Source: Candidatus Saccharimonadales bacterium (lineage in GTDB: Bacteria > Patescibacteriota > Saccharimonadia > Saccharimonadales > UBA10212). From it: a stretch of DNA of 64,000 bases. A program made the translations under genes and the position numbers. Below, one piece after another: positions 1-64,000 of the stretch (position 1 is its first letter; the number at the start of each line of letters is the position of its first letter). Below the pieces are notes generated by a model. That model was given only the letters and a program-made list of their open reading frames with translations, searched no databases and was not told the origin of the DNA. The DNA lies in contig JBEKOJ010000001.1 in assembly GCA_049521895.1 (NCBI GenBank), positions 354,717 to 418,716 of the forward strand, written 5' to 3'.

Positions 1-107
1 AACAATAACTATGATGACGATGGCAATTACCATAATTTAGACTTTACTCCTTTACCCACTTTATAGCCCTTATTATACATCTGGGGAGCTATATTAAATA
101 GCGGAAA

Positions 108-1331
108 GTGTATGATAAAAACATAAGAGGAATTTACGGATTGCGCCAAAAGTTAAGACTCGGGTGGTTGCTGGCGGTGATAGTGCTGGCGGTAATTGGT
201 TTGGTGATTTTTGACTATACCCGACCCCTACCACTAATACGCCCGCAAGCCCAGACACCTAGCCCGATAGCCGCCCAAGCTATTGACTTACCGTGGCCAA
301 CTGGCGGACAAGCAGCTATTGGCGCCGTTGGTTTTGGGGTACTGGCTACAAACCACACCGAGCAAGCTATACCAATGGCCAGCGTAGCTAAAATCATTAC
401 CGCGCTGGCTGTGCTTAAACAAAAGCCCCTGGAGCTGGGCCAGCAAGGACCGACGATTACTTTCGATAGCACGGATGTATCTTATTACCAAACTTATGCT
501 GCCGAGGGCGGTTCTGTGGCAAAAGTTGTCATCGGCGAAAATATCAGTGAATATCAAGTGCTCCAGACCATGCTGCTACCCTCAGCCAATAACATCGCTG
601 AGAGTTTGGCGCGCTGGGCTTTTGGCTCGCCTAACGCCTACATTGCCTACGTCAACCAGTTCGTAAAAACTCTGGGCATGACCCAGACAAACGTGGCCGA
701 TGCCAGCGGTTTTGTATCGCAAACCACCAGCACAGCCAAGGACTTGGTGATCTTGGGCGAGGCGGCAATGAATAATTCTGTTTTAGCGCAAATCGTCGGC
801 CAGAGCCAAGCCACGGTGCCGGTTGCCGGGACGGTTGATAATACAAATTGGTTGCTGGGCAGCGACGGTTTTGTGGGCATTAAAACCGGCAATACCGACC
901 AAGATCCCGGCTGTTATTTGTTTGCTGTTAGCCAGATATTTGGTGGCCAGCCGCTGTATATAGTTGGAGCGGTTATGGGCATGCCCACACTCACAGATGC
1001 GATAAGCAATGGGCGCACTTTGGCTGATGCCGCCAAAACAAGTTTTAGCAACCCGACTATTGTAAAAGCTGGCCAAATAATCGGTGCATACAAATTGCCC
1101 TGGGGCGGCAGTATACAAGCTGTGGCCCAAAAAGATTTAGCGGTTGTTACTTGGAAAGGCGTACAAATAACACCTATAGTGAGTTTGAATCCACTGCATG
1201 CATCAGCCGCGGCTGGAATGCAAATTGGTACTTTGAGCGCAGCTTCTGGCCAAGAAACAGTTAGCGTACCGGTGGTCATTAAGCAGGCTGTTCCTAAACC
1301 TCCCCTTCTCTGGCGCCTATTCCGTCTATAA
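108..1331 (+). CDS. serine-type D-Ala-D-Ala carboxypeptidase (peptidase S11, PBP5-like)
   Basis: 407-aa ORF with GTG start and N-terminal membrane anchor; SxxK (SVAK), SxN (SAN) and KTG (KTGN) motifs in canonical order. Confidence 0.85.
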   Translation: MYDKNIRGIYGLRQKLRLGWLLAVIVLAVIGLVIFDYTRPLPLIRPQAQTPSPIAAQAIDLPWPTGGQAAIGAVGFGVLATNHTEQAIPMASVAKIITALAVLKQKPLELGQQGPTITFDSTDVSYYQTYAAEGGSVAKVVIGENISEYQVLQTMLLPSANNIAESLARWAFGSPNAYIAYVNQFVKTLGMTQTNVADASGFVSQTTSTAKDLVILGEAAMNNSVLAQIVGQSQATVPVAGTVDNTNWLLGSDGFVGIKTGNTDQDPGCYLFAVSQIFGGQPLYIVGAVMGMPTLTDAISNGRTLADAAKTSFSNPTIVKAGQIIGAYKLPWGGSIQAVAQKDLAVVTWKGVQITPIVSLNPLHASAAAGMQIGTLSAASGQETVSVPVVIKQAVPKPPLLWRLFRL

Positions 1332-1350
1332 TACTTGACTTGTTAAGTAT
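1330..1350 (+). promoter_or_regulatory. palindromic box AATACTTGACTTGTTAAGTAT, identical to the box upstream of marR
   Basis: 21/21 nt identical to reverse complement of 47755-47775; 9-2-9 inverted repeat ATACTTGAC-TT-GTTAAGTAT; overlaps the stop codon of the preceding CDS. Confidence 0.55.
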
Positions 1351-1367
1351 TTTATTCCCTGTAGAAA

Positions 1368-1376
1368 TGTTAGAAT
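1368..1376 (+). promoter_or_regulatory. extended -10 element TGTTAGAAT (candidate promoter of the leader/tRNA-Leu transcript)
   Basis: TGnTAGAAT about 135 nt upstream of the tRNA; no convincing -35. Confidence 0.35.
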
Positions 1377-1423
1377 GAATCTGGTCTTAATCAATTTTAC
1401 GAGCCAAGCAGACACTTGCATGT

Positions 1424-1509
1424 AAAATTGAGAGGAGGAAGCGAGCCGAGGCTGGAAGTAAGCAAGTGTTAACGCGCTTACGGAAGCCGTTGTCTCGATT
1501 CCGACGAAG
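1424..1509 (+). other. conserved structured 5' leader (copy L1) abutting tRNA-Leu
   Basis: AAAATTGAGAGGAGG...GATTCCGACGAAGG; homologous to 8308-8390(-) and 47092-47173(-); GGAAGCGAG pairs with CUCGAUUCC; central hairpin GUAAGC/GCUUAC. Confidence 0.6.
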
Positions 1510-1596
1510 GGGCGAATGGCGGAATTGGTAGACGCGCTAGCTTCAGGAGCTAGTGTTCGCAAGAACGTGGAGGTTCAAGTCCTCTTTCGCCCACCA
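1510..1596 (+). tRNA. tRNA-Leu (anticodon CAG)
   Basis: Acceptor GGGCGAA/TTCGCCC, anticodon loop TTCAGGA, long variable arm, T-loop TTCAAGT, encoded CCA. Confidence 0.85.
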
Positions 1597-1669
1597 TGCC
1601 AGAACAAATTTTTCAAAAAGGGGCCGTGTTATCATGATTAGCGAAAACAATTTTCAGGGGGAATAACAG

Positions 1670-3301
1670 TTGAGTAAGGTCGCGCATTATTTACAAGAGC
1701 ATCTGTTGGGGGAAGTGACTGATAGCCCTGAGGTACGTCGGTATTTCTCTCAGGATGCCAGCATTTTGCGCCTAGTGCCGTCTATTGTGGTCTACCCCAG
1801 AAACGAGAGTGATGTGCGCAAGACTGCGCGCTTTAGCTGGCAGTTAGCGGAACGCAAGCGTATCTTACCTATAACTGCCCGCGGCGGCGGCAGCGACACC
1901 TCCGGTGCGGCTATTGGCAGCGGCATTTTGCTGGTCTTCACCACCCACATGAACAAAATCCTGACACTGGATCCGCGCAAAAATTTTGTAACTCTGGAGC
2001 CGGGAGTTACTTACGATAAGCTGGAGCAAACCCTTTATACGCACGGGTTATTTTTGCCTCCCTACCCCAGTTCCAAGCAATACGCTACTATTGGCGGCGG
2101 CCTAGCTAACAATGCCATGGGCGAAAAATCAGTTAAGTATGGTTCTATTGGTGACTATGTGGAACGATTAAGAATTGTACTGACTAACGGCGAGGTTGTT
2201 GAGACCGGTCCTTTGGGCAAGCGTGAGCTTAACCGCAAGCTCGGCTTATCAACTTTTGAAGGCGAGATTTATCGCGGTTTGGACAAATTGCTGGAAGAGA
2301 ATGCTGATTTCATCAAGCGTGAGAAAGGCCAGATAAAGACCCGCTGGAATGCCGCTGGATATAACATTTTTGACATCAAAAAGAAGGGTCATTTTAATTT
2401 AACACCCTTGATTTTGGGCTCACAAGGTACGCTAGGTATCATTACTGAAGCAACTTTAGGAGTGGTCGCCTACAATCCCAGGACCTACTTACTGTTGGCA
2501 AGCTTGGACAACTTGGAAGCTATGGATGGGATTATACCCAAGATACTTGAGCTTAAGCCCAGCAGTTTTGAGATGATAAACCAGGCTGCCATAGGCCACG
2601 TCACAATGATCAGCCCGCCTCAGTTATCGGGGCTGCTGGAGAACCCGGCGGCGGTTATACATTTGTTTATCGAGTTTGATAACCTTAAAGATAGCAGCCA
2701 GAAACACAGCATAAAGAAAGCTAAGAAAATTATCGAGCAGGCTGGCGGCCACACGCAAATAACAAATAATCCTAACGCCCAGGAAAAACTTTGGAAAGTC
2801 CGGCAAAGCGTAGCCACAATTTTAAGCGAACCCCAGAATCAGGCCAAAGCCGTGCCCGTAGCCGAAGATATTAGCGTGCCAACCGATCGTTTGGTGGAGT
2901 TTTTGCAGCGAGCCTCGGCAATTTATGAGCAAAATGGACTGACGGCTAGCGCGTGGGGACACGCTGGTGACGGTATCGTCCGTATGCAACCAGTGTTAGA
3001 TTTATCACAACTGGGCGATAGACAGAGGTTATTTAAGCTAGCCGATTCTATGTACGATTTAGCTATCGAACTGGGGGGATCCATAACCGCGTCTGCGGGC
3101 GACGGCCGGGTACGCAGCCCTTATAGCCGTAAGCTCTACAGTAGCGGTCTGCATGACATAATGCTGCAGGTCAAGAAAATTTTTGACCCGCACGGCATCC
3201 TCAATCCCGGCGTAAAAACGGCCACCATGGACGATGTCCGGGCTTTAATGCGCAGTGATTACAATTTGGGCCATCGCCACGAGCACCTGCCGGGAAGCTA
3301 A
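1670..3301 (+). CDS. FAD-binding oxidoreductase (GlcD / D-lactate dehydrogenase family)
   Basis: 543 aa, TTG start; N-terminal FAD-binding PCMH-type region (RGGGSDTSGAA) plus C-terminal FAD-linked oxidase-like region. Confidence 0.75.
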   Translation: MSKVAHYLQEHLLGEVTDSPEVRRYFSQDASILRLVPSIVVYPRNESDVRKTARFSWQLAERKRILPITARGGGSDTSGAAIGSGILLVFTTHMNKILTLDPRKNFVTLEPGVTYDKLEQTLYTHGLFLPPYPSSKQYATIGGGLANNAMGEKSVKYGSIGDYVERLRIVLTNGEVVETGPLGKRELNRKLGLSTFEGEIYRGLDKLLEENADFIKREKGQIKTRWNAAGYNIFDIKKKGHFNLTPLILGSQGTLGIITEATLGVVAYNPRTYLLLASLDNLEAMDGIIPKILELKPSSFEMINQAAIGHVTMISPPQLSGLLENPAAVIHLFIEFDNLKDSSQKHSIKKAKKIIEQAGGHTQITNNPNAQEKLWKVRQSVATILSEPQNQAKAVPVAEDISVPTDRLVEFLQRASAIYEQNGLTASAWGHAGDGIVRMQPVLDLSQLGDRQRLFKLADSMYDLAIELGGSITASAGDGRVRSPYSRKLYSSGLHDIMLQVKKIFDPHGILNPGVKTATMDDVRALMRSDYNLGHRHEHLPGS

Positions 3302-3303
3302 AG

Positions 3304-3549
3304 ATGTACACATTTATAGGAATTATTGGGGCAATTTTGGTGCTGTTTGGTTTTTATCGCATCAGCATCGGCAAATGGACTGGCAAATCGCGCTTGTATG
3401 AACTGGACAATCTGGTTGGCGCGGTCATGATTACAATTTATCAGCTGCACTTTAGGGTTTACGTAACGGTAATATTGAATATCATTTGGGCTATAGTCGC
3501 CCTGCATGGCTTAACATCTTACAGGGAACGCCGCCAAAAACGCAAATAG
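3304..3549 (+). CDS. small integral membrane protein, function unknown
   Basis: 81 aa, starts 3 nt after upstream stop, three hydrophobic helices, basic C-terminus. Confidence 0.45.
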   Translation: MYTFIGIIGAILVLFGFYRISIGKWTGKSRLYELDNLVGAVMITIYQLHFRVYVTVILNIIWAIVALHGLTSYRERRQKRK

Positions 3550-3635
3550 TGGTGGGCGAGGTGGGATTCGAACCCACAACCCCTTTCGGGGCACGGATTT
3601 TAAGTCCGCTCTGTAAACCATTCCAGCACTCGCCC
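3550..3635 (-). tRNA. tRNA-Leu (anticodon TAA)
   Basis: Reverse complement folds as GGGCGAG..CTCGCCC-A-CCA, anticodon loop CTTAAAA, long variable arm, T-loop TTCGAAT. Confidence 0.85.
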
Positions 3636-3709
3636 TGGAGGCGCGTACGGGTAATGCTCCCGTCTAATGGGTTTTGCAGACCCATGCCTAACTTCTCGGC
3701 CAACGCGCC
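3636..3709 (-). tRNA. tRNA-Cys (anticodon GCA), non-canonical T-loop
   Basis: Acceptor GGCGCGT/ACGCGCC 7/7; anticodon stem TGGGT/ACCCA with loop CTGCAAA; T-stem ACGGG/CCCGT; discriminator U73 plus CCA. T-loop is AGCATTA rather than TTCRAnn, and the D-loop lacks GG. Confidence 0.6.
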
Positions 3710-3749
3710 ATCGTCGGAACACCGACAAGGACATAACAATTATATACCA
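3710..3749 (-). promoter_or_regulatory. promoter (TGgTATATAAT) plus short leader hairpin ending in GTTCCGACGAT before tRNA-Cys
   Basis: Minus-strand read: TGGTATATAAT-tgttatgtcctt-GTCGG-TGTT-CCGAC-GAT followed directly by the tRNA 5' end. Confidence 0.45.
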
Positions 3750-3837
3750 GATATCCACATCTATTAGTTGCGCAAATGCCAAATAAGAGCTATTGTTTAG
3801 ACACAATCATTAAAAAGTGGTGGGCTAGGAGGGTCTA

Positions 3838-3969
3838 ATGGAAGTCGTCTGGCAATGGAACTCGCCCATCGCGCTCAGTATCTTCTTTGTGGGTATGACA
3901 TTGAGTCTTGCCTTAGTCAGCTGGGCATTAAAAACATTCAGAGACATCGGTCCGCCCCGCCGCCGCTAA
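3838..3969 (+). CDS. 43-aa small membrane protein (below the ORF-track length cutoff)
   Basis: GGAGG 6 nt upstream of ATG; MEVVWQWNSPIALSIFFVGMTLSLALVSWALKTFRDIGPPRRR; one TM helix with basic tail; palindrome and terminator follow. Confidence 0.5.
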   Translation: MEVVWQWNSPIALSIFFVGMTLSLALVSWALKTFRDIGPPRRR

Positions 3970-3988
3970 AGTTAAAGCGCTTTAACTT

Positions 3989-4022
3989 AAAAATCTCGCT
4001 CACAGCTTGGGCGAGATTTTTT
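3989..4022. terminator. intrinsic terminator, bidirectional shape
   Basis: AAAAATCTCGC-tcacagcttgg-GCGAGATTTTTT. Confidence 0.6.
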
Positions 4023-4150
4023 GGTACAGCAAGTGAGTAAAAGTTTACACCTTATTAGAGACGAGATGGTTCGTTGAAGGAAGACATTAGATATTTTTTT
4101 ATCAAGAATACCTATACACTAAACCCCATTGAGTAAGAGCAGTGAGTTAC
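4021..4150. repeat. intergenic repeat family, copy R-a (degenerate)
   Basis: TGGTACAGCAAGTGAGTAAAAGTTTACACCTTATTAG... aligns with 6464-6595 and 7170-7304. Confidence 0.55.
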
Positions 4151-4222
4151 GTGCTTAGAGCCATTGTTGAAACGAAGGAACGGGGCGTTGTAAGTACTTG
4201 CCAATGGGAATAGAATTTTATT

Positions 4223-4807
4223 ATGAAAAGAAGCTTGGCTCTGTTTTTTGTAGCTGTATCTATAGTTATTTTGTTTACCCCAAACTTAGTTAGGGCGCAG
4301 AGTGCTTCGGATGCTTTCAGCCAGTACACTGACCCTCATGCCATATGCGATTACTACAGGAGCGGCCAAGCAGATATCACGACGGCCAACGGTATAGTTC
4401 ATCCTGTTATCGAAAGAGAATCAAATAACGAATGCTTGGTTAGCATTGGGTCTGGTAAGTCAAAAACCTTCACTCAATACTATTATTCTGGGGATAACTG
4501 GTGCTACAAACTTTATTCAGGAAGCGAGGTTGTTTCTAGTTTATGCGTCCAAAGACCGAACAAATCTATAGATCTTACGAAGTATAAATCTTATATCATC
4601 GGCGGGGTGATAGTATTCGCCTTCGTTATTACCATGGGCGCTATATCTGGTAACAAACCACCCGTTATCCCCGAACAGCCAGCAACCGAGAATACCCCGA
4701 CATACAGCCAACCCAAGTCAGTTCGTAGCAAGGTGGCGAGGCCCAAAAAGAGAGGCCGCATCTGGCCTGAGCTCAGTCGCTGGCTCAAGCTCGGCCGCAA
4801 AAAATAG
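4223..4807 (+). CDS. secreted / C-terminally membrane-anchored hypothetical protein
   Basis: 194 aa; signal peptide ending VRAQS; Cys-containing ectodomain; one TM helix near the C-terminus; Lys/Arg-rich tail. Confidence 0.6.
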   Translation: MKRSLALFFVAVSIVILFTPNLVRAQSASDAFSQYTDPHAICDYYRSGQADITTANGIVHPVIERESNNECLVSIGSGKSKTFTQYYYSGDNWCYKLYSGSEVVSSLCVQRPNKSIDLTKYKSYIIGGVIVFAFVITMGAISGNKPPVIPEQPATENTPTYSQPKSVRSKVARPKKRGRIWPELSRWLKLGRKK

Positions 4808-4827
4808 CAGGTTTCTACCCCGGGATG

Positions 4828-4856
4828 AAAAGAACACCTGTACAGGTGTTCTTTTC
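4828..4856. terminator. intrinsic terminator
   Basis: GAAAAGAACACCTG-ta-CAGGTGTTCTTTTC. Confidence 0.7.
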
Positions 4857-4872
4857 AAGAAGCTTGCGATAA

Positions 4873-4902
4873 TGGCGCAGTAAGTAGGAAAAAGTTTACA
4901 CG
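4873..4902. repeat. intergenic repeat family, copy R-b (short)
   Basis: TGGCGCAGTAAGTAGGAAAAAGTTTACACG matches the 5' block of R-c/R-d. Confidence 0.45.
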
Positions 4903-4974
4903 AACTAACGCAGCACCACGGCCAGAAGGCCGTAAGATCATACGCTGACTAAATCAGATACGGGTCTAGACCTA

Positions 4975-5685
4975 TTATTGAATCAGTGTGGACGTGGCCG
5001 GCGCTGTGATTGTGACTGATTCATAGGACACAGTCATGTCAGTGGTGGCACCAGCGCTATCTTCTGAAGTTAGACTCTGAAGCCGGTAGTTCTTGGTGTC
5101 AAACCAGAAGAATGTAGTTGTGCCAGTTTGAGTCGGATCAACTTCTTGATACTTGTAACAAGTTAATGTTCCACAGGAAACCTTACTGATGTAGTTATAT
5201 TTCACCTTTTTGGCAGCTTGGGTTTTGAAGTCAGGCTTAAGACTATCGCCAGGGTTAGTCACAGCTGGCGCGGACGTAGATCCTGCAGCGTATCTGTACC
5301 AAGTCGTGGTATTTGGAAGTTCAACATAGGTCGTTCCGGCAGATTTAATGATATCACCTGAAGAGGTGATGTATGAAAGTCCGCCATTACCATCAGATTC
5401 AATCGTTATAGTATCGGCACTGCCGGATTTAGGGGTCGTTTTGATGACTAGCTTATATGGCTTGTTAGTTAATGTGAAAAGGGCGCCAAAATCACAGAGC
5501 TTGGTATCGTTATACGATTTCAAGCAGCTGCTTTGAACAACTTTTTGAGCGGCATTGAGCTTTGGGCTAGAGTTCTTCTTCCATACTACCCAGCCAACTA
5601 GGCCGATGACGACAATCACTGCGATTACTAATAATAATTCTAAGGAATGAAATCCTTGCTGATTTTTACGGAGTTTGCGGTTCAT
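4975..5685 (-). CDS. type IV pilin-like protein (prepilin N-terminal cleavage/methylation motif)
   Basis: Start moved to MNRKLRKNQQ (GAGGTGG upstream); QQG/FHSLE with Glu at +5 followed by a hydrophobic helix; variable C-terminal domain with Cys pair. Confidence 0.7.
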   Translation of the reverse strand: MNRKLRKNQQGFHSLELLLVIAVIVVIGLVGWVVWKKNSSPKLNAAQKVVQSSCLKSYNDTKLCDFGALFTLTNKPYKLVIKTTPKSGSADTITIESDGNGGLSYITSSGDIIKSAGTTYVELPNTTTWYRYAAGSTSAPAVTNPGDSLKPDFKTQAAKKVKYNYISKVSCGTLTCYKYQEVDPTQTGTTTFFWFDTKNYRLQSLTSEDSAGATTDMTVSYESVTITAPATSTLIQ

Positions 5686-5787
5686 GATTTGCCCACCTCG
5701 CTTATGTTTACTTAAGGATAACTGTACTCTGCCTGTGTAGTAAGTCAATAGAGATGGTTATAACCCCTATGGCAGGCTATTAACAAT

Positions 5788-6393
5788 CTAGTATGCGGTT
5801 AGGTGGTTTACTATGTTAGCGAAATCTTGGGTGGTCTGTGTTTGGAGTGCAGTATCGTCGCACTCATTTGAAGCATCAAAATATATGTAATAATAGTTCC
5901 CCACTTTTGAGTAAGCGGGTGGCAGGGTGTTAGATGCTGCAAAATCTTGGCTGAGATATTCCTGCGCAGCCTCTGGAGTAGGGCTTTCTGGCGCGACATT
6001 GTCTGTTGGTAAGTACTTGCCTATATACCCCGCTGCACCGGCTGCAGTCGTACACATTGATGGACCGCCAGCATTGAGTTCAGCCGAACTAACATTCATT
6101 CTGTTTGATGAACTACTGTCTGGTTGATATTGAAGTGTCAAGGAACCACTGTATGGTGCCCTAACGCTCCATTGACTTATGGTGAAGTAATTAACGGCGG
6201 GTGTCGCAGTCTTTGTAGGCGAAGCAGCGGTTTTTGATGGAGCTGAGCTATTAGCTGCGGTAGTTGAAGTCGTTGCCTTGTGATGGTTCTTGTACACCAT
6301 CCAACCGACTACACCCAGCAGCACAACAATTATTAAAACTAACAGTATCTCAACTACTCCAAAACCCTGTTTATTTTTTTTCAATTTAGTCAT
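5788..6393 (-). CDS. type IV pilin-like protein
   Basis: MTKLKKNKQG/FGVVEILLVLIIVVLLGVVGW: Gly-Phe cleavage site, Glu+5, hydrophobic helix; S/T/A-rich linker. Confidence 0.7.
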   Translation of the reverse strand: MTKLKKNKQGFGVVEILLVLIIVVLLGVVGWMVYKNHHKATTSTTAANSSAPSKTAASPTKTATPAVNYFTISQWSVRAPYSGSLTLQYQPDSSSSNRMNVSSAELNAGGPSMCTTAAGAAGYIGKYLPTDNVAPESPTPEAAQEYLSQDFAASNTLPPAYSKVGNYYYIYFDASNECDDTALQTQTTQDFANIVNHLTAY

Positions 6394-6424
6394 TTTGGTT
6401 TAAGCATAAGCTTAGAGATAATTT

Positions 6425-6458
6425 TTTGCAACAAATAGACCCCTTTTCTACAGAGGCC
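6425..6458 (-). terminator. terminator-like hairpin at the end of repeat R-c
   Basis: Minus strand: GGCCUCU-guagaaa-AGGGGUC followed by a U-rich tract. Confidence 0.4.
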
Positions 6459-6463
6459 AAAGT

Positions 6464-6595
6464 GCTTATGCTTGGTGCAGTTAGTGGGTAAAAACTTACA
6501 CGCTATTAGGGATGAGATAGTTCGCTGGAGGAAGATTTTGGAAGTGCCGTATCAGGAGTACTTGTTGGGTAAGTAAGAGTTGGAAATTACACCGA
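6464..6595. repeat. intergenic repeat family, copy R-c
   Basis: GCTTATGCTTGGTGCAG...CGCTGGAGGAAGATTTTGGAAGTGCCGTATCAG...; first 14 nt equal the tRNA-Gly 3' end plus trailer. Confidence 0.7.
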
Positions 6596-7114
6596 CTAAA
6601 AACCCTTAACACTCCTAAAAGTTCTTTCACCTACCTTATCTCTACCTGTATAGAACAGTTGCTCTTTTTCCTCATTAAGATATGCAGCTATGATAGTGCC
6701 AAAGAATACGTAATGGTCAGCTGGCTTAGCATAGCTATGCAGACGACACTCAAAGTTCACACGAGCGTCGGCGAGTAGCGGTGTTTTACCAATAGTACCT
6801 GGAAGGGTAGCAATGCCTGATTCTGCAAATTTATCTACATCTGCTCCGCTTACAGAACCAAAGTACTCTAATTGGCGACGTAATTCAGGACTTGGCACAG
6901 CAATGACAAACTCCTTGCTTTCTAGAATCAACTTATGGGTGTTATTTGTATCTTGCAATGCTACCGCCAGTGTGGGCGGTTTGTATGAACACTTCATATT
7001 CCAGCCAGCAGCCATGCCGTTTGGCTTACCATTAGCGTCAACTGAAAGCACAAAAACAGTTGGTTCAATTAAACTACGTCTCATTGCATATACAATATCG
7101 GTCTGGGGTTTCAT
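6596..7114 (-). CDS. flavin reductase-like (FMN-binding split-barrel) protein
   Basis: 172 aa with the length and pattern of the flavin reductase domain family (NGMAAGW...FVIAVP). Confidence 0.7.
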   Translation of the reverse strand: MKPQTDIVYAMRRSLIEPTVFVLSVDANGKPNGMAAGWNMKCSYKPPTLAVALQDTNNTHKLILESKEFVIAVPSPELRRQLEYFGSVSGADVDKFAESGIATLPGTIGKTPLLADARVNFECRLHSYAKPADHYVFFGTIIAAYLNEEKEQLFYTGRDKVGERTFRSVKGF

Positions 7115-7138
7115 GGCTATAGCATAGCAAAACTAACA

Positions 7139-7164
7139 GAAAAAGACCCCTTATCACAGAGGTC
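7139..7164 (-). terminator. intrinsic terminator at the end of repeat R-d
   Basis: Minus strand: GACCUCU-gugaua-AGGGGUC-UUUUU. Confidence 0.55.
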
Positions 7165-7169
7165 ATATT

Positions 7170-7304
7170 GCTTATGCTTGGTGCAGCAAGTAGGAAAATC
7201 TTTACACCTTATCAGGAATGAAATGGCTCGCTGGAGGAAGATTTTGGAAGTGCCGTATCAGAAGCATCTACTAGCTAAGTAGGAGTTGGGGGTTACACGA
7301 GTAG
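7170..7304. repeat. intergenic repeat family, copy R-d
   Basis: Aligns along about 135 nt with R-c, including a 34-nt perfect block CGCTGGAGGAAGATTTTGGAAGTGCCGTATCAG. Confidence 0.7.
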
Positions 7305-7318
7305 TAAGTGGTTCGATT

Positions 7319-7978
7319 CTATTGCTTATAGAAGGACTTAGCTATCAGTAAAGCGGTTTTAGCATCAGTCGAACTAAACCAACTATCTGCCTGAGTTGCC
7401 GTAAACTGTGTATTAGTATTGTCGTATGCCGCCAAAGATGCCGAGCTGCTCCCTGATGTGTAATCCAAGTACCCTACATTATCCGTTGTGCTACCGCTAG
7501 TTAATGAGTACTGCTGAATAAGTGTAGAATCTATCAGATAGTAAATCGGTGTATTTGTGGCAGTATAGTAGCCGCCAACCACCTTTAAGGCGGAATTGGA
7601 TTTTGCGAGCGAGTCAATACTTGTTGTATGGAAAGTCTGGGGTCCCCCAAAGTCAGATGAAGGATTAGAATACACTACCTGAACTGATTTTGATGGATTT
7701 TCGACTTGTGTATTAATAGAAACACCGCTTGTGAGCGTCCAATCCGACGGATACTGAAAACACTCTTTGGTACTTACATTGCAGTATGTTTTCCAGCCAG
7801 TATATGGATTCGCTTCAGTGGCCGCGGTCGCTGCACTTGTGCTGCTTGCAGTATTAAGAGTTTTGTCTGTGACGTTCTTAGTATGATAGACATACCATCC
7901 TATGAAACCTATCAAACCAATGATAATTACGATGAGCAATCCTTCGATTGCCCCGAATCCTTTTTGATTGTTTTTCAT
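7319..7978 (-). CDS. type IV pilin-like protein
   Basis: MKNNQKG/FGAIEGLLIVIIIGLIGFIGW: Gly-Phe site, Glu+5, hydrophobic helix. Confidence 0.7.
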   Translation of the reverse strand: MKNNQKGFGAIEGLLIVIIIGLIGFIGWYVYHTKNVTDKTLNTASSTSAATAATEANPYTGWKTYCNVSTKECFQYPSDWTLTSGVSINTQVENPSKSVQVVYSNPSSDFGGPQTFHTTSIDSLAKSNSALKVVGGYYTATNTPIYYLIDSTLIQQYSLTSGSTTDNVGYLDYTSGSSSASLAAYDNTNTQFTATQADSWFSSTDAKTALLIAKSFYKQ

Positions 7979-8017
7979 AAATCAATAGTACCAGAAATAT
8001 ACGAAAACACTTATGCT

Positions 8018-8094
8018 TGGTGCGGGTGACGGGACTCTAACCCGTGGCCTCTTCCTTGGCAAGGAAGCGCTCTAAACAACTGAGCTACACCCGC
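8018..8094 (-). tRNA. tRNA-Gly (anticodon GCC), atypical D- and T-loops
   Basis: GCGGGTG..CACCCGC-A-CCA, anticodon loop TTGCCAA; D-loop AGTTGTTTA lacks GG; T-loop is TTAGAGT. Confidence 0.8.
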
Positions 8095-8231
8095 GCTTTT
8101 GCCATTTGGCAAAAGCAATTATCAATTATCAATTTACATCTTTCAATGAATTATCAATGACTAATGCTCAATGAAAAGTTAATGACAAATGATAACTGCT
8201 AAATGTTAAATGCTTTGGCTTAGGCCAAAGC

Positions 8232-8307
8232 TGGTGGCGCCTCTCGGACTTGAACCGAGGACACAAGGCTCTTCAAGCCTCTGCTCTACCAACTGAGCTA
8301 AAGCGCC
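8232..8307 (-). tRNA. tRNA-Phe (anticodon GAA)
   Basis: GGCGCTT..GAGGCGCC-A-CCA fold, anticodon loop TTGAAGA, canonical GG D-loop, T-loop TTCAAGT. Confidence 0.85.
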
Positions 8308-8390
8308 TCGTCGGAACCGACGTTCGATTTCCATAAGCGCGTAAGAACTTGCTTACTTCCAACCTCAGGTCGTTCCCTCCTCTCAATTTT
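8308..8390 (-). other. conserved structured 5' leader (copy L2) abutting tRNA-Phe
   Basis: Sense: AAAATTGAGAGGAGGGAACGAC...GTCGGTTCCGACGA; about 75% identical to L1. Confidence 0.6.
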
Positions 8391-8471
8391 GCAAAGTATT
8401 GCTAAAACGGAACTTCGCAAAATTGTTAAGCTGCAAGAAATATTTTACGGGATTACCTCTGTTTATTCAAG

Positions 8472-8894
8472 TCATGTGGGCGGCCAGATAAAGTCTACGC
8501 AGGTTTTTATGGTCCCCTCGTCAGCAGCAAAATCTAGAGATAAAAATTCATCTCTGGTGACAAACTTGGCTGCTTTCATGTCGCCAAACTTGAAATCAGT
8601 GCTCTTAAGTTCAACTGGCATTGCCACGCGAAGTATCATCCAGCCGTGTACGCTTTTCCCGCGGTATATAAAGGCCACTTGGCCGATTTTTTCTACTTCA
8701 ACCCCTAGCTCTTTCATAATTTCACGCTTGAGACAATCTTCTATGGTTTCATCGTGTTCAAGCCCACCACCAGGTATCTCCCAACCAGTGTTGCTCTCCT
8801 CGCCTGCCCCGACTAGCAATTGCTGATGCTCATCTAGGATAATTGCCTTGATTGTGCCCCTGTAGAAGGGGCTAGGTAATTTGCTCAAGTCCAT
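8472..8894 (-). CDS. NUDIX hydrolase
   Basis: Nudix box GGGLEHDETIEDCLKREIMKELG. Confidence 0.8.
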   Translation of the reverse strand: MDLSKLPSPFYRGTIKAIILDEHQQLLVGAGEESNTGWEIPGGGLEHDETIEDCLKREIMKELGVEVEKIGQVAFIYRGKSVHGWMILRVAMPVELKSTDFKFGDMKAAKFVTRDEFLSLDFAADEGTIKTCVDFIWPPT

Positions 8895-8897
8895 TTT

Positions 8898-9659
8898 TTA
8901 TTTCTTTTCGCGTTCCAAGAAGTTTTTTACGCTCTCGAGCGTGTCCATAAACTGGGCCGGAAAGACGATAGTGCTATTTTTTTCGTCGGCAATCTCGGTT
9001 AAGACCTGAAGGTTGCGTAGCTGCAAGGCGATTGGGTGTTTGGCGATAATATCGGCGGCATCGCCCAGGGCGCCAGCGCTTAACTTCTCGCCTTCAGCGG
9101 TAATAATTTTAGCGCGCTTCTCACGCTCGGCCTCGGCCTGTTTGGCCATAGCTCTCTGCATGGTATCTGGCAATTGGATATCCTTTAGCTCGACAGTGCT
9201 GACAAAAATCCCCCATTTGGCGGTTGCCCCGTCTAAGATTTTTTTGATTTTTTCATTGATAGCGATCGTTTGGCTTAAAACTTCGTCTAGCGAACTTTGC
9301 CCAACAACATTGCGAATGGTAGTCTGGGCAATCTGGTAGGTAGCACTTAGAACGTTCTCTATCTCGACTATCGATTTTATGGGGTCGCTGACTTTATAGT
9401 AGGCTACCGCCGCCACGCCGATAGAGACATTGTCTTTGGTGATGATTTTTTGGCTCTCGATCGGCAGAGTTACAATCCGCAAACTGACTTTGCGCATCTG
9501 GTCAACCAAGGGGATTATGAAGCGTAGACCCGGCTGCTTAATGTCTGGGCGCAATTTGCCCAGCCTGAAGATCACGCCTCTTTGATATTGGTTGACGATT
9601 CTGACTCCGGCCAAAACTAAAAGAACCACGATAACCGCTAAAACCAAAAGTGCCGCCAT
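8898..9659 (-). CDS. SPFH/band-7 (stomatin-like) membrane protein
   Basis: N-terminal TM, PHB domain pattern, C-terminal coiled AEAEREKRA segment. Confidence 0.8.
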
Positions 9660-9764
9660 AGCTTGTTTCTCCCCTACATCTTGATTGTAAGTCCTGGATG
9701 TGAGTCTGGCAATCAGATTGTGTTTTACCTCTGTTTTTTGTAAAATAATCAGGGTATGCTACAC

Positions 9765-9849
9765 GGGTGAGTGGTGAAATTGGTATACACGTAGCCTTGA
9801 GGTGGCTATGCCGAAAGGCGTGGAGGTTCAAGTCCTCTCTCACCCACCA
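9765..9849 (+). tRNA. tRNA-Leu (anticodon GAG)
   Basis: GGGTGAG..CTCACCC-A-CCA, anticodon loop TTGAGGT, long variable arm, T-loop TTCAAGT. Confidence 0.85.
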
Positions 9850-9915
9850 GCCATGATTGAACAACTATTCTCACAAAAACTTACTGAGCCAGAAAATGGC
9901 TTGGGAGGATTGGAA

Positions 9916-10437
9916 ATGCGGCGCGGGCTAGACTTAGAGCTGGCTCTGCAGTTAATTAATAAGTCGTGGGAGTCCGAAATTTATGCCAGTTGCCCCAATG
10001 ACGCCGACAAGAGATTTAAAGACTTGGGCTCACTCGAGGAATGGCTAAGCCGGGAGCGGCAGGTTTATCCTCTGGTTGATGAGCAGTCTCAAGATCTAGG
10101 CGGCATAATTTGGCACGGCCCGAAGCCTTTTCCCAAAGCTGAATTTGGTCCCCAAGCGGCTCAAGACACATTTGCTATCAGACTCTATAAAGGTTACAGG
10201 GGGCGGGGTTTAGCCGAGCCGTTTATGAAAAACTGTCTTTGGGATTACGTAACAACTGTGGTGGAAAACGGCCGAGCGGGATATTTCCATGGTATATGGC
10301 TGTCTTCACGTCTTGATCGCAAAGGTGCACAAGTGCTTTTTAGAAGATTCGGCTATCAAGAAATCGGACGCGACAGCGAGGAGGTATTTATGCTATTATC
10401 CCCCGAGAAAATCAGACAGATTATCGGGGGCGCTTAG
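9916..10437 (+). CDS. GNAT-family N-acetyltransferase (probable)
   Basis: Start chosen at ATG preceded by GGGAGGA, because the upstream in-frame part overlaps tRNA-Leu; RGRGLAEPF acetyl-CoA-loop-like motif. Confidence 0.55.
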   Translation: MRRGLDLELALQLINKSWESEIYASCPNDADKRFKDLGSLEEWLSRERQVYPLVDEQSQDLGGIIWHGPKPFPKAEFGPQAAQDTFAIRLYKGYRGRGLAEPFMKNCLWDYVTTVVENGRAGYFHGIWLSSRLDRKGAQVLFRRFGYQEIGRDSEEVFMLLSPEKIRQIIGGA

Positions 10438-10504
10438 CTCAGTTGGCTAGAGCATCTCGTTTACACCGAGGGGGTCGGGGGTTCAAGTCCCTCAGCGCCC
10501 ACCA
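10428..10504 (+). tRNA. tRNA-Val (anticodon TAC)
   Basis: GGGCGCT..AGCGCCC-A-CCA, anticodon loop TTTACAC, T-loop TTCAAGT. Confidence 0.85.
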
Positions 10505-10505
10505 T

Positions 10506-10535
10506 CAAAAAGCCGGTCGAAAGACCGGCTTTTTG
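10506..10535. terminator. bidirectional intrinsic terminator
   Basis: AAAAAGCCGGTC-gaaa-GACCGGCTTTTT. Confidence 0.8.
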
Positions 10536-10554
10536 ATACCCGCAGCATTAAATT

Positions 10555-12354
10555 TTAGATGTTCTGTTCTTGCTGGCGGACTTCCCACTGGTTGACGTTA
10601 TAGAACTGGTCCAGCTCGCTGTTGTCAGCCTTACGCTGATAGTTAAATACCGGGCCGCGGGTTATATAAAGAAGGTCGGGTTGATACAGCGCCAGCGCTG
10701 GCATGTCCCCCGTCCAGGCAGTTAAAAAGGCTTTGTATTTAAGCACTCTTATTGATGGGTCAGACCGCGTTCGGCCGGCTTCCAGGGCCTGGTCTGTGAC
10801 AGCGGATTTATACTCGCTTAGGTTAAGGTGGCCCTGCGAACTGACGCTAGCCTGGGAACTATCCCAATAGGCAAAAACATCCGGATCAACACCAATATTA
10901 ATACCGTAAAGCAAGATGTCGTAACTATGGTTGGCGATGACTATACTTTGCAGATCTTCGGCATCGTAGTAATGCACCACGACCTTGACGCCGATCTTAG
11001 CCCACTGCTGCTGCAGAAACTGGGCCACGCGCGAGTATTGCGGCGTATCTTGCGAACTCATTGTAAAGCTAAGTGGTTGGCCGTCTTTGTAGCGTATCCC
11101 GCCGGCACCACGGAGCCAGCCATCCTGGTCCAGGCTTTGGTTGGCAGCAGTTAAGTTGTAGTTAGGTTCAGTAATTGAGGAATCGTAACCCAGCTGACCT
11201 GTAAGTAGGGGGCCGGTGACTAATTTGATTGGCGAACCAAACAGATTTTCTAACTGGCTGCGATCAACACTGATAGTAAGCGCCCGGCGGATATTGACAT
11301 CGTTAAGGTTAGCCATAGAGTTATTGAAAAAGGCCATGACGGCGCTAGTTAGCGGTGTGGAATAAGTCTGCACACTGCTGTCATTCGCCAGTTCCGGTGG
11401 TAGCGTTTCTAGACCGCTCATAGCGTTAAGCTGTTTGTGCTCAAAAGCGGATATTAGATGCTGGTCATCAGAAAAAGTAGTCAGACTAAAGCCATCCAGC
11501 TTGGGACGGCCCACCCAGTACTGGTCGTATGCTTGTAGGGCAATACGTTGCTGCCGGTCGTTTGCAGTATTGCCGCTAACATCTATGTATTTCAGTTCAA
11601 ATGGGCCGGTGCCGATAGGCGCCGTATCGAAAGCAGCGCTACGTAACTGTTCCGGTGGTATAGATTTAAGTAAGTGCGCCGGAATAATACCGTTAGTCAG
11701 AGCATATGGAAACGGGCTGAGCGGGTTGGGCAGATCAAAATTAACCGTGTAGGCATCTTGTTTGGTAACAGTAATATCTTTCCAGCTACTGTAGAGCGGC
11801 GACTGAGTCTCGCTGTTTTGGATCGTGTGATAAGTAAAGATTACGTCATCCGCCGTGAACGGTTTACCGTCCTGCCATTTGATACCTTTCTTTAGGTGGA
11901 CCACATAGCGTGTCTGATTATCGCTAAGCGTCCAGTCTTTGGCTAGATCACCAACCAGGTTGTTGTTATTGTCGTATTTGAATAAGCCGGAAAATACCAA
12001 ACGGCTAACTGCGGCATCAGCAGTACCGGTAGCATAAAGCGGATTAGCTGTCGTAAAAGTACCGATCATACCCTCGTTATAGAGTCCTCCTGGTACCGGT
12101 CTAAGCACATGGTAATAAGCTGATAAGCCCCTTAGTTGCCCTATGCCGGCCAAGACCAACACCACGAAAAGGCCGACCCAAAGCAGCACAAAACGGCGGA
12201 CTGAAGCCAATCTGTCAAAACGTCTAATTAACAACTTATCGATATTGGCGTCAGCTTGTTGGCCAAGTTCAATGGCCCCTTTACGGCGTTGGCTAAGACC
12301 CCGGCGCCAGCGGCGCCTGGTGTTTTTATCCAATTGCGGAATCGCTATTTTCAC
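10555..12354 (-). CDS. ABC transporter substrate-binding protein, family 5 (peptide/nickel type), membrane-anchored
   Basis: 599 aa with N-terminal TM anchor; length and sequence pattern of the OppA/DppA-type SBP family. Confidence 0.7.
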   Translation of the reverse strand: MKIAIPQLDKNTRRRWRRGLSQRRKGAIELGQQADANIDKLLIRRFDRLASVRRFVLLWVGLFVVLVLAGIGQLRGLSAYYHVLRPVPGGLYNEGMIGTFTTANPLYATGTADAAVSRLVFSGLFKYDNNNNLVGDLAKDWTLSDNQTRYVVHLKKGIKWQDGKPFTADDVIFTYHTIQNSETQSPLYSSWKDITVTKQDAYTVNFDLPNPLSPFPYALTNGIIPAHLLKSIPPEQLRSAAFDTAPIGTGPFELKYIDVSGNTANDRQQRIALQAYDQYWVGRPKLDGFSLTTFSDDQHLISAFEHKQLNAMSGLETLPPELANDSSVQTYSTPLTSAVMAFFNNSMANLNDVNIRRALTISVDRSQLENLFGSPIKLVTGPLLTGQLGYDSSITEPNYNLTAANQSLDQDGWLRGAGGIRYKDGQPLSFTMSSQDTPQYSRVAQFLQQQWAKIGVKVVVHYYDAEDLQSIVIANHSYDILLYGINIGVDPDVFAYWDSSQASVSSQGHLNLSEYKSAVTDQALEAGRTRSDPSIRVLKYKAFLTAWTGDMPALALYQPDLLYITRGPVFNYQRKADNSELDQFYNVNQWEVRQQEQNI

Positions 12355-12366
12355 TCCCGCCCCAAG

Positions 12367-12582
12367 CTACTTAGCGACAATATTGATAACTATGCTGGCA
12401 GCAAAAATAAAGACCAGGATAATAGTCAGTTGGTGTAACGTCTTATCAGAACCACGTCGCACGGTGTTAACCTCGCCCGCCCCGCCCAAGCCGGCCCCCA
12501 AGCTGGCACCTCGCGTTTGAATTAAAATTAGAATTATCAGCAGAATTACACTAACGATGGTTATATAGTTCCAAACTGTCAT
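12367..12582 (-). CDS. secG: preprotein translocase subunit SecG
   Basis: 71 aa, two TM helices flanking a Gly-rich loop (GASLGAGLGGAG). Confidence 0.75.
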   Translation of the reverse strand: MTVWNYITIVSVILLIILILIQTRGASLGAGLGGAGEVNTVRRGSDKTLHQLTIILVFIFAASIVINIVAK

Positions 12583-12586
12583 CTGC

Positions 12587-12994
12587 TTATCTTAGTTTAC
12601 CTAACGGCTTAAGCGTGTCGTCTAGAACACGCGTTACCAAAAAATTGATTAAGCCAACAATAACACCGGCGATAATAGCTACACCAAAGTTCTCTACAAA
12701 CAGTGGGTGATAAAGCCAACTAGCGATCAGTATTAGCAAGCCGTTAACCAACAGCATGAATAGACCCAAACTGAGCAAAATCGCAGGTATAGACAAGAAA
12801 ACGAGTAATGGTTTTAGAAACATGTTGACTAGGGCTAGAAAAAAGCCGGCGGCAACAACCGTACCCCAGCTAGTACCGACGCTCAAACGAGAATTACCCA
12901 AGATAGCCTCGGCAATCCAAAGCCCCAGAGCCGACACCAGCCAACGGACCAAAAAACGCATAGCTAATCGTTGCATGCGGCTATATTGTACCAA
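12587..12994 (-). CDS. four-helix membrane protein (DUF360 / phage-holin-4-like)
   Basis: 135 aa, four hydrophobic helices; the true start may be an internal Met. Confidence 0.5.
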   Translation of the reverse strand: MVQYSRMQRLAMRFLVRWLVSALGLWIAEAILGNSRLSVGTSWGTVVAAGFFLALVNMFLKPLLVFLSIPAILLSLGLFMLLVNGLLILIASWLYHPLFVENFGVAIIAGVIVGLINFLVTRVLDDTLKPLGKLR

Positions 12995-13019
12995 GCTGGG
13001 CCACCCAAAGGCGAGTTAT

Positions 13020-14513
13020 TTACCTAAGTGCTTCTAGGTACTTAGCGACTTTTGCGCCGGTTCGCCTACCAAGTAGTTCTTGTAATTCCGATGGCTCGGC
13101 ACTAATAGCCGCTCTGGCGGAGCCGAAACGGCGAATAATTTTTTTGCGGGTAGCCGGACCGATGCCTGGAATTTCGTCCAACAGACTTGAGGAGCTGCGC
13201 CGGCGCTTAAGCGTGCTGTGGTAGCTTATGGCGAAACGATGCGATTCATCACGGATACGCTGCAATAGTTTTACAATGTGGCTATTCTTTGGCAAGAGAA
13301 TAGTTATAAATTTTGAGCTTTCGCTAACATATGCGCCCATAGTTTTAGCTTTGGGCGTCGGGTTTTTACCTGGCTGGTTTAAAACGATGATTTCTTCCTC
13401 ACGCTTAGCCAAACCGATCATCGGAATACTAAGACCGGCTGCGTCGCGGGCCTTTAACGCCACTTTGAGCTGACCCTTACCACCGTCGACTAGTATCAAA
13501 TCAGGCGTCCCCCATTTTTGGCGGTTGGTCTCGCTCAAACGCCGGCTCAAGGCTTCATGCAAATGCACAAAATCATCATTGCCAGGAAGCCGCATCTTAA
13601 ATTTGCGGTAGGCGGTTTTATCGGGCACGCCGCTGGCAAAAACTACCATGCTGGCAACGGTATCCGTGCCCTGCATATGGCTGATATCAAAACCTTCTAT
13701 CCGCTTTGGCGGGTCAGCCAAGCCTAGTAGTTCGGCTAACTCAGTTAGTGCCCGGTCCTGGCTAGCATCTTGAAGCTCACGATCGCCAAATAAAATTTGC
13801 CGGTTGAGTTCGTATAGGGCAAAGAGTTGGTTGCGCAAGCTGGCGGCCTTTTCAAAATTCTTGGCCGAGGCAGCTTTCTTCATATCGCGTTCAATGCCGC
13901 GAACCAACGCTACCCGTTGGCCTCGTAGGTACTGCATTAGTTTGCGCAGATTGGCGCGATAATCGCTTAGACTAGTGCGCCCCTCCTCAAGGCCCGGATC
14001 AAGCCCCAAGTGGTAGTGCAGGCTGACGCGTTTTTGCCCAACTGGCCGACTAGTGGCGTATGGGAAAGCCCGGCGTAAATAGCGCAGAGCTTTTTTAACG
14101 GCTAAGCCATTTATGTAGGGGCCAAAATAGCGCGCGCCGTCATCCAGCGGCCGGCGTACTAAACTTACCGTCGGGTAGTCGCTTTTGTCATCAACTCTAA
14201 CAAACTGCTGGCTTTTATCATCGCGTAGCAAGATGTTAAAGCGCGGTTGGTAACGGCGCACGAGCTCGGCTTCTAAAAACAGGGCGTCGGCTTCATTCTC
14301 TAGCTCTGTCCAATCAACATCGGCAATTTCGGCGACCAGTATATCAGTTTTAGAATCGCGGGCGCGGCTTGGCTGAAAATACTGGCGTACGCGGTTGCGC
14401 AAATTGGCCGCTTTGCCGATATAAATGATCTCACCGGCTTGGTCTTTATGAAAATAAACCCCCGGCGAGGTTGGCAACCGCGATAATTTGGTCTGCAGTT
14501 TTTTAGGACTCAT
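13020..14513 (-). CDS. uvrC: excinuclease ABC subunit C
   Basis: GIY-YIG N-terminus (GVYFH..IIYIGKAANLRNRV), UvrC core, C-terminal HhH (IPGIGPATRKKI). Confidence 0.85.
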   Translation of the reverse strand: MSPKKLQTKLSRLPTSPGVYFHKDQAGEIIYIGKAANLRNRVRQYFQPSRARDSKTDILVAEIADVDWTELENEADALFLEAELVRRYQPRFNILLRDDKSQQFVRVDDKSDYPTVSLVRRPLDDGARYFGPYINGLAVKKALRYLRRAFPYATSRPVGQKRVSLHYHLGLDPGLEEGRTSLSDYRANLRKLMQYLRGQRVALVRGIERDMKKAASAKNFEKAASLRNQLFALYELNRQILFGDRELQDASQDRALTELAELLGLADPPKRIEGFDISHMQGTDTVASMVVFASGVPDKTAYRKFKMRLPGNDDFVHLHEALSRRLSETNRQKWGTPDLILVDGGKGQLKVALKARDAAGLSIPMIGLAKREEEIIVLNQPGKNPTPKAKTMGAYVSESSKFITILLPKNSHIVKLLQRIRDESHRFAISYHSTLKRRRSSSSLLDEIPGIGPATRKKIIRRFGSARAAISAEPSELQELLGRRTGAKVAKYLEALR

Positions 14514-14545
14514 TACAATCTTTAGCCTAACAGGCTATAAAATGT

Positions 14546-14575
14546 TTGTCATCAGATCGATGTAGGTGTTATAAT
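14546..14575 (+). promoter_or_regulatory. sigma70-type promoter (TTGTCA-18-TGtTATAAT)
   Basis: -35 at 14546-14551, extended -10 at 14567-14575. Confidence 0.55.
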
Positions 14576-14616
14576 GCTTGGACTAATTATTTAACGGGGA
14601 GAAAGGAGCAGCCGAC

Positions 14617-14670
14617 ATGAAAAAAATTGCACTTAATATAAATACTCTGGCTGCTTCTGTAGCCTGTTAA
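14617..14670 (+). CDS. 17-codon upstream ORF (MKKIALNINTLAASVAC)
   Basis: AAAGGAGCAGCCGAC-ATG; the same AAGGAGC-GCCGAC context recurs before the ABC exporter start. Confidence 0.3.
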   Translation: MKKIALNINTLAASVAC

Positions 14671-14736
14671 CTCTTGCAAATAAATATCTTCTCAGACTGA
14701 ATTTAGGCAATGTAAGCGCGGTAAGGAGCCGACGCA

Positions 14737-16521
14737 ATGCGACCTCGTAAGGATCAAACCAAACAAATTCTAGCTTTCTATGGACAACGAGTCTGGAAAT
14801 ATCCCAGAAAAGTTATTGGCCTATTGCTTGTCATACCCTTAACTGTTTTACTCAACCAGTTCTTGCCGCCGATCATACTCGCTAACGTCTTAAACCGGCT
14901 TAGTACTAAGAACTTTGACGCACACCACATTTGGAATAGTTTTGGCGGGGATTTATTAGCCTATGCCGCGTTGACACTGTTTGGCGGAGTCATAGCTTGG
15001 CGAATAGTCGACTCGTTGGCCTGGCGGCTAGAAGGTAACGTTGAACAGGACATAGCTAGAAAAGTTTTTGACCATTTGTTGAGTCTCGGTGCTGATTTCC
15101 ACGCAAATTATTTCGGAGGATCGTTAGTATCGCAGACCAATAAACTTATGGGGTCATACATTCGTATGGCCGACACCACTATATACCAGGTGGTGCCGCT
15201 GATAGCCAGCTTGTTATTTGCTACTATAATCCTGGCTCACCGGGCACCGTTATTCGTGATAATATTGCTGATTTTTTCAGTCTTTTATATAGTTACCTCT
15301 TTTTTTGTAACCAAGCCGGTGCGTAAACTTGGCGCCGAGCAAGCCGCAACTGAAAGTATTCAAACCGGCTATCTGGCTGATGCCATCACCAACATCATGA
15401 CCATTAAAAGCTTTGCCGCCAAAGCTCATGAAAATCGCCGTTTTGCTAAAGCGACCAACAATACCAAAGACAGCCTAATGGCTTTGATGCGAGGCCACCA
15501 AAGACAGCAGATTTATTTCTCGTCGATGGCAAGTCTGATATCAGCTGCTTCCCTTACGATGGCGGTTGTTGGTGTGGCTATTTTCAAAGCCAATTTAGCG
15601 ACAGTTTTCCTGATTCTGAACTATACCGCCAGCATTGTTGGACAATTGTTTCAGTTCAGTAATTCGGCGTTGCGTAACTACAACCGTTCGTTAGGTGACG
15701 CCAGTAATATGGTCTCCATACTGCAGCTGAATCAAGAGGTGGAGGATTCACCAAACCCCGAGAAATTAAAGATCAGGCAAGGAATTATTGAGTTTAAAAA
15801 TGTAGTGTTTGGCCATGAAGGTTCTAGCGAAGCTATTTTTGAAGACTTTAATTTAACAATTTATCCAGGTGAAAAAATCGGTTTAGTGGGACACTCCGGG
15901 TCCGGTAAGACGACTTTTGCACGATTGTTGTTGCGGTTTTCAGATATCAGGGGTGGTGAAATAACTATAGATAGCCAGAATATCGCTGCTGTTGCACAGG
16001 ATGATTTACGTTCCGCTATTGCTTATGTGCCGCAAGAACCGCTGCTTTTTCACCGCAGTATCGCTGAAAATATCGCGTATGGTAAGTCCGGCGCGAGCGT
16101 AGCCGAAATCGAGCAGGCCGCCAAGCTGGCTAACGCTCATGGGTTCATCAAAAACTTACCGAATGGCTATGAAACTTTAGTTGGTGAGCGTGGTATTAAA
16201 TTATCCGGCGGACAGCGCCAGCGCATTGCTATTGCCCGGGCCATGCTTAAGAACGCCCCGGTTTTGGCGCTCGATGAGGCTACCAGTGCTCTGGATTCCG
16301 AGAGTGAAAAGTTAATCCAAGCAGCTCTTTGGAAATTAATGGAAGGTCGCACCGCCATAGTTATTGCACACCGCTTAAGCACGATCCAGCGGATGGATCG
16401 GATTGTGGTATTGGAAGAAGGAAAAATCGTTGAACAAGGCTCACACAAAGAGCTTATCGGCCAAAATGGCGTGTACGCTAAACTTTGGGCCCACCAGTCC
16501 GGCGGATTTTTAGAAGATTAA
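14737..16521 (+). CDS. ABC exporter, fused permease/ATPase (MsbA/multidrug type)
   Basis: Six-TM domain; Walker A GHSGSGKTT; signature LSGGQRQR; Walker B VLALDEATS. Confidence 0.85.
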   Translation: MRPRKDQTKQILAFYGQRVWKYPRKVIGLLLVIPLTVLLNQFLPPIILANVLNRLSTKNFDAHHIWNSFGGDLLAYAALTLFGGVIAWRIVDSLAWRLEGNVEQDIARKVFDHLLSLGADFHANYFGGSLVSQTNKLMGSYIRMADTTIYQVVPLIASLLFATIILAHRAPLFVIILLIFSVFYIVTSFFVTKPVRKLGAEQAATESIQTGYLADAITNIMTIKSFAAKAHENRRFAKATNNTKDSLMALMRGHQRQQIYFSSMASLISAASLTMAVVGVAIFKANLATVFLILNYTASIVGQLFQFSNSALRNYNRSLGDASNMVSILQLNQEVEDSPNPEKLKIRQGIIEFKNVVFGHEGSSEAIFEDFNLTIYPGEKIGLVGHSGSGKTTFARLLLRFSDIRGGEITIDSQNIAAVAQDDLRSAIAYVPQEPLLFHRSIAENIAYGKSGASVAEIEQAAKLANAHGFIKNLPNGYETLVGERGIKLSGGQRQRIAIARAMLKNAPVLALDEATSALDSESEKLIQAALWKLMEGRTAIVIAHRLSTIQRMDRIVVLEEGKIVEQGSHKELIGQNGVYAKLWAHQSGGFLED

Positions 16522-16530
16522 AGAGATACT

Positions 16531-17235
16531 TTATTTTTCGGCTTTTTGCTGGCTTGAAGTATCCGTTTCAGTTGCCTCGCCTTTGCCGGCCTGGCCTTCG
16601 GCGGCCTCGGCTTCGGCAGCTTCACCTTCGGCGCCCTCTTCAGCCTCGACAGCCTCTTCAATCTCTTCAGAGATCTGAGCCTTGGTCTCTACAACACTAG
16701 CAATCGGATGTTCGGGGTCTGTCAAGATGATCACGTCCGAGGGGACAACCAAATCGGCAACTGTAATCTTGTCGTGCAGTTCAGCCAGTTTGTTGCCATC
16801 AACGATGAACTCATTCGGCAGGTCTTTTGGCAAAGCTTCAACCTCCACTGTGTCAAGCTGATGCAGTACGACCAAACCGATTTTTTCAGCCGGTATTTCA
16901 CCTTCGATATGTATGGGAACTTCGGCCTCGACTTTCTCATCCCGTTTAACAGCTTGAAAAACTACGTGCTGCATACGCCTTTTAAGCGGGTTGATATGGA
17001 CGTCTTTGATTAACGCCAAGAAGTTTTGCGAGCCAACGCTAAGGTTGAGGGGGTGGTGCTTGCCGGCCTCTTGATACACCCGGACCATCTCACGCTCAGC
17101 CACAGCTACATGGATTGATGGCTGACCGTGGTTATGGATCACCGCCGGTATTAGCCCTTCATGGCGCAGCGAACCTAAGCGTTTCCCAATAACAGTACGC
17201 TCTTGCAACTTCAACGGTTCGTCCAAACTGCCCAT
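16531..17235 (-). CDS. rplY: 50S ribosomal protein L25/Ctc form with acidic C-terminal tail
   Basis: L25 N-terminal domain pattern (RHEGLIPAVIH) followed by an E/A-rich tail. Confidence 0.8.
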   Translation of the reverse strand: MGSLDEPLKLQERTVIGKRLGSLRHEGLIPAVIHNHGQPSIHVAVAEREMVRVYQEAGKHHPLNLSVGSQNFLALIKDVHINPLKRRMQHVVFQAVKRDEKVEAEVPIHIEGEIPAEKIGLVVLHQLDTVEVEALPKDLPNEFIVDGNKLAELHDKITVADLVVPSDVIILTDPEHPIASVVETKAQISEEIEEAVEAEEGAEGEAAEAEAAEGQAGKGEATETDTSSQQKAEK

Positions 17236-17298
17236 GGATTAAAACTAAACTCCACTTCTTACCGCCAATATTGTAACAGATAAAGACCTTTTTGTTGA

Positions 17299-17304
17299 TA
17301 CAAT
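17299..17304 (+). promoter_or_regulatory. -10 element TACAAT 7 nt upstream of the dedA ATG (leaderless-type geometry)
   Basis: TACAAT-tagactt-ATG with no Shine-Dalgarno. Confidence 0.35.
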
Positions 17305-17311
17305 TAGACTT

Positions 17312-17962
17312 ATGATTTTTAGCGTTGATCATATTTTACAGGCCGGAGGAATTTTAGCGGTGGCGCTGATTATTTTTGCCGAGTGCGGCCTGCTGGTCGG
17401 GTTTTTCCTGCCAGGGGATACCTTGCTGATTGCCGCTGGTATTTTTGCCAGCGAGCATAAATTAAATATCTTCGCGTTATTACCAGTAGTAATAATCGCT
17501 GCCATAGCTGGCTACCAAGTTGGTTACCAAATAGGTTGGCGCGGTGGACCAAAACTTTTTAAGCGTAAAGATGGCCTGCTTTTCAGGGAAGATTATATCC
17601 CGCGTACCGAAAAATATGTCACCCGGCACGGTGGCAAAACTATGGTATTGGCTCGTTTCATTGCCGTAATACGCACCCTGGTACCGTTGGTCGCAGGTAT
17701 CGGCAAAATGCGTAAAAGCACTTTCTTGTTTTATAACATCATCGGTGCGATCATCTGGATTAGCAGTATAACCCTAGGGTCTTATTGGGTCGGCAACCGC
17801 GTGGAAAATGTCGATAGGTTTATCATTCCGGTAGTGATTATCGGCATCGCCCTGACCGCCGGAGCCGAATTCTGGTTTGTTCTACGCAATAAGTCATCAA
17901 GGCGCCAACTGATTGAGGGCTTGCGCGAAGAATATAGGTATTTCTTTAAAAAGAAAGTGTAA
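17312..17962 (+). CDS. DedA-family membrane protein
   Basis: 216 aa; DedA/SNARE-associated pattern (GFFLPGDTLL...RFIAVIRTLVP). Confidence 0.8.
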   Translation: MIFSVDHILQAGGILAVALIIFAECGLLVGFFLPGDTLLIAAGIFASEHKLNIFALLPVVIIAAIAGYQVGYQIGWRGGPKLFKRKDGLLFREDYIPRTEKYVTRHGGKTMVLARFIAVIRTLVPLVAGIGKMRKSTFLFYNIIGAIIWISSITLGSYWVGNRVENVDRFIIPVVIIGIALTAGAEFWFVLRNKSSRRQLIEGLREEYRYFFKKKV

Positions 17963-17994
17963 AGATTTGTCTTCTTTTCCAAAGAAGCAAAAAC

Positions 17995-18028
17995 TTTTTG
18001 ACACCTTTTACCGAAAAGGTGTCGCCAA
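17995..18028. terminator. hairpin terminator between convergent genes
   Basis: TTTTTGACACCTTTT-accg-AAAAGGTGTC. Confidence 0.5.
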
Positions 18029-18159
18029 ACTCTGGGCGCATGGCTCGCTTGATACAATCACCCGTCAAAGCGCCCAACAGCCTGCGGAACGACCCCTACG
18101 GGGATCGGTCTCGCTCTTTACTGTTTTTAGATGAGTCGCTCGGCTAAGTCCTCGGCTTA

Positions 18160-18534
18160 TTAGTTGTGCTTTTGACGTGTTTGCTCAGGCTCGCCCTGCA
18201 TGCCCAAATGATCAGTTTTCTCGAGTCCCAGAGAAATTCGCTTCCCAGGGTCCGGCTCTGGAACACTCACGGCGGGGTCTAGTAGAAATTCATAAAGAAT
18301 TCTAGCTTTTCTAATGTCCTCATCTAGAACGCGGATAACTGTAGCTAGGTCAAGCAAAGACTTGGATGGTAGTAGCAATCTGCGAGCTTCCATCTCATCG
18401 GCAATAACAGACACGTTATTGCGCCTGTCGTGCGCCAATGATAATGCTTGTAGGGCAACTGCCAGTCTTTGAGCTCTTTCCAGAGTCGACTGATTAGCCT
18501 CTAGCGCCACTCTCTCCTTAAAATCACTTGTCAT
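18160..18534 (-). CDS. hypothetical helical protein translationally coupled to uvrA
   Basis: 124 aa; its ATG overlaps the uvrA TGA (ATGA). Confidence 0.5.
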
Positions 18535-21344
18535 TTAAGTGTTTTGGCTAGGAATTGGCCGGTATAGCTGGTTTTGATTCTGGCGACCTGCTCCGGCGTG
18601 CCTTCAGCGATAATTCTGCCGCCGGCGTCGCCGCCTTCGGGGCCCATATCAATAATGTGATCGGCGTTTTTAATCATATCCAGGTTGTGCTCAATCACGA
18701 TCATGCTATTGCCGCCGTCTACCAGCGCGTGTAGGACATCCAACAGTTTGGCCTCGTCGGCCATGTGCAAGCCGGTTGTTGGTTCGTCCAAGATGTAAAG
18801 CGTGCGGCCGGTAGCGCGACGCGACAGTTCAGAAGCTAGCTTGATGCGTTGGGCTTCCCCGCCGGACAACGTCGTAGCCGGCTGGCCCAAGGTTATATAG
18901 CCCAAGCCAACGTCAACTAAGGTTTGCAGTTTGCGGGCGATGGCCGGAATATTGGTAAAAAATTCCAGAGCCTGTTCGCAGGTCATTGCCAACACGTCAC
19001 TAATAGTCTTGCCTTTGTAATGGATTTCCAACGCTTCGCGGTTATAGCGTTTACCGTGGCAGACCTCGCAGGTAACGTAAACATCCGGCAAAAAGTGCAT
19101 TTCTATCTTGATTACACCATCACCGGCACAGTTTTCGCAGCGGCCGCCGCGCACATTAAAGCTGAAGCGGCCCGGACCATAACCGCGCAGTCGAGCCTCT
19201 GGAGTGGTTGAAAATAATTCACGGATGGGCGTAAAAACACCAGTATAGGTCGCGGGGTTAGAGCGTGGAGTGCGGCCAATTGGCGATTGATCTATGACAA
19301 TCGCTTTATCAAGATTATTAATGCCCTCAATATCGTCATGTCGTCCTGGCACTGTTTGGGCACGCATTAACCTAGCTGAGAGCTCGCGCGCCAAAATGTC
19401 GTTTACCAAGCTGGATTTGCCGGAGCCAGATACACCGCTAACCACCACTAGCTGTCCCAACGGTATAGTTACATCCAGGTTTTTAAGATTATTTTCGCGG
19501 GCACCTCTTACGACCAATCGCTTGCCATTGCCCGGCCGGTGGGTCTTAGGCCTTGGAATAAACTTTTCGTGGCGCAAAAACTCCGCTGTGATACTGTTTT
19601 TAGCCTTGGCGACTTCATCTGGAGTACCGGTGGCTACCACCTCGCCACCATGGATACCGGCTCCGGGGCCAATGTCTACTAGGAAGTCGGCGCTACGAAT
19701 AGTTTCTTCGTCGTGTTCTACCACGATTACGCTATTCCCCAGATCGCGCAATTTCTCTAGGGTATTAAGCAGGCGTTTGTTGTCGCGCTTGTGCAAGCCG
19801 ATGCTGGGTTCATCTAAAACGTACAGAACTCCCTGCAAGCCCGAGCCGATCTGGGTTGCCAAGCGGATGCGCTGGGCTTCCCCGCCGCTCAAACCGACGG
19901 CGCCACGGGCCAGTGTAAGATAATTCAAGCCAACGTCCTGCAAAAATCTCAGGCGGGCATTGATTTCTTTTAGAATTTGATGGGCAATTTTCATCTCGGC
20001 GTCTGATAGTTTAAGGTTCTTGAAGAAATCACCCGCGTTGTCAATCGACAGCTCGCAAATGTCCATGATATTTTGCCCGACAACAGTTATGGCCAGCACT
20101 TCCGGTTTAAGGCGCCGGCCTCCGCAAGCATTGCATGGCCGCTCTTGCATAAAACGCTCTATGTCGTGGCGGATAAAATCGCTCTCAGTTTCTTTGTGGC
20201 GGCGCTCTAAGTTGGATATTACACCCTCGTAAGTAGTATTAAACGAGCGGCCGGGACCCAGGCTGATTTTATAGGTTTCACTACCTGTGCCATATAAGAT
20301 TTTACCCAGCTGGTTTTTGCTCAGTTCGCCTGTCGGTTGGTGGATAGAAAACCCATAGTGCTCGGCCACGGCCTGCATTTTTCTCATGTACCAAGCGTCC
20401 GTATTTATACGGTTGTATGGCCTAATAGCCCCTTCGGCGATAGTCAGCCGGCCGTTAGGAATTACCAGCTCCGGATCAACCTCTAGGCGATTGCCCAGGC
20501 CGGTGCAAACCGGACAGGCGCCATACGGCGAATTAAAACTGAAGGTCCGCGGTTCCAGGTCTGGTATAGCCACGTCAGGGTGGTCGACACAGGCATACTT
20601 AAGGCTATATAGCTTGTCCTGCTTGTTATCGGCGTCATTAATTATCAATAAGCCCTCGGTTATATCAAAGGCCTGCTCCACACTTTGCACTAACCGGGTA
20701 CGGCTGTCTTCATTATTAACCAAGCGGTCTACGACAATTTCTATTTTGTGTTTGTAGTTTTTATCCAAGGTCGGAAATTCATCCAAGGCATAAATTACGC
20801 CATCTACCCGAGCCCGGGCAAAACCGACGCGCAAATACTGTTCCGGGATATGTTCAAAGGCGCCTTTTTTATCTATTACCACTGGTGCCAAGATTATCAG
20901 TCTGGCACCTGGGCTGCCGGCCACAATTTGGTCGACCACGGCTGTAGTGGTTTGCCGCTGCACCGGCTTGGCGCAGACCGGGCAGTGCGGAATGCCGATG
21001 CGCGCGTATAGTAGACGTAAATAATCATAGATTTCGGTCACGGTTGCTACTGTACTGCGCGGATTACGGCTGGCGGATTTTTGGTCGATGCTAATGGCCG
21101 GGCTAAGGCCGTCAATCTGGTCGACATCCGGTTTTTCCATCAAGCCCAAAAATTGGCGGGCGTAAGCACTTAGTGATTCTACATAGCGGCGCTGGCCCTC
21201 GGCGTAAATGGTATCGAAAGCCAAAGAAGATTTACCGGAACCCGAAAGCCCGGTTATAACCACCAGCTTACCGCGCGGAATCTCAAGGGAAATATTCTTG
21301 AGGTTGTGCTCGCGCGCGCCCCGAATAGATATAACTTCACTCAT
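18531..21344 (-). CDS. uvrA: excinuclease ABC subunit A
   Basis: 937 aa; two ABC modules ([18 protein letters not shown]), LSGGE signatures, CxxC zinc modules. Confidence 0.95.
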
Positions 21345-21441
21345 TAAACCGAACGATTATACACAAATTTGCGGTTTTTTTCTAGACCCTAAGGTGGTAC
21401 TACGAACACGAGCGCAAGCATAAGCATATAAATAAATATTA

Positions 21442-21470
21442 TTGATTAGTATGCAATTTAATTATAGAAT
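21442..21470 (+). promoter_or_regulatory. sigma70-type promoter TTGATT-17-TAGAAT
   Basis: Spacing is exactly 17 nt; lies 26 nt upstream of the 21496 ORF. Confidence 0.55.
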
Positions 21471-21495
21471 GTAGATAAGTTTTGGAGCGCTCTTT

Positions 21496-21783
21496 ATGCT
21501 TAATGATCTAATCTTCTTGGGGCAAATCCCCGGAACCAATTTTCAGATAACTTTTACCGACATCGTGGACATATCTCTACTCAGCCTGGCTCTACTTCTT
21601 TGCGGCTACCTTTATTATCTGGAGTTGAAAGCAGCGTGGGACAGGAAATTCTCCGAGAAGTTGCAGAACCAGCGTTTTATTCTGCCGGTACAAGCGATTG
21701 GCCATATAAGTTTAGCTCTTCCAGCAAATAACGATCCTGTTCAGCTAGACCTGTTTGTTTTTCCAATTCCCCAAGACGCTTAA
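21496..21783 (+). CDS. small hypothetical membrane protein
   Basis: Has its own promoter and a weak SD (TGGAG); one TM helix; the 3' third overlaps the convergent sbcB end, so the true stop and extent are uncertain. Confidence 0.4.
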   Translation: MLNDLIFLGQIPGTNFQITFTDIVDISLLSLALLLCGYLYYLELKAAWDRKFSEKLQNQRFILPVQAIGHISLALPANNDPVQLDLFVFPIPQDA

Positions 21784-23266
21784 AGAAATGGGCGGCGCGG
21801 CTAGCCCCACCGCCTTCCATCAGACGCTGGCGGCGGAATTTTTCCCATTGTTCTTGCTCGCCGGGGCTGAGTGATTTGGGATAATTACGGGCTTTATATA
21901 GCGGTAGCAACAGTTTTAGCCTCTCATCAGCAAAATCCAGCTGAAGATCAGCCAGCTTTTCCGCGTCCGCGGCCCGGACTACGCGCATTCTGGTTCTATC
22001 AGTATCATTAATGAAACCATCGTAGAGCTGTTCGTCGACTTTCTGCGGGTCGGCAATTATCCCGGCTTGGACTTTGGGCCAGATAATTTCGGCGGCGGCT
22101 ACCAGTTTGTCGCCAAAATCCTCAGCCTTTAGCAGCTTGGCCAGATTGGTATCAACTTCGGCGCTGTTAATTTTCAGCCGGCTAGCGCTTTTGGCGTCCA
22201 AAACTGACAACGGGGCAATAGTTGGGCATCTGTTATAAGACAGGACCTTTACAGGAAAATACGGCTCCGCAACACGCACTGCGCCAACCTGCTTACTGGC
22301 AGAGCCAGTAACTCTGCTGGCGCTTGCGGCGGATTGCGATGTTGCCGGCTGTGACTGCTCCTTCGCAGTACCATTACTGTACAGCTCAGTCCGCTGCTCG
22401 CCGGCGCCTTGCACTCCACTCGCCTGCGTGCTGCTGGAAGACCGATATTGCCATGCTGCCGCGAGCTCTGTCGGAGACATTGACAAAAACGGGGTAGGGT
22501 CAATGCGCAAATCATATACCAGGGCAGCATTTTTGCTGGGGTCTGGCGCAACCATTACCGCTATGGTAGTTTTTTCGTATTCAGCCGGGTAGCGTCCGCT
22601 GGTATAGATAAAGGGTCTGCCCGTGGCGACCAGTGCGGCGATTTTATTTTTGTCGCGCAGTTTGAGTAGATAATTAAACAGTTTTGGCTGCTTGGTTTTT
22701 ACCAGATTGGCCAGCGCAATTACGGCTTTAACATCGCTTAGGGCGTTGTGGGCGTTAGCGTGCTCCAGTTTATTAATCTGACTGATATCTTCCAAGCGGT
22801 TACTGGCTTTGCCATCAGGGGCAAATGGCCATTTTATACCTTCCGGCCTGAGCGCCCGCGTCATACGTACCACGTCAAGCAGATCCCACTTGCCACGGCT
22901 ATCTTTCCATTGCCACTCGTAAGCATCCACGAAGTTGCGCCAGAGTGTGAAGCGTATAAATTCATCGTCAAAACGGATATTATTATAACCAGCAGCGATG
23001 GTATCCGGCGTAAATACTTGACGTGTTAAGTATTTTGTAAACTCAGCTTCGGTGACCCCTTCGGTGATTGTCTGTTGCGGAGTAATACCATGCACCATCA
23101 CGGCGTCCGGTTCCGGCAAAATATCGGATGTCATCTTAACTAGCGTGTTATCAGGCTCGCCTACTGGTTTAAGGTTCATGTCAGTTCGTTGCCCGGCAAA
23201 CTGCATGATACGTGCCAAGCGAGGGTTGAAGCCGCTGGTTTCCAGATCATAAAAATAAAAAGTCAT
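21677..23266 (-). CDS. sbcB: exodeoxyribonuclease I
   Basis: N-terminal DEDDh motif (FYFYDLETSG) with ExoI-like architecture; contains an S/T/A/Q low-complexity insertion. Confidence 0.8.
   Translation of the reverse strand: MTFYFYDLETSGFNPRLARIMQFAGQRTDMNLKPVGEPDNTLVKMTSDILPEPDAVMVHGITPQQTITEGVTEAEFTKYLTRQVFTPDTIAAGYNNIRFDDEFIRFTLWRNFVDAYEWQWKDSRGKWDLLDVVRMTRALRPEGIKWPFAPDGKASNRLEDISQINKLEHANAHNALSDVKAVIALANLVKTKQPKLFNYLLKLRDKNKIAALVATGRPFIYTSGRYPAEYEKTTIAVMVAPDPSKNAALVYDLRIDPTPFLSMSPTELAAAWQYRSSSSTQASGVQGAGEQRTELYSNGTAKEQSQPATSQSAASASRVTGSASKQVGAVRVAEPYFPVKVLSYNRCPTIAPLSVLDAKSASRLKINSAEVDTNLAKLLKAEDFGDKLVAAAEIIWPKVQAGIIADPQKVDEQLYDGFINDTDRTRMRVVRAADAEKLADLQLDFADERLKLLLPLYKARNYPKSLSPGEQEQWEKFRRQRLMEGGGASRAAHFFKRLGELEKQTGLAEQDRYLLEELNLYGQSLVPAE
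23013..23033 (+). promoter_or_regulatory. intragenic copy of the marR-type palindromic box
   Basis: AATACTTGACGTGTTAAGTAT(TTT), 24/25 identical to 1330-1354; lies antisense inside sbcB. Confidence 0.45.
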
Positions 23267-23268
23267 TT

Positions 23269-24543
23269 TTAGTATTCCAGTTCGCCTATCTTTGGGTTGC
23301 CGATTTGGACCACCTGCCCGGGTTCAATATTTTGGCGTTCTAGCTCGCGCATGACCCCCATTTTACGCAAGATGTCGCGCAAGCGCTGTTGCCCATGATA
23401 ATCGTTAAAGTTAATGCGGTTAGCAAAGCGTTCAACTTTTTTGCCGGTAATTATAAATACGCGGCCGGCTTTTTGGACGGCCCAGGAATCATCATTGTCT
23501 TTGAGGCCGATAGTTGGCAGTCTGAGTTTTCTGGATGTCCTGTGGACTTTTTTGTGGGCTTTATCAACTTTGCTGAGAGCGGCGCGCAGGAGTTCCTCCA
23601 TCCCCTGACGGTTCGTATTGGAAATTGCCAGCAGCAGAGTCCCGCGGGGTAATACTTTTTTAAGACGAGCTATTTTCTTGTTAAGTTCTTTTTTGTCGAA
23701 GCCGTCGATTTTAGTCAATGTTACTATCTGTGGTTTTTTGCTTAGATCGACTTGATAGGCAGCAAGTTCTGACATGATGGTTCTATAAGCCTCGGCGACA
23801 TCTTCGTTGTAGACGTCAATCAGATGTACGAGCACGCTGGTGCGTTCCACATGGCGCAGAAACTCGTCACCCAGGCCCCTGCCCTGGCTGGCACCCTTAA
23901 TCAGTCCCGGGATGTCAGCAAACAGTAAGCTATGTTTTTTATCAATATCGACGACGCCTAAATTGGGAGTCAATGTTGTGAACGGATAGTCGGCAATTTC
24001 CGGCTTGGCGTTACTAATAACTGACAGCAGGGTGGATTTACCGGCGTTGGGTAAGCCGACTATCCCGACATCGGCAATCATCTTTAGTTCCATAATCCCC
24101 TCGAGCTGCTGGCCCTTTTCACCCTTTTCGGCGATACGGGGCGCTTGCCGGATAGAGCTTACGAAATGGGCGTTACCAAATCCGCCCTTTCCGCCTTTAG
24201 CAACTACGAACTCCTGACCATCGGCGGCCAGGTCGGACAATGTTTGACCACTACTGTTAACCACCGTACCAACCGGTACATCCACTAGTAAATCCTCGCC
24301 GCTTTTGCCGTGGCGCTTAGACTTGGCGCCGGGCTGGCCATCTTGGGCTTTAAGTAACTTCTTATAGCGAAAGGTTGCCAGCGTGTTTTGGTTACGACTG
24401 GCGCGCAAAATTACGCTACCGCCATTGCCGCCGTCACCGCCGTCCGGTCCGCCTTTTGGACGGAATTTTTCGTGCCTGAAACTAAGCGCGCCGTTGCCGC
24501 CATCACCTGCCCGGAGTATCACCTGAACTCTGTCAACAAACAT
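23269..24543 (-). CDS. obg: GTPase Obg
   Basis: Gly-rich Obg fold (GGDGGNGGS), G1 GLPNAGKST, G3 DIPG, C-terminal extension. Confidence 0.9.
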   Translation of the reverse strand: MFVDRVQVILRAGDGGNGALSFRHEKFRPKGGPDGGDGGNGGSVILRASRNQNTLATFRYKKLLKAQDGQPGAKSKRHGKSGEDLLVDVPVGTVVNSSGQTLSDLAADGQEFVVAKGGKGGFGNAHFVSSIRQAPRIAEKGEKGQQLEGIMELKMIADVGIVGLPNAGKSTLLSVISNAKPEIADYPFTTLTPNLGVVDIDKKHSLLFADIPGLIKGASQGRGLGDEFLRHVERTSVLVHLIDVYNEDVAEAYRTIMSELAAYQVDLSKKPQIVTLTKIDGFDKKELNKKIARLKKVLPRGTLLLAISNTNRQGMEELLRAALSKVDKAHKKVHRTSRKLRLPTIGLKDNDDSWAVQKAGRVFIITGKKVERFANRINFNDYHGQQRLRDILRKMGVMRELERQNIEPGQVVQIGNPKIGELEY

Positions 24544-24591
24544 ATAATTAAGGGTAGCGCGTTTAGCTTACAGGGTAAAGCAAGTCTGTCT

Positions 24592-25689
24592 CTAGTAAAG
24601 ATAGCTGAAGTCACCCACCTGGTCGGCAGGTATAGTCCGGTAGTCTACCGTATCCCAGCCTTCTTGATTCATTTCAGAAATGGTAGCGCTGCCGTCGCTA
24701 TTCACGCTCTCGACGAATCCTACGTGGTCATAAGAAAACCAGATAACAGCGCCCGCCTGCGGTGTATTGCTCCAAGGCAAGCCATGTTCAATATAATAGC
24801 TTTTCCAGGTGTAAGCATCGCCCATGTTTTGCGGAACCGGGCGGCCAATCTGGGCCCGCCTAAAAGCTGCCCACCATGTGCACCAGCCACAGTCATAGGC
24901 ATCGTTTATCCCGAGGCTGCATGAGCCAAAACGGTGGGCCCCGGTAGCTGCTATATTTCCAAATAAGTTTAGGGCGGCCGTAGCCACCACTGGTTGAATG
25001 CCGTTAGGTATCCAGACCAGCTCGCCGCTGCTTACACCATTTTCGGCATCATTGACCGTTATAAAAGTATCGACATTGGCTTGATATTTATTGGTGATAC
25101 TAGCTACGGTGTCTCCGGGTTTGACCTGGTAAACTATACCCTCTGCCGGCGGAATCAGCAGTATGGTATCAACTTTTAAGGTGTCGCTAGTAAGATTATT
25201 GGACCAACGGATGCTATTGGCGCCAATGCTAAATTTAGTGGCTAAACTGCCGAGGCTATCGCCGTTGGCGACAGTGTAATGAGTGATGTCATAGCGTGAT
25301 TTTTCGGCGGTGGAGACGATTTGTGGCTTAGCCAAAGTAGTGCTGTCATTGGGCACCACAGCCAGCAGGATGGCTGAGGAATCGGCGCGGTTGCGCACCA
25401 TGGTCAGTTCAGGTAAATGAGCCATCTGGGCGGCTTGCAGGGCGATTTCGTCAGATGACAGCTGATCCAAAGGACTGGAAACTGAGCTGGCCGTGCTCAC
25501 CAGACTATCGGCAGCACTGCTGCGAACTGTCTGGCTAGCCGAACGGTTAACTAGTAAAAACACACTTATGGTTACAAGTAATATAAAGTTTCCCGCGATC
25601 ACACCCCAGCGGGTGGCCCGGCGGCGAGATTTCTTATTCATCTTATCGAATCTATAGGGTAGGCCTGGTAGAGCCATGACAGTTTCCAT
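24592..25689 (-). CDS. LysM-repeat / CHAP-domain peptidoglycan hydrolase
   Basis: TM anchor, two LysM-like repeats (YTVANGDSLGSLA, YQVKPGDTVASIT), C-terminal CHAP with catalytic Cys (CGWCTWW) and His (DHVGFVE); start uncertain, as the ORF extends to 25797. Confidence 0.75.
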   Translation of the reverse strand: METVMALPGLPYRFDKMNKKSRRRATRWGVIAGNFILLVTISVFLLVNRSASQTVRSSAADSLVSTASSVSSPLDQLSSDEIALQAAQMAHLPELTMVRNRADSSAILLAVVPNDSTTLAKPQIVSTAEKSRYDITHYTVANGDSLGSLATKFSIGANSIRWSNNLTSDTLKVDTILLIPPAEGIVYQVKPGDTVASITNKYQANVDTFITVNDAENGVSSGELVWIPNGIQPVVATAALNLFGNIAATGAHRFGSCSLGINDAYDCGWCTWWAAFRRAQIGRPVPQNMGDAYTWKSYYIEHGLPWSNTPQAGAVIWFSYDHVGFVESVNSDGSATISEMNQEGWDTVDYRTIPADQVGDFSYLY

Positions 25690-25837
25690 GCCCCGCTTGC
25701 CCTTACGCCTAATAAACGCCAATTTGGGTCTACGAATTTCTAAATCACTCCTAGGAGCGCGCCTTCGGCTGCTTTTACCAGGTCGCCCGCGCCGCATATC
25801 ATTATAGCAAATAGCACCTTTGCGCCCCTACCCGAAT

Positions 25838-26908
25838 CTATGGCTGCGCACACGTGGTCGGACAATATTGCTGGATGGCTTGATTCTGCTCGGCCTGCGT
25901 ATCGGAGTAGTGAATTTTGCCGTCGTCGCCAGCTATGAAATATAGGTAATTAGTGTTAGAGGGATGCGCTACGGCCTTCAGCGCCGCGGCCGTTACATTG
26001 CTGATAGGCCCGGGCGGCAAGCCCGCATGCAGGTAAGTATTATAGGGCGAGTCGATGTTAACACTGCGCGGTACTCCGGCTATATCGGCCGCGTAGTCAG
26101 CGGTGACATTAGACTGCAGCATCATGCCTTGCTTCAGGCGGCTGATAAAGACTTGGGCAATGGTCGGTTCCTGGGCTGCATCACCGCTTTCCTGCAACAC
26201 AATTGATGCCAGGGTTATTCCCTGGTAGGTACTCAGTCCTTGAACAGAAAAACCTTGTATGATATCCGGTGTAAGTTGTTGGGCCATTTCATTCAGCGAT
26301 TCCTGAACAATAGTTGCGGCTGGGGTGCCGGCTTCTTTTTGGAAAGAGTCAGGATAAAGATAACCTTCCAGACCGGCGCCAGCCGGCAAGCTGGTCAGCG
26401 CCGGGTTACCGGCATAGGTCACGGGGTTAAAAACCGTGTCTATTTCAGCTTGGCTATAGCCGGACTTGGCAAAGGCTTGCTCTATTTGGTCTACGCGCAA
26501 GCCGGGTAAAATAGTAAGCAGATTCTTGGTCACCTCGCCCTTGACCATTTTATCGACTATTTGCTGGGTGCTCATAGATGGGCTCAAAGAATAAGTACCG
26601 GCCTGTAAACTGGCCTGCAGCTCTTTATCGCGAACATAGGTTTCGAAAGCCCCAGCGCTGCGAATTAGACCGGCTTGTTGCAAATTAACAGCGATTTGGT
26701 TTATGCCCACGCCCGAGCTAACCGTAAAGTATTTAGCAGTGGTAGATGAAGATACTGGTTGCAGGTTGTGGTTATATTGAATATGCACACCAACCGCACC
26801 TCCAATAACAATTAATCCGATCAGAACTACAGTAATTAGCCATACGCTGCGGCGCTGGCGGCGGACCGGCGGTTTGAATTTGTATCTTTTTATTTTTAAG
26901 CCTAGCAT
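25838..26908 (-). CDS. mltG: endolytic transglycosylase MltG (YceG-like)
   Basis: N-terminal TM plus YceG domain pattern (LTLASIVLQES...YNTY...LPPGPI). Confidence 0.8.
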   Translation of the reverse strand: MLGLKIKRYKFKPPVRRQRRSVWLITVVLIGLIVIGGAVGVHIQYNHNLQPVSSSTTAKYFTVSSGVGINQIAVNLQQAGLIRSAGAFETYVRDKELQASLQAGTYSLSPSMSTQQIVDKMVKGEVTKNLLTILPGLRVDQIEQAFAKSGYSQAEIDTVFNPVTYAGNPALTSLPAGAGLEGYLYPDSFQKEAGTPAATIVQESLNEMAQQLTPDIIQGFSVQGLSTYQGITLASIVLQESGDAAQEPTIAQVFISRLKQGMMLQSNVTADYAADIAGVPRSVNIDSPYNTYLHAGLPPGPISNVTAAALKAVAHPSNTNYLYFIAGDDGKIHYSDTQAEQNQAIQQYCPTTCAQP

Positions 26909-27312
26909 GGCACTCTTTCTGATTCCGGCGCGTCTAAAAAGTCTTGCAAAATTATGGCGGCGGCCAAAGCGTCAATATCCTGATCCTTGGCTTTTAGCCT
27001 CAGTCCTTCAGCTTTGATACTGGTAAGGGCTTCGTCTTGCCAGTAAAACGGCAACTCTATGCGCTTCTTAGCGGCGTCTACCCAGTTTTGCACCCAGGCC
27101 GTTTGGGCGGTATCATACCCTTGTAGATTACGCGGCAGACCGACCACGACGATTTGCATGTCGTGCTCTTTGATGATCTGCTGCAACGCTTTTAGCGCAC
27201 CGGCGGTCTTGATGGTTGTCAGCGGCTCGGGCAAGCGAGCAAGGCTTGAGGCACGGGCTATACCGATGCGCTTTTTTCCCACATCCAAGCCCAACAGTTG
27301 TTTAACTTCCAC
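26902..27312 (-). CDS. ruvX: Holliday junction resolvase-like nuclease RuvX/YqgF
   Basis: 136 aa; LGLDVGKKRIGIA N-terminus typical of YqgF. Confidence 0.8.
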   Translation of the reverse strand: MEVKQLLGLDVGKKRIGIARASSLARLPEPLTTIKTAGALKALQQIIKEHDMQIVVVGLPRNLQGYDTAQTAWVQNWVDAAKKRIELPFYWQDEALTSIKAEGLRLKAKDQDIDALAAAIILQDFLDAPESERVPC

Positions 27313-29023
27313 TTTTGACCTGTTGCTGCACCACCGTTATTTTACTGGCTTTGGGCGCTTTGGAAACCCAGAACGGGCTCAGCTTGACAGTTACGTTTTT
27401 AACACCGGGCAAGTTATCTATAGCCGCGGCAATATCGCCGGTTTTTTGGCCGACAGCTTCTTTCTTGATGCTGGCGACATCCAGAATTGGTACCGCTGTG
27501 GTGTCTTCGGTAACGGCTAGAGTTGCGGTAGTTGGCGAGCTTTGGCTTTGAACGCTTACAGTCGCGCTATTTAGTACGTTACCGTTGCTAAGCTTTTGCT
27601 CACTGGAGTTAACTTGTTTATTGAGGGCGTCGGTAATGGCTTTTTGCAGGTCGCTCTTTTGCAAAGTGAGCACAGTATAAGTGATTTTAATGGTCACGCT
27701 GACTGTGCTGGCTTGCTGGCCCACGGCCGGAGTAGACGTAACCACCGGTGTACCGGCCTGAAGCGTAGAGGTTAGAACATAGAGGCCCTGACTAGCCAGT
27801 TGGTTTTCAAAACTCTTTGTGAAGCTGCTGGTGTCGCTGCTGGTAAGTTTGCTCTGAGCGCCATCTAAGTCTGCCTGACTGACAACGGTGATGATATTAT
27901 CTGTACCGCCGCTCATTTTTGATCCAGAGCCAGTGATAGTAGAGTACCCAGAAACCGAGTAGCCACCAGAGATGTCCTGATTGAATTTGCTGCCCCCGGT
28001 TTGGGAAACCACATCCACGTTATTGCTAGCCATGTCATCCTCGCAGCCACTTCCATTGAAATGGCTAGGAGGAACTACCGCGTTTTCTTGTGTGATATAG
28101 GTTAGTCCATTCAAAGTTATCCCCGTGCCGGCAGACACCGTATGGTTTGTGCCCGATAAAGTATCGTTTTGATTACAATTATAAAAAACCATGGTGCCAG
28201 AAGCTTTTTGGCCGTTGTTTTGCTGGCCGGTGACTGGCACGCTCTGGGTACTGGTTTCGGTGGAGCTTTTTTGGGCGGCGGGTATGTTGCCGCCAGTTTC
28301 GTCAAGGGTTTTAACGGCGCTTGACGCATTAAGCGTCAGGCTGGCGGAAACCGGCAAGCTGGTAGTCTGGACGGTGATGGTAGCTTTGGGCAGCACAAAC
28401 ACTGCCAAAATGATGAATACTATCAACAGAATAAAAGCCAACATACCCAAGCCCAGCATTATACGAAAACGGTCAAAATTGGGTACCTTTACCTTGTTAG
28501 ATTTGGGAGTCTTGGCAGATTTTTCCGGTTTTTCCGCTGGCTTATCTTCATCCCCCAGGGCAATGGCCTCCGGTTCTTCCTCTTCGTGATCGCCTGCCAA
28601 CTCGCCAATAGAACGGTGGTAATCTAGCTTGGCGTTATCTTCATCAATATCGCCTTCGTTAGTCGGTATACCTTCGGCTTTAGGCGCCGGCATTCCGGCA
28701 CGCGGTGAAGGCGGGATTTCGGGCTTGTCCTGTAGGCTGCTAGCCACATGTAAACCGGCGGCGCCAGCTAGCGGCAAGAGGGCTTCTTCTTTAGTTATCA
28801 AAACCACGTTTTTGTCAGCGTTGTCGGCGCTACGCCCAAGCAGGCGCATATTGACTATGCTTTGCAGCGTGGTTGAGCGTTTTGGCAGCACCAGGGCTAC
28901 AATCTTCTCTTTAGCAGTCTCTACCTTATCAATGATGGTTGTAATCTCATCATCCACATCCACATACACCGTCTCTTTGTCGAGCTTGGGGGGAATTTTG
29001 CCAGATGGTTTAGTCGCGCTCAT
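27302..29023 (-). CDS. large bitopic membrane protein, function unknown, co-transcribed after the ftsA-like gene
   Basis: 573 aa: cytoplasmic N-domain, acidic linker, one TM, S/T/Q-rich ectodomain. Confidence 0.55.
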   Translation of the reverse strand: MSATKPSGKIPPKLDKETVYVDVDDEITTIIDKVETAKEKIVALVLPKRSTTLQSIVNMRLLGRSADNADKNVVLITKEEALLPLAGAAGLHVASSLQDKPEIPPSPRAGMPAPKAEGIPTNEGDIDEDNAKLDYHRSIGELAGDHEEEEPEAIALGDEDKPAEKPEKSAKTPKSNKVKVPNFDRFRIMLGLGMLAFILLIVFIILAVFVLPKATITVQTTSLPVSASLTLNASSAVKTLDETGGNIPAAQKSSTETSTQSVPVTGQQNNGQKASGTMVFYNCNQNDTLSGTNHTVSAGTGITLNGLTYITQENAVVPPSHFNGSGCEDDMASNNVDVVSQTGGSKFNQDISGGYSVSGYSTITGSGSKMSGGTDNIITVVSQADLDGAQSKLTSSDTSSFTKSFENQLASQGLYVLTSTLQAGTPVVTSTPAVGQQASTVSVTIKITYTVLTLQKSDLQKAITDALNKQVNSSEQKLSNGNVLNSATVSVQSQSSPTTATLAVTEDTTAVPILDVASIKKEAVGQKTGDIAAAIDNLPGVKNVTVKLSPFWVSKAPKASKITVVQQQVKSGS

Positions 29024-29027
29024 AGGC

Positions 29028-30326
29028 TTATATTCTTAACATCTTATTGAGTTTATCCTTAACGGAGGCGTTATCGCCAGCCACGCCGCTATTTATAGTG
29101 TCCATACCGACTCTAAGTAAACCCATGGCCGTGATAAAGGTATGGTCGTTAACATCGCCGGTGGTATCGGTGATACCTACCACCTCATCTGGTTGTATGT
29201 GGTGCACAGTAGGCTTTTTGGTAAACGGCAGGCTTTTGTACCAGTCGCCGTCCTGAAGTTGATCCATCAACATGTGCAAGGAAGAACCGCCGCCGCACAA
29301 CAACAGGTGCTGCGGCAGATGGTCTAATTTATCAAATTCGGAAAGCGCCAGTTCTACGCCGCTAAGCCAGACGTTCAGAGTTTTTGACAAGGCTTTTTCT
29401 ATCTCGGCCTTTTTTGCACCTTCTTGGGCAGCGCTTAGGGCCAGCTTTAGCGATTCTGCTTTAGTGAAATCTATGTCCAACTCACGCTCAATAGCATGGG
29501 TAAAGGCCCGGCCGCCGATGCCAAACATCTTAGTACCTTCTACGCCGCCTTCGTTGACTACGGCTATATCTGTAGTGCCGCCGCCGACATCCATTAGTAC
29601 GGCGCTTATAGAAGTGCTGGCGTTATCGCCAACTACCGAACGGGCTACAGCGAACGGCTCAGCCGCCACCGCCAAAAGCTCCAAATCAAGTTCGGCGGCT
29701 GTGCGCTCCAGTGCGCCGATATGGATCATCGGCGCGAAGGCGGTGTACATCTCTACCACCACGTCGCGTCCCTGGAAACCTACCGGATTGGTAACTTTAT
29801 AGCCATCGATGTCAATACGTACCAACGCACTGTTTACCAAGCGCACTTCTACGTCTTTGCCGCCCAGCTCCCAAGCCAGTTGCTGCCGTGCTTTGGCCTC
29901 AGCGCGCTCTTGTACCAACTCTATGATGCGCGACATCTCATCAATGCTCAGTTCTTTTTCGGAATTTTTGCGGGTAAAACGTACCGTGCTGGTAGTGCCT
30001 TTTACGAGTTCGCCGGCGATACCCAGTATAGCCGTGCGGGCGCTCACGCCGGCCTGTTGCTCGGCCTTAGCCAGGGCTTTGTCGCAGTTGGCTACCACAG
30101 CTTCGATATCAGAAATTGCGCCGGCTTGCATATCAGACAGGTTCTGATGGGCTCGCCCGACCCCTATAATCTCCACGCTATCGCCGATAACCCGGCCAAC
30201 AAGAGCTTTTATAAATTCGGTGCCCACATCTAAGGCCACTATATATTTGCCCACCGGTTTACCCCGCCTGGCAACTTCTTTGACTTTGGGGAGTTTGCTC
30301 CTTAGAGCTTTAGCTTTATCAAGCAT
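29028..30326 (-). CDS. ftsA: actin-like ATPase, FtsA-like cell division protein
   Basis: ALDVGTEFIKA and DVGGGTTDIAV phosphate-binding motifs; start moved to the ATG (MLDKAKAL) because the upstream GTG extension lies in the C1 RNA helix. Confidence 0.7.
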   Translation of the reverse strand: MLDKAKALRSKLPKVKEVARRGKPVGKYIVALDVGTEFIKALVGRVIGDSVEIIGVGRAHQNLSDMQAGAISDIEAVVANCDKALAKAEQQAGVSARTAILGIAGELVKGTTSTVRFTRKNSEKELSIDEMSRIIELVQERAEAKARQQLAWELGGKDVEVRLVNSALVRIDIDGYKVTNPVGFQGRDVVVEMYTAFAPMIHIGALERTAAELDLELLAVAAEPFAVARSVVGDNASTSISAVLMDVGGGTTDIAVVNEGGVEGTKMFGIGGRAFTHAIERELDIDFTKAESLKLALSAAQEGAKKAEIEKALSKTLNVWLSGVELALSEFDKLDHLPQHLLLCGGGSSLHMLMDQLQDGDWYKSLPFTKKPTVHHIQPDEVVGITDTTGDVNDHTFITAMGLLRVGMDTINSGVAGDNASVKDKLNKMLRI

Positions 30327-30348
30327 ATTATCAGATTGATTATAGCAC

Positions 30349-30514
30349 GCTAACACCTGCACCGTCCGCCCTGCTGCCCGGCAAAGCCGGGCATTCCGGC
30401 GGACTTTTGGCGCATTACGGCGTCAGAGTCTCCGCTACTCCTTCACGGTATTGTACATACAGCTCAGTTTGTTGCTCGACTCTTCCTTGTACTGCATCCA
30501 GGTGCAGGGTTAGC
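30349..30514 (-). ncRNA. candidate structured RNA, family copy C1
   Basis: Closing helix GCUAAC-CCUGCACC / GGUGCAGG-U-GUUAGC; P2 AGAGUC/GACUCU; terminal hairpin UGCCCGGC-UUU-GCCGGGCA; homologous to 45163-45327 and 56087-56257. Confidence 0.55.
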
Positions 30515-30517
30515 AAT

Positions 30518-32443
30518 TTATTGTAGGACGGCTTTGATACGGCGCACGCCCGCCGAGGACGCTTCTTCTTTCATAATGTGGAACTTCTTGCCGCCTTCGC
30601 CGATTTGGCCGGTGTGCTCTACATGCGGGCCGCCGCAAATTTCGCGGCTGAAAGGTTTAACCGAATCACCAATAGTATAAACTTTAACTTTGTCGCCATA
30701 TTTATCACCAAAAGCACCGCTCGCAGTTTTTAGAGCATTTTTGGTTGATTCTTCTTTCCAAGTCACCGGCAAATCTTCGGCAATTTTTTCATTGACGATT
30801 TTTTCTACCTCCGCTAACTGCTCTGGTGTGACTTTTTCTGGGTGACTAAAGTCAAAACGCGTGCGCTCGGAAGTAATATTGCTGCCGCGCTGCACCACAT
30901 GACCGCCCAAAACATTTTTGAGCGCCTGGTACATCAAATGCGTCACGGTGTGATACTTAACAACTTGCTCGGAATGGTCCGCCAGCCCACCCTTGAACAT
31001 GCCAGTTGTTGCTGTACGCGAACGCTTACGCTGGTTCTCCATTAGTTCTTCAAAGTCTTTCTCTAAATTTTCATCTATTTTCATTTTTAGACGTTTTGCT
31101 TCTTCCTCGGAAAGTTCAATCGGAAAACCATAGGTATCAAAGAGAGTGAAAGCCATTTTACCATCAAGTGTTGCCCCTGGCATACTAATTAATTCTCCGT
31201 ATAAACGGTGAATGGGGGTTGGTTTCAAAATATATTTTTCAAACTCGTGAAGGCCTTTACGGAGGGTTTGGCGGAAGAGTTTTTCTTCGCGGGCAAAGGC
31301 TTCCAGTACCTCTTTTTTGCGTTTGGCCACTTCTGGAAAATCTTCTTTGTATAAATCTACAATGACGGGTGCGATTTTTTCGCATAAATCCTGCTCTATG
31401 CCCAAATCAAAGGCGTAGCGGATGGCCCGGCGCAGCAAGCGGCGTAAAACGTAACCACGGTCTTTATTGCTAGCTACCACGCCATTTGCGCCCAAAAAGG
31501 TCGCGGCACGCAAGTGGTCGGCTATTACGCGCATACTATGTGAGTGCTCTTCGTATTTTTTACTGCTTAACTTTTCTAACCTGTCAATAATTGGTTTGAG
31601 CAGGTTCGTTTGATACGCATCACCAGTACCCAAAGCGGCTGCGGAAATGCGCTCTAAGCCGCCGCCAAAATCCACATTAGGTTCGGGTAAGTGCTCAAAC
31701 TGCTCACCTACTTTTTTATAAGTCATAAACACACTGTTGCCAATTTCTAGAAACCGGCCGCACTCGCAGTTGGGATGGCAGTGCTCACCAAATTCGTCTT
31801 TGTGGGGTGATTCAGTATCGAAAAAAACTTCACTGTCGGGACCACCGGGCTCGCCTTCGCGCATATCTGCCGGTCCACCTTCGCGGCTCCACCAATTACA
31901 AGATGCATCGTAATAAAAAATCCGCTCGCCCGGCTTCATGCCACGCACGTAGCCATTCTCAGTATTCCCAATATCCCCAGTTTTGGCTTCTACATTTTTA
32001 GCGTTAAAAAGCTTTTGCCATATTTCCGTGGCTTCAGTGTCCTTATGAATGCCGTTATTTTCATCGCCGATAAAACACGTCACATAGAGTCTGGTCGGAT
32101 CCAGACCGATAACATCTGTCAGAAACTCAAAAAACCAGGGAAGCTGTTCTTTCTTGAAATAATCACCCAAGCTCCAGTTACCTAGCATTTCAAAAAAAGT
32201 AAAATGTCGACCATCGCCAATGTCTTTGATATCTGGAGTTCTAACGCATGGCTGTGAGTTAACTAGACGATTACCGTTCGGGTGTTTTTCGCCCAGCAAA
32301 TACGGTACTAGTGGCTGCATGCCGCTGCCGGTAAACAGAGTCGTCGGGTCGTCTTGGGGCACTAAGCTAGCCCGCGGAATAACTTTGTGTCCGCGTGCCT
32401 TAAAGAACTCCAAATATTTTTTGCGTATTTCCTGCGCCGTCAT
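30518..32443 (-). CDS. alaS: alanine--tRNA ligase (short form, 641 aa)
   Basis: Class II AlaRS core, editing HxxxH (HTVTHL), CGGPHV; lacks a long C-terminal domain. Confidence 0.85.
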   Translation of the reverse strand: MTAQEIRKKYLEFFKARGHKVIPRASLVPQDDPTTLFTGSGMQPLVPYLLGEKHPNGNRLVNSQPCVRTPDIKDIGDGRHFTFFEMLGNWSLGDYFKKEQLPWFFEFLTDVIGLDPTRLYVTCFIGDENNGIHKDTEATEIWQKLFNAKNVEAKTGDIGNTENGYVRGMKPGERIFYYDASCNWWSREGGPADMREGEPGGPDSEVFFDTESPHKDEFGEHCHPNCECGRFLEIGNSVFMTYKKVGEQFEHLPEPNVDFGGGLERISAAALGTGDAYQTNLLKPIIDRLEKLSSKKYEEHSHSMRVIADHLRAATFLGANGVVASNKDRGYVLRRLLRRAIRYAFDLGIEQDLCEKIAPVIVDLYKEDFPEVAKRKKEVLEAFAREEKLFRQTLRKGLHEFEKYILKPTPIHRLYGELISMPGATLDGKMAFTLFDTYGFPIELSEEEAKRLKMKIDENLEKDFEELMENQRKRSRTATTGMFKGGLADHSEQVVKYHTVTHLMYQALKNVLGGHVVQRGSNITSERTRFDFSHPEKVTPEQLAEVEKIVNEKIAEDLPVTWKEESTKNALKTASGAFGDKYGDKVKVYTIGDSVKPFSREICGGPHVEHTGQIGEGGKKFHIMKEEASSAGVRRIKAVLQ

Positions 32444-32470
32444 TACTGTTATTGTAACAGATTATAGGTG

Positions 32471-33007
32471 TTAAATCTTTAAGTGCAGTTCCTCAGCATT
32501 AGGACGCGGACCAGTTTTTTCGCCCGTTACCAGATAGTGTATCCATCTAACTATGCCACCATGCGTAACGATTAGTGCCATTTTATAGGGTTGGTCTTTC
32601 AAGTCTTCTAGAAAGGATTGGACGCGTGTTTCAACTTGGGTAGATGATTCGCCACCATAGGGTATCAGGTCATATTCATATTGATTGAACAGATCACGCA
32701 TCTCGGAGCCCAGTTCCTTTTTAACCTCAGTATTTGGTTTACCTTCAAATCGACCAAGGCTTACTTCTATTAGTCGGTGGTCAATGTTGATGGTTTTTCC
32801 TAGTTTTTCAGCTATTGGCATCGCCGTAAATGTGGCACGTTTAAGCGGTGAGCTGTAAATTATTTCAATCGGTTTAGGCGCAAGTCTTTCTGCAAGTTCT
32901 TGGGCTTGAATTTCTCCTTCACTAGCAAGGGGTTCATCAAGCTGGCCGTTCGTAATGCCATTGATATTTGCCTCTGTTACGCCGTGTCTAACTACAATGA
33001 GCTCCAT
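32471..33007 (-). CDS. histidine phosphatase family protein (phosphoglycerate mutase-like)
   Basis: LIVVRHG catalytic motif and a C-terminal THGG motif; start moved to MELIVV. Confidence 0.75.
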   Translation of the reverse strand: MELIVVRHGVTEANINGITNGQLDEPLASEGEIQAQELAERLAPKPIEIIYSSPLKRATFTAMPIAEKLGKTINIDHRLIEVSLGRFEGKPNTEVKKELGSEMRDLFNQYEYDLIPYGGESSTQVETRVQSFLEDLKDQPYKMALIVTHGGIVRWIHYLVTGEKTGPRPNAEELHLKI

Positions 33008-33117
33008 CTCGCTATTTATACCACAATGCCGCCGCCCCGGCACCAAAAACTTGAAGTTCCACAATCTGATTGCAGACTGCTCCACTCAGGTTTTGATGCG
33101 GGGCAAGCCGAGACATT

Positions 33118-34191
33118 CTAAATTACTATTCCTCCGCCCAAACACTCTTGGTCGGAGTAGAAGACGGCGGATTGACCGGGAGTTAGCGCCCGAACTTCTT
33201 CTTCTAGCTCTGTAATCCACTCCTGCTTTCCAAGGACCAGCCTTGGAAACAACCTTTTGACAGGAACTAACTTGGCGCGGTGGCGCGTACGGACAGACAG
33301 TTTATAGTTTTTAGGTTTTAGTTTATAGGCAGCTTCAAAATCTGTGTTTATCCAATACATATCGGTTAGTTTGACTTCCCTGCTCCATAATTTCTCGTCC
33401 TGCAGATCAGTTGTTACATAGACTTCGTTCTCTTTCATATCCTTGCCGGTGACGTAATAGGGCAGGCCACCGCCGACCTCCAACCCGCGGCGCTGACCGA
33501 TGGTATAGAAAATTGCGCCATCATGTGTCCCTACTTCCCTGCCCATTTGGTCGATTATCTTGCCGGGTTTGGTTTTGACAAACTGCTGCAAAAACTCTTT
33601 GATACCGACCTTGCCCACAAAACAAATGCCCATGCTGTCTTTTTTATCGGCTGTAACCAGATTGAATTTCTTGGCTAGTTCCCTAACCTGTGGTTTGGTA
33701 AAATCGCCCAGCGGAAAAATCGTCTTGGCTAGGGCTTCTTTGGTCACGCGGTACAAAAAATAAGTTTGATCTTTGTTGGCGTCTTTGGCCGTGAGTAGTC
33801 GCCCATCTTTTGTCCGTGCATAGTGTCCGGTAGCGATAAATTCGGCGTCATTCTCAAGAGCTGTTTCTAGAAAAAGTTTGAATTTAATTTCCTGGTTGCA
33901 CATGATGTCCGGATTAGGTGTAAAACCTGCTCTAAAACCATCCAGCATATATTCCACTACCTTTTCCCTGTATTGTTCTTCGAAGTCATAAACTTTGAGA
34001 TCTACACCAAGTTGTACGGCGACTCTTTTGGCGTCCTGGAAATCATCCATCCAAGGGCATGGCATACCGGGCAAGTCTTGAGTCCAGTTTTTCATATAAA
34101 CGCCCACGACCTGGTAGCCCTGCTGTTTTAGCAGGGCGGCTGCCACCGAACTATCCACACCTCCACTGAGGCCCACAAAAACGGTCTTCAT
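33118..34191 (-). CDS. mnmA: tRNA 2-thiouridine(34) synthase
   Basis: PP-loop SGGVDSSVAA; catalytic Cys regions. Confidence 0.9.
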   Translation of the reverse strand: MKTVFVGLSGGVDSSVAAALLKQQGYQVVGVYMKNWTQDLPGMPCPWMDDFQDAKRVAVQLGVDLKVYDFEEQYREKVVEYMLDGFRAGFTPNPDIMCNQEIKFKLFLETALENDAEFIATGHYARTKDGRLLTAKDANKDQTYFLYRVTKEALAKTIFPLGDFTKPQVRELAKKFNLVTADKKDSMGICFVGKVGIKEFLQQFVKTKPGKIIDQMGREVGTHDGAIFYTIGQRRGLEVGGGLPYYVTGKDMKENEVYVTTDLQDEKLWSREVKLTDMYWINTDFEAAYKLKPKNYKLSVRTRHRAKLVPVKRLFPRLVLGKQEWITELEEEVRALTPGQSAVFYSDQECLGGGIVI

Positions 34192-34245
34192 CGGTATCAG
34201 TTTAACAGATTAAGCAACTAGAATGGACGCTCACCTCTAGAATGT

Positions 34246-36673
<2,428 letters not shown>

Positions 36674-36677
36674 ATTT

Positions 36678-38123
36678 TTAGACTGCCCCCGGGCTGTTAA
36701 CGCGTTCTCTCAGCTCGACCCGTACGCGTTCGTAATCCGCTTCGGTTTTGACTTGTGCAGCAGCCTCGTTGGCACTGCGCTTTAAGGCGGTAATATTGAC
36801 ATTGGGTGACTGCGGATCCATCAGGATATCAAGCATCAGTTGTTGGGCCATTAAATTATAAGTTTCGCCTGGCACCTGGGTTAAAAGTTCGTAAAAACGG
36901 CGTCCACGGCTCATATCTTTCTGGATAGTCCCTTCCGCTTCGGAACCGAAGTGAGCGAACTCTTGCGCCCGGGCATAATCTGCCAGCAGTTTTAAGGCTT
37001 GAGTAGTTTGGCTTTTTTGACGTTCATTGTGGCCGCGACTACCCACACGGGTAACGCTCAAACCGACGCTCAGTGCTGGCCGTAAACCTTCGTGGAAAAC
37101 ATCCATGTCCAGAATCCACTGGCCATCGGTAATCGACATGATATTGGTGGGCAAGTAGGCAGTTATATCGCCGGCGTCGGCTAGTACTAACGGTATAGCC
37201 GTCAGACACTTATGATTTTTGCTTAACTTACCCGCCCGTTCTAGCAAACTAGAGTGAGTATGAAAAATATCGCCAGGGTAAGAATCACGCCCTGGACTGA
37301 CGCCGGAAAGCAGTGCAATTTCACGATAAGCTTGGGCGTGAGTAGTTAAATCGTCATAAATTACAATGCTGTCTTGGTTGGCTACCTGCCAGAGATATTC
37401 GCCCAGCGCGCAACCAACGTAGGGCGCTAAGTAACTAATGACCAACGACTCAAGGATGGTTGAGACTACCACGATAGTTTTTTCCATAGCTTGGTTATCA
37501 GCTAGCCGGCTAAGTAGGTTATCTATATCGCTGCGCCTTTTAGCCACCAGGACGTAAATTACTACTTGGTCGGTGGTGCGCTGGTTAATAGCAATTTGGG
37601 TCGCCAGCGTAGATTTACCCGACTTGCTATCTCCCAGAAGGGCCATGCGTTGGCCACGGACAATCGGGAAAAGTGTATCGATCAGTGTTACGCCAGTCTC
37701 CAACTGGGTATCCAAATGTTCACGGGCATAAATTGGCGGAGAGGTGTTGAATACCGGCCAATTGGCGTCAGCGGCAACCGCGCCTTTACCGTCTAGCGGT
37801 TCGCCAGTTACGGAGATTACCCGGCCGATAAAATCTTTGCCTACCTTAGCTGAAAGTTCTGGTTGCTGGACTACGGCTACCATACCGACTCTGAGCAGCG
37901 AAGTACCCATATGTAGTACCAGCACCTTATCTTCAAAAATTCGTTGCACAAAACCGCGGCTACCGTCTTCAAAAACCACCAACGCATGAATATTCACTGG
38001 CTGCAGGCCGCGGACTTCCACCAAAAAACTGTTAATAGCGATAATTTCGCCCACCGGGTTACCGGCAGCGACAAAACGTTGAAAGTGCGAGCCGCCCTTA
38101 ATGTCCATGGGCAGCTCCCGCAA
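36678..38123 (-). CDS. atpA: F-type ATPase alpha subunit (divergent P-loop)
   Basis: P-loop GDSKSGKST, alpha-type architecture, operon position. Confidence 0.85.
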   Translation of the reverse strand: MRELPMDIKGGSHFQRFVAAGNPVGEIIAINSFLVEVRGLQPVNIHALVVFEDGSRGFVQRIFEDKVLVLHMGTSLLRVGMVAVVQQPELSAKVGKDFIGRVISVTGEPLDGKGAVAADANWPVFNTSPPIYAREHLDTQLETGVTLIDTLFPIVRGQRMALLGDSKSGKSTLATQIAINQRTTDQVVIYVLVAKRRSDIDNLLSRLADNQAMEKTIVVVSTILESLVISYLAPYVGCALGEYLWQVANQDSIVIYDDLTTHAQAYREIALLSGVSPGRDSYPGDIFHTHSSLLERAGKLSKNHKCLTAIPLVLADAGDITAYLPTNIMSITDGQWILDMDVFHEGLRPALSVGLSVTRVGSRGHNERQKSQTTQALKLLADYARAQEFAHFGSEAEGTIQKDMSRGRRFYELLTQVPGETYNLMAQQLMLDILMDPQSPNVNITALKRSANEAAAQVKTEADYERVRVELRERVNSPGAV

Positions 38124-38583
38124 TTAGTGTCACCAGATATGGTTCCTGCTGCTTCAGACGAGTACGCAGGCTGAGGTCAAAAATCTTATTAGGTGTCCGG
38201 AGTACGCAGCCGGCGGCAATAGTCGGTTGCAAGCCTACTTGCACCAAGGTTTGCGGATGGATATTAATTCTAAGCCAGACTAATATGCGTTCCATAACCT
38301 GTGGCGAGGGCTCGCTGGCAAAACTGATGTGCAATAGCGGGGCGCTCTTAAGTACCTGGTCAAGTTTGTTATTTAGCTCCCCGCGCTGATTCTTATCCAG
38401 CAAGTTGAATTTGTTGCTTCTGGCCAAGCTATCAAGAGTGCGCGACAACCGCGGTGGTGTCATCGGCGTACCGCTTTGACGCGTAGCAACAGAAGTAAAA
38501 AAATCTTCCAAGTTGTTAAGCTCGCGGATCAAGCGCGCCACATCAATCTGGCTCATAACAGTGTTTGGGATCTTAAGTTCCAC
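38098..38583 (-). CDS. atpH: F-type ATPase delta (OSCP)-like subunit
   Basis: 161 aa; assigned from operon position and helical composition only. Confidence 0.5.
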   Translation of the reverse strand: MELKIPNTVMSQIDVARLIRELNNLEDFFTSVATRQSGTPMTPPRLSRTLDSLARSNKFNLLDKNQRGELNNKLDQVLKSAPLLHISFASEPSPQVMERILVWLRINIHPQTLVQVGLQPTIAAGCVLRTPNKIFDLSLRTRLKQQEPYLVTLIAGAAHGH

Positions 38584-39202
38584 GCTTGATATCCTCTAAA
38601 ATAGCCGGTTTATTAGCTTCCAGCTCCGCTAAGATATATTCCAACTGATCCGATAAATCTATCTGGTTGCCGATGGCCCTAAGCACATAGTGGTTGACGA
38701 TGCTGGCCATTTCAGTTTCAAAGGCGGCAACTATCCGGGCTTTTTGGGCTTCCGACTGCGTCTGTAGCTGAGTTTCCAGAAATTGGCGCTGTTGCTCGAT
38801 AGTGGTGATAGTTTTGTCGATTGAATCCAGTGCCAGTTTTTTAGCATCGGCAATCGATTGCTCGTATTTTTTAAACTCTTCCTGCAGTGTGCGCGTTATC
38901 TCAGAGCGCATATAGTCATTAAGCTGACTAGTGGTTTGGCGCAAATCCTGCTGCAAAAACATCGCATTTTCGCCAATAATCTTCTCGAAGTGCAGCCGCC
39001 CGCGGTTTCTTAACTCTTCGCGAAATTCATCATTAAAGATATGCTCTACATCTTTGCTAGCAGCGTTTTCAAGCCCAGTGGCAGGCAGTTTGCTCTGCCT
39101 GTCTGGACTACCCGAACTGCCAATTTTGCGAGCCAGCCAAATGAAAGCTGCCGTTGCTGCCAGCAGCAAGCCAATGATTAAAATTAGCCCACCCGTATCC
39201 AC
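38573..39202 (-). CDS. atpF: F-type ATPase b-like stalk subunit
   Basis: Single N-terminal TM followed by a long charged coiled helix; operon position. Confidence 0.5.
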   Translation of the reverse strand: MDTGGLILIIGLLLAATAAFIWLARKIGSSGSPDRQSKLPATGLENAASKDVEHIFNDEFREELRNRGRLHFEKIIGENAMFLQQDLRQTTSQLNDYMRSEITRTLQEEFKKYEQSIADAKKLALDSIDKTITTIEQQRQFLETQLQTQSEAQKARIVAAFETEMASIVNHYVLRAIGNQIDLSDQLEYILAELEANKPAILEDIKRGT

Positions 39203-39221
39203 AAAAATTAACCTGCTGTTT

Positions 39222-40028
39222 TCATAGCTTCAGTAATAAATATACTCCTATGACGCCTAAGCTTAAAACTGCTACTGCTACTATAACCACCTGCACCAAA
39301 CCGTTGAGTATGAAATGGCGGCTGAGAGGATTACGGCCAATGGCTATCATCGCGCTACGAATACCGACTATCAGGGCACCACAAGCGATCACTGCCGCTA
39401 CCAAAAATACGGCTAAAGCAGCATAGATACGCAGCGGGCTGACTTCTTTGCCAGCAATGGCGTCACCGGCACCTTTTAGAAACGAAGGTATGGCTACGGT
39501 ATTTTGCAAAAATGGATTGCGCTGAATAGATACGGTTACCTGTATCATACCAACCGCGGAACCGTTGCTACCGGAGTTCAGTACATTGCTGGTACCGTTA
39601 AATTTCTGTAGCGCTTGCCCCAAAACAAGCACTTGGCTATTACTGGCCTTGGCAGCAGTACCGTTAGTGCCTGATATGGATAGATAATCGCCAACGCTAA
39701 TAGGACCATTCTGGGTCGATACCAGTACTGGGTAGGTGCCGCTAGTAGCTACGAAGACCTGTTGGCCAGTTTGCCGCTGCAGTGTTAGAGGTGCCTGGCT
39801 AGGGTCGATTGATACGCCGTAAAGTTGCTGGGGCTGATTGGCCGGTGCTAGCTCTACCATATTGGTCGAACCGGGTTTGATAGCCACCACCCAGCCGGTT
39901 TTTATGGGACTCTGGGATGCAAAACTTTGCACGATAGTGTCAGCGCTGACACTGGCTGCTACCAGACTAAGGCCGGCAACTACTAGAGCGGCCAGAGGAA
40001 AGGTTATGCGGTGAAGCCATTTTTTCAT
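39222..40028 (-). CDS. secreted domain fused to a C-terminal two-helix hairpin resembling ATPase subunit c
   Basis: Signal peptide, ~190-aa ectodomain, then helix-IGRNP-helix (compare the c-subunit ARQP/RNP loop); no Asp/Glu in helix 2. Confidence 0.45.
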   Translation of the reverse strand: MKKWLHRITFPLAALVVAGLSLVAASVSADTIVQSFASQSPIKTGWVVAIKPGSTNMVELAPANQPQQLYGVSIDPSQAPLTLQRQTGQQVFVATSGTYPVLVSTQNGPISVGDYLSISGTNGTAAKASNSQVLVLGQALQKFNGTSNVLNSGSNGSAVGMIQVTVSIQRNPFLQNTVAIPSFLKGAGDAIAGKEVSPLRIYAALAVFLVAAVIACGALIVGIRSAMIAIGRNPLSRHFILNGLVQVVIVAVAVLSLGVIGVYLLLKL

Positions 40029-40056
40029 TACTAATGATTATAACGGTTTTGCTTGC

Positions 40057-40139
40057 CCAGTAGTAGACTTTCGAGTTGCCCCACCAGAGGTGGGGCTAAA
40101 TATCCGCGTAGGTGGATAATCTCGAAAGCTCACTACTGG
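40057..40139 (-). other. 83-nt three-way-junction-like structured element between the desulfurase stop and the atp promoter
   Basis: Sense: CCAGUAGUGAGCUUUCGAG...UAUCC-n8-GGAUA...GCCCCACC-ucu-GGUGGGGC...CUCGAAAGUCUACUACUGG. Confidence 0.45.
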
Positions 40140-40151
40140 ACTTAAGACTGG

Positions 40152-41300
40152 CTATCTGTTATTAGAAAGCACCAGACTGATTAATCTCAGGGTCTTTCCC
40201 AGATCGCGTATGGTAGTCGGGCGGCCGAAGCTGAAGCGCAGGCTAGCACGTGCTAACTCATCGCTCAGGCCTATGGCTTTAAGTACATGCGAGGCTTCGC
40301 TTTGACTGGCGCTGCAGGCGCTGCCCACAGCAACTTGCACGCCACGCTCATCCAGTTCCATCATTAGCCGTTCGTTATCGATGCCCGGGAAAGTAACGTT
40401 AACAATATGCGGCGATTGGTGTTTGTCCGAGCCATTAATTATGGTTTTAGGGAGTTGCTGCTGTAGCCGCCCCACAAAAAACTTACGCAGACCTTCAAGC
40501 TTTTCTACTTCTTCGTGCCGCTGTTTTTGGGCGATGTCCAGAGCTTTGGCCAGACCCACGGCGCCAGCGACATTTTCGGTGCCACTGCGCAGGCCATACT
40601 CTTGTCCGCCTCCCAGTATCTGGGGCTTTAATTTAACGGCGGAGTGTACATAAAGTGCACCGGTTTGCTTAGGGCCATAAATTTTACCGCCATTAACAGT
40701 TAGTAGATCAACGCCCAAACGGGTAGTTTGGAGACCCAGATAGCTTGGTGCCTGGGCAGCGTCGGTATGAAGATAAAGCGGTAATTTATTACCAGCCAGG
40801 CGTCGTGAATTGCTTAACTTGTTAAGTATTTGTGAAATTTTTCTTAGTGGTTGGATGGTTCCTAGCTCATTGTTAATCAGCATTACGCTGACTAGTACAG
40901 TTTTGTCGGTGAGCATTTTTTGCAATTTAGCGGTATCAACCATGCCCTGCGGTGTTACTGGTATCTGCCTACTATTGAATTGTCCGGCCGGCGCCAGGAC
41001 TGATTCGTGCTCAATAGAACTAACTAACAGTTCGCTGTCCGGGTAGCGGCGCATCACTCCATTTACCGCCAAGTTGTTAGCCTCGGTGGCTCCGGCAGTA
41101 AAGATAACCTCGCCAGGCCTAGCTCCTAAATTCCGGGCTACGCTAGCCCGGGCTTTATCAAGGTCCTTTCGCGCCGCCCGCCCGGCTAGATAGGTAGCCG
41201 ACGGGTTATGAAAATTCTGACTAAAATAAGGCTGCATCGCCCGTAATACCCGTGGGTCAAGCGGTGTGGCGGCGGCATAATCCAGATAGATGCTTCTCAT
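40152..41300 (-). CDS. cysteine desulfurase (class V aminotransferase, NifS/IscS-like)
   Basis: 382 aa with a class V fold pattern and a C-terminal active-site region GSACSAS. Confidence 0.8.
   Translation of the reverse strand: MRSIYLDYAAATPLDPRVLRAMQPYFSQNFHNPSATYLAGRAARKDLDKARASVARNLGARPGEVIFTAGATEANNLAVNGVMRRYPDSELLVSSIEHESVLAPAGQFNSRQIPVTPQGMVDTAKLQKMLTDKTVLVSVMLINNELGTIQPLRKISQILNKLSNSRRLAGNKLPLYLHTDAAQAPSYLGLQTTRLGVDLLTVNGGKIYGPKQTGALYVHSAVKLKPQILGGGQEYGLRSGTENVAGAVGLAKALDIAQKQRHEEVEKLEGLRKFFVGRLQQQLPKTIINGSDKHQSPHIVNVTFPGIDNERLMMELDERGVQVAVGSACSASQSEASHVLKAIGLSDELARASLRFSFGRPTTIRDLGKTLRLISLVLSNNR
40809..40829 (+). promoter_or_regulatory. intragenic partial copy of the marR-type box
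   Basis: AATTGCTTAACTTGTTAAGTAT(TT); the right half-site is perfect; lies antisense inside the desulfurase gene. Confidence 0.35.
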
Positions 41301-42094
41301 TTTATGCGCTCTTCGCCTAAGGAGAAAAATTCTACGGCATTTTTAGTCGAAGCCCTGGCGATTTGCTCGGGATCTTGTTGTCTAAGTTCAGCCAGAAAAC
41401 GGCAAGTATCAGCTGTGTGCTTAGGCTCACAGCGGCGGCCGCGGTAAGGTTTAGGTGTCAAAAACGGCGCGTCGGTTTCCAGCACCAGTCTCTCCAGTGG
41501 TACTTGCTTGGCGGCTTCCAGCCAACTATTATCCTTGGTGTAGGTCATCAGGCCATTAAGCGCAACCAGCAGCCCGCGCCCCAGTGCTTGTTCTAGCCTA
41601 TCCGGGCCGGCACTAAAACTATGTACTACGCCCCTAATATCGCTATAAGAGTCAAAGATGGACCAAAAATCATCCCAGGCCTCACGTACGTGGAATACAA
41701 ACGGCAGGTTGGTTTGCAGGCCAATCTCCAATTGCATCCGCAGCGCCTTAATCTGGTCAGCTTTGGGCGTGATATCACGGTAATAATCCAGGCCAATTTC
41801 GCCTACCGCCGCGACCTTTGGCTTGGCCAGCATTTTAGCCAGTTTGACACTAGCTTGTTCGTCCCCTAAAAAATCTGCACCATCATGCGGGTGCGCGCCG
41901 GCAGTCGCCCAAACTCCAGAATGGTCTTGGGCGAAGTTAATAGCTTTTTGGCTATCATCCAAACTGCAACCGACGCAGATTATACGTTTAACGCCGGCGG
42001 CCACGGAACTGGCTAAAACTTGCTTGCGGTCAGTATCGTAGTCAGCAAAGTGTAGGTGGCAGTGGGTATCAACCAGCTCAAGCGGCTCAGTCAT
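41297..42094 (-). CDS. tatD: TatD-family metal-dependent hydrolase
   Basis: DTHCHL N-terminal motif plus later HSF and LETDAPF motifs. Confidence 0.85.
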   Translation of the reverse strand: MTEPLELVDTHCHLHFADYDTDRKQVLASSVAAGVKRIICVGCSLDDSQKAINFAQDHSGVWATAGAHPHDGADFLGDEQASVKLAKMLAKPKVAAVGEIGLDYYRDITPKADQIKALRMQLEIGLQTNLPFVFHVREAWDDFWSIFDSYSDIRGVVHSFSAGPDRLEQALGRGLLVALNGLMTYTKDNSWLEAAKQVPLERLVLETDAPFLTPKPYRGRRCEPKHTADTCRFLAELRQQDPEQIARASTKNAVEFFSLGEERIK

Positions 42095-42106
42095 CCAGTC
42101 CCTCAG

Positions 42107-43549
42107 TCACCCAGCCGTTTTGTGCTTGGGAAACAATGTTCCCGGTAATGGTTTTAATATGCCGCTAGCAAAGACTGCTTTGATTTTAGTTGCCGTATCG
42201 GGCATGAAGGGGTTGAGCAGAGCAGCGATTTCCAACAGGCAGGCCACAGTGTAAGCCAGTACTTCACGCAGGTGCTCCTCGTCGCCGGTTTTGGCGATTT
42301 CCCAAGGCTTAGTCTCATCAATATATTGATTAAGGCCTTTAACCTGCTCCCAGACTTCGTCTAGCGCGCGGTCAAAACGACAATCACTTATAGCCTGCTG
42401 ATAAGGCGCGATGTCATGATCCGGGTCGGGGATATCACCTATCAGGCCTTTTTGATAACGTGTAATCATGGCCGCGGTACGTGAAACAGCGTTGCCCAAT
42501 TGGTCAGCCAGCTCATCGTTGTACGCGGCTTCCAAGCGCTTCCAGTTGAAGTCCCCGTCCTCATAGCTGGGGATGTGGCGCAGAAAGAAATAGCGGAAAG
42601 TATCAACGTTATACTTATGAACGATATCTATGGGAGCCACCACATTACCGAGAGTTTTACTCATTTTCTTACCATCTACTTCTATAAATCCGTGCACGTA
42701 AAGCAGTTTGGGCAACGGCAGACCAAGAGCCATAAGCATCGCTGGCCAGACAGCGGCATGAAAACGCAGGATGTCCTTGCCGATGACCTGCACGTCAGCC
42801 GGCCAGAATTTTTTAAAATCAGCTTGTTCGGGATAGCCCAAAACTGTGATGTAGTTCATTAAGGCTTCAAACCAAACATACATTACCTGGCTGGGATCGC
42901 CCGGTACAGTAATTCCCCAAGCAATCTTATCTTTCGGACGGCTAACGCTAATATCTTCCAGCCCATCTTTTAACACTGCCAGAATCTCGTTTTTGCGGCT
43001 TTGCGGGATTATAAGCAAGGCATCGGTCTCTATGGCTTGTTTGACCTTTTGCGTAAAAGTACTGAGCTTAAAAAAGTAGTTATCCTCCTCAAGATGCTCA
43101 TACGGCCGGTTATGTAGCGGGCATATGCCCTTATTGGCTTTGACGACCTGTTCGGGAAAATACTCCTCATGCCCCACGCAATACCAGCCGCTATATTTAC
43201 CCCTGTAAATATATGGGCTGAGACTTTTCCAAATTAGCTGGGCGCGTTGTTCGTGCCCGGGGTCGGTAGTGCGGATAAAGCGGTCGTTGCTGATATTTAA
43301 GTCCTTCATCAGGTCGCGGAAAGTTTGGCTGACTTTGTCAGTAAATTCTTGCGGAGTTAACTTGGCCTCAACAGCTTTTTCGGCGATTTTACCGCCATGC
43401 TCATCAGTGCCAGTGCTAAAGATGACTTCGTCGCCGAGCTGCCGGTGGTAACGCGCTAAAACATCGGCGTACAGATGCAACATGGCGTGGCCAAGGTGCG
43501 GCTTATCATTAACGTAAGGAATAGCCGTGGTAATGTAGAACTTACTCAT
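42107..43549 (-). CDS. metG: methionine--tRNA ligase (core form)
   Basis: HLGH-type motif (PHLGHA) and KMSKT. Confidence 0.9.
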   Translation of the reverse strand: MSKFYITTAIPYVNDKPHLGHAMLHLYADVLARYHRQLGDEVIFSTGTDEHGGKIAEKAVEAKLTPQEFTDKVSQTFRDLMKDLNISNDRFIRTTDPGHEQRAQLIWKSLSPYIYRGKYSGWYCVGHEEYFPEQVVKANKGICPLHNRPYEHLEEDNYFFKLSTFTQKVKQAIETDALLIIPQSRKNEILAVLKDGLEDISVSRPKDKIAWGITVPGDPSQVMYVWFEALMNYITVLGYPEQADFKKFWPADVQVIGKDILRFHAAVWPAMLMALGLPLPKLLYVHGFIEVDGKKMSKTLGNVVAPIDIVHKYNVDTFRYFFLRHIPSYEDGDFNWKRLEAAYNDELADQLGNAVSRTAAMITRYQKGLIGDIPDPDHDIAPYQQAISDCRFDRALDEVWEQVKGLNQYIDETKPWEIAKTGDEEHLREVLAYTVACLLEIAALLNPFMPDTATKIKAVFASGILKPLPGTLFPKHKTAG

Positions 43550-43582
43550 TATCTTAATTGTATCTGATCTGAGGGTTTACCG

Positions 43583-44098
43583 CTAGAACAGGGATGGTTG
43601 CACGGATCCAGATGAATCTTTATCTGTTTTCATTTTAATGCCTAGTTTTTGCGCTAGCCTCTCCAAAAATTCCACTTGAGCCGGGATAAGTTTACTGGCC
43701 GCTACATCCAGCGGAAAATAAACTGCGCGGTCAATTTCGGGAAATTCCTGCATTTTGCCGGAGCGCGGCGGCCACTCCATTTCAAAAGTGTTACTTTTTA
43801 CTTCACTAATGTCCAAGTTGCCTTCGACTGCCCAGGCGACTACAGTTTTACTATTTTTCTGCTCAATCATTCCTAGGTCCTGCCATTCGCCTTTCGGAAT
43901 TTCTTTACCCAGTTCTTCCTTAAATTCCCGCTTGGCTACTGACTTAGGGTTCTCATCTTCCCCATATTCGCCTTTGGGGACAGACCAATGCCCGGCATCT
44001 TTTTTAGCGTGGAACGGCCCGCCCATATGGGCAATTAACACCTCGATTGAGTTGCCTGCTTTTCTATAAACTAAAAGTCCTGCGCTGTGCTTTTTCAT
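43583..44098 (-). CDS. NUDIX hydrolase
   Basis: Nudix box GEYGEDENPKSVAKREFKEELG; start moved to MKKHSAG because the upstream extension overlaps tRNA-Val. Confidence 0.8.
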   Translation of the reverse strand: MKKHSAGLLVYRKAGNSIEVLIAHMGGPFHAKKDAGHWSVPKGEYGEDENPKSVAKREFKEELGKEIPKGEWQDLGMIEQKNSKTVVAWAVEGNLDISEVKSNTFEMEWPPRSGKMQEFPEIDRAVYFPLDVAASKLIPAQVEFLERLAQKLGIKMKTDKDSSGSVQPSLF

Positions 44099-44103
44099 AA
44101 TTT

Positions 44104-44179
44104 TGGTGGGATCAGAGGGATTTGAACCCCCGACTTCTTGCGTGTGATGCAAGCACTCTAGCCGCTGAGTTATGATCCC
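44104..44179 (-). tRNA. tRNA-Val (anticodon CAC)
   Basis: GGGATCA..TGATCCC-A-CCA, anticodon loop ATCACAC, T-loop TTCAAAT. Confidence 0.8.
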
Positions 44180-44210
44180 GCTCTAAGAATGATTATAGCC
44201 GATTCAATTT

Positions 44211-44378
44211 TTAGAACATATCTTTGGTTCTAACAGCTGCCCATATTCCCACAAAGGCGCCTATGGTGCCACCGATTATACTAATTGCCGAGAAAAAGCC
44301 TTGATGAAAAAGAACAGGCAGATATGAGCCGATGGAACTACCAATAAATATCCAAAGGTAAACATAACCTTTACTCAT
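44211..44378 (-). CDS. 55-aa small membrane protein (below the ORF-track cutoff)
   Basis: MSKGYVYLWIFIGSSIGSYLPVLFHQGFFSAISIIGGTIGAFVGIWAAVRTKDMF; two hydrophobic helices; native low GC. Confidence 0.4.
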   Translation of the reverse strand: MSKGYVYLWIFIGSSIGSYLPVLFHQGFFSAISIIGGTIGAFVGIWAAVRTKDMF

Positions 44379-44419
44379 CCCATTAAGCATAACAAATATG
44401 AATAGGAGATGGTGCCGAG

Positions 44420-44452
44420 ACGGCGGGCGTGGGAAGGTCCCGCGCCCGCCGT
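44420..44452 (-). terminator. GC-rich hairpin downstream of the foreign ORF (no U-tract)
   Basis: ACGGCGGGCG-n13-CGCCCGCCGT, a perfect 10-bp stem. Confidence 0.4.
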
Positions 44453-44459
44453 AAACCCT

Positions 44460-44933
44460 TCAGACCAGCGCGAAACTGGGGACGAAGGCGGGTCGCTCTC
44501 CTAGCGCATCCCTCTGGATGCCACTCCGAGAGAACTCAAGCCAAACGTCCTCGGCCGTCAAGTCATCGGGGCGGTACATCATTGCACCGCACACGAGACC
44601 CCATATGGCCTGAGTGTCAGTGGCGTGAGGTCTGATACCGGCGAGCCTGACGCAGGCTGCCAGCAACTCAGTGCGTACGGCCGTGCGATTCCCGAAAAGA
44701 AACGCGCCGTCGTAGAAGCGGCGGGCTTCCCGTCGGTTGCCCAACGCGAAAAGCGTTGCCGAGGCGTGGATGTAGACTCGCAAGAACACGCGTCGTGTTC
44801 TGCGGTGGCCGAAACGGTTGCAAGTCTCGTGGTAGCGGATAGCCGCTACTGACCTACAAGGTCGTTTCGTCATCCTTCTGGACCCGAATGCCTCAACTGC
44901 GTTGGCTGCTGCGGCAATAAGACCTTCCGACAT
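44460..44933 (-). CDS. hypothetical protein on a high-GC island
   Basis: 157 aa from an ATG with GAGGAGG 8 nt upstream; Arg-rich, helical, with no motif I recognise; GC clearly above the flanks. Confidence 0.55.
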   Translation of the reverse strand: MSEGLIAAAANAVEAFGSRRMTKRPCRSVAAIRYHETCNRFGHRRTRRVFLRVYIHASATLFALGNRREARRFYDGAFLFGNRTAVRTELLAACVRLAGIRPHATDTQAIWGLVCGAMMYRPDDLTAEDVWLEFSRSGIQRDALGERPAFVPSFALV

Positions 44934-45162
44934 TGGTACAGCCTCCTCTTGTTTGCACAACACGACTTTGAGACCAAAGAGACTATTAACGAAAGACCTT
45001 GGCTCTCACCACCTTCTTAAGGGTACGCGTCACTTTTAGGCGGACGCACGTTTGCCCTTTTAGTCTTCAGAGGCACTTGCGATTCGTCATCACAAGCTTA
45101 CTGCCTCCCCGCTGGGCTCTGGTGCTTGCTGACTTCAAGCCCAGCGGACAGGCAACAAAATT

Positions 45163-45327
45163 CGCGCTTCACATCTGGATGCAGTGCAAGGAAGCGGCGA
45201 GTAGCACAATGAGCTGTATTCTAAATACAGTGATTGAGCAACGGAGCCGCTGACACAGCAATGCGCCAGAAGCATTGGCGGTGCATCCGTCTTCGGCGGA
45301 TGGCAGGACAATGCGTTGTGAAGTGCG
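45163..45327 (+). ncRNA. candidate structured RNA, family copy C2
   Basis: P1 CGCGCUUCACA/UGUGAAGUGCG; P2 AGCGGC/GCCGCU; P3 CUGUAUU-cua-AAUACAG; hairpin CAAUGC-gccagaa-GCAUUG; hairpin CAUCCGUC-uuc-GGCGGAUG; a terminator follows. Confidence 0.6.
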
Positions 45328-45330
45328 AAT

Positions 45331-45365
45331 AAAAAACGACTGCTTCTTGCTGCAGTCGTTGTTTC
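45331..45365. terminator. intrinsic terminator (bidirectional shape)
   Basis: AAAAAACGACTGC-ttcttgct-GCAGTCGTTGTTT. Confidence 0.7.
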
Positions 45366-45538
45366 TAGCTTTTTGTTACTCTTGGTGCGCTATTTACCTA
45401 AACTGCAGCACTATCGCTCTTGACGAGGATAATCCAGCGGCCGGTAAACATGTGCTTTTGCACCATGCGTACCTTTATACCTTGCGAGCCAGATTTGCGC
45501 AAGTACTTTTTTAGCGGATTTTAAAGTATCCTAAAAGC

Positions 45539-46402
45539 GTGATATCTATTTTCCAAGCGATAATTCTAGGTTTGCTGCAGGGCTTAACCGAACTTTTTCC
45601 CATATCCAGCCTTGGCCACAGTGTGATCATCCCCAAGCTCTTGAGCTGGAATATTAACCAAAACAGCTCCAATTTTCTGACTTTCTTGGTGGCCACCCAT
45701 TTGGCCACCGCCATTGTGCTGTTCATCTTCTTTTGGGATGAGTGGGTGAAGATAATAAAAGCGATTTTCAGGTCGCTGCGGGCACGTTATATCGCCAGCG
45801 ACGATGCCTATGCCAAGCTGGGGTGGCTGCTAGTAGTGGGCACGATTCCGGCAGGCGTTATCGGCCTACTGTTCCAGGATTCGCTACGTAAATTCTTCGC
45901 TTCTGCCCAATACGCCGCCGGCTTTTTGATTATCAACGGATTGGTATTGATGTTAGCGGAGCGTTTGCGAAAAAATAATACTAGGGGCCAAGCCGCCGCC
46001 GCGGCCAGCACTAAAAGCATCGCCAAGTTGCGTTGGTCCCGGGCAGTTTACATCGGTACGGCCCAGGCGGCCGCTCTCTTCCCCGGTATTTCGCGCTCTG
46101 GTTCCTCTATGGCCGGTGGTCTTTTAACGGGCTTAAACAACGAAGATGCTGCCCGCTTTAGTTTCTTGTTAGCGACTCCAATAATTGGCGCAGCGGCACT
46201 ACTTAAACTGCCCGATTTATTCACGGCTTCTGCTGCATCACTGCGAGGAGCAGCCATAGCTGGAGCCATTGCAGCGGCGATAGCTGCCTACTTATCTGTA
46301 CGTTTCCTAATTAAGTATTTCCAGACCAATACGCTCAAGCCGTTTGCGCTTTACTGTTTGGCGGCCGGGATTATTGCAAGTCTTTACTTTGCCCTGACTT
46401 AG
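45539..46402 (+). CDS. uppP: undecaprenyl-diphosphate phosphatase
   Basis: BacA-family pattern (LLQGLTELFPISSLGH...PGISRSG); GTG start. Confidence 0.85.
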   Translation: MISIFQAIILGLLQGLTELFPISSLGHSVIIPKLLSWNINQNSSNFLTFLVATHLATAIVLFIFFWDEWVKIIKAIFRSLRARYIASDDAYAKLGWLLVVGTIPAGVIGLLFQDSLRKFFASAQYAAGFLIINGLVLMLAERLRKNNTRGQAAAAASTKSIAKLRWSRAVYIGTAQAAALFPGISRSGSSMAGGLLTGLNNEDAARFSFLLATPIIGAAALLKLPDLFTASAASLRGAAIAGAIAAAIAAYLSVRFLIKYFQTNTLKPFALYCLAAGIIASLYFALT

Positions 46403-46622
46403 ATTCGGGCTTGCTGCCCGAGGCAAACCATGCCCAAATAAAACAACCAACGCCAAGGACAAGTGCTAGCGCGCCGTGTTTAAGGTGGTGATGGACGGAT
46501 CTGATCTCATAGCCAGGCAGCCAATGCGGTAAAGATCCGGCTGCAGTCGCCCAGTAATAAATTGCCAAAGCTACGAATAATACACCTATGATTATCAATA
46601 TCGGTGTATAACTTTTTTTCAT
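46371..46622 (-). CDS. small two-helix membrane protein
   Basis: Start moved to MKKSY (AAGGAG 7 nt upstream); the 3' end overlaps the convergent uppP end by 32 nt. Confidence 0.5.
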   Translation of the reverse strand: MKKSYTPILIIIGVLFVALAIYYWATAAGSLPHWLPGYEIRSVHHHLKHGALALVLGVGCFIWAWFASGSKPESKSGQSKDLQ

Positions 46623-46650
46623 AGAATTCTCCTTATCCACACATCATATC

Positions 46651-46680
46651 AAAAAAGCACCAGAAATGACTTCTGATGCC
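46651..46680 (-). terminator. intrinsic terminator of tmRNA
   Basis: Sense: GCAUCAGAA-gucau-UUCUGGUGC-UUUUUU. Confidence 0.8.
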
Positions 46681-46684
46681 CATT

Positions 46685-47091
46685 TGGTGGAGCTGGTGGG
46701 CACTACCCCCACGTCCGATTGGTAACTAACCCAGGTGACTACAAGCTTAGATCGCTTGAAATTTCTTAAGCCAAACTATAGAAACGATCCAAAACAGTCC
46801 GGCTAAAGTCCATTAAACTTAATAAGCTGCGGGCGGACCACCCAGCTGCTTACGCGATCAGATAATATGGCGCCATGTCGTTTTATCTGATGTCAAACGA
46901 TTGACGGTAGCCTATTAAATTAGGCTACGTTGAGAGCAAAGCTGCGGGGAGCGAACAAGTTCGCGACCGCCTCAAATGCCCTAGAGATAGAGTTTTTGAC
47001 AGCTATCTTGTTTGATCCGGCTAACGTGCAGATCAATCCGGCCTGCCACCTGAATTGTTAAAGTCCATTCGTCGAGCTTAAATTCAGCCCC
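46685..47091 (-). ncRNA. ssrA: transfer-messenger RNA
   Basis: 5' GGGGCUGAAUUUAAGCUCGACG pairs with 3' CAGCUCC-A-CCA (G3-U pair as in tRNA-Ala); T-arm-like GUGGG-GGUAGUG-CCCAC; internal tag-like frame ending ...FALNVA-TAA (tag start not determined). Confidence 0.85.
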
Positions 47092-47173
47092 TCGTCGGAA
47101 CCTACGCCTCTACCTCGTTTTGCATTAGTTTGCAAAAGCTTTGGTTTAAGGCTATGTTCCTCCTCTCATTTTT
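47092..47173 (-). other. conserved structured 5' leader (copy L3) abutting tmRNA
   Basis: Sense: AAAAATGAGAGGAGGAACAUAGCC...GGCGUAGGUUCCGACGAG; central hairpin UUUUGCA/UGCAAAA. Confidence 0.6.
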
Positions 47174-47271
47174 GCAAGCAAGACAATTACTTGTCTCGCA
47201 AAATTGGATAAGAGTAGGTTACGTGAAGCGGATGAATTTTTAAGGATATCACTCCGGTAGTGACTACAGTC

Positions 47272-47299
47272 ATTATACCATAAAAGGTTTGTAAAGCAA
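47272..47299 (-). promoter_or_regulatory. promoter TTGCTT-16-TGGTATAAT for the tmRNA transcript
   Basis: Extended -10 at 47272-47280 (reverse complement); implies a leader of about 165-175 nt. Confidence 0.5.
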
Positions 47300-47305
47300 A
47301 GGTTT

Positions 47306-47734
47306 CTAGTGGTGGGAGAGTTTTTGGGCAGCGAATTCCAAGGCATCGGCTTCGCCCTTGTTGAGAGCCCTCAAGAACTTGCTTTGCTGGGACCTTAGAG
47401 CTTTTTCAGCCTTCTGATAGGTATGGTTGCCCTTGGTGGTTAGAATAACGTCGCGTTGCCGGCCGTCTTTTTTGTTCTTAGTAATGCTAACTAGCCCGTG
47501 CCTTTTCATCTCTTTGAGCTGGCGGCTGATATTGGCCTCGGTTTGGTTGAGCTCGGCTGCTAGATGCCGCTGCGATCGGGCGACAGATGAACTGAGGCCG
47601 CTCATTATTCGCGCCTGGCTTAGTCCTACTCCCGCCTTGGCCAAGAGAAGTTCTTCAGCCAGATGTTGTAAATTATACGTAAAGTGGAGCAGGGGAGGAA
47701 ATTTTGATTTTATGGTTGGCAAATTATTTTTCAT
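47306..47734 (-). CDS. MarR-family transcriptional regulator
   Basis: 142 aa with a winged-HTH pattern (SQRHLAAELNQTEANISRQLKEMKRHGLV). Confidence 0.8.
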   Translation of the reverse strand: MKNNLPTIKSKFPPLLHFTYNLQHLAEELLLAKAGVGLSQARIMSGLSSSVARSQRHLAAELNQTEANISRQLKEMKRHGLVSITKNKKDGRQRDVILTTKGNHTYQKAEKALRSQQSKFLRALNKGEADALEFAAQKLSHH

Positions 47735-47754
47735 ACTTAAAGCTTAAGGCTAAG

Positions 47755-47775
47755 ATACTTAACAAGTCAAGTATT
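47755..47775 (-). promoter_or_regulatory. palindromic box (candidate MarR operator) 20 nt upstream of the marR start
   Basis: Sense: AATACTTGACTTGTTAAGTAT; the half-sites ATACTTGAC / GTTAAGTAT form a 9-2-9 inverted repeat with one mismatch. Confidence 0.55.
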
Positions 47776-47793
47776 TTATGGTTGGGGCAGGGG

Positions 47794-48582
47794 TTAAATT
47801 ATTTTTTGGGCTATAGCCTTATTGTAAATAGAATGCCAGTCCTGTAATTTGAGGTTTTGGGCACGCAAATTACCATCAATACCGGCCTTTTTGAGCAGAT
47901 TGTCTACTTCTTCTTTGCTGATATGCAGACCAGCACTCAAAGAGCTGCGTAGTTTTTTGCGACGGGCTGAAAAGCCGGCCTTAACCAGACGGAAAAATCT
48001 TTTAGTATCCAAAGTATTAAATAGCGGTTTGGCGTGGCGTTTTAGCACTACCACCCGCGAGTCCACTTTTGGCGCTGGGTTAAAAAGCTTCCTTGGTACG
48101 ACTATTCCTAGCTCCACCCGGTAGTAGAGCTGGATGCTGACGGCCAGCAGGCTCATCTGCCCTGGCCTGGCGCAAATCCGTTGCGCCACTTCTTTTTGTA
48201 CCAGCAACACCATCAGCTTTGGCGGGTTTAATGACTCACTCAAACGGCGCAGCAGATTGCTTGTTAAATAATAGGGGATATTGGCTACTACTTTATATCC
48301 AGCCAGTAAATTACCCAGGTCAAAGTGCATGATATTTGCTTGGACCACTTGTAAGTTGCGCGCCGGTACCCGATTTGGCAGCGCGGCAGCTAGTTCTTCG
48401 TCCAGCTCGACAGCGATAACATGGCGAGCTTGTTTTACTAGACGGTGCGTTAGACTACCTAAGCCCGGGCCGATTTCTAAAACCGTGTCGCTGGGTTGTA
48501 ATTCGGCGAATTCAGTAATTGCTTCTAGTGCCTCAACATCCGTTAGCCAATGCTGTCCCAAAGATTTTTTAGCGGTAGCCAT
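47794..48582 (-). CDS. rsmA: 16S rRNA (adenine1518/1519-N6)-dimethyltransferase
   Basis: KSLGQHWL N-terminus; SAM motif LEIGPGLGSLT; NIPYYLTS. Confidence 0.9.
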   Translation of the reverse strand: MATAKKSLGQHWLTDVEALEAITEFAELQPSDTVLEIGPGLGSLTHRLVKQARHVIAVELDEELAAALPNRVPARNLQVVQANIMHFDLGNLLAGYKVVANIPYYLTSNLLRRLSESLNPPKLMVLLVQKEVAQRICARPGQMSLLAVSIQLYYRVELGIVVPRKLFNPAPKVDSRVVVLKRHAKPLFNTLDTKRFFRLVKAGFSARRKKLRSSLSAGLHISKEEVDNLLKKAGIDGNLRAQNLKLQDWHSIYNKAIAQKII

Positions 48583-48664
48583 ACCATCATTCTAACTCAA
48601 AGGAAAAATAGTAGCCAAGATCCACCCCTGGTGAAAGCAGGCCGGTGCGCGGTGCGAGGCTTGG

Positions 48665-49948
48665 CTACCAGTTACTATAGGCAGCCCAGTGCTCATAGGC
48701 AGCTGCCCAGCTACCGTACCGGGTCAGGGCGTAATCATTGCACCACTCAAGTTGGGTTACGGGATTAGTCTCCCAGTCAGCGCCATTGGAAGCCATTTTA
48801 TAACCCGGTGTTGCTTGCCCCAATCCATACCCTAAATAGCTAGGGATATCACTAGGGGCATTAGGCGGGCAGTAGCCAGCCTGGCCTTGCAGCTTAGTGG
48901 CACACCAGCCGGATTCACGGCTAAGGATATAGTTGACGTACTGAAAATCCGAGCTCGGGATACCGGCAGCGGCCATGAGTTTGATTTTTGCGCTATCGAT
49001 GTCAATCACCGTGCCTACGGCCACAATTTGTGGTACTGGATCTTGGACGACAATCTCCTGGATAAGCTCGCGGCTGACTTCGACGTTTTTATCGGTAGTA
49101 ATTATGTAGGTGTCAATTTTTTTGCCAGCTATGCCGTTTTGGCGCACAGCCGTGGTGCCAAAACTCAAGGAGGAATCAGCTATATCCTCCACCGGAGCCG
49201 GTATGGTGCCCTCCACGGTAGCCACTTGGGCACCGGGATTAAGTACAAAGATCAACATGCCCGGAGTAATTTTAGTATCTGACGCCGGCGAGACACTAAC
49301 TCCATTTTCCAGTTTGATGTGTTTTTCTTGCAACATGCCGCCGATGGTTTTAGCTTGGGTATAAGTCGGTACTTGGGAACCGTAAAGGTTAAGCGTGATG
49401 GGTGTAGCCGGCGACACGATTACCTGTTCGCCAATAATGTTTTGTGCCAGATTGCCCTGGGCGAAGGTCGCGATATCTTCAGGGTTGATATGCAGACCGG
49501 CCTGCTCAGCTACTTGGCGGGCACTTTTTTGGGCCGTTAGCGTAACAATTTTAGTGCTACCCTCCACCACCGTTACCGGCCGCGCGCGGTAAATGTTGAT
49601 GCGGAAATTATCCTCCACGATTGGCGTATCGGTGGCCGGTTCAATTATGTCCTGCGCAATTAGATGCAGGGGTAACCTGTTGACCAGTTCGCCAACGGTA
49701 GCGGCCTTAGTATCCAGTGTTTCCTGCTTGCCACTATCAAACAAAAAAACCACGTGGGCGTTGCTAGGCTGGCTAGGCCGGCCACCGTGGGCCCAGATTA
49801 CGCCCGCCACCATTGCCATGCCTATAAGTAGCCCGAATATTGGTATTAAATACGGGCGCCTGCGTAGTTGCGATTTGCTTTGGTCCTGGACGTTCTGGTA
49901 CTGCCCAATGAGCCTGTTTTGGCTTTTCATCTGGTTCAAACTTCTCAT
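48665..49948 (-). CDS. DUF348/G5-domain cell-wall hydrolase (YabE/RpfB-like architecture)
   Basis: TM anchor, repeated DUF348-like modules, G5-like module, Trp/Tyr-rich C-terminal lysozyme-like domain. Confidence 0.6.
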   Translation of the reverse strand: MRSLNQMKSQNRLIGQYQNVQDQSKSQLRRRPYLIPIFGLLIGMAMVAGVIWAHGGRPSQPSNAHVVFLFDSGKQETLDTKAATVGELVNRLPLHLIAQDIIEPATDTPIVEDNFRINIYRARPVTVVEGSTKIVTLTAQKSARQVAEQAGLHINPEDIATFAQGNLAQNIIGEQVIVSPATPITLNLYGSQVPTYTQAKTIGGMLQEKHIKLENGVSVSPASDTKITPGMLIFVLNPGAQVATVEGTIPAPVEDIADSSLSFGTTAVRQNGIAGKKIDTYIITTDKNVEVSRELIQEIVVQDPVPQIVAVGTVIDIDSAKIKLMAAAGIPSSDFQYVNYILSRESGWCATKLQGQAGYCPPNAPSDIPSYLGYGLGQATPGYKMASNGADWETNPVTQLEWCNDYALTRYGSWAAAYEHWAAYSNW

Positions 49949-52093
49949 TTATTCTAGCTTAACCAGCGGTGCGAAGGCGATATCCAACTTTTTTGTGCCC
50001 TTCCCCTTGAAATAAATTGTGGCAATATCGCCGTCTACATCTAAAACGGTACCAACGCCAAAAACTTGGTGCTTGATACCGTCACCTTCGTTCAATTCTG
50101 GTACGTATCTGGGCTCATCCACACCCAAGGCGCTATTTACGGAGATATCTGAGGACGTCGCAGTTGTTAGACCCTCCACATCGGCCAAAAACCGGCTGGG
50201 AGGATTAGATAAGCGGCCGCCATACAGTGTGCGACTGGTAGCATAAGTAAGATAAAGCTCTTCGCGCGCCCGGGTCATGCCGACGTACATTAGCCGGCGT
50301 TCCTCTTCCATCTCGGCCCCGTCATAAAGCGCCCGGCTGTGCGGCAAGACCGATTCCTCCAGGCCGGTGATAAATACCACCGGGAATTCCAGTCCTTTGG
50401 CCGAATGCAGTGTCATAAGAGTCACAAAATCACTACCAAAGTCAGTGTTATCGAGATCGGAAACCAGTGTAACTTCCTCTAGAAAACCTGCCAGGCCTAA
50501 ATCGCCATATTCGCTGGCAACGCTCAGTAGCTCACGCACGTTCTCAATGCGGGCTTCACCCTGCGGCGTGCCGTCCTGTAAAAAATGGAGGTAGTCCAGA
50601 CGTCTCAGCAGTCCGTCAATCAAAGCTGGAGGTGCCAGCTCATCTATCTGGGCCCTGAAGCTGGTAATAATATCAGCTAAATCTGTAAATCCCTGTTTCG
50701 CTTTAGATATCAAGCTATCGCACTCGGCAACTTTCGTAAGTCCCTCTAGCAGACTGTAGCCGTTCACCGCCCGGAAGGCATGGAAAACATCCAAGGATTT
50801 AGTTCCCAGCCCGCGCGACGGCACATTGACTATACGCTCGAAACTAACTGTGTCCTCTGGCTGATAGATCAACCTCAGATAGGCCATGATGTCCTTGATT
50901 TCTTTGCGGTCGTAAAAGCGCACTCCGCCGATGATGCGATACGGCAGTCCGTGATGTACGAACACCTCCTCGAGAGCCCGGCTCTGGGCGTTAGTACGAT
51001 AAAGTATTGCAAAGTCTTTAAAATTACGGGCTTTGATATCTACCGACATCTTGATATGCCTAACGATGCTTTCGGCTTCGGCGCGCTCGGAACTAACAGT
51101 TACTATCTGTACCGGTGAACCGGCTCCGGATGCGGTCCAGAGTTTTTTGTCGCTACGCTGCTGGTTGTGGGTTATCACGCTATGCGCGGCGTCTAAGATA
51201 TTTTTGCTGCTGCGGTAGTTTTGCTCCAGTTTAATAACCGTGCAGTTAGGATAATCTTTTTCAAAATTTAAGATGTTGCGGAAATCGGCCCCCCGCCAGC
51301 TGTAGATACTTTGCCAGTCATCGCCCACCACGGCGATGTTTTTATGCGGGCCGGTCAGCAATTTTACCAACTGGTACTGGGCGGCATTGGTGTCTTGGTA
51401 CTCGTCAACCATGACGTAGGCAAACTGTTTCTGCCAATGCTCGCGCAGCTTTTTTTGCGATTTTAGCATTGATACCGTGCGGGCAATCAAATCGTCAAAA
51501 TCCAGCGCCGAGGCTTCGTGCAAGGATTTTTCATAGGCCGGAAAAACTTTGGCAGCGGCAAGCTGCGCCGGACCGCTGGCAACTGAGGCAAATTCGGCTG
51601 ATCCCACCATCTCGTTTTTGGCAGCACTTATTAAACTGGCTAGTAGGCGCGCCGGGAAGCTTTTCTCGTCAATGTGCAAGTTCTTGGCCGCTTGTTTGAC
51701 GGCCGCCAATCGGTCCAGTTCATCCCAAATTACGAAGTTGCGCGGTATGCCCACGGCCTCGCCGTGCAGGCGCAGGATACGCACACAAATACTGTGGAAA
51801 GTCCCCATAAACGGCATGAAGCCGCGGTTGTCCGGATTATGCCCGGTGAGCTTAGCGATGCGCTGGCGCATCTCGCCGGCAGCTTTGTTGGTAAAGGTCA
51901 CAGCCAAGATATTAAACGGCGTAGCTTTGCCGCTGGCTAACAGGTAGGCAATCCGGTGGGTTAGGGTTTTGGTTTTACCACTGCCAGCACCGGCCAAAAT
52001 TAGCAATGGTCCCTCGGTAGTTTTAACCGCCCTTTGTTGCTCAGGATTTAGCCCTTTGAACAACTCCGCCTGACTGACGTTCTTAATTGGCAT
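49949..52093 (-). CDS. pcrA: ATP-dependent DNA helicase PcrA/UvrD
   Basis: Walker A AGAGSGKT, motif II VDEYQDTN, SF1 motifs throughout. Confidence 0.9.
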   Translation of the reverse strand: MPIKNVSQAELFKGLNPEQQRAVKTTEGPLLILAGAGSGKTKTLTHRIAYLLASGKATPFNILAVTFTNKAAGEMRQRIAKLTGHNPDNRGFMPFMGTFHSICVRILRLHGEAVGIPRNFVIWDELDRLAAVKQAAKNLHIDEKSFPARLLASLISAAKNEMVGSAEFASVASGPAQLAAAKVFPAYEKSLHEASALDFDDLIARTVSMLKSQKKLREHWQKQFAYVMVDEYQDTNAAQYQLVKLLTGPHKNIAVVGDDWQSIYSWRGADFRNILNFEKDYPNCTVIKLEQNYRSSKNILDAAHSVITHNQQRSDKKLWTASGAGSPVQIVTVSSERAEAESIVRHIKMSVDIKARNFKDFAILYRTNAQSRALEEVFVHHGLPYRIIGGVRFYDRKEIKDIMAYLRLIYQPEDTVSFERIVNVPSRGLGTKSLDVFHAFRAVNGYSLLEGLTKVAECDSLISKAKQGFTDLADIITSFRAQIDELAPPALIDGLLRRLDYLHFLQDGTPQGEARIENVRELLSVASEYGDLGLAGFLEEVTLVSDLDNTDFGSDFVTLMTLHSAKGLEFPVVFITGLEESVLPHSRALYDGAEMEEERRLMYVGMTRAREELYLTYATSRTLYGGRLSNPPSRFLADVEGLTTATSSDISVNSALGVDEPRYVPELNEGDGIKHQVFGVGTVLDVDGDIATIYFKGKGTKKLDIAFAPLVKLE

Positions 52094-52132
52094 GATCTAA
52101 TTCTAACAGATGTGGGTTAGCTGGTGGCGTAG

Positions 52133-53425
52133 CTATTGCTGGCTGCTGGTAGAACTTGTGCTAGCAGCAACCGTAATAGTCCCGAGCAGTGTCTTGATAA
52201 GGTTACCGTTGCTCATAGCCGTATCCTTGACGCGTACGACCGGCAAGCTGGTATTAGTAAGGTTTTTAGTATACAGATCTCCTAGTGCCGTACCGTCTGG
52301 AGCTTGGGTATTAAGTTCGACGATAGTACTGCTGTTCACAGTAGAAGCATCGGCAAGCGGCCCTTGGTCGCAAGTGATAGTTGAAGGCGTATCCACGCCA
52401 TCGTTAGTAGTAAAGTGCATCACCGACTTATAGAACTTATTGTCATTGGTGCCGGTGCACCATTTAAGATAATCGTAATACAATGCTGCCCGGGCAGCAG
52501 GCAGATATTTAGACGATGTGAAGGCTAGTTGTACACCCTTATTAGTGACAAAGCTGACTAGATAAGCGTATGCCCCATCGGACTGGTTGGCGCCGCCACG
52601 CTTACTAAACCCGGGGTCAGTGGTTATAGACGGTGTACCCCAAGTAGTAGGGTAATCAAAACTGACACCAGTGCTGCTCAGCGAATAGGCCGTAAAGCCG
52701 TCTGGTAAGCTTGACGGTGTGCCGGTACTCGGCGCAGTGGTTACAGGAACCGACGAGGGAGTTTGAGCTGGAGTGGTTTTACGCAACAGATAAAACGGTA
52801 AGCTGACAGATGTTTTGGCATCAAGCAGCGCGTATACACCAGCCAATACTATCAAGATTATTAAGATCCAGAGCCATTTTTTTCTCCTGCCTTTGGAGGT
52901 TTGGCTGCCGTGGTGCGACGATAGTGGCAAATCGCTGAAAGGAGCACCGCTGTCGGGCTGCGGTTCATCGGCCATTGGTGTGCCTGGCGCTGCCAGATCC
53001 GCCTCTTCATGTACGGGCTGCGGTTCAGCAGAATCTGGTTGTACAGTTTCATTCTGCGAATAAATAGCCGCTGGCTCCCCGTGTACGGGCATCTCTGCAG
53101 GTTGAGATTCCTCGGCAGATTCAGCCGGCAGAGAAGGCGATCCTTTAGAGTCTTCGAGCAGAGGTGTTTTCAGCTGGGCTACGTCATCGCTATGCTGCAA
53201 CAGAGGCATGGCTGACGGCTCATTATTATCTTCGACAGAAATTAGTACATGTGTTGGTTCGGGTGATTGTTTTAAATGCGCTGGTTCGTCGAGCCGGTCC
53301 TTAGTAACCATCGGGTCATTCATTATTGGGTGGTGGCCAACAATTATTGGTTTACTGGTAGCACTGGGGCTAGTCTTATGCGGTTTACTTACGTCAAACA
53401 CCCGGTCTTCGTCACCATAGGCCAT
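52133..53425 (-). CDS. bitopic membrane protein with acidic/Pro-rich cytoplasmic N-region, function unknown
   Basis: 430 aa, one TM (WLWILIILIVLAGVYALL), extracellular C-domain. Confidence 0.55.
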   Translation of the reverse strand: MAYGDEDRVFDVSKPHKTSPSATSKPIIVGHHPIMNDPMVTKDRLDEPAHLKQSPEPTHVLISVEDNNEPSAMPLLQHSDDVAQLKTPLLEDSKGSPSLPAESAEESQPAEMPVHGEPAAIYSQNETVQPDSAEPQPVHEEADLAAPGTPMADEPQPDSGAPFSDLPLSSHHGSQTSKGRRKKWLWILIILIVLAGVYALLDAKTSVSLPFYLLRKTTPAQTPSSVPVTTAPSTGTPSSLPDGFTAYSLSSTGVSFDYPTTWGTPSITTDPGFSKRGGANQSDGAYAYLVSFVTNKGVQLAFTSSKYLPAARAALYYDYLKWCTGTNDNKFYKSVMHFTTNDGVDTPSTITCDQGPLADASTVNSSTIVELNTQAPDGTALGDLYTKNLTNTSLPVVRVKDTAMSNGNLIKTLLGTITVAASTSSTSSQQ

Positions 53426-54205
53426 TTATTGTTCCTCCTTATTTCTTTGCCAGCGTCTGGCTTCATTTACAATTGACGCGAACTGATAATAATTCAAGCT
53501 CTCATGCCCTACTAAAAACCCATCAACGCCGTTTACGTCCAAGTAGCCATGGATTGATTCGGGCATTACCCCGCCGCCATATAATACTCGTAGATTTTTG
53601 GTCGCTTTCGGTCCGAACACGTCTCGCACATAGGCCCGTATATAGTCCACGGAGTTTTGGATTAGGTCCGGCTTGGCGATATTTTCTTCGCCGATCGCCC
53701 AAACCGGTTCGTAAGAGATAACCATAGTGCCGACTTCACCGGCCGTAAGATTGGAAAGCCCAGTCATCAACTGGTCGTGCAACACCTGCTTGGTTTCACC
53801 TTCCTCACGCTCGTGTTTGGTCTCGCCAACGCACAAAATCGGCATAATATCATTGCGCACCGCAGCGGCTACTTTGTCGCGGATCATATCAAGGTCCTCG
53901 TGAAAAATGTGTCGACGCTCGCTATGGCCAATAATTACATAGTGAACCAGCTCCCGCAGCATCGTGAAGCTTATCTCGCCCGTAAAGGCCCCTTCGTCAT
54001 GGAAGTAAGCGTTTTGCGCGGCTAGGCGAAATTTGCGGCGGTCAATTTGAATACTCAGTGGTTGCAACGTCAGCATGCTGGGCGCTAGAACTACTTCGAT
54101 GTCACGATGAATCATGATGCGTTCCTGTAAACGATGCAAGAGCAAACTAGCCTGAGAAGCATTTAGATACATCTTCCAGTTGCCGACTATTAGAATTCTT
54201 CGCAT
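53426..54205 (-). CDS. tpiA: triose-phosphate isomerase
   Basis: VGNWKMY, GHSERR, YEPVWAIG motifs. Confidence 0.9.
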   Translation of the reverse strand: MRRILIVGNWKMYLNASQASLLLHRLQERIMIHRDIEVVLAPSMLTLQPLSIQIDRRKFRLAAQNAYFHDEGAFTGEISFTMLRELVHYVIIGHSERRHIFHEDLDMIRDKVAAAVRNDIMPILCVGETKHEREEGETKQVLHDQLMTGLSNLTAGEVGTMVISYEPVWAIGEENIAKPDLIQNSVDYIRAYVRDVFGPKATKNLRVLYGGGVMPESIHGYLDVNGVDGFLVGHESLNYYQFASIVNEARRWQRNKEEQ

Positions 54206-54348
54206 ACTCTAGTCTCCTTTTGTCTGAGGAAAAGAGCAGCCCGAGCGTCGGATTCACTCCGCGCCCGGCGCGATGAGGAAAACCATAGGTTGTCTTCATA
54301 AGGCGAAGCCGCCATATTCCAGTTGCCGACTATTAGAATTCTTCGCAT
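54174..54348. repeat. 32-nt perfect direct repeat (54174-54205 and 54317-54348) duplicating the tpiA start, flanking a 111-nt insert
   Basis: TTCCAGTTGCCGACTATTAGAATTCTTCGCAT occurs twice; the insert has a GC-rich core flanked by TGAGGAAAA direct repeats. Confidence 0.8.
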
Positions 54349-54389
54349 GCTTCCACCCTCATAAACCTTACGCTTATTGTAGCATTCTT

Positions 54390-55697
54390 TTACTTATCCG
54401 GCAGCGCTTCAACGCCTGGCAGTTTATATCCGCTCATTAGATCCAAGCTGGCTCCGCCGCCGGTAGACACAAAGTTGAAGTCATCCAATAAGCCTTCGGA
54501 TTCCACGTAGGCCGCCGTGTCGCCGCCGCCAACTAAACTAAACGGTTTATTTTTGTCTTTATTGCCGCTGGCAATCATAGCTTCCACTATTATTCTGGTG
54601 CCATGGGCATAGGGGCTATGGGCTCCGGCTATGCCCTTTACTTCTGTCACTCCGCAAGGGCCGTTCCAGATCACAGTTTTGGCAAACTTCATCGCTCCGG
54701 CAATTTGCATGGCGCTTAATGGGCCGATATCCAAAATCATCTCTTCCGCACCCACGGTGTAGGCCTCGGGCGACGGCATTTTAGGGTAGGCTTCTATGTC
54801 AGCCAGACTATGGCTAGATAAGTCAACCACCCTGGTGGGCGCTGTGCCGTCCATGCTGGATGATACAACGGCGTCCAGCGGAACTAAGAAACTAAATGGC
54901 CGTTTCAGCGAGGTTGCGTGAGCATGCTCTAAGACTTCTTTAGCCGTATCTGCCGTCCCTGACTCTACCAAACTTCTACCCACCTTGATGCCCTGCGCCA
55001 GCAGAAAGTCGTTGGCCATAGCTCCGCCTATTGCCACGCAGTCGGCCAGATCAATCAAGCGATTCAAAAAGTCAATCTTATCGCTTATTTTAGCGCCGCC
55101 TATTACGGCCATTAGTGGGTGCTCGGGCTTTTCCATTACCTTAGTAATGGTTTCAACCTCATCGGCTAGCAACAGCCCGGCGGCGGATGGCAGCAATTTA
55201 GTAATAGCGTTAGTTGAGGCATGCGCCCGGTGGACTACGCCAAATCCATCTTGCACGAAAACCTGCGCCTCGGCGGCAGTCACTACCTGCTTAGCAAACG
55301 TCTTGTCGTCGTTTTCTTCCCCAGCATGGAAGCGTAGGTTTTCAAACATCAGGACTTCACCGGCTTTTAGTTCGCTGGCCAGTTTTTTAGCCGCATCCCC
55401 GACGCAGTCTGGTGCAAATTTTACTTCTTGGCCCAATAGCTCGCTGAGGTGTTTGGCAACCGGCTTAAGGCTCAAATTTTTGTCGCTGGAGCCTTTTGGC
55501 CTGCCGAGATGTGAGATTATCACCAAGCTCGAACCCAGTTGCTTTAAGATATACTTCACGGTTGGCAGCGATCTCTTCATACGGTAGTCATCAGAGATAA
55601 CCCCGTTTTCTACAGGCACGTTATAGTCGGCCCGCAGCAATACGCGCTTGCCTTTCAAATTTATATCTTTGACGGTTTTTTTATTAAACAAAGCCAC
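54390..55697 (-). CDS. pgk: phosphoglycerate kinase
   Basis: RADYNVP N-terminal motif plus a C-terminal GGGDT and STGGGA pattern. Confidence 0.9.
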   Translation of the reverse strand: MALFNKKTVKDINLKGKRVLLRADYNVPVENGVISDDYRMKRSLPTVKYILKQLGSSLVIISHLGRPKGSSDKNLSLKPVAKHLSELLGQEVKFAPDCVGDAAKKLASELKAGEVLMFENLRFHAGEENDDKTFAKQVVTAAEAQVFVQDGFGVVHRAHASTNAITKLLPSAAGLLLADEVETITKVMEKPEHPLMAVIGGAKISDKIDFLNRLIDLADCVAIGGAMANDFLLAQGIKVGRSLVESGTADTAKEVLEHAHATSLKRPFSFLVPLDAVVSSSMDGTAPTRVVDLSSHSLADIEAYPKMPSPEAYTVGAEEMILDIGPLSAMQIAGAMKFAKTVIWNGPCGVTEVKGIAGAHSPYAHGTRIIVEAMIASGNKDKNKPFSLVGGGDTAAYVESEGLLDDFNFVSTGGGASLDLMSGYKLPGVEALPDK

Positions 55698-55762
55698 CCT
55701 TTTTCATAAAGCTTACGCTGTTATAAGTATGTCAAGATTAATGACTAAATACCAGGAGATCA

Positions 55763-55837
<75 letters not shown>

Positions 55838-56086
55838 TCGACCACTTTACATTTTACATTTTACAGTTCACATTGCATACAGAATTCAAGGGTTATTCTG
55901 GATACCAAAAATCCCTTGCTGCTATCTCCACCATAGCCCACAAGGGATTTACTGGTTATTTCAATTTTTATTTTGGATCGGAGCGGTCAGTCAGTGCTCT
56001 GGTTCCTAAAATTAACCCTAGCACATTTAGACGTTTTTCTCAACCTGTTATCCACAGGTTTAGCTTTATTTAAAACGCTGCGCGCT

Positions 56087-56257
56087 CGAAACTAGCAGAC
56101 TCGAGCGTAGTACAAGGCGCAAGCGCGGAGCGCAAAGGAAACGTATTGAAATACGTTGACTGCGCCCCACAGCTTGCAACGATGTAATGCGCCGAGAGCA
56201 TTACCCGGTGTGCCTGGCTAAGCCGGGCAGCAGGGGGAATGCGGTCTGTTAGTTTCG
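56087..56257 (+). ncRNA. candidate structured RNA, family copy C3
   Basis: P1 CGAAACUAGCAGAC/GUCUGUUAGUUUCG; P2 GGCGCA/UGCGCC; P3 ACGUAUU-gaa-AAUACGU; GUAAUGC-gccgaga-GCAUUAC; UGCCUGGC-uaa-GCCGGGCA. Confidence 0.55.
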
Positions 56258-56935
56258 GCGGCGGCGGTTAACGACGTAGTGCCCAACTGCACCGAGTCCG
56301 GAAGCACCGACGAACAATTCAGCTACATCGCCAGGACCAGTGTTAGGCAAGGCTGTAGATTTGGTAACAGCAGCCGGAGTAACAATTGGTTTTGCTGGTG
56401 TGACCGGTGCAGGACAGCTAACTTTGGCTTTAAAGTTCACAAACTCTACCGTAGAACCGGCCAGGTTGCCTACATTCACACCACTAGTTGTAATAGTGTC
56501 AGGTAAAGTCCTGATGACAGCACCACTACCATTGTAAAGTGTAGTTGTACCGTTTTCGTAGACTAAGTTCCCGTTAGACACACCATTTACCGTAACGCTA
56601 CCGGAAGCACCAGCGCTAGCACCTTCCGCGGGTGTAGCTGTGGCGGTAGAGGTGCTTGCAGCACCGCTAGGCAGTGTAGCGTTAACTACAAGGCTCGTAA
56701 GACCACCGAAGGCGCCGTTGTGAAGGTCAATACTGTATTGGACTTCTTCGTTGCAGGCAGCGCTGGCAGAAGCGCCGTAGCTACCACTTTGTGTAATGTT
56801 TTTTACGACGTAGAAATTAGAACCGCTGAGCAGCTGACCAGGACTATCTGCAAAAACTGGAGATAGACCAAAGACAGCCATAGCAAGGACAGTGAAGCCG
56901 GTCGTAAGAGCGGCTAGTTTAGATTGAATTTTCAT
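56249..56935 (-). CDS. LPXTG-anchored surface protein
   Basis: Signal peptide, then C-terminal LPNTG, hydrophobic segment and RRRRN sorting signal. Confidence 0.8.
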   Translation of the reverse strand: MKIQSKLAALTTGFTVLAMAVFGLSPVFADSPGQLLSGSNFYVVKNITQSGSYGASASAACNEEVQYSIDLHNGAFGGLTSLVVNATLPSGAASTSTATATPAEGASAGASGSVTVNGVSNGNLVYENGTTTLYNGSGAVIRTLPDTITTSGVNVGNLAGSTVEFVNFKAKVSCPAPVTPAKPIVTPAAVTKSTALPNTGPGDVAELFVGASGLGAVGHYVVNRRRRN

Positions 56936-57135
56936 ATATCAATCCCCTTTCTTATAGGTTAATTACTTGTGCGCAAACTAGATAGTTATTGGGTTTTAGA
57001 TTTATGGTCTAACGACCGACGAAAATCTTTCACTACGAGCCTTAGCCTAAGCCAAGAGTTGTTACTAAATTTCCGCCGGTCGGAGGGGCGGCTCGCGCGT
57101 ACGCGAGCCGTCCCAAGAACGAACCGACTACTACT

Positions 57136-59001
57136 TCACGGATGCACGTCCGGGTCGTGGATCGGGAACGGGGTGGTCGCGCTCACAGCCAGGACGGCTG
57201 AGTTCGTAACGTCCGTTACCGTCACCGTGTAGGTGTCGTTGCCGCCCGGCGGAATTTCCGTCGGAGCGACGTAGTTGCACGGCGCGTACACACGGTTGTA
57301 GCCCGCCGACGTGAACGTCGTCGAGGCCAAGCACGTGAAGTGCCCGTAGGACGTGCTGAACACCACCGTGATCGTGTCGCCACTCGGCGAGTACACGTCA
57401 CAGTAGAGATTGGCATACTGCTGCCCGACCGCATCCTCCTCCGGCTGGTAGCAGTTGTTGATCAGCATCGTCGGCGTCGGAGGAGACGGCGGCGAAGCTA
57501 CCGAGCAGCTGACACTCGCCTCAGCCGAAGCCAAGGCAAGCGCGTACGCTGCTGCATACGCTTCTGCATAGGTCGTCGCCTCAGCTGAGGCTGTTGCCGA
57601 GGCCGAGGCCGTCGTGCCATCAGAACACGACGCTGAAGCCGTAGCAGTAGCCGTCGCCGAAACAACAATTACCGGCGGCGGAGCCGTTACCGTCTTGCGG
57701 TTGACGAACGGAAACGTGTACGTCTCGCCCGCAACCGCGGTGTGCGTGATGCACGTCTGGTCGGGCGTGTATCCGCCCGTTGACGTCTCACACTCTTGGA
57801 CGACAGCTCCGGCGTTGAACGTACCGAGATCCCGCGACTGGCCGCTGGCGGCGTTCGTCGTGGACGACGTTGCCGATCCGTTGACCGATTGCGAGAACCC
57901 GAACTCACCGCCGTTGAGCGTGACCTGCGTACCGTTCAGGTACGCCGTCTTGCCAAGCAACAGGTGAGCCGTTGGCGTCGGCGGCGGAGCCGTTACCGTC
58001 TTGCGGTTGACGAACGGAAACGTGTACGTCTCGCCCGCAACCGCGGTGTGCGTGATGCACGTCTGGTCGGGCGTGTATCCGCCCGTTGACGTCTCACACT
58101 CTTGGACGACAGCTCCGGCGTTGAACGTACCGAGATCCCGCGACTGGCCGCTGGCGGCGTTCGTCGTGGACGACGTTGCCGATCCGTTGACCGATTGCGA
58201 GAACCCGAACTCACCGCCGTTGAGCGTGACCTGCGTACCGTTCAGGTACGCCGTCTTGCCAAGCAACAGGTGAGCCGTTGGCGTCGGCGGCGGAGCCGGT
58301 CCGCACTTGAGCGTGACCCAGGACTTGACGTGCAGGGAAACCTTCTCCCTCAGCTTGAGGTCCAGGGAACCCTGGACCTTGCCCCAGGTGGTTGCACGAG
58401 TGAAGCCGGAAACCGTCGTTGTCAACACGCCGCTTACCTTCTGCCCCGAGGGGCATGTGATGGAAACGGGCTTGCTGAGCTTGCGGTTGAACCGGATGAC
58501 CGTGCCCTTGCTGAATGGCTTCCAGGGAAGGACGACGACCGAGACCGAAGGCTTGAGGCGCGGATTTCCGCACCTGACCATCAACTCGACCGTCTTCTGG
58601 CTCACGATGTTGATCATGAGAAAGACCTTCACGTACTGGCTGCCGTTGTGGTCAGCAACTGGCACGACTGTTCCGCCGCCTGTGATGCCCGAGTTCGTAC
58701 TGCCCGGGGACGCATGGGGTGCGTAGCCCTCAGCACGATATTCGGACAGAACGAAGTCCGGACGATCCGCCTGCTGGGCGATAGTCATCGCGTAGCTCGG
58801 ATCCCAGGCTGCACGACCTTCGACTTGCTGCAGCGCGTGCTGCGGGTTGTTGGGGTCGATGCCGTTCGGGAACGGTCGGTACAGGTTCACCGAGGCGTTA
58901 ACCTTGGTGATGGAGTTAGTGCTGGCGAGCGCGGGGCTCGCGATCATGAGGAACGCCCCGACCACAATGGCCGGGACGCTAAGACTACGCATGACGCGCA
59001 T
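57136..59001 (-). CDS. secreted adhesin-like protein with two identical Cna-B/SpaA-like repeats, high-GC codon usage
   Basis: Start at MRVMRSLSVPAIVVGAFLMIASPALA (signal peptide); 102-aa unit (..LNGGEFGF..VQECETSTGGYTPD..) repeated twice; Cys-bounded Ala/Ser/Thr tract; no LPXTG. Confidence 0.7.
   Translation of the reverse strand: MRVMRSLSVPAIVVGAFLMIASPALASTNSITKVNASVNLYRPFPNGIDPNNPQHALQQVEGRAAWDPSYAMTIAQQADRPDFVLSEYRAEGYAPHASPGSTNSGITGGGTVVPVADHNGSQYVKVFLMINIVSQKTVELMVRCGNPRLKPSVSVVVLPWKPFSKGTVIRFNRKLSKPVSITCPSGQKVSGVLTTTVSGFTRATTWGKVQGSLDLKLREKVSLHVKSWVTLKCGPAPPPTPTAHLLLGKTAYLNGTQVTLNGGEFGFSQSVNGSATSSTTNAASGQSRDLGTFNAGAVVQECETSTGGYTPDQTCITHTAVAGETYTFPFVNRKTVTAPPPTPTAHLLLGKTAYLNGTQVTLNGGEFGFSQSVNGSATSSTTNAASGQSRDLGTFNAGAVVQECETSTGGYTPDQTCITHTAVAGETYTFPFVNRKTVTAPPPVIVVSATATATASASCSDGTTASASATASAEATTYAEAYAAAYALALASAEASVSCSVASPPSPPTPTMLINNCYQPEEDAVGQQYANLYCDVYSPSGDTITVVFSTSYGHFTCLASTTFTSAGYNRVYAPCNYVAPTEIPPGGNDTYTVTVTDVTNSAVLAVSATTPFPIHDPDVHP
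57673..58299. repeat. perfect 306-bp tandem duplication (2 copies plus about 15 bp)
   Basis: 57673-57978 equals 57979-58284; the alternate-frame ORFs at 57687-57908 and 57993-58214 are letter-identical. Confidence 0.9.
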
Positions 59002-59451
59002 CTTTAGCACTTCCCTTCTGTGATCGGGGACAAGAAAGCACAGCACCAGCCGATCGAACCGGTGCTGTGCGACCACCCCCAAGAAACAGGGGCGGAATAA
59101 TCTAATGACGAGGAGTTCGTCACCAAATTACTCCGCCCATTGCTTAGAAGGATTATGACCGCGCAACACGGAATGATCAGTTTGAAAATTGGTAGTCGGT
59201 TAAGGACTTACTTTGCTTGCGAGCCAAAAAGCTCTAGCAAAAACAAAATAAAGCCCAATAACTATCTAGCTTGCCTGTAAACAAAATCTTTTGTTTTTAG
59301 ACAAACTTACTAATTTGTTAAGGTTATCACCTCACCCACTACTGCTTCCGAAAGGGTTACTTATCTGTTACCCCTCCGTAAGAGATTCTTGCCCAGTTCT
59401 TATCTGTAAGAGCTGCGACCCACCTCTTCGCTGTCAAGCGAGGATGCCCAT

Positions 59452-59480
59452 ACTCTACCACTATACTTGAAGTATGTCAA
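59452..59480 (-). promoter_or_regulatory. strong sigma70-type promoter TTGACA-17-TGgTAGAGT pointing toward the right IR and adhesin gene
   Basis: -35 TTGACA (reverse complement of 59475-59480), 17-nt spacer, extended -10 (reverse complement of 59452-59460). Confidence 0.6.
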
Positions 59481-59646
59481 TATGTTTATGCTATATTATT
59501 TAGCCAAGCACAAGAGCTTTGATTTACAAATTCAGCCTAAAAAATTAAGATCCACCCAAATGTTTGAGCGGGCAACGCCGGTTAGCGCCAATGACAAGAA
59601 ATTGTTAGTGAGCGCAGAAAATCAAATCTTAATTTACGCTTTTGCT

Positions 59647-61068
59647 TTAGCCTGTTCTTTTACTTCTGGGGAAACTGAAGCCAAACATGCTTCCCTCGCC
59701 CTCCGTGCTCTTAAAGATGATTGCTCCCCCCTGGGCTACTATCACCTTTTTAGCCATATACAGCCCCAACCCCGTGCCATCAGGCCGCATTTTTCTAGCA
59801 TTGTCTGCCCGGTAAAACTTAGTGAATAGACGATGCTGCATACTCTTGGGCACGCCTATGCCTGTATCGGTCACCGTATAACTAACTTCTTTATCCGTCA
59901 TCGCCAGATCGGCTGTAACGCTTCCGCCTTTGGGGGTGTAGTAGATGGCGTTATCTATAAAGTTCATCACCACTTGCCGTATCTTAGTCTCGTCCAGCTC
60001 AAGTACCGGAAAATTATCGGGTTTGTGGTAAGTAAGCTTAATCTGTTTGTTGGCCGCCTGTTCATTAAACTGGCTGACTTCGCTTCCAACTACCTCTGCC
60101 AGATTAGTGGGTCTATTTTCTATGACAAATTTGCCGCTTTGTAAACGGGAGACATTGAGCAGGTCAGCTATCAGGTAGACCATGCGGTTAGCGCCATCAA
60201 AGGCATGCTGCATTAGTTCTTTCTGCTGTTTCTTGACAACCCCTGTATCCCCATCAAGTATCATGCTTAGATAGCCTTTGACGGTCGTCAGAGGTGTTCT
60301 GAGCTGGTGGCTGGCCATGCTAATAAACTCATCCTTGGTCTTATCCAGCTCCCGCAATCGAATATTGACTTTACGCAATTGGGCCAGCACTTGCTGATTC
60401 TCCTCAAACAGCATTTTGTTATCAAAAGCCACGCCAACAGCTTCGCCCAACCTGTTAAGCAGCATAGAGTCAAATTCTTCCAAATCGGCCAAGGGGTGCA
60501 GGAAGCCAGTAGCCATAATACCTACCAATTTCTGACGGGTTTGTAGTTTTACTAAATATAAAGAATGGAGGGGTAATTTTAGGCGTATTTCCTCAACTTG
60601 TTCTTCTGTCGTGTGGAGTATACGACCAAGGCGTTTATTGGGGTGGCTATCCAGCTGTATAAGTTTGTTCTTTTTATCAGAGCGGAACCAGTCCATGTTG
60701 ACATTAATACGTAATCCAGATGAGTCGGGTAAGCTATTATCTATACCGGTTATCTTCTTGATGCCCAGCCCATAGATTTCCAACTCGCGAGGAAAGTGCT
60801 CGGAGTATCCCATTAAAGCCACAAAGGGGTAGTCAGTTAACTCGACTATGGAGTTAGCTATTTGGCTACTAAGTTCTTTTAGGGTGGATTGGGAACTAAG
60901 AACGAGGTTATCAATAGTCCTTAAAAGTGACAGGATACGGTTAGTGTCGGCTAACTCCTTATTGCGGCGATACATCTCCTGGGTAATATGCTCCAGGTCC
61001 CGCTCCAATTGTTTTTTACGCCCAAAGGTATGCTTAAGAGGTTTGGCTTGGGCTTCTTTCACCGCCAT
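59647..61068 (-). CDS. cytoplasmic sensor histidine kinase
   Basis: H-box SHQLRTPLT, N-box, G-boxes DTGIGV and GTGLGL; GAF-like N-region; no TM segment. Confidence 0.85.
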   Translation of the reverse strand: MAVKEAQAKPLKHTFGRKKQLERDLEHITQEMYRRNKELADTNRILSLLRTIDNLVLSSQSTLKELSSQIANSIVELTDYPFVALMGYSEHFPRELEIYGLGIKKITGIDNSLPDSSGLRINVNMDWFRSDKKNKLIQLDSHPNKRLGRILHTTEEQVEEIRLKLPLHSLYLVKLQTRQKLVGIMATGFLHPLADLEEFDSMLLNRLGEAVGVAFDNKMLFEENQQVLAQLRKVNIRLRELDKTKDEFISMASHQLRTPLTTVKGYLSMILDGDTGVVKKQQKELMQHAFDGANRMVYLIADLLNVSRLQSGKFVIENRPTNLAEVVGSEVSQFNEQAANKQIKLTYHKPDNFPVLELDETKIRQVVMNFIDNAIYYTPKGGSVTADLAMTDKEVSYTVTDTGIGVPKSMQHRLFTKFYRADNARKMRPDGTGLGLYMAKKVIVAQGGAIIFKSTEGEGSMFGFSFPRSKRTG

Positions 61069-61086
61069 ACGCTACTCCATCCCAAT

Positions 61087-61368
61087 TTAAGCTACTAAAG
61101 TTTTTGGTAGCTCATTTTGGGGTAATTGATCAATCAGGGAGCTTGCCGCTTCGCGGCAGACTTCGACGGAAACACGTCCAAAAATTTTCTTGTATTGTTC
61201 TACTAAGTCATCGATAACCTTAGTGCCGTTACCAGACACGGTAACATGGTGCTTATCCCAATCTAGTTTCAGGTTATGGACATGCTGAGCTTGTTCAATC
61301 GCCACTGGACCTATAATAGACTCCTGGTGTTTAATAATTTGCTCGACTATCTGTGAATAAACGTCCAT
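61087..61368 (-). CDS. small hypothetical protein between the membrane protein and the kinase
   Basis: 93 aa from MDVYSQ; the start overlaps the upstream stop. Confidence 0.45.
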   Translation of the reverse strand: MDVYSQIVEQIIKHQESIIGPVAIEQAQHVHNLKLDWDKHHVTVSGNGTKVIDDLVEQYKKIFGRVSVEVCREAASSLIDQLPQNELPKTLVA

Positions 61369-61369
61369 A

Positions 61370-62209
61370 TCAGACTCGCCCCGGTGACCCAATGGACTTT
61401 GCTCGAGAACGCAACTCGCTATACGTCATATAAAACTTGATCATCGCGGCGGTCATTACGAAATAGGATATGAAGTAAAACAAGTCGTCAAATTGACCCC
61501 CTAAGTACGTGCCCCTATTGCTCTGGTACAGGAATGTAAAATCAGATATGTATTGCAAGAATAGTGCCAGCATAACCACTATGATTCCAGCCCTCATAAT
61601 TCCTCCTAGCAGTTTTCTAGACAATAAATACGCGGTAATAGCCAAGGAAATGTAAGTAGCGTCACCTATGGGATAGCCAAGATCCAGAAAAACCGTGAGA
61701 GGCTTATGCCAGTCATATTGATGATTGTGTAAAAATACCCAATAAGAAATTGCCAGTAATATAGCGGGGACCAGAATAGCTATAATCTTATACCTGTTAG
61801 TTTTAAGCGAGAATTTAACTCCAGCTGCTTTGGCCAAAAAAACTCCTCCACAGATATACGACAGCGTGCTACCAAAATAAGCCACATCACCCCAGGAAGG
61901 GTAAGGAATCTGTATTTTGGAAACGTAGTTATAGTAGGTGAATATAAGCTGCCCGGCTTCTTGGGCAAAAAGCCCTAAAGCGAAAAACATCAGAGCTTTT
62001 CCGAGAACTGTTCTAAACCCTCCCCACTGGCGTGCGGTAATAAAACCGATGATCGCCCCTACCAAGGCCATAAGGCCATAGGTGTAGCCAAAGCGCTGCA
62101 CCGACAAGCCTTGGTTATGCACGACTGATTGGAAACTTATCCACCAGACAAGATAGGCAAGAAAAAATAATGTTATAAGTATCTGAAGTTTGTTTTTTAG
62201 TATACTCAC
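61370..62209 (-). CDS. polytopic membrane protein (about 8 TM), possible sensor partner of the kinase
   Basis: 279 aa, strongly hydrophobic, first gene of the three-gene minus-strand unit. Confidence 0.55.
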   Translation of the reverse strand: MSILKNKLQILITLFFLAYLVWWISFQSVVHNQGLSVQRFGYTYGLMALVGAIIGFITARQWGGFRTVLGKALMFFALGLFAQEAGQLIFTYYNYVSKIQIPYPSWGDVAYFGSTLSYICGGVFLAKAAGVKFSLKTNRYKIIAILVPAILLAISYWVFLHNHQYDWHKPLTVFLDLGYPIGDATYISLAITAYLLSRKLLGGIMRAGIIVVMLALFLQYISDFTFLYQSNRGTYLGGQFDDLFYFISYFVMTAAMIKFYMTYSELRSRAKSIGSPGRV

Positions 62210-62312
62210 CCTGTTTTTATTATCCCTGCCGGAAAACTGATGTCAAGGATGTAAACATAAGCATCTCTATACGTTTTGCATACGCTGGGGCGCGTTTTAT
62301 ACTTTAAATCAG

Positions 62313-63239
62313 ATGACTTTACCCGACTTTCCGATGTTCGCTAAGCTCAGTCTTGAAGATAAGGAAGATTATAACAAGCTCATTAGGGGATTCCCGCCTT
62401 TTTCGGACATCTCTTTTACCAACCTGCATATCTGGTGGAACTTGGACGGCCGCTTGTCTGCTTCTATCCTGAACCAAAACCTAGTACTCAATTACCGCCT
62501 GCCTTTCGATAAAGAAAATTCTGGCTACGGTCTAGTCGGCAACCACAACATAGACGAGTCAATCCAAACAATATTTGTCTACCTGCGCCAACAAGGAAAA
62601 CCAGTCAAACTAGTCCATATACCGGAATTCGTGGTCGAAAAAATCACGGATATATCGAAGCTGGATATAGTAGAAGAGTTGGACTTCCATGAATATATTA
62701 TGAGTAGTCAAGACCTAGCTAGACTGGAAGGCAGCGGCCATGCCTATAACAGGAAAAAGGTTAAACGTTTCATAAGAGAAACGCAAAATAAAAAAATTCA
62801 AATAAAAAGTCTTGGTTTGTCTTCTGAGGAAAACACACACCTGATATTGGCCTCTTTCCATGATTGGCAGAAGAAATTCGCTGACAAGAACGACCCTAAA
62901 CGCACCGAGAACTTGGCAATCGAAAGAACATTGACCCATTCCCAAGCGCTCGAAACTAAGAATCTATGTCTATTTATTGACGGAAAGCTTAGCGGATTTG
63001 CTCTTTATCACCTGACGATAGATAAACAGTATTATATAGTTAACCATCTCAAGGTCGATTACAGTATTCCGCGTATGTATGACTACCTTACTAATCAGTT
63101 AGCAATTAAAGCCGCTGATGAAAATGTGCCCTTTCTTAATATAGAGATGGATTTAGGGATCGAGGGGCTGAGAGAACACAAGATGGGCTTACGGCCAATT
63201 AGATTTAATAAAAAATATACTGTAAAGCCGCTAAACTGA
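62313..63239 (+). CDS. DUF2156-like (lysyl-phosphatidylglycerol synthase C-terminal/GNAT-fold-like) protein
   Basis: 308 aa; N-terminal pattern (SFTNLHIWW) recalled from this family; low certainty. Confidence 0.45.
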   Translation: MTLPDFPMFAKLSLEDKEDYNKLIRGFPPFSDISFTNLHIWWNLDGRLSASILNQNLVLNYRLPFDKENSGYGLVGNHNIDESIQTIFVYLRQQGKPVKLVHIPEFVVEKITDISKLDIVEELDFHEYIMSSQDLARLEGSGHAYNRKKVKRFIRETQNKKIQIKSLGLSSEENTHLILASFHDWQKKFADKNDPKRTENLAIERTLTHSQALETKNLCLFIDGKLSGFALYHLTIDKQYYIVNHLKVDYSIPRMYDYLTNQLAIKAADENVPFLNIEMDLGIEGLREHKMGLRPIRFNKKYTVKPLN

Positions 63240-64000
63240 AAGTTGTCTAAAATTAATTGTTCCTAAACCCTTACCCATCGAGTAGTCTATCCGTAGTTTA
63301 AATTTGTGTGGTCCTGCTACTGGGTCTATGTAGAGTATTTTTGGCCCATTAAAGGCATTGGTCGCACCAAGCAATACACTAGAGGTCAAATGTGCCATTC
63401 CGCTCAGCTCAATACCGTTAGCCTGCTTGCCGGCCGGTATGTCAATATCCAGTGTTACATCTACGTCGGGGCTGACTATCTGAGATTGAAAATCAAAATA
63501 GCCTAGGCTTTGGGGCTCGGTAATATCTTGCTTTTTTACCTGCTCCCAGCCGTTTTTGGCATCTGAATAGTACGGCCAATCGTGCATGGGGGCCATTATT
63601 TTATAACCATAAAAAGAATTATCAATATCTACCAGCTTTATGAAAGTTTCGTAGCCAGCCGGCAAAACTTTGGTTTTTCCGCCTATTACCCCTTTGCGCC
63701 GGAGTTCGTTCATCACCTTTAGCTGCATCTCTTCCAGGAGGCCGGTCTCGATGATTTCAGCCAGGACCACATCTGCATTCATTGGTAACTTGACCTGTAG
63801 GGCATCGCCTTCTACTATCTCAATAATATCTTCTAAGGAATTTGCCCTGACGCTCTGCCTGAGTGATTCCGCCAAAAAATGGTCAATTTCGACTGCATAG
63901 ACTTTCTTAGCGCCGGCCTCGGCAGCAAAAAAAGCTAAAATACCCGAACCGGAACCGATATCTACAGTTATGTCGCCCGGTTTTACGGTTTCTAGAATCG
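63231..64000 (-). CDS. class I SAM-dependent methyltransferase (PRMT-like), 5' end outside the window
   Basis: The frame stays open to the window edge: ...GDITVDIGSGSGILAFFAAEAGAKKVYAVE (motif I); beta-barrel-like C-domain. Confidence 0.65.
   Translation of the reverse strand, partial: ILETVKPGDITVDIGSGSGILAFFAAEAGAKKVYAVEIDHFLAESLRQSVRANSLEDIIEIVEGDALQVKLPMNADVVLAEIIETGLLEEMQLKVMNELRRKGVIGGKTKVLPAGYETFIKLVDIDNSFYGYKIMAPMHDWPYYSDAKNGWEQVKKQDITEPQSLGYFDFQSQIVSPDVDVTLDIDIPAGKQANGIELSGMAHLTSSVLLGATNAFNGPKILYIDPVAGPHKFKLRIDYSMGKGLGTINFRQLSV

Follow-up and report, generated by a model that had tools for sequence, protein, structure and literature searches.

We found that the palindromic box upstream of the marR gene in the stretch of DNA analyzed here (64 kb in length, hereafter referred to as the window) is probably the operator of the adjacent MarR regulator, which would both control its own gene and recognize a set of boxes dispersed through the genome. 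The original prediction of an autoregulatory MarR operator placed over the -35 element is strongly supported by comparison among relatives, as the box accompanies marR in every relative that could be evaluated and is followed by a matching predicted -10 element. Co-occurrence of box and gene, the promoter geometry and the preserved recognition helix together represent a strong phylogenetic footprint, which points to a MarR dimer sitting on its own promoter. As a literature search found no description of either the motif or the regulator, the pair is apparently an undescribed example of a textbook MarR autoregulatory operator. The coordinates of all features are collected in Table 1.

Table 1. 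Boxes, predicted promoter elements and genes in the window, with the evidence for each
Feature	Coordinates	Strand	Evidence
Twin box, identical 21-mer, over the PBP stop codon; lineage-specific	1330-1350	+	Exact match; 5 same-species contigs
Extended -10 promoter TGTTAGAAT of the tRNA-Leu(CAG) unit	1368-1376	+	Sequence; predicted start ~1383
tRNA-Leu(CAG)	1510-1596	+	ARAGORN and Rfam; 160 nt downstream of twin box
Box copy in sbcB (exonuclease I, ORF 21677-23266, - strand)	23013-23033		1 mismatch, in the central dinucleotide; Pfam
Degenerate box in class-V aminotransferase gene (40152-41300, - strand)	40809-40829		3 mismatches to the 21-mer, 2 to the degenerate consensus
tmRNA gene (ssrA)	46685-47091	-	Rfam, 87.5 bits; 215 nt downstream of marR, same strand
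marR gene, 142 aa, MarR-family winged helix	47306-47734	-	Pfam MarR_2 9e-9, MarR 4.5e-5
Predicted -10 element TAAGCT, 18 nt after the -35, with the ATG 6 nt on	47741-47746	-	Geometry common to marR loci
Palindromic box AATACTTGACTTGTTAAGTAT, putative MarR operator over the marR promoter	47755-47775	-	Exact match; 75/75 marR relatives
-35 hexamer TTGACT, upstream half of box	47765-47770	-	Sequence; TTGAC invariant in 64 unique marR loci
rsmA/ksgA (16S rRNA dimethylase), conserved upstream neighbor	47794-48582	-	Pfam RrnaAD 8.5e-59

The 21-mer AATACTTGACTTGTTAAGTAT was found as an exact match at both sites for which it had been claimed, i.e., on the marR coding strand and, as a twin, at the end of the PBP gene. 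The claim that such a match is very unlikely to arise by chance was upheld, with no matches in 100 dinucleotide-preserving shuffles of the window even when up to 3 mismatches were allowed. The 9-2-9 layout of the inverted repeat was likewise seen, but the palindrome is imperfect; 8 of the 9 positions of its arms (ATACTTGAC/GTTAAGTAT) can pair, with a G opposing a T at the remaining one. Moreover, while both sites are real, they do not form a private pair, as the window contains four copies of what is a dispersed family. The two copies that had escaped earlier notice are both located inside genes, one of them 233 nt from the sbcB start, where it encodes KYLTRQVF, and the other 471 nt from the start of the aminotransferase gene. 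An orthologue of this aminotransferase (L072, 66% identity) carries a perfect box at the identical position. Exactly four sites in the window match the degenerate pattern ATACTTRACNNGTYAAGTAT with at most 2 mismatches, and the next-best candidates have at least 4; that the window has only such high-quality sites favors the operator reading.

In a reverse test that was blind to the motif, metagenome contigs were scanned for MarR relatives and 80 loci encoding proteins with 43-78% identity to the window protein were kept, 75 of which had enough upstream sequence to be judged. The box was present directly upstream of marR, in the same position and orientation, in all 75 evaluable loci (55 exact, 18 with one mismatch, one with two and one with three mismatches). 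The possibility, raised along with the original prediction, of a motif scattered without any link to marR thus applies by half, because the box is indeed scattered yet very strongly linked to marR.

A scan of GTDB (one genome per species) with the pattern ATACTTRACNNGTYAAGTAT identified at least 117 loci, with per-genome counts representing lower bounds; among the 117 matches listed, 99 were labelled Saccharibacteria, Saccharimonadales or Patescibacteria. The extended consensus, aaATACTTRAC-NN-GTYAAGTATtt, shows a strong concentration in genomes of Saccharibacteria. Among the matches listed, the most frequent context, represented by at least 18 species, has the box 11-46 nt upstream of an ORF for a MarR-family protein of 126-167 aa and downstream of rsmA/ksgA. 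The same 18 specified bases occur across species whose MarR proteins share only ~26-30% identity. Boxes of the asymmetric G/T type occur frequently, and those at marR are asymmetric as a rule.

In Enterococcus hirae (L121), the 20-mer pattern also precedes a MarR gene; in two Firmicutes MAGs (L024/L104; Sporomusa/Bacillota) it is located 6-26 nt ahead of genes for MFS transporters, and in another Patescibacterium (L016) it adjoins a more divergent MarR. The operator type may be wider than the Saccharibacteria. A scan of viral contigs returned 7 matches on low-GC phage contigs without MarR, which is consistent with chance, and a further motif seen near boxes (GGCAGGGG) was traced to the 3' region of rsmA in the case of marR sites and, in recX, to proline codons.

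At the marR locus itself, the distance of 20 nt between the end of the box and the marR ATG (47734) was confirmed, as was the TTGACT -35-like hexamer within the box, which reads from 47770 to 47765. A TAnnnT element is located at a spacing of 17-18 nt from TTGAC in 59 of 64 unique marR loci, and in 37 of the 64 the ATG follows 6-7 nt beyond this element. This short spacing between the -10 element and the ATG (6 nt in the window) suggests a leaderless marR mRNA, and we regard the transcript start of marR as probably leaderless. Among the matches listed, this promoter geometry was present at 14 of 16 marR boxes as compared to 5 of 60 other intergenic and 2 of 42 intragenic boxes; it is thus specific to marR boxes. 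The marR -10 element is weak by consensus, and a scan for consensus promoters and terminators missed the marR promoter. Overall, the box is a palindromic site that overlaps the predicted promoter of the regulator's own gene.

Two other sequence features were noted around this promoter. A C-rich tract (CCCCTGCCCC, 47779-47793, - strand) is located directly after the rsmA stop codon and upstream of the marR box, and most of the 64 unique marR loci are rich in C from -14 to -4 as counted from the box; in some species the tract may be the 3' coding end of rsmA. In addition, a third half-site-like sequence (TTTAAGTATG, 47732-47743, - strand) covers the marR start codon in the window and is not conserved in other species.

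The product of marR, the sole MarR gene in the 64-kb window, contains a MarR-type winged helix-turn-helix domain and is a bona fide MarR protein (Pfam MarR_2 score of 35.8 bits, with a cut-off of 27). When a profile of 15 MarR proteins from box-flanking loci (alignment A1) was compared to the PDB, solved MarR proteins were matched over nearly their full length (3nrv, 3.6e-19; MepR, ~2e-15). In the same alignment the predicted recognition helix, GQTEA[SN][IV]SRQ[LIVM]K, is near invariant; the two protein sub-families it comprises are only 26-30% identical. The window protein lacks cysteine as well as conserved metal ligands, and it ends in SHH. Members of the second sub-family (e.g., L110, L053 and L094) have a C-terminal tail, C-x5-7-C-D-H-P, which is absent from the window's sub-family and might be a metal or redox sensor.

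The rsmA/ksgA stop codon is located 19 nt before the box, and ksgA-box-marR synteny is found in many species. Neighbors of marR include rsmA, a gene for a G5-domain protein, uvrD, ssrA and bacA, and the marR locus recurs in several metagenomes, where it is found on contigs of up to 745 kb. Adjacency of marR and ssrA, in either orientation, was observed in 13 of 18 related loci; ARAGORN misses the tmRNA at the window locus and at most of the related loci. Two loci (L170 and L172) carry a second box within the gap between convergent marR and ssrA genes.

We propose that a MarR dimer binds the extended consensus as a 20-24 bp palindrome with half-sites ~11 bp apart, and that the upstream half-site doubles as the -35 element (TTGACT) of a sigma-70-type promoter, with the -10 element TAAGCT 18 nt downstream and marR transcription starting at or beside the ATG. 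A dimer on the box would occlude RNA polymerase and thereby cause negative autoregulation of marR. The same MarR would also recognize the dispersed identical boxes, which occur about once per 16-100 kb and include the copy at 1330-1350. Binding and repression by MarR, like the positions at which transcription starts and any influence on tRNA-Leu, are what we infer from these sequence comparisons.

The density of boxes is 4 per 64 kb in the window and, with relaxed matching, approx. 1 per 34-50 kb at other loci; exact matches on long contigs occur approx. once per 100 kb. Cumulative GC skew (window positions 1-30000) peaks at ~10-28 kb, and genes are on the + strand to the left of ~4.8 kb and on the - strand to the right, a pattern as expected at a replication terminus, which could relate to the slightly high local box density. 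Multiple dispersed copies, two of which (those in intergenic DNA of the window) share all 21 nt, together with the resemblance of the twin to an insertion of ~26 nt at a stop codon as compared to the closest relatives, would also fit a mobile or repeat element (REP/MITE-like) or a DNA uptake sequence without any link to MarR. We consider this explanation scarcely plausible, since the 18 specified bases are kept across species with MarR proteins that are ~26-30% identical, unlike species-specific REPs, and since marR and box are associated in 75 of 75 loci. The sbcB copy, moreover, arose without an indel, and the uniformity of the twin in five samples of the same species argues against recent mobility. 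Assignment to the REP/MITE-like class was rejected on finding the same sequence in many species and ~40% of the copies (among the matches listed) inside genes. DNA uptake sequences occur roughly once per kb; one box per 16-100 kb is far below that density.

The operator reading was also weighed against the proposal that the box acts as a nucleic-acid hairpin, i.e., as a bidirectional terminator or an RNA-stability element, rather than as a protein site. The box is a palindrome preceded by an A-run and followed by a T-run and is often located at the 3' ends of genes, and symmetric half-site combinations are in modest excess (58/31/16 observed as compared to 51/44/9 expected). Moreover, in ~14% of copies among the matches listed the arms are extended by 5-10 further complementary bases whose sequence, outside the 20-mer, varies from locus to locus. 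We nevertheless regard a hairpin function as very improbable, as the sequence itself is conserved across species beyond mere pairing, as asymmetric G/T boxes are common (and the rule at marR) and as many copies lie within coding sequence. Predicted RNA folds of the four boxes are also weak (~-5 kcal/mol, with the degenerate copy reaching -0.8 kcal/mol), and no z-score is stronger than -2.3. The scan for terminators found no terminator-like site at either the marR or the twin locus, where the hairpin of ~-5 kcal/mol has 2 G-C pairs per arm.

The copies with extended arms include L046, L073, L101 (4749), L014, L060, L072 and L107; some of them are located inside genes, and their frequency is far above chance. 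Template-switch palindrome extension and insertion into pre-existing hairpins are both possibilities for their origin. At one locus (L122:701-750) the box is followed by a classical G+C-rich hairpin with a T-run (gcccccggtgagccgggggtatttt), and a box and an intrinsic terminator can therefore sit side by side.

The distribution of boxes relative to genes counts against the operator reading, as boxes inside genes, in convergent gaps and abutting stop codons are not where a classical repressor acts. Among the matches listed, ~40% of boxes are inside long ORFs, and they occur at recurrent positions, i.e., sbcB +233 (at least 5 species), recX ~+285, valS ~+1850-1970 and tyrS ~+945; gatB, tsaB, dus, apbE and nifS-like/aminotransferase genes also contain boxes. 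Recurring peptides (KYLTxQV and (E)ILNKLSI) are found in unrelated proteins because only two frames through the box avoid a stop codon. Among the intergenic non-marR boxes listed, 25 of the 52 that face a gene end are no more than 10 nt away from its stop codon, whereas convergent genes flank 10 of 52 (~19%). A perfect box occupies the sbcB position in 4 further species, and the third-codon identity in the five box-bearing species, a set that was ascertained by the motif, is 94% inside the box as compared to 42% in the flanks.

These observations could also be accommodated if the boxes were sites of a genome-wide DNA-organizing or roadblock/insulator system, formed by MarR or by another protein, with autoregulation as one facet. 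Intragenic positions conserved among orthologues of several species and the elevated third-codon identity within the motif-ascertained sbcB set favor such a system, as do the stop-facing boxes and those in convergent gaps, including the marR/ssrA gaps of L170 and L172. In the window, obg and sbcB overlap, and the first place for an operator that separates the two is therefore inside sbcB, where the box is found; in L073, the box is located in the obg-sbcB spacer and not inside sbcB. On the other hand, among ~75 SbcB homologues collected blind to the motif, the box peptide is kept in only ~11-17, all of them in the closest clade, and it has decayed in sister lineages; such sites therefore appear to be gained, kept for a while and lost. 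The non-marR boxes show no fixed spacing to downstream promoters or extended -10 elements, and no functional theme was found among box target genes. In addition, short intergenic regions alone could place boxes beside stop codons. Weighing both sides, we judge this alternative to be improbable.

A related proposal concerns MarR specifically, i.e., that it is a class-wide global DNA-binding protein which acts chiefly as a roadblock/insulator or nucleoid organizer and not as a ligand-released repressor of a single operon; this appears unlikely to us. It may include 15-40 high-affinity boxes per genome of ~0.8 Mb, selected within coding sequences and at stop codons. A roadblock, insulator or nucleoid role of the same MarR is, in our assessment, quite unlikely; such a role would account best for the boxes within genes and next to stop codons.

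The original prediction held that the twin box would tie a MarR regulator to a stable RNA transcription unit. As had been described, the twin overlaps the stop codon (TAA, 1329-1331) of a Peptidase_S11 (PBP) ORF that spans positions 108-1331, and it ends 17 nt before the extended -10 element TGTTAGAAT. The encoded PBP shows full identity to a protein of a MAG labelled "Candidatus Saccharimonadales bacterium"; the window belongs to a Candidatus Saccharimonadales genome. Relative to the predicted tRNA-Leu start, the twin is centered at ~-42.5 and spans from ~-52 to -33. Contigs of the window's species from different samples carried it in 5 of 5 cases, and it is thus fixed in that species. Conversely, even when 4 mismatches were allowed, it was absent from the orthologous PBP-tRNA-Leu(CAG)-FAD-oxidase junction of other lineages (L203-L206 and L212-L215). 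These relatives without the twin represent four to five lineages, with PBP identities of 70, 64, 55 and 51%. A TGnTAnAnT extended -10 element (TGTTAGACT, TGCTAAACT and TGCTAGAAT) is located within ~10 nt of the PBP stop codon in L203, L204 and L205, and the window has ~26 extra nt at the junction, box included, as compared to L203 and L204. In a fourth relative, the tRNA gene at the PBP junction is on the opposite strand.

As the extended -10 element is kept and the box is absent in relatives, the tRNA-Leu promoter is ancestral and the box a recent gain private to the species; the twin was gained between the PBP stop codon and the pre-existing extended -10 promoter of tRNA-Leu(CAG). The twin lacks a -10 element at the spacing seen at marR and is therefore not a copy of the marR promoter, and any regulatory effect would work differently. 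From its position, the twin could modulate the tRNA-Leu promoter or stop transcripts of the PBP gene from reading through. No box directly upstream of a tRNA was found among ~100 other Saccharibacteria boxes. Of the proposed tie to a stable RNA, the presence of the twin and its fixation in the species therefore stand, but it is absent in relatives and has no counterpart flanking another tRNA; a regulatory tie between MarR and the tRNA-Leu unit is possible, though unconserved. In one locus labelled only as "uncultured bacterium" (L021), a box precedes a tRNA-Ala by 84 nt.

The sequence between this promoter and the tRNA had been called an L1 leader. A cmscan search over positions 1250-1750 (E ≤ 5) yielded only the tRNA and noise, and Rfam at gathering thresholds identified no family for the leader or for the box either; the region at 1377-1509 has no Rfam match, and the label is therefore unsupported. 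A leader of ~130 nt (1377-1509, + strand) between the extended -10 element and tRNA-Leu(CAG) is conserved in two relatives (L203:3925-4103 and L204:4211-4348) and absent from a third (L205). It contains a CAAUUUU...AAAAUUG stem, a GAGAGGAGG tract and a long hairpin with 11 compensatory pairs, as judged from three sequences only.

Patescibacteria have tiny genomes and very few regulators, and how Saccharibacteria and other Patescibacteria regulate transcription is, to our knowledge, almost unknown. A class-wide pair of regulator and operator, with a defined promoter and a discrete set of boxes that can be scanned for, represents a concrete and testable entry point, and cultivated Saccharibacteria are now genetically tractable. 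How compact genomes regulate genes within operons may become apparent from the boxes that are conserved within genes and at stop codons. Were MarR a global DNA-binding protein, the boxes would act in genomes whose operons are long and in which intergenic DNA is nearly absent, e.g., by uncoupling sbcB from the essential upstream gene obg. Control of a tRNA by MarR, on the other hand, would be a feature private to one species and should not be generalized.

Among characterized MarR systems, the zinc-sensing proteins ZitR and AdcR experimentally bind a TTAACYRGTTAA operator that covers the -35 element in Pzit (PMC6372160). The core of the box, TTAAC-N2-GTTAA, has half-sites and spacing identical to this operator and is likewise placed over a -35 element (PMC6372160). 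The box differs in being longer (ATAC...GTAT and A/T flanks) and in its central pair, which is mostly TT, AA, AT or TA and not YR. Chains of ZitR and AdcR appeared in the PDB profile search from rank ~49 downward (E ~1e-7, as compared to 3.6e-19 for the best match), A1 has no invariant His, Cys or Glu column, and no zinc ABC transporter is located near the window marR. Similarity rank, the ligands missing among the invariant columns of A1 and the lack of linked zinc-uptake genes thus rule out membership in the AdcR/ZitR subgroup.

Regulators of the SlyA/RovA type bind TTAGCAAGCTAA sites, i.e., 5-2-5 palindromes, at many chromosomal targets. The box shares the 5-2-5 palindrome with these sites but differs in half-site sequence, and it is not known to occur in a context of H-NS counter-silencing; SlyA chains were among the PDB profile matches at ~1e-8.

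Like E. coli MarR/marO, S. aureus MepR and B. subtilis OhrR, the window marR encodes a small winged-helix protein, presumably a dimer, and, as with autoregulated MarR repressors, a 20-bp palindromic operator would cover the -35 element and spacer of its own promoter. Unlike in those three systems, no efflux or detoxification gene adjoins the window marR, whose neighbors are rsmA and ssrA, and many extra Saccharibacteria boxes are located within coding sequences or at stop codons. The Saccharibacteria system also differs from marO, MepR and OhrR in having a promoter that is probably leaderless, and in an operator and recognition helix that are conserved across a whole candidate-phylum class.

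Follow-up and report, generated by a model that had tools for sequence, protein, structure and literature searches.

A perfect in-frame duplication of a predicted CnaB-type domain, probably variable in copy number, in a secreted protein of uncultivated Saccharibacteria

Bacterial surface proteins of variable length, among them SasG/Aap, Rib/alpha C and Sgo_0707, are known as Periscope proteins, and their changes in length have been proposed to result from intragenic recombination between identical repeats (Whelan et al. 2021, PMC8201768). The locus described here lies in a stretch of 64,000 nucleotides of Candidatus Saccharimonadales DNA that was analysed as a whole (the window) and shares several features with these proteins. 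It contains tandem DNA-identical repeats, each encoding one predicted folded domain and a short proline-containing linker, it has a conserved N-terminal domain preceding the array, and its repeat number varies between otherwise near-identical genomes (one versus two copies, as seen in assemblies). It differs from Periscope proteins in having one or two units only and no long arrays, in a CnaB-like repeat that has no Pfam family, in the lack of an LPXTG motif or recognisable anchor, which is found only in a neighbouring protein, and in its host, which is an uncultivated soil member of the Saccharibacteria (Candidate Phyla Radiation, CPR) and not a cultured pathogen. With respect to the Periscope rod geometry, the model made here is of a single unit. 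The protein also resembles fibrillar adhesins/MSCRAMM in its signal peptide, N-terminal non-repeat domain, beta-sandwich modules of the stalk type, proline-rich linkers and adjacent LPXTG-type gene; unlike these, it has no C-terminal sorting signal or known adhesive domain, and no ORF of more than 150 aa in the window matches a sortase motif. To describe it as the stalk of an adhesin is therefore an analogy. The locus most likely represents a familiar variable-length surface-protein device in a new lineage, and not a fundamentally new one.

As ultra-small episymbionts, Saccharibacteria have to attach to the bacteria that host them; to our knowledge, both this attachment and the variation of their surface are largely unknown. 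This locus provides a concrete candidate, namely a secreted protein with a pilin-like putative stalk domain that varies in number inside a single, almost clonal natural population. Confirmation would bring the Candidate Phyla Radiation into the range of Periscope surface proteins of variable length, and such variation would be legible in metagenome assemblies through contig breaks located at exact k-mer distances from the repeat ends. It also carries two warnings: the copy number of this domain in the deposited MAG is to be read as a lower bound, and the length of this gene differed by assembler for the same organism.

The open reading frame spans positions 57136-59082 on the minus strand, and its likely start is the ATG at 59001, which gives a protein of 621 amino acids with the following parts:

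57136-59001, minus strand: gene of the 621-aa secreted modular protein (ORF list and translation)
58924-59001, minus strand: signal peptide MRVMRSLSVPAIVVGAFLMIASPALA, followed by S (read directly off the translation)
58297-58923, minus strand: conserved N-terminal domain, aa 27-235, ending in KCGPAPPP (homologue alignment and AlphaFold2)
58285-58298, minus strand: 14-nt microhomology, coding strand CGGCTCCGCCGCCG, in the APPP linker (repeat search and string comparison)
57979-58284, minus strand: repeat unit, first copy in gene orientation, predicted CnaB-like beta-sandwich domain plus APPP linker (codons 240-341)
57673-57978, minus strand: repeat unit, second copy, 100% identical to the first and missing from one-copy alleles (codons 342-443)
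57469-57672, minus strand: Ala/Thr/Ser-rich module bounded by Cys, aa 444-511 (translation)
57136-57468, minus strand: C-terminal module of about 110 aa (MLINNCYQ...PFPIHDPDVHP) and stop codon (translation)

The next ATG, at 58992, is the start used in the NCBI product MGA3150417.1 (618 aa; Candidatus Saccharimonadales MAG, contig of 776,545 bp). The window protein matches protein P0001 exactly, and the 618-aa NCBI protein has no exact record in the contig index. At curated cut-offs the 621-aa protein belongs to no Pfam or NCBIfam family, and NCBIfam offers none for its neighbours or paralogues either. Homologues have equivalent N-termini that finish in ALA-S. The N-terminal domain is 36-81% identical across 11 homologues; AlphaFold2 predicts it with moderate confidence only (pLDDT 67.6) as a helical hairpin and three strands of about 20 residues. 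It has no significant fold match in the PDB (best E 0.085, TM at most 0.18), and a likeness to pore-state beta-hairpin proteins was dismissed as evidence at these same values. The Ala/Thr/Ser-rich module resembles the C-terminal third of the N-terminal domain in a profile search, and its equivalent in homologue P0004 matches Pfam DUF5977 (E 2.6e-6). Modules of the C-terminal type also terminate homologues, e.g., P0007, P0036 and a 355-aa protein of locus L015. As read in the translation, the C-terminus of the window protein (...TPFPIHDPDVHP) bears neither an LPXTG sorting signal nor a transmembrane anchor.

The sequence-only reading of this DNA had reported a perfect 306-bp in-frame tandem duplication in an adhesin-like gene, and this is borne out. 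Direct string comparison shows that positions 57673-57978 and 57979-58284 are 100% identical, and Tandem Repeats Finder reports a single array (57673-58298; period 306, 2.0 copies, 100% matches, 0 indels, score 1252). A perfect repeat of 306 nt cannot have arisen by chance. The two units correspond to codons 240-341 and 342-443 of the minus-strand gene, 102 codons each, and are joined by the junction sequence GTTGGCGT followed directly by CGGCGGCGGAGCCGTTACCG. Identity does run on into a third unit, as had been noticed, although for 14 nt (58285-58298, CGGCGGCGGAGCCG) and not about 15 bp, since base 58299 is a mismatch. The same 14-nt CGGCTCCGCCGCCG opens each unit (57979-57992 and 57673-57686), and the one-copy protein sequence indicates that in the one-copy allele it forms a 14-nt direct repeat on either side of the single domain. 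Alternate-frame ORFs on the plus strand (e.g., 57614-57967) are indeed duplicated as well, merely because the underlying DNA is.

The earlier proposal that each unit encodes exactly one 102-aa proline-flanked domain agrees with structure prediction. AlphaFold2 models the unit as a complete beta-sandwich domain followed by a proline linker (pLDDT 93.8, pTM 0.81), with strands at residues 5-97 of 104 and unstructured proline-rich ends. When this model is compared with the PDB using Foldseek, the best matches are all CnaB-type domains of pilins and adhesins (E 1e-4 to 1e-2, query-normalised TM 0.58-0.65), headed by Spy0125/Cpa (2xic; E 1e-4, TM 0.63) and including SpaC (6m3y), GBS52 (3phs), Spy0128 (3gld), RrgB (2x9w), PitA/PitB and the TIE protein of B. 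anthracis. On this structural likeness, the unit is predicted to be a CnaB-type (prealbumin-like) beta-sandwich domain of about 93 residues. Unlike these pilin domains, the unit shares only 12-19% sequence identity with its structural matches, finds no significant relative in a PDB sequence search, passes no Pfam gathering threshold and carries an extra conserved cysteine pair, C65/C78. Weak Pfam matches of the domains of this family (SpaA_4, DUF7601, DUF5979 and SpaA_2) are all sub-threshold; the lowest E-values over 17 family domains are 0.011 for SpaA_4 (seven members) and 3e-4 for DUF7601 (four members), and the three domains of P0007 reach DUF7601, at 41.8 bits, only when summed. Across the 17 domains three residues are invariant (K12 in the first strand, N95 in the last, and C65) and three nearly so (E66, D75 and C78); E66 sits in a central strand of the modelled unit, and K12 and N95 of that unit are K251 and N334 of the 621-aa protein. 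The arrangement of K12, N95 and E66 is, as we understand it, that of the Lys-Asn isopeptide triad of CnaB-type pilin domains, and by analogy the unit may form an intradomain Lys-Asn isopeptide bond with a catalytic Glu. The labels "adhesin-like" and "stalk" given earlier to the gene are reasonable in view of the signal peptide, the predicted CnaB/pilin-type fold and the adjoining LPNTG sortase substrate, and the surface location, the stalk role and any adhesive function of the protein remain putative.

On 12 further contigs of this organism the protein has a single unit and, according to which start is called, a length of 519, 516 or 544 aa. The three records of this version, P0002, P0030 and P0031, on 3, 8 and 1 contigs, respectively, equal the window protein minus exactly 102 aa, and their contigs bear both ENA and JGI source labels, the JGI origin of the one-unit protein being indicated only by the label of P0002. 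Four one-unit contigs that were compared, including those at L001, L002 and L004 (MEGAHIT "k141" contigs of 478,895, 30,475 and 745,315 bp), show 100% identity to the window over all of the 9.9-16.6 kb of shared flank, with zero mismatches over 16.6 kb in the case of L001. The two-unit allele is also found in L003, a 769,618-bp contig of the independent JGI assembly 3300038418 that is 100% identical to the window over 16,865 nt. Furthermore, four JGI contigs (L005-L008) end exactly at repeat boundaries. L005, L006 and L007 come from three JGI samples and were compared out of five JGI contigs sharing one gene call; all three begin at window position 57799, with exactly 127 nt of the repeat left up to its last base (57673), and we take this to be a branch of the de Bruijn graph at k = 127 (SPAdes/JGI pipeline). 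L008 starts exactly on the first repeated base. These are comparisons of assemblies and not of reads, and short-read assemblies cannot fix the exact copy number of each sample; two copies may be the minimal traversal of a loop, and the true number could be higher. Neither the database matches nor the two clusters include a protein with zero, three or four units. The public metagenome contig collection contains neither an internal 31-mer of the unit nor the unit-to-unit junction, and the absence of the junction is uninformative because the unit itself is missing there. Taken at the level of assembled sequence, copy-number polymorphism of the unit is well supported. Among the possibilities that had been offered for the repeat, copy-number variation is the one favoured by the one-unit allele on its 12 contigs (identical flanks in the four compared), the two-unit allele of L003 and the boundary breaks of the four JGI contigs.

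The best explanation of these data is a genuine in-frame duplication of one CnaB-type module in a secreted surface protein, of which alleles with one and with two or more units coexist in a nearly clonal population; we hold this with a probability of roughly two in three. Slippage or unequal exchange between the two 14-nt CGGCTCCGCCGCCG copies of a single-domain allele would produce exactly the duplication that is seen. Once two identical 306-nt units are present, homologous unequal recombination or replication slippage could insert or delete entire domains without ever disturbing the reading frame, and recombination of this kind is the probable source of the copy change. Each such change would lengthen or shorten the spacer that separates the conserved N-terminal domain from the C-terminal module, which would be the principle of Periscope proteins and fibrillar adhesins.

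Relatives of the protein carry one to three copies of the unit-type domain and repeatedly contain duplicated copies, both tandem and dispersed, at 48-100% identity. No locus was confirmed in GTDB genomes by a scan with the unit alignment, for which the peptide pattern was selected automatically; the scan with the N-domain alignment did yield loci. Proteins P0007 (764 aa) and P0017 (575 aa) are encoded at the same locus, are 99.8-99.9% identical and differ by exactly 567 nt located between 290-nt perfect repeats, and this gain or loss, at a locus unrelated to that of the window, is seen wholly within JGI assemblies. In L018 and L015, which represent this sister locus and are 3.4% divergent overall, one same substitution (offset 62) distinguishes both 290-nt copies, and the two copies of L018 are still 100% identical to each other. 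This pattern suggests that the 290-nt repeats are kept perfect by concerted evolution. For this reason zero divergence between the units of the window does not by itself prove recency. For a one-unit allele on identical flanks, a recent gain or loss is nevertheless the simplest explanation.

A broader alternative, which we regard as tentative and rather unlikely, is that the duplication is one event of a system that is specific to this lineage and dedicated to diversifying the surface proteins of Saccharibacteria, in which the inverted repeats of the gene cassettes would constitute a new cis element. The following features surround the gene:

56249-56935, minus strand: downstream gene, 228-aa secreted protein with C-terminal LPNTG, hydrophobic stretch and RRRRN, of the sortase-substrate type (translation)
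56973-56998, no strand: 26-nt inverted repeat, downstream arm, 138 nt past the stop codon and 38 nt before the ATG of the LPNTG gene (repeat search)
59038-59137, minus strand: two strong leader hairpins with stems of 20 and 14 pairs and a U-rich tract after each, just upstream of the ribosome-binding site
59249-59274, no strand: 26-nt inverted repeat, upstream arm, 248 nt upstream of the ATG (repeat search; 0 chance matches expected)
59452-59480, minus strand: promoter-like site, TTGACA, 17 nt, TG-n-TAGAGT, about 450 nt upstream of the ATG (consensus scan)

Each gene of the family lies in a self-contained cassette, ordered as its own conserved putative promoter, a structured leader of about 450 nt, the 26-nt inverted repeat on both sides and an ORF with strongly elevated GC3, and the same 26-nt inverted repeat occurs in seven further cassettes. 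The promoter-like site is kept in the homologous loci (alignment of the window with L010, L011 and L012), and in L015 the promoter region is duplicated along with each cassette; if this putative promoter is functional, it implies a long leader that holds the upstream arm of the inverted repeat. The inverted repeat might be a site of recombination or transposition, a pair of operators, or a panhandle between the 5' and 3' ends that serves RNA processing, and in a diversifying system the proline-linker microhomologies would be the joints for domain duplication and shuffling. Literature searches on pilins, isopeptides, sortase substrates and phase variation at loci of this kind in Saccharibacteria found no paper.

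An assembly artefact, in which all cells have the same number of units and either the one-unit contigs are collapsed or the second unit stems from traversal of a loop, appears unlikely. The assembler is partly confounded with the allele, each compared one-unit contig being MEGAHIT k141 and each compared two-unit or repeat-broken contig being JGI; in addition, the perfect 306-nt repeat exceeds any short-read k-mer, and flanks that are 100% identical mean that the assemblies could come from the same or from sister samples. However, a de Bruijn assembler cannot invent a unit-to-unit junction without junction k-mers in the reads, and evidence of the junction exists in at least five compared JGI samples and in the NCBI MAG. 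MEGAHIT by design outputs unitigs and should break at the loop and not collapse it, and the one-unit locus nonetheless lies mid-contig in the contigs of 478,895 and 745,315 bp. The MEGAHIT one-copy contigs presumably reflect real one-copy genomes. The one-unit P0002 is also labelled JGI, and the like gain or loss described above took place entirely inside JGI assemblies, which likewise speaks against an artefact.

Lower still we place a one-time duplication, very recent and in effect neutral, that became fixed in one sub-lineage, with no ongoing change and no selected role of length. Only one- and two-unit forms are found, the units show zero divergence, and a 14-nt microhomology suffices for a one-off event. 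Nevertheless, both alleles occur on flanks that are identical over all shared sequence, and the event must thus be younger than any other mutation there or else be recurrent. The boundary breaks show that unit-to-unit junction sequence is present in four JGI samples, and both the repeated duplication of the domain in relatives and the gain or loss at the second locus are at odds with a solitary event. Finally, an old duplication whose units are kept identical by gene conversion, for which the shared offset-62 substitution of L018 versus L015 offers a precedent, is very improbable given the one-unit allele on identical flanks in the window's own population, and it is in any case compatible with the coexistence of alleles that we favour and would alter the inferred age alone.

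Several further observations concern the surroundings of the gene. The LPNTG gene, whose product has only a weak DUF11 match, adjoins the family gene in all loci examined, and it encodes the sole LPXTG-type tail of the 64-kb window; when the window ORFs of more than 150 aa were searched with the sortase active-site pattern T-[LIVM]-x-[TS]-C as a simple regular expression, none matched. All family genes are GC3-rich and bracketed by a conserved inverted repeat of about 26 nt (core CAAACTAGATAGTTAT). In the window gene the GC excess is mainly in third codon positions, and recent horizontal transfer was rejected as a sufficient cause of the high GC because the same excess is present at all five homologous loci, in other Saccharibacteria MAGs. 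Three ideas on the inverted repeat were also set aside. An independently mobile transposon bounded by it does not agree with the LPXTG gene kept beside the cassette at all loci or with the conserved promoter-like site outside the repeat; frequent inversion does not agree with the compared contigs, none of which has the inverted orientation; and pure 5'-3' RNA pairing of the arms does not agree with arm differences that are not consistently pair-preserving, the 5' arm retaining GGG where the complement of the 3' arm has T in six of eight cassettes. In viral contigs the 16-mer core of the inverted repeat gave 12 single matches and no pairs, a number that by our own rough estimate is about that presumably expected by chance. 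The leader and its hairpins have no family match in Rfam, and RNAalifold on five leaders gives a weak consensus (-2.5 kcal/mol). In one strain pair, conservation of the region with two cassettes greatly exceeds that of its flanks.

The sequences at 57673-57978 and 57979-58284 are identical base for base in direct comparison, and Tandem Repeats Finder reports 57673-58298 (period 306, 2.0 copies, 100% matches, no indels) as the sole tandem array in 50000-64000. The array lies in a minus-strand ORF (57136-59082) whose probable start is the ATG at 59001, giving a product of 621 aa. Its units are codons 240-341 and 342-443 of this gene, and the duplication is therefore exactly in frame, as the sequence-only reading had claimed. 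That reading also let the identity run about 15 bp into a third unit; it does persist past the second unit, over 14 nt (58285-58298), and then diverges. The alternate-frame ORFs of the plus strand are duplicated too, solely because the underlying DNA is duplicated. The duplication itself is very likely real.

The NCBI entry MGA3150417.1 (ABSD10_02260), a hypothetical protein encoded on a 776,545-bp contig of a Candidatus Saccharimonadales MAG, is identical in sequence to the product, and elsewhere the window carries common housekeeping genes (PGK, TIM, UvrD-type helicase, histidine kinase, tRNAs, tmRNA). Pro-rich linkers separate all modules of the protein, which from the N-terminus are:

Module 1, signal peptide
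Module 2, conserved N-terminal domain, ~210 aa
Modules 3-4, the two repeat units
Module 5, Ala/Thr/Ser-rich and Cys-bounded, aa 444-511, window 57469-57672, ...SCSDGTT...VSCSVASPP
Module 6, C-terminal module, ~110 aa

At curated thresholds the protein reaches no Pfam or NCBIfam family, and its N-terminal domain, modelled with moderate confidence only, has no significant structural neighbour. In a profile search the C-terminal third of this domain (aa ~165-238, 58288-58509; ...ITCPSGQKV...LKCGPAPPP) resembles the Cys-bounded Ala/Thr-rich module, equivalents of which in homologues match Pfam DUF5977.

The expectation that each unit encodes one Pro-flanked domain is borne out by structural modelling of the window's unit. 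The model is all-beta (mean pLDDT 93.8, pTM 0.81), its strands cover residues 5-97 of 104 and its Pro-rich ends are disordered, so that one unit corresponds to one complete domain plus linker. Foldseek matches in the PDB are almost all CnaB-type domains of Gram-positive pilins and pilus adhesins, including Spy0125/Cpa (2xic; E 1e-4, TM 0.63), SpaC, GBS52, Spy0128, PitA/PitB, SpaA, RrgB and the B. anthracis TIE protein. An alignment of 17 copies from homologues shows no variation at Lys12 in the first strand, Asn95 in the last strand or Cys65, and almost none at Glu66, Asp75 and Cys78. The isopeptide bond of CnaB domains depends on a triad of a Lys in the first strand, an Asn in the last strand and a Glu, to which Lys12, Asn95 and Glu66 may correspond here. 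By sequence, membership of a known family fails, with only sub-threshold matches to SpaA_4, DUF7601, DUF5979 and SpaA_2, and the unit has no significant sequence match in the PDB. An exhaustive HMMER search for the domain returned only 26 proteins at E <= 1e-3 among 1.84 billion representatives, a few of them spurious repeat proteins; the domain family is therefore small.

The number of units differs between assemblies of the same population. Protein search retrieved a 519-aa form (P0002) that equals the window protein minus exactly one unit; its cluster includes 516- and 544-aa versions in which only the called start differs, and together these one-unit proteins occur on 12 contigs. The one-unit contigs that were read (L001, L002 and L004; MEGAHIT 'k141', ENA ERZ27250189, ERZ27250017 and ERZ27249952; the largest of 478,895 and 745,315 bp) are 100% identical to the window throughout the shared sequence to either side of the repeat (16.6 kb of it in L001), and the sole difference is one missing unit. 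The two-unit form recurs independently on a 769,618-bp contig of JGI 3300038418, identical to the window over 16,865 nt; this dataset is listed among JGI soil metagenomes (preprint, bioRxiv 10.1101/2024.12.20.629349). The ends of further contigs are the most telling evidence. On five JGI contigs the called gene is the C-terminal 110 aa alone, and the three of these that were read, from three different samples (L005-L007), all begin at window position 57799, a distance of precisely 127 nt ahead of the final repeated base, 57673. Another contig (L008) starts exactly at the first repeated base. A contig that opens with the last 127 repeated bases presumably represents an edge of a de Bruijn graph (SPAdes/JGI pipeline) that leads out of a branch vertex at k = 127; if so, reads in those samples would show the unit followed by the downstream flank as well as the unit followed by another unit. 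Because the output of MEGAHIT consists of unitigs, its contigs should end at a loop of this kind instead of passing through it; a one-unit locus well inside a 745-kb contig therefore suggests that unit-to-unit junction reads were absent or rare in that assembly. The source labels of P0002 include JGI, so MEGAHIT alone does not account for the one-unit form. Neither the protein hits nor the cluster members include a zero-, three- or four-unit protein.

The unit-to-unit junction is thus real, and 'two' is a lower bound for the window. The sequence-only reading had offered copy-number variation alongside repeat collapse or expansion during assembly. With one- and two-unit contigs on identical flanks and contig breaks at the repeat boundaries, alleles with one unit very probably coexist with alleles of two or more, on evidence from assemblies that stops short of proof, and natural copy-number polymorphism is the likely reading.

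In the one-unit allele a 14-nt direct repeat, CGGCTCCGCCGCCG, flanks the domain, each of its two copies coding for the ...APPP linker. Judging from the sequence, slippage or unequal exchange between its copies would have produced the exact duplication, including the 14-nt 'third unit', and from then on whole domains could be gained or lost by homologous events across the identical 306 nt. Within the family the domain occurs 1-3 times per protein, in tandem and dispersed, in copies that are 32-100% identical. These domain counts and a second locus would support domain duplication as habitual in the family. At this sister locus, a second case of a module gained or lost, from another Saccharimonadales-like organism, the proteins P0007 (764 aa) and P0017 (575 aa) represent two alleles with flanks 99.8-99.9% identical, and the difference is exactly 567 nt between two 290-nt perfect repeats (5048-5337 and 5615-5904 in L015-L018, compared with L019-L022). 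In L018, a strain 3.4% divergent overall, both 290-nt copies share one substitution and are still mutually identical, a pattern indicative of concerted evolution. With copies homogenised in this way, zero divergence in repeats of the family does not alone date a duplication, and the very recent origin proposed for the window's units does not follow from it by itself.

The gene (57136-59001) has 62.7% GC and GC3 0.79, compared with 41-51% and 0.41-0.58 for its neighbours. Homologues of the gene in five further Saccharibacteria MAGs are also GC-rich, 8-21 GC points above their flanks; the excess is a family-wide property, and a one-off transfer was rejected as a sufficient explanation. An inverted repeat of 26 nt brackets the gene, and this repeat, at about the same length, also encloses the homologous gene in each of the five GTDB loci and in both cassettes of L015, making eight cassettes in seven genomes, in which the bracketed proteins are only 31-84% identical. 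The features of the cassettes are:

59001-59480 (-), region of the conserved promoter-like site (TTGACA, 17 nt, TAGAGT; ~450 nt 5' of the ATG) and of the leader
After this site, conserved leader with CCTCGC...GCGAGG hairpin, left inverted-repeat arm and CCCATAACCGACTAC box
59137-59091 and 59070-59038 (-), two strong leader hairpins
59249-59274 and 56973-56998, inverted-repeat arms of the window
L010 5671-5697 and 7321-7347, inverted-repeat arms
L011 5575-5602 and 7571-7598, inverted-repeat arms
L012 2497-2523 and 4087-4113, inverted-repeat arms
L013 5719-5742 and 7290-7313, inverted-repeat arms
L014 92-107 and 1697-1712, inverted-repeat arms
L015 3829-3858 and 6407-6436, 6677-6704 and 7984-8011, inverted-repeat arms of two cassettes

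The inverted repeat has the core CAAACTAGATAGTTAT, after which comes ..G..CTTTAA. In L013, L014 and L015a, base changes specific to the locus are shared by the two arms, and at a position where the complement of the 3' arm mostly reads T, the 5' arm retains GGG. The arms may be recombination sites, operator pairs or a 5'/3' RNA panhandle, and for each of these readings there is evidence against its simple form. In each cassette a conserved promoter-like site lies ~190 nt upstream of the left arm, a local stem pairs this arm with the CCCATAACCGACTAC box, with A-U/U-A covariation apparent by eye, and a complementary GTAGTCGG box directly follows the stop codon. The leader of the window gene is apparently structured; it matches no Rfam family, and the RNAalifold consensus of five sequences is weak.

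Directly 3' of the cassette in all loci, including L010-L015, lies an LPNTG gene (56249-56935 (-) in the window) with a weak DUF11-like match, its ATG 38 nt past the right arm. The signal peptide of the window protein, its stalk domain of pilin type and its Pro-rich linkers, together with this conserved gene for a sortase-substrate-type product, fit a surface role; the protein itself carries no sorting signal, and no sortase motif was found within the 64-kb window. By analogy with Periscope proteins, whose end modules are spaced according to how many stalk domains lie between them (PMC8201768), it is plausibly a cell-surface, fibrillar-adhesin-like protein whose unit number would set the spacing of its end modules. 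DNA-identical tandem domain repeats of varying number are already known from SasG/Aap, Rib/alpha C and Sgo_0707. New here are the lineage, Saccharibacteria of soil metagenomes, a domain with a CnaB-like fold outside existing Pfam families, and the minimal state of one versus two units on identical flanks.

Several further observations concern related contigs. L015 (3600-8750) carries a tandem pair of complete cassettes, each with promoter, leader and an ORF between inverted-repeat arms, and behind the pair comes one LPXTG-type gene. Its second ORF (6851-7918, 355 aa) has the family C-terminal module and wholly lacks the CnaB-like unit; the deposited opposite-strand gene call (6746-7981) appears to be wrong. 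Between L018 and L015 (4001-8500) divergence is 1-6 substitutions per 500 nt in the pair of neighbouring high-GC cassettes, far below the 15-79 in the genes that flank them, which suggests recent exchange of this region between strains or unusual constraint on it. L013, a Saccharimonadales MAG contig, has at 2077-2131 (-) a type III hammerhead ribozyme match that is below threshold (44.7 bits vs a gathering score of 48.5, E 1.3e-6). L006, elsewhere identical to the window, has 66 substitutions confined to a 1.7-kb patch (53348-55062) in the PGK and TIM genes; the patch resembles a tract imported by recombination or a mosaic of strains in the assembly. In L009, a 1,216-bp MEGAHIT contig, unrelated sequence (1-231), which judged by eye may encode an FtsW/RodA-like protein, joins window 57610-56626 in the Ala/Thr-rich part at a GGCCTCGGCCTCGGC stretch; this contig is probably a chimeric assembly.
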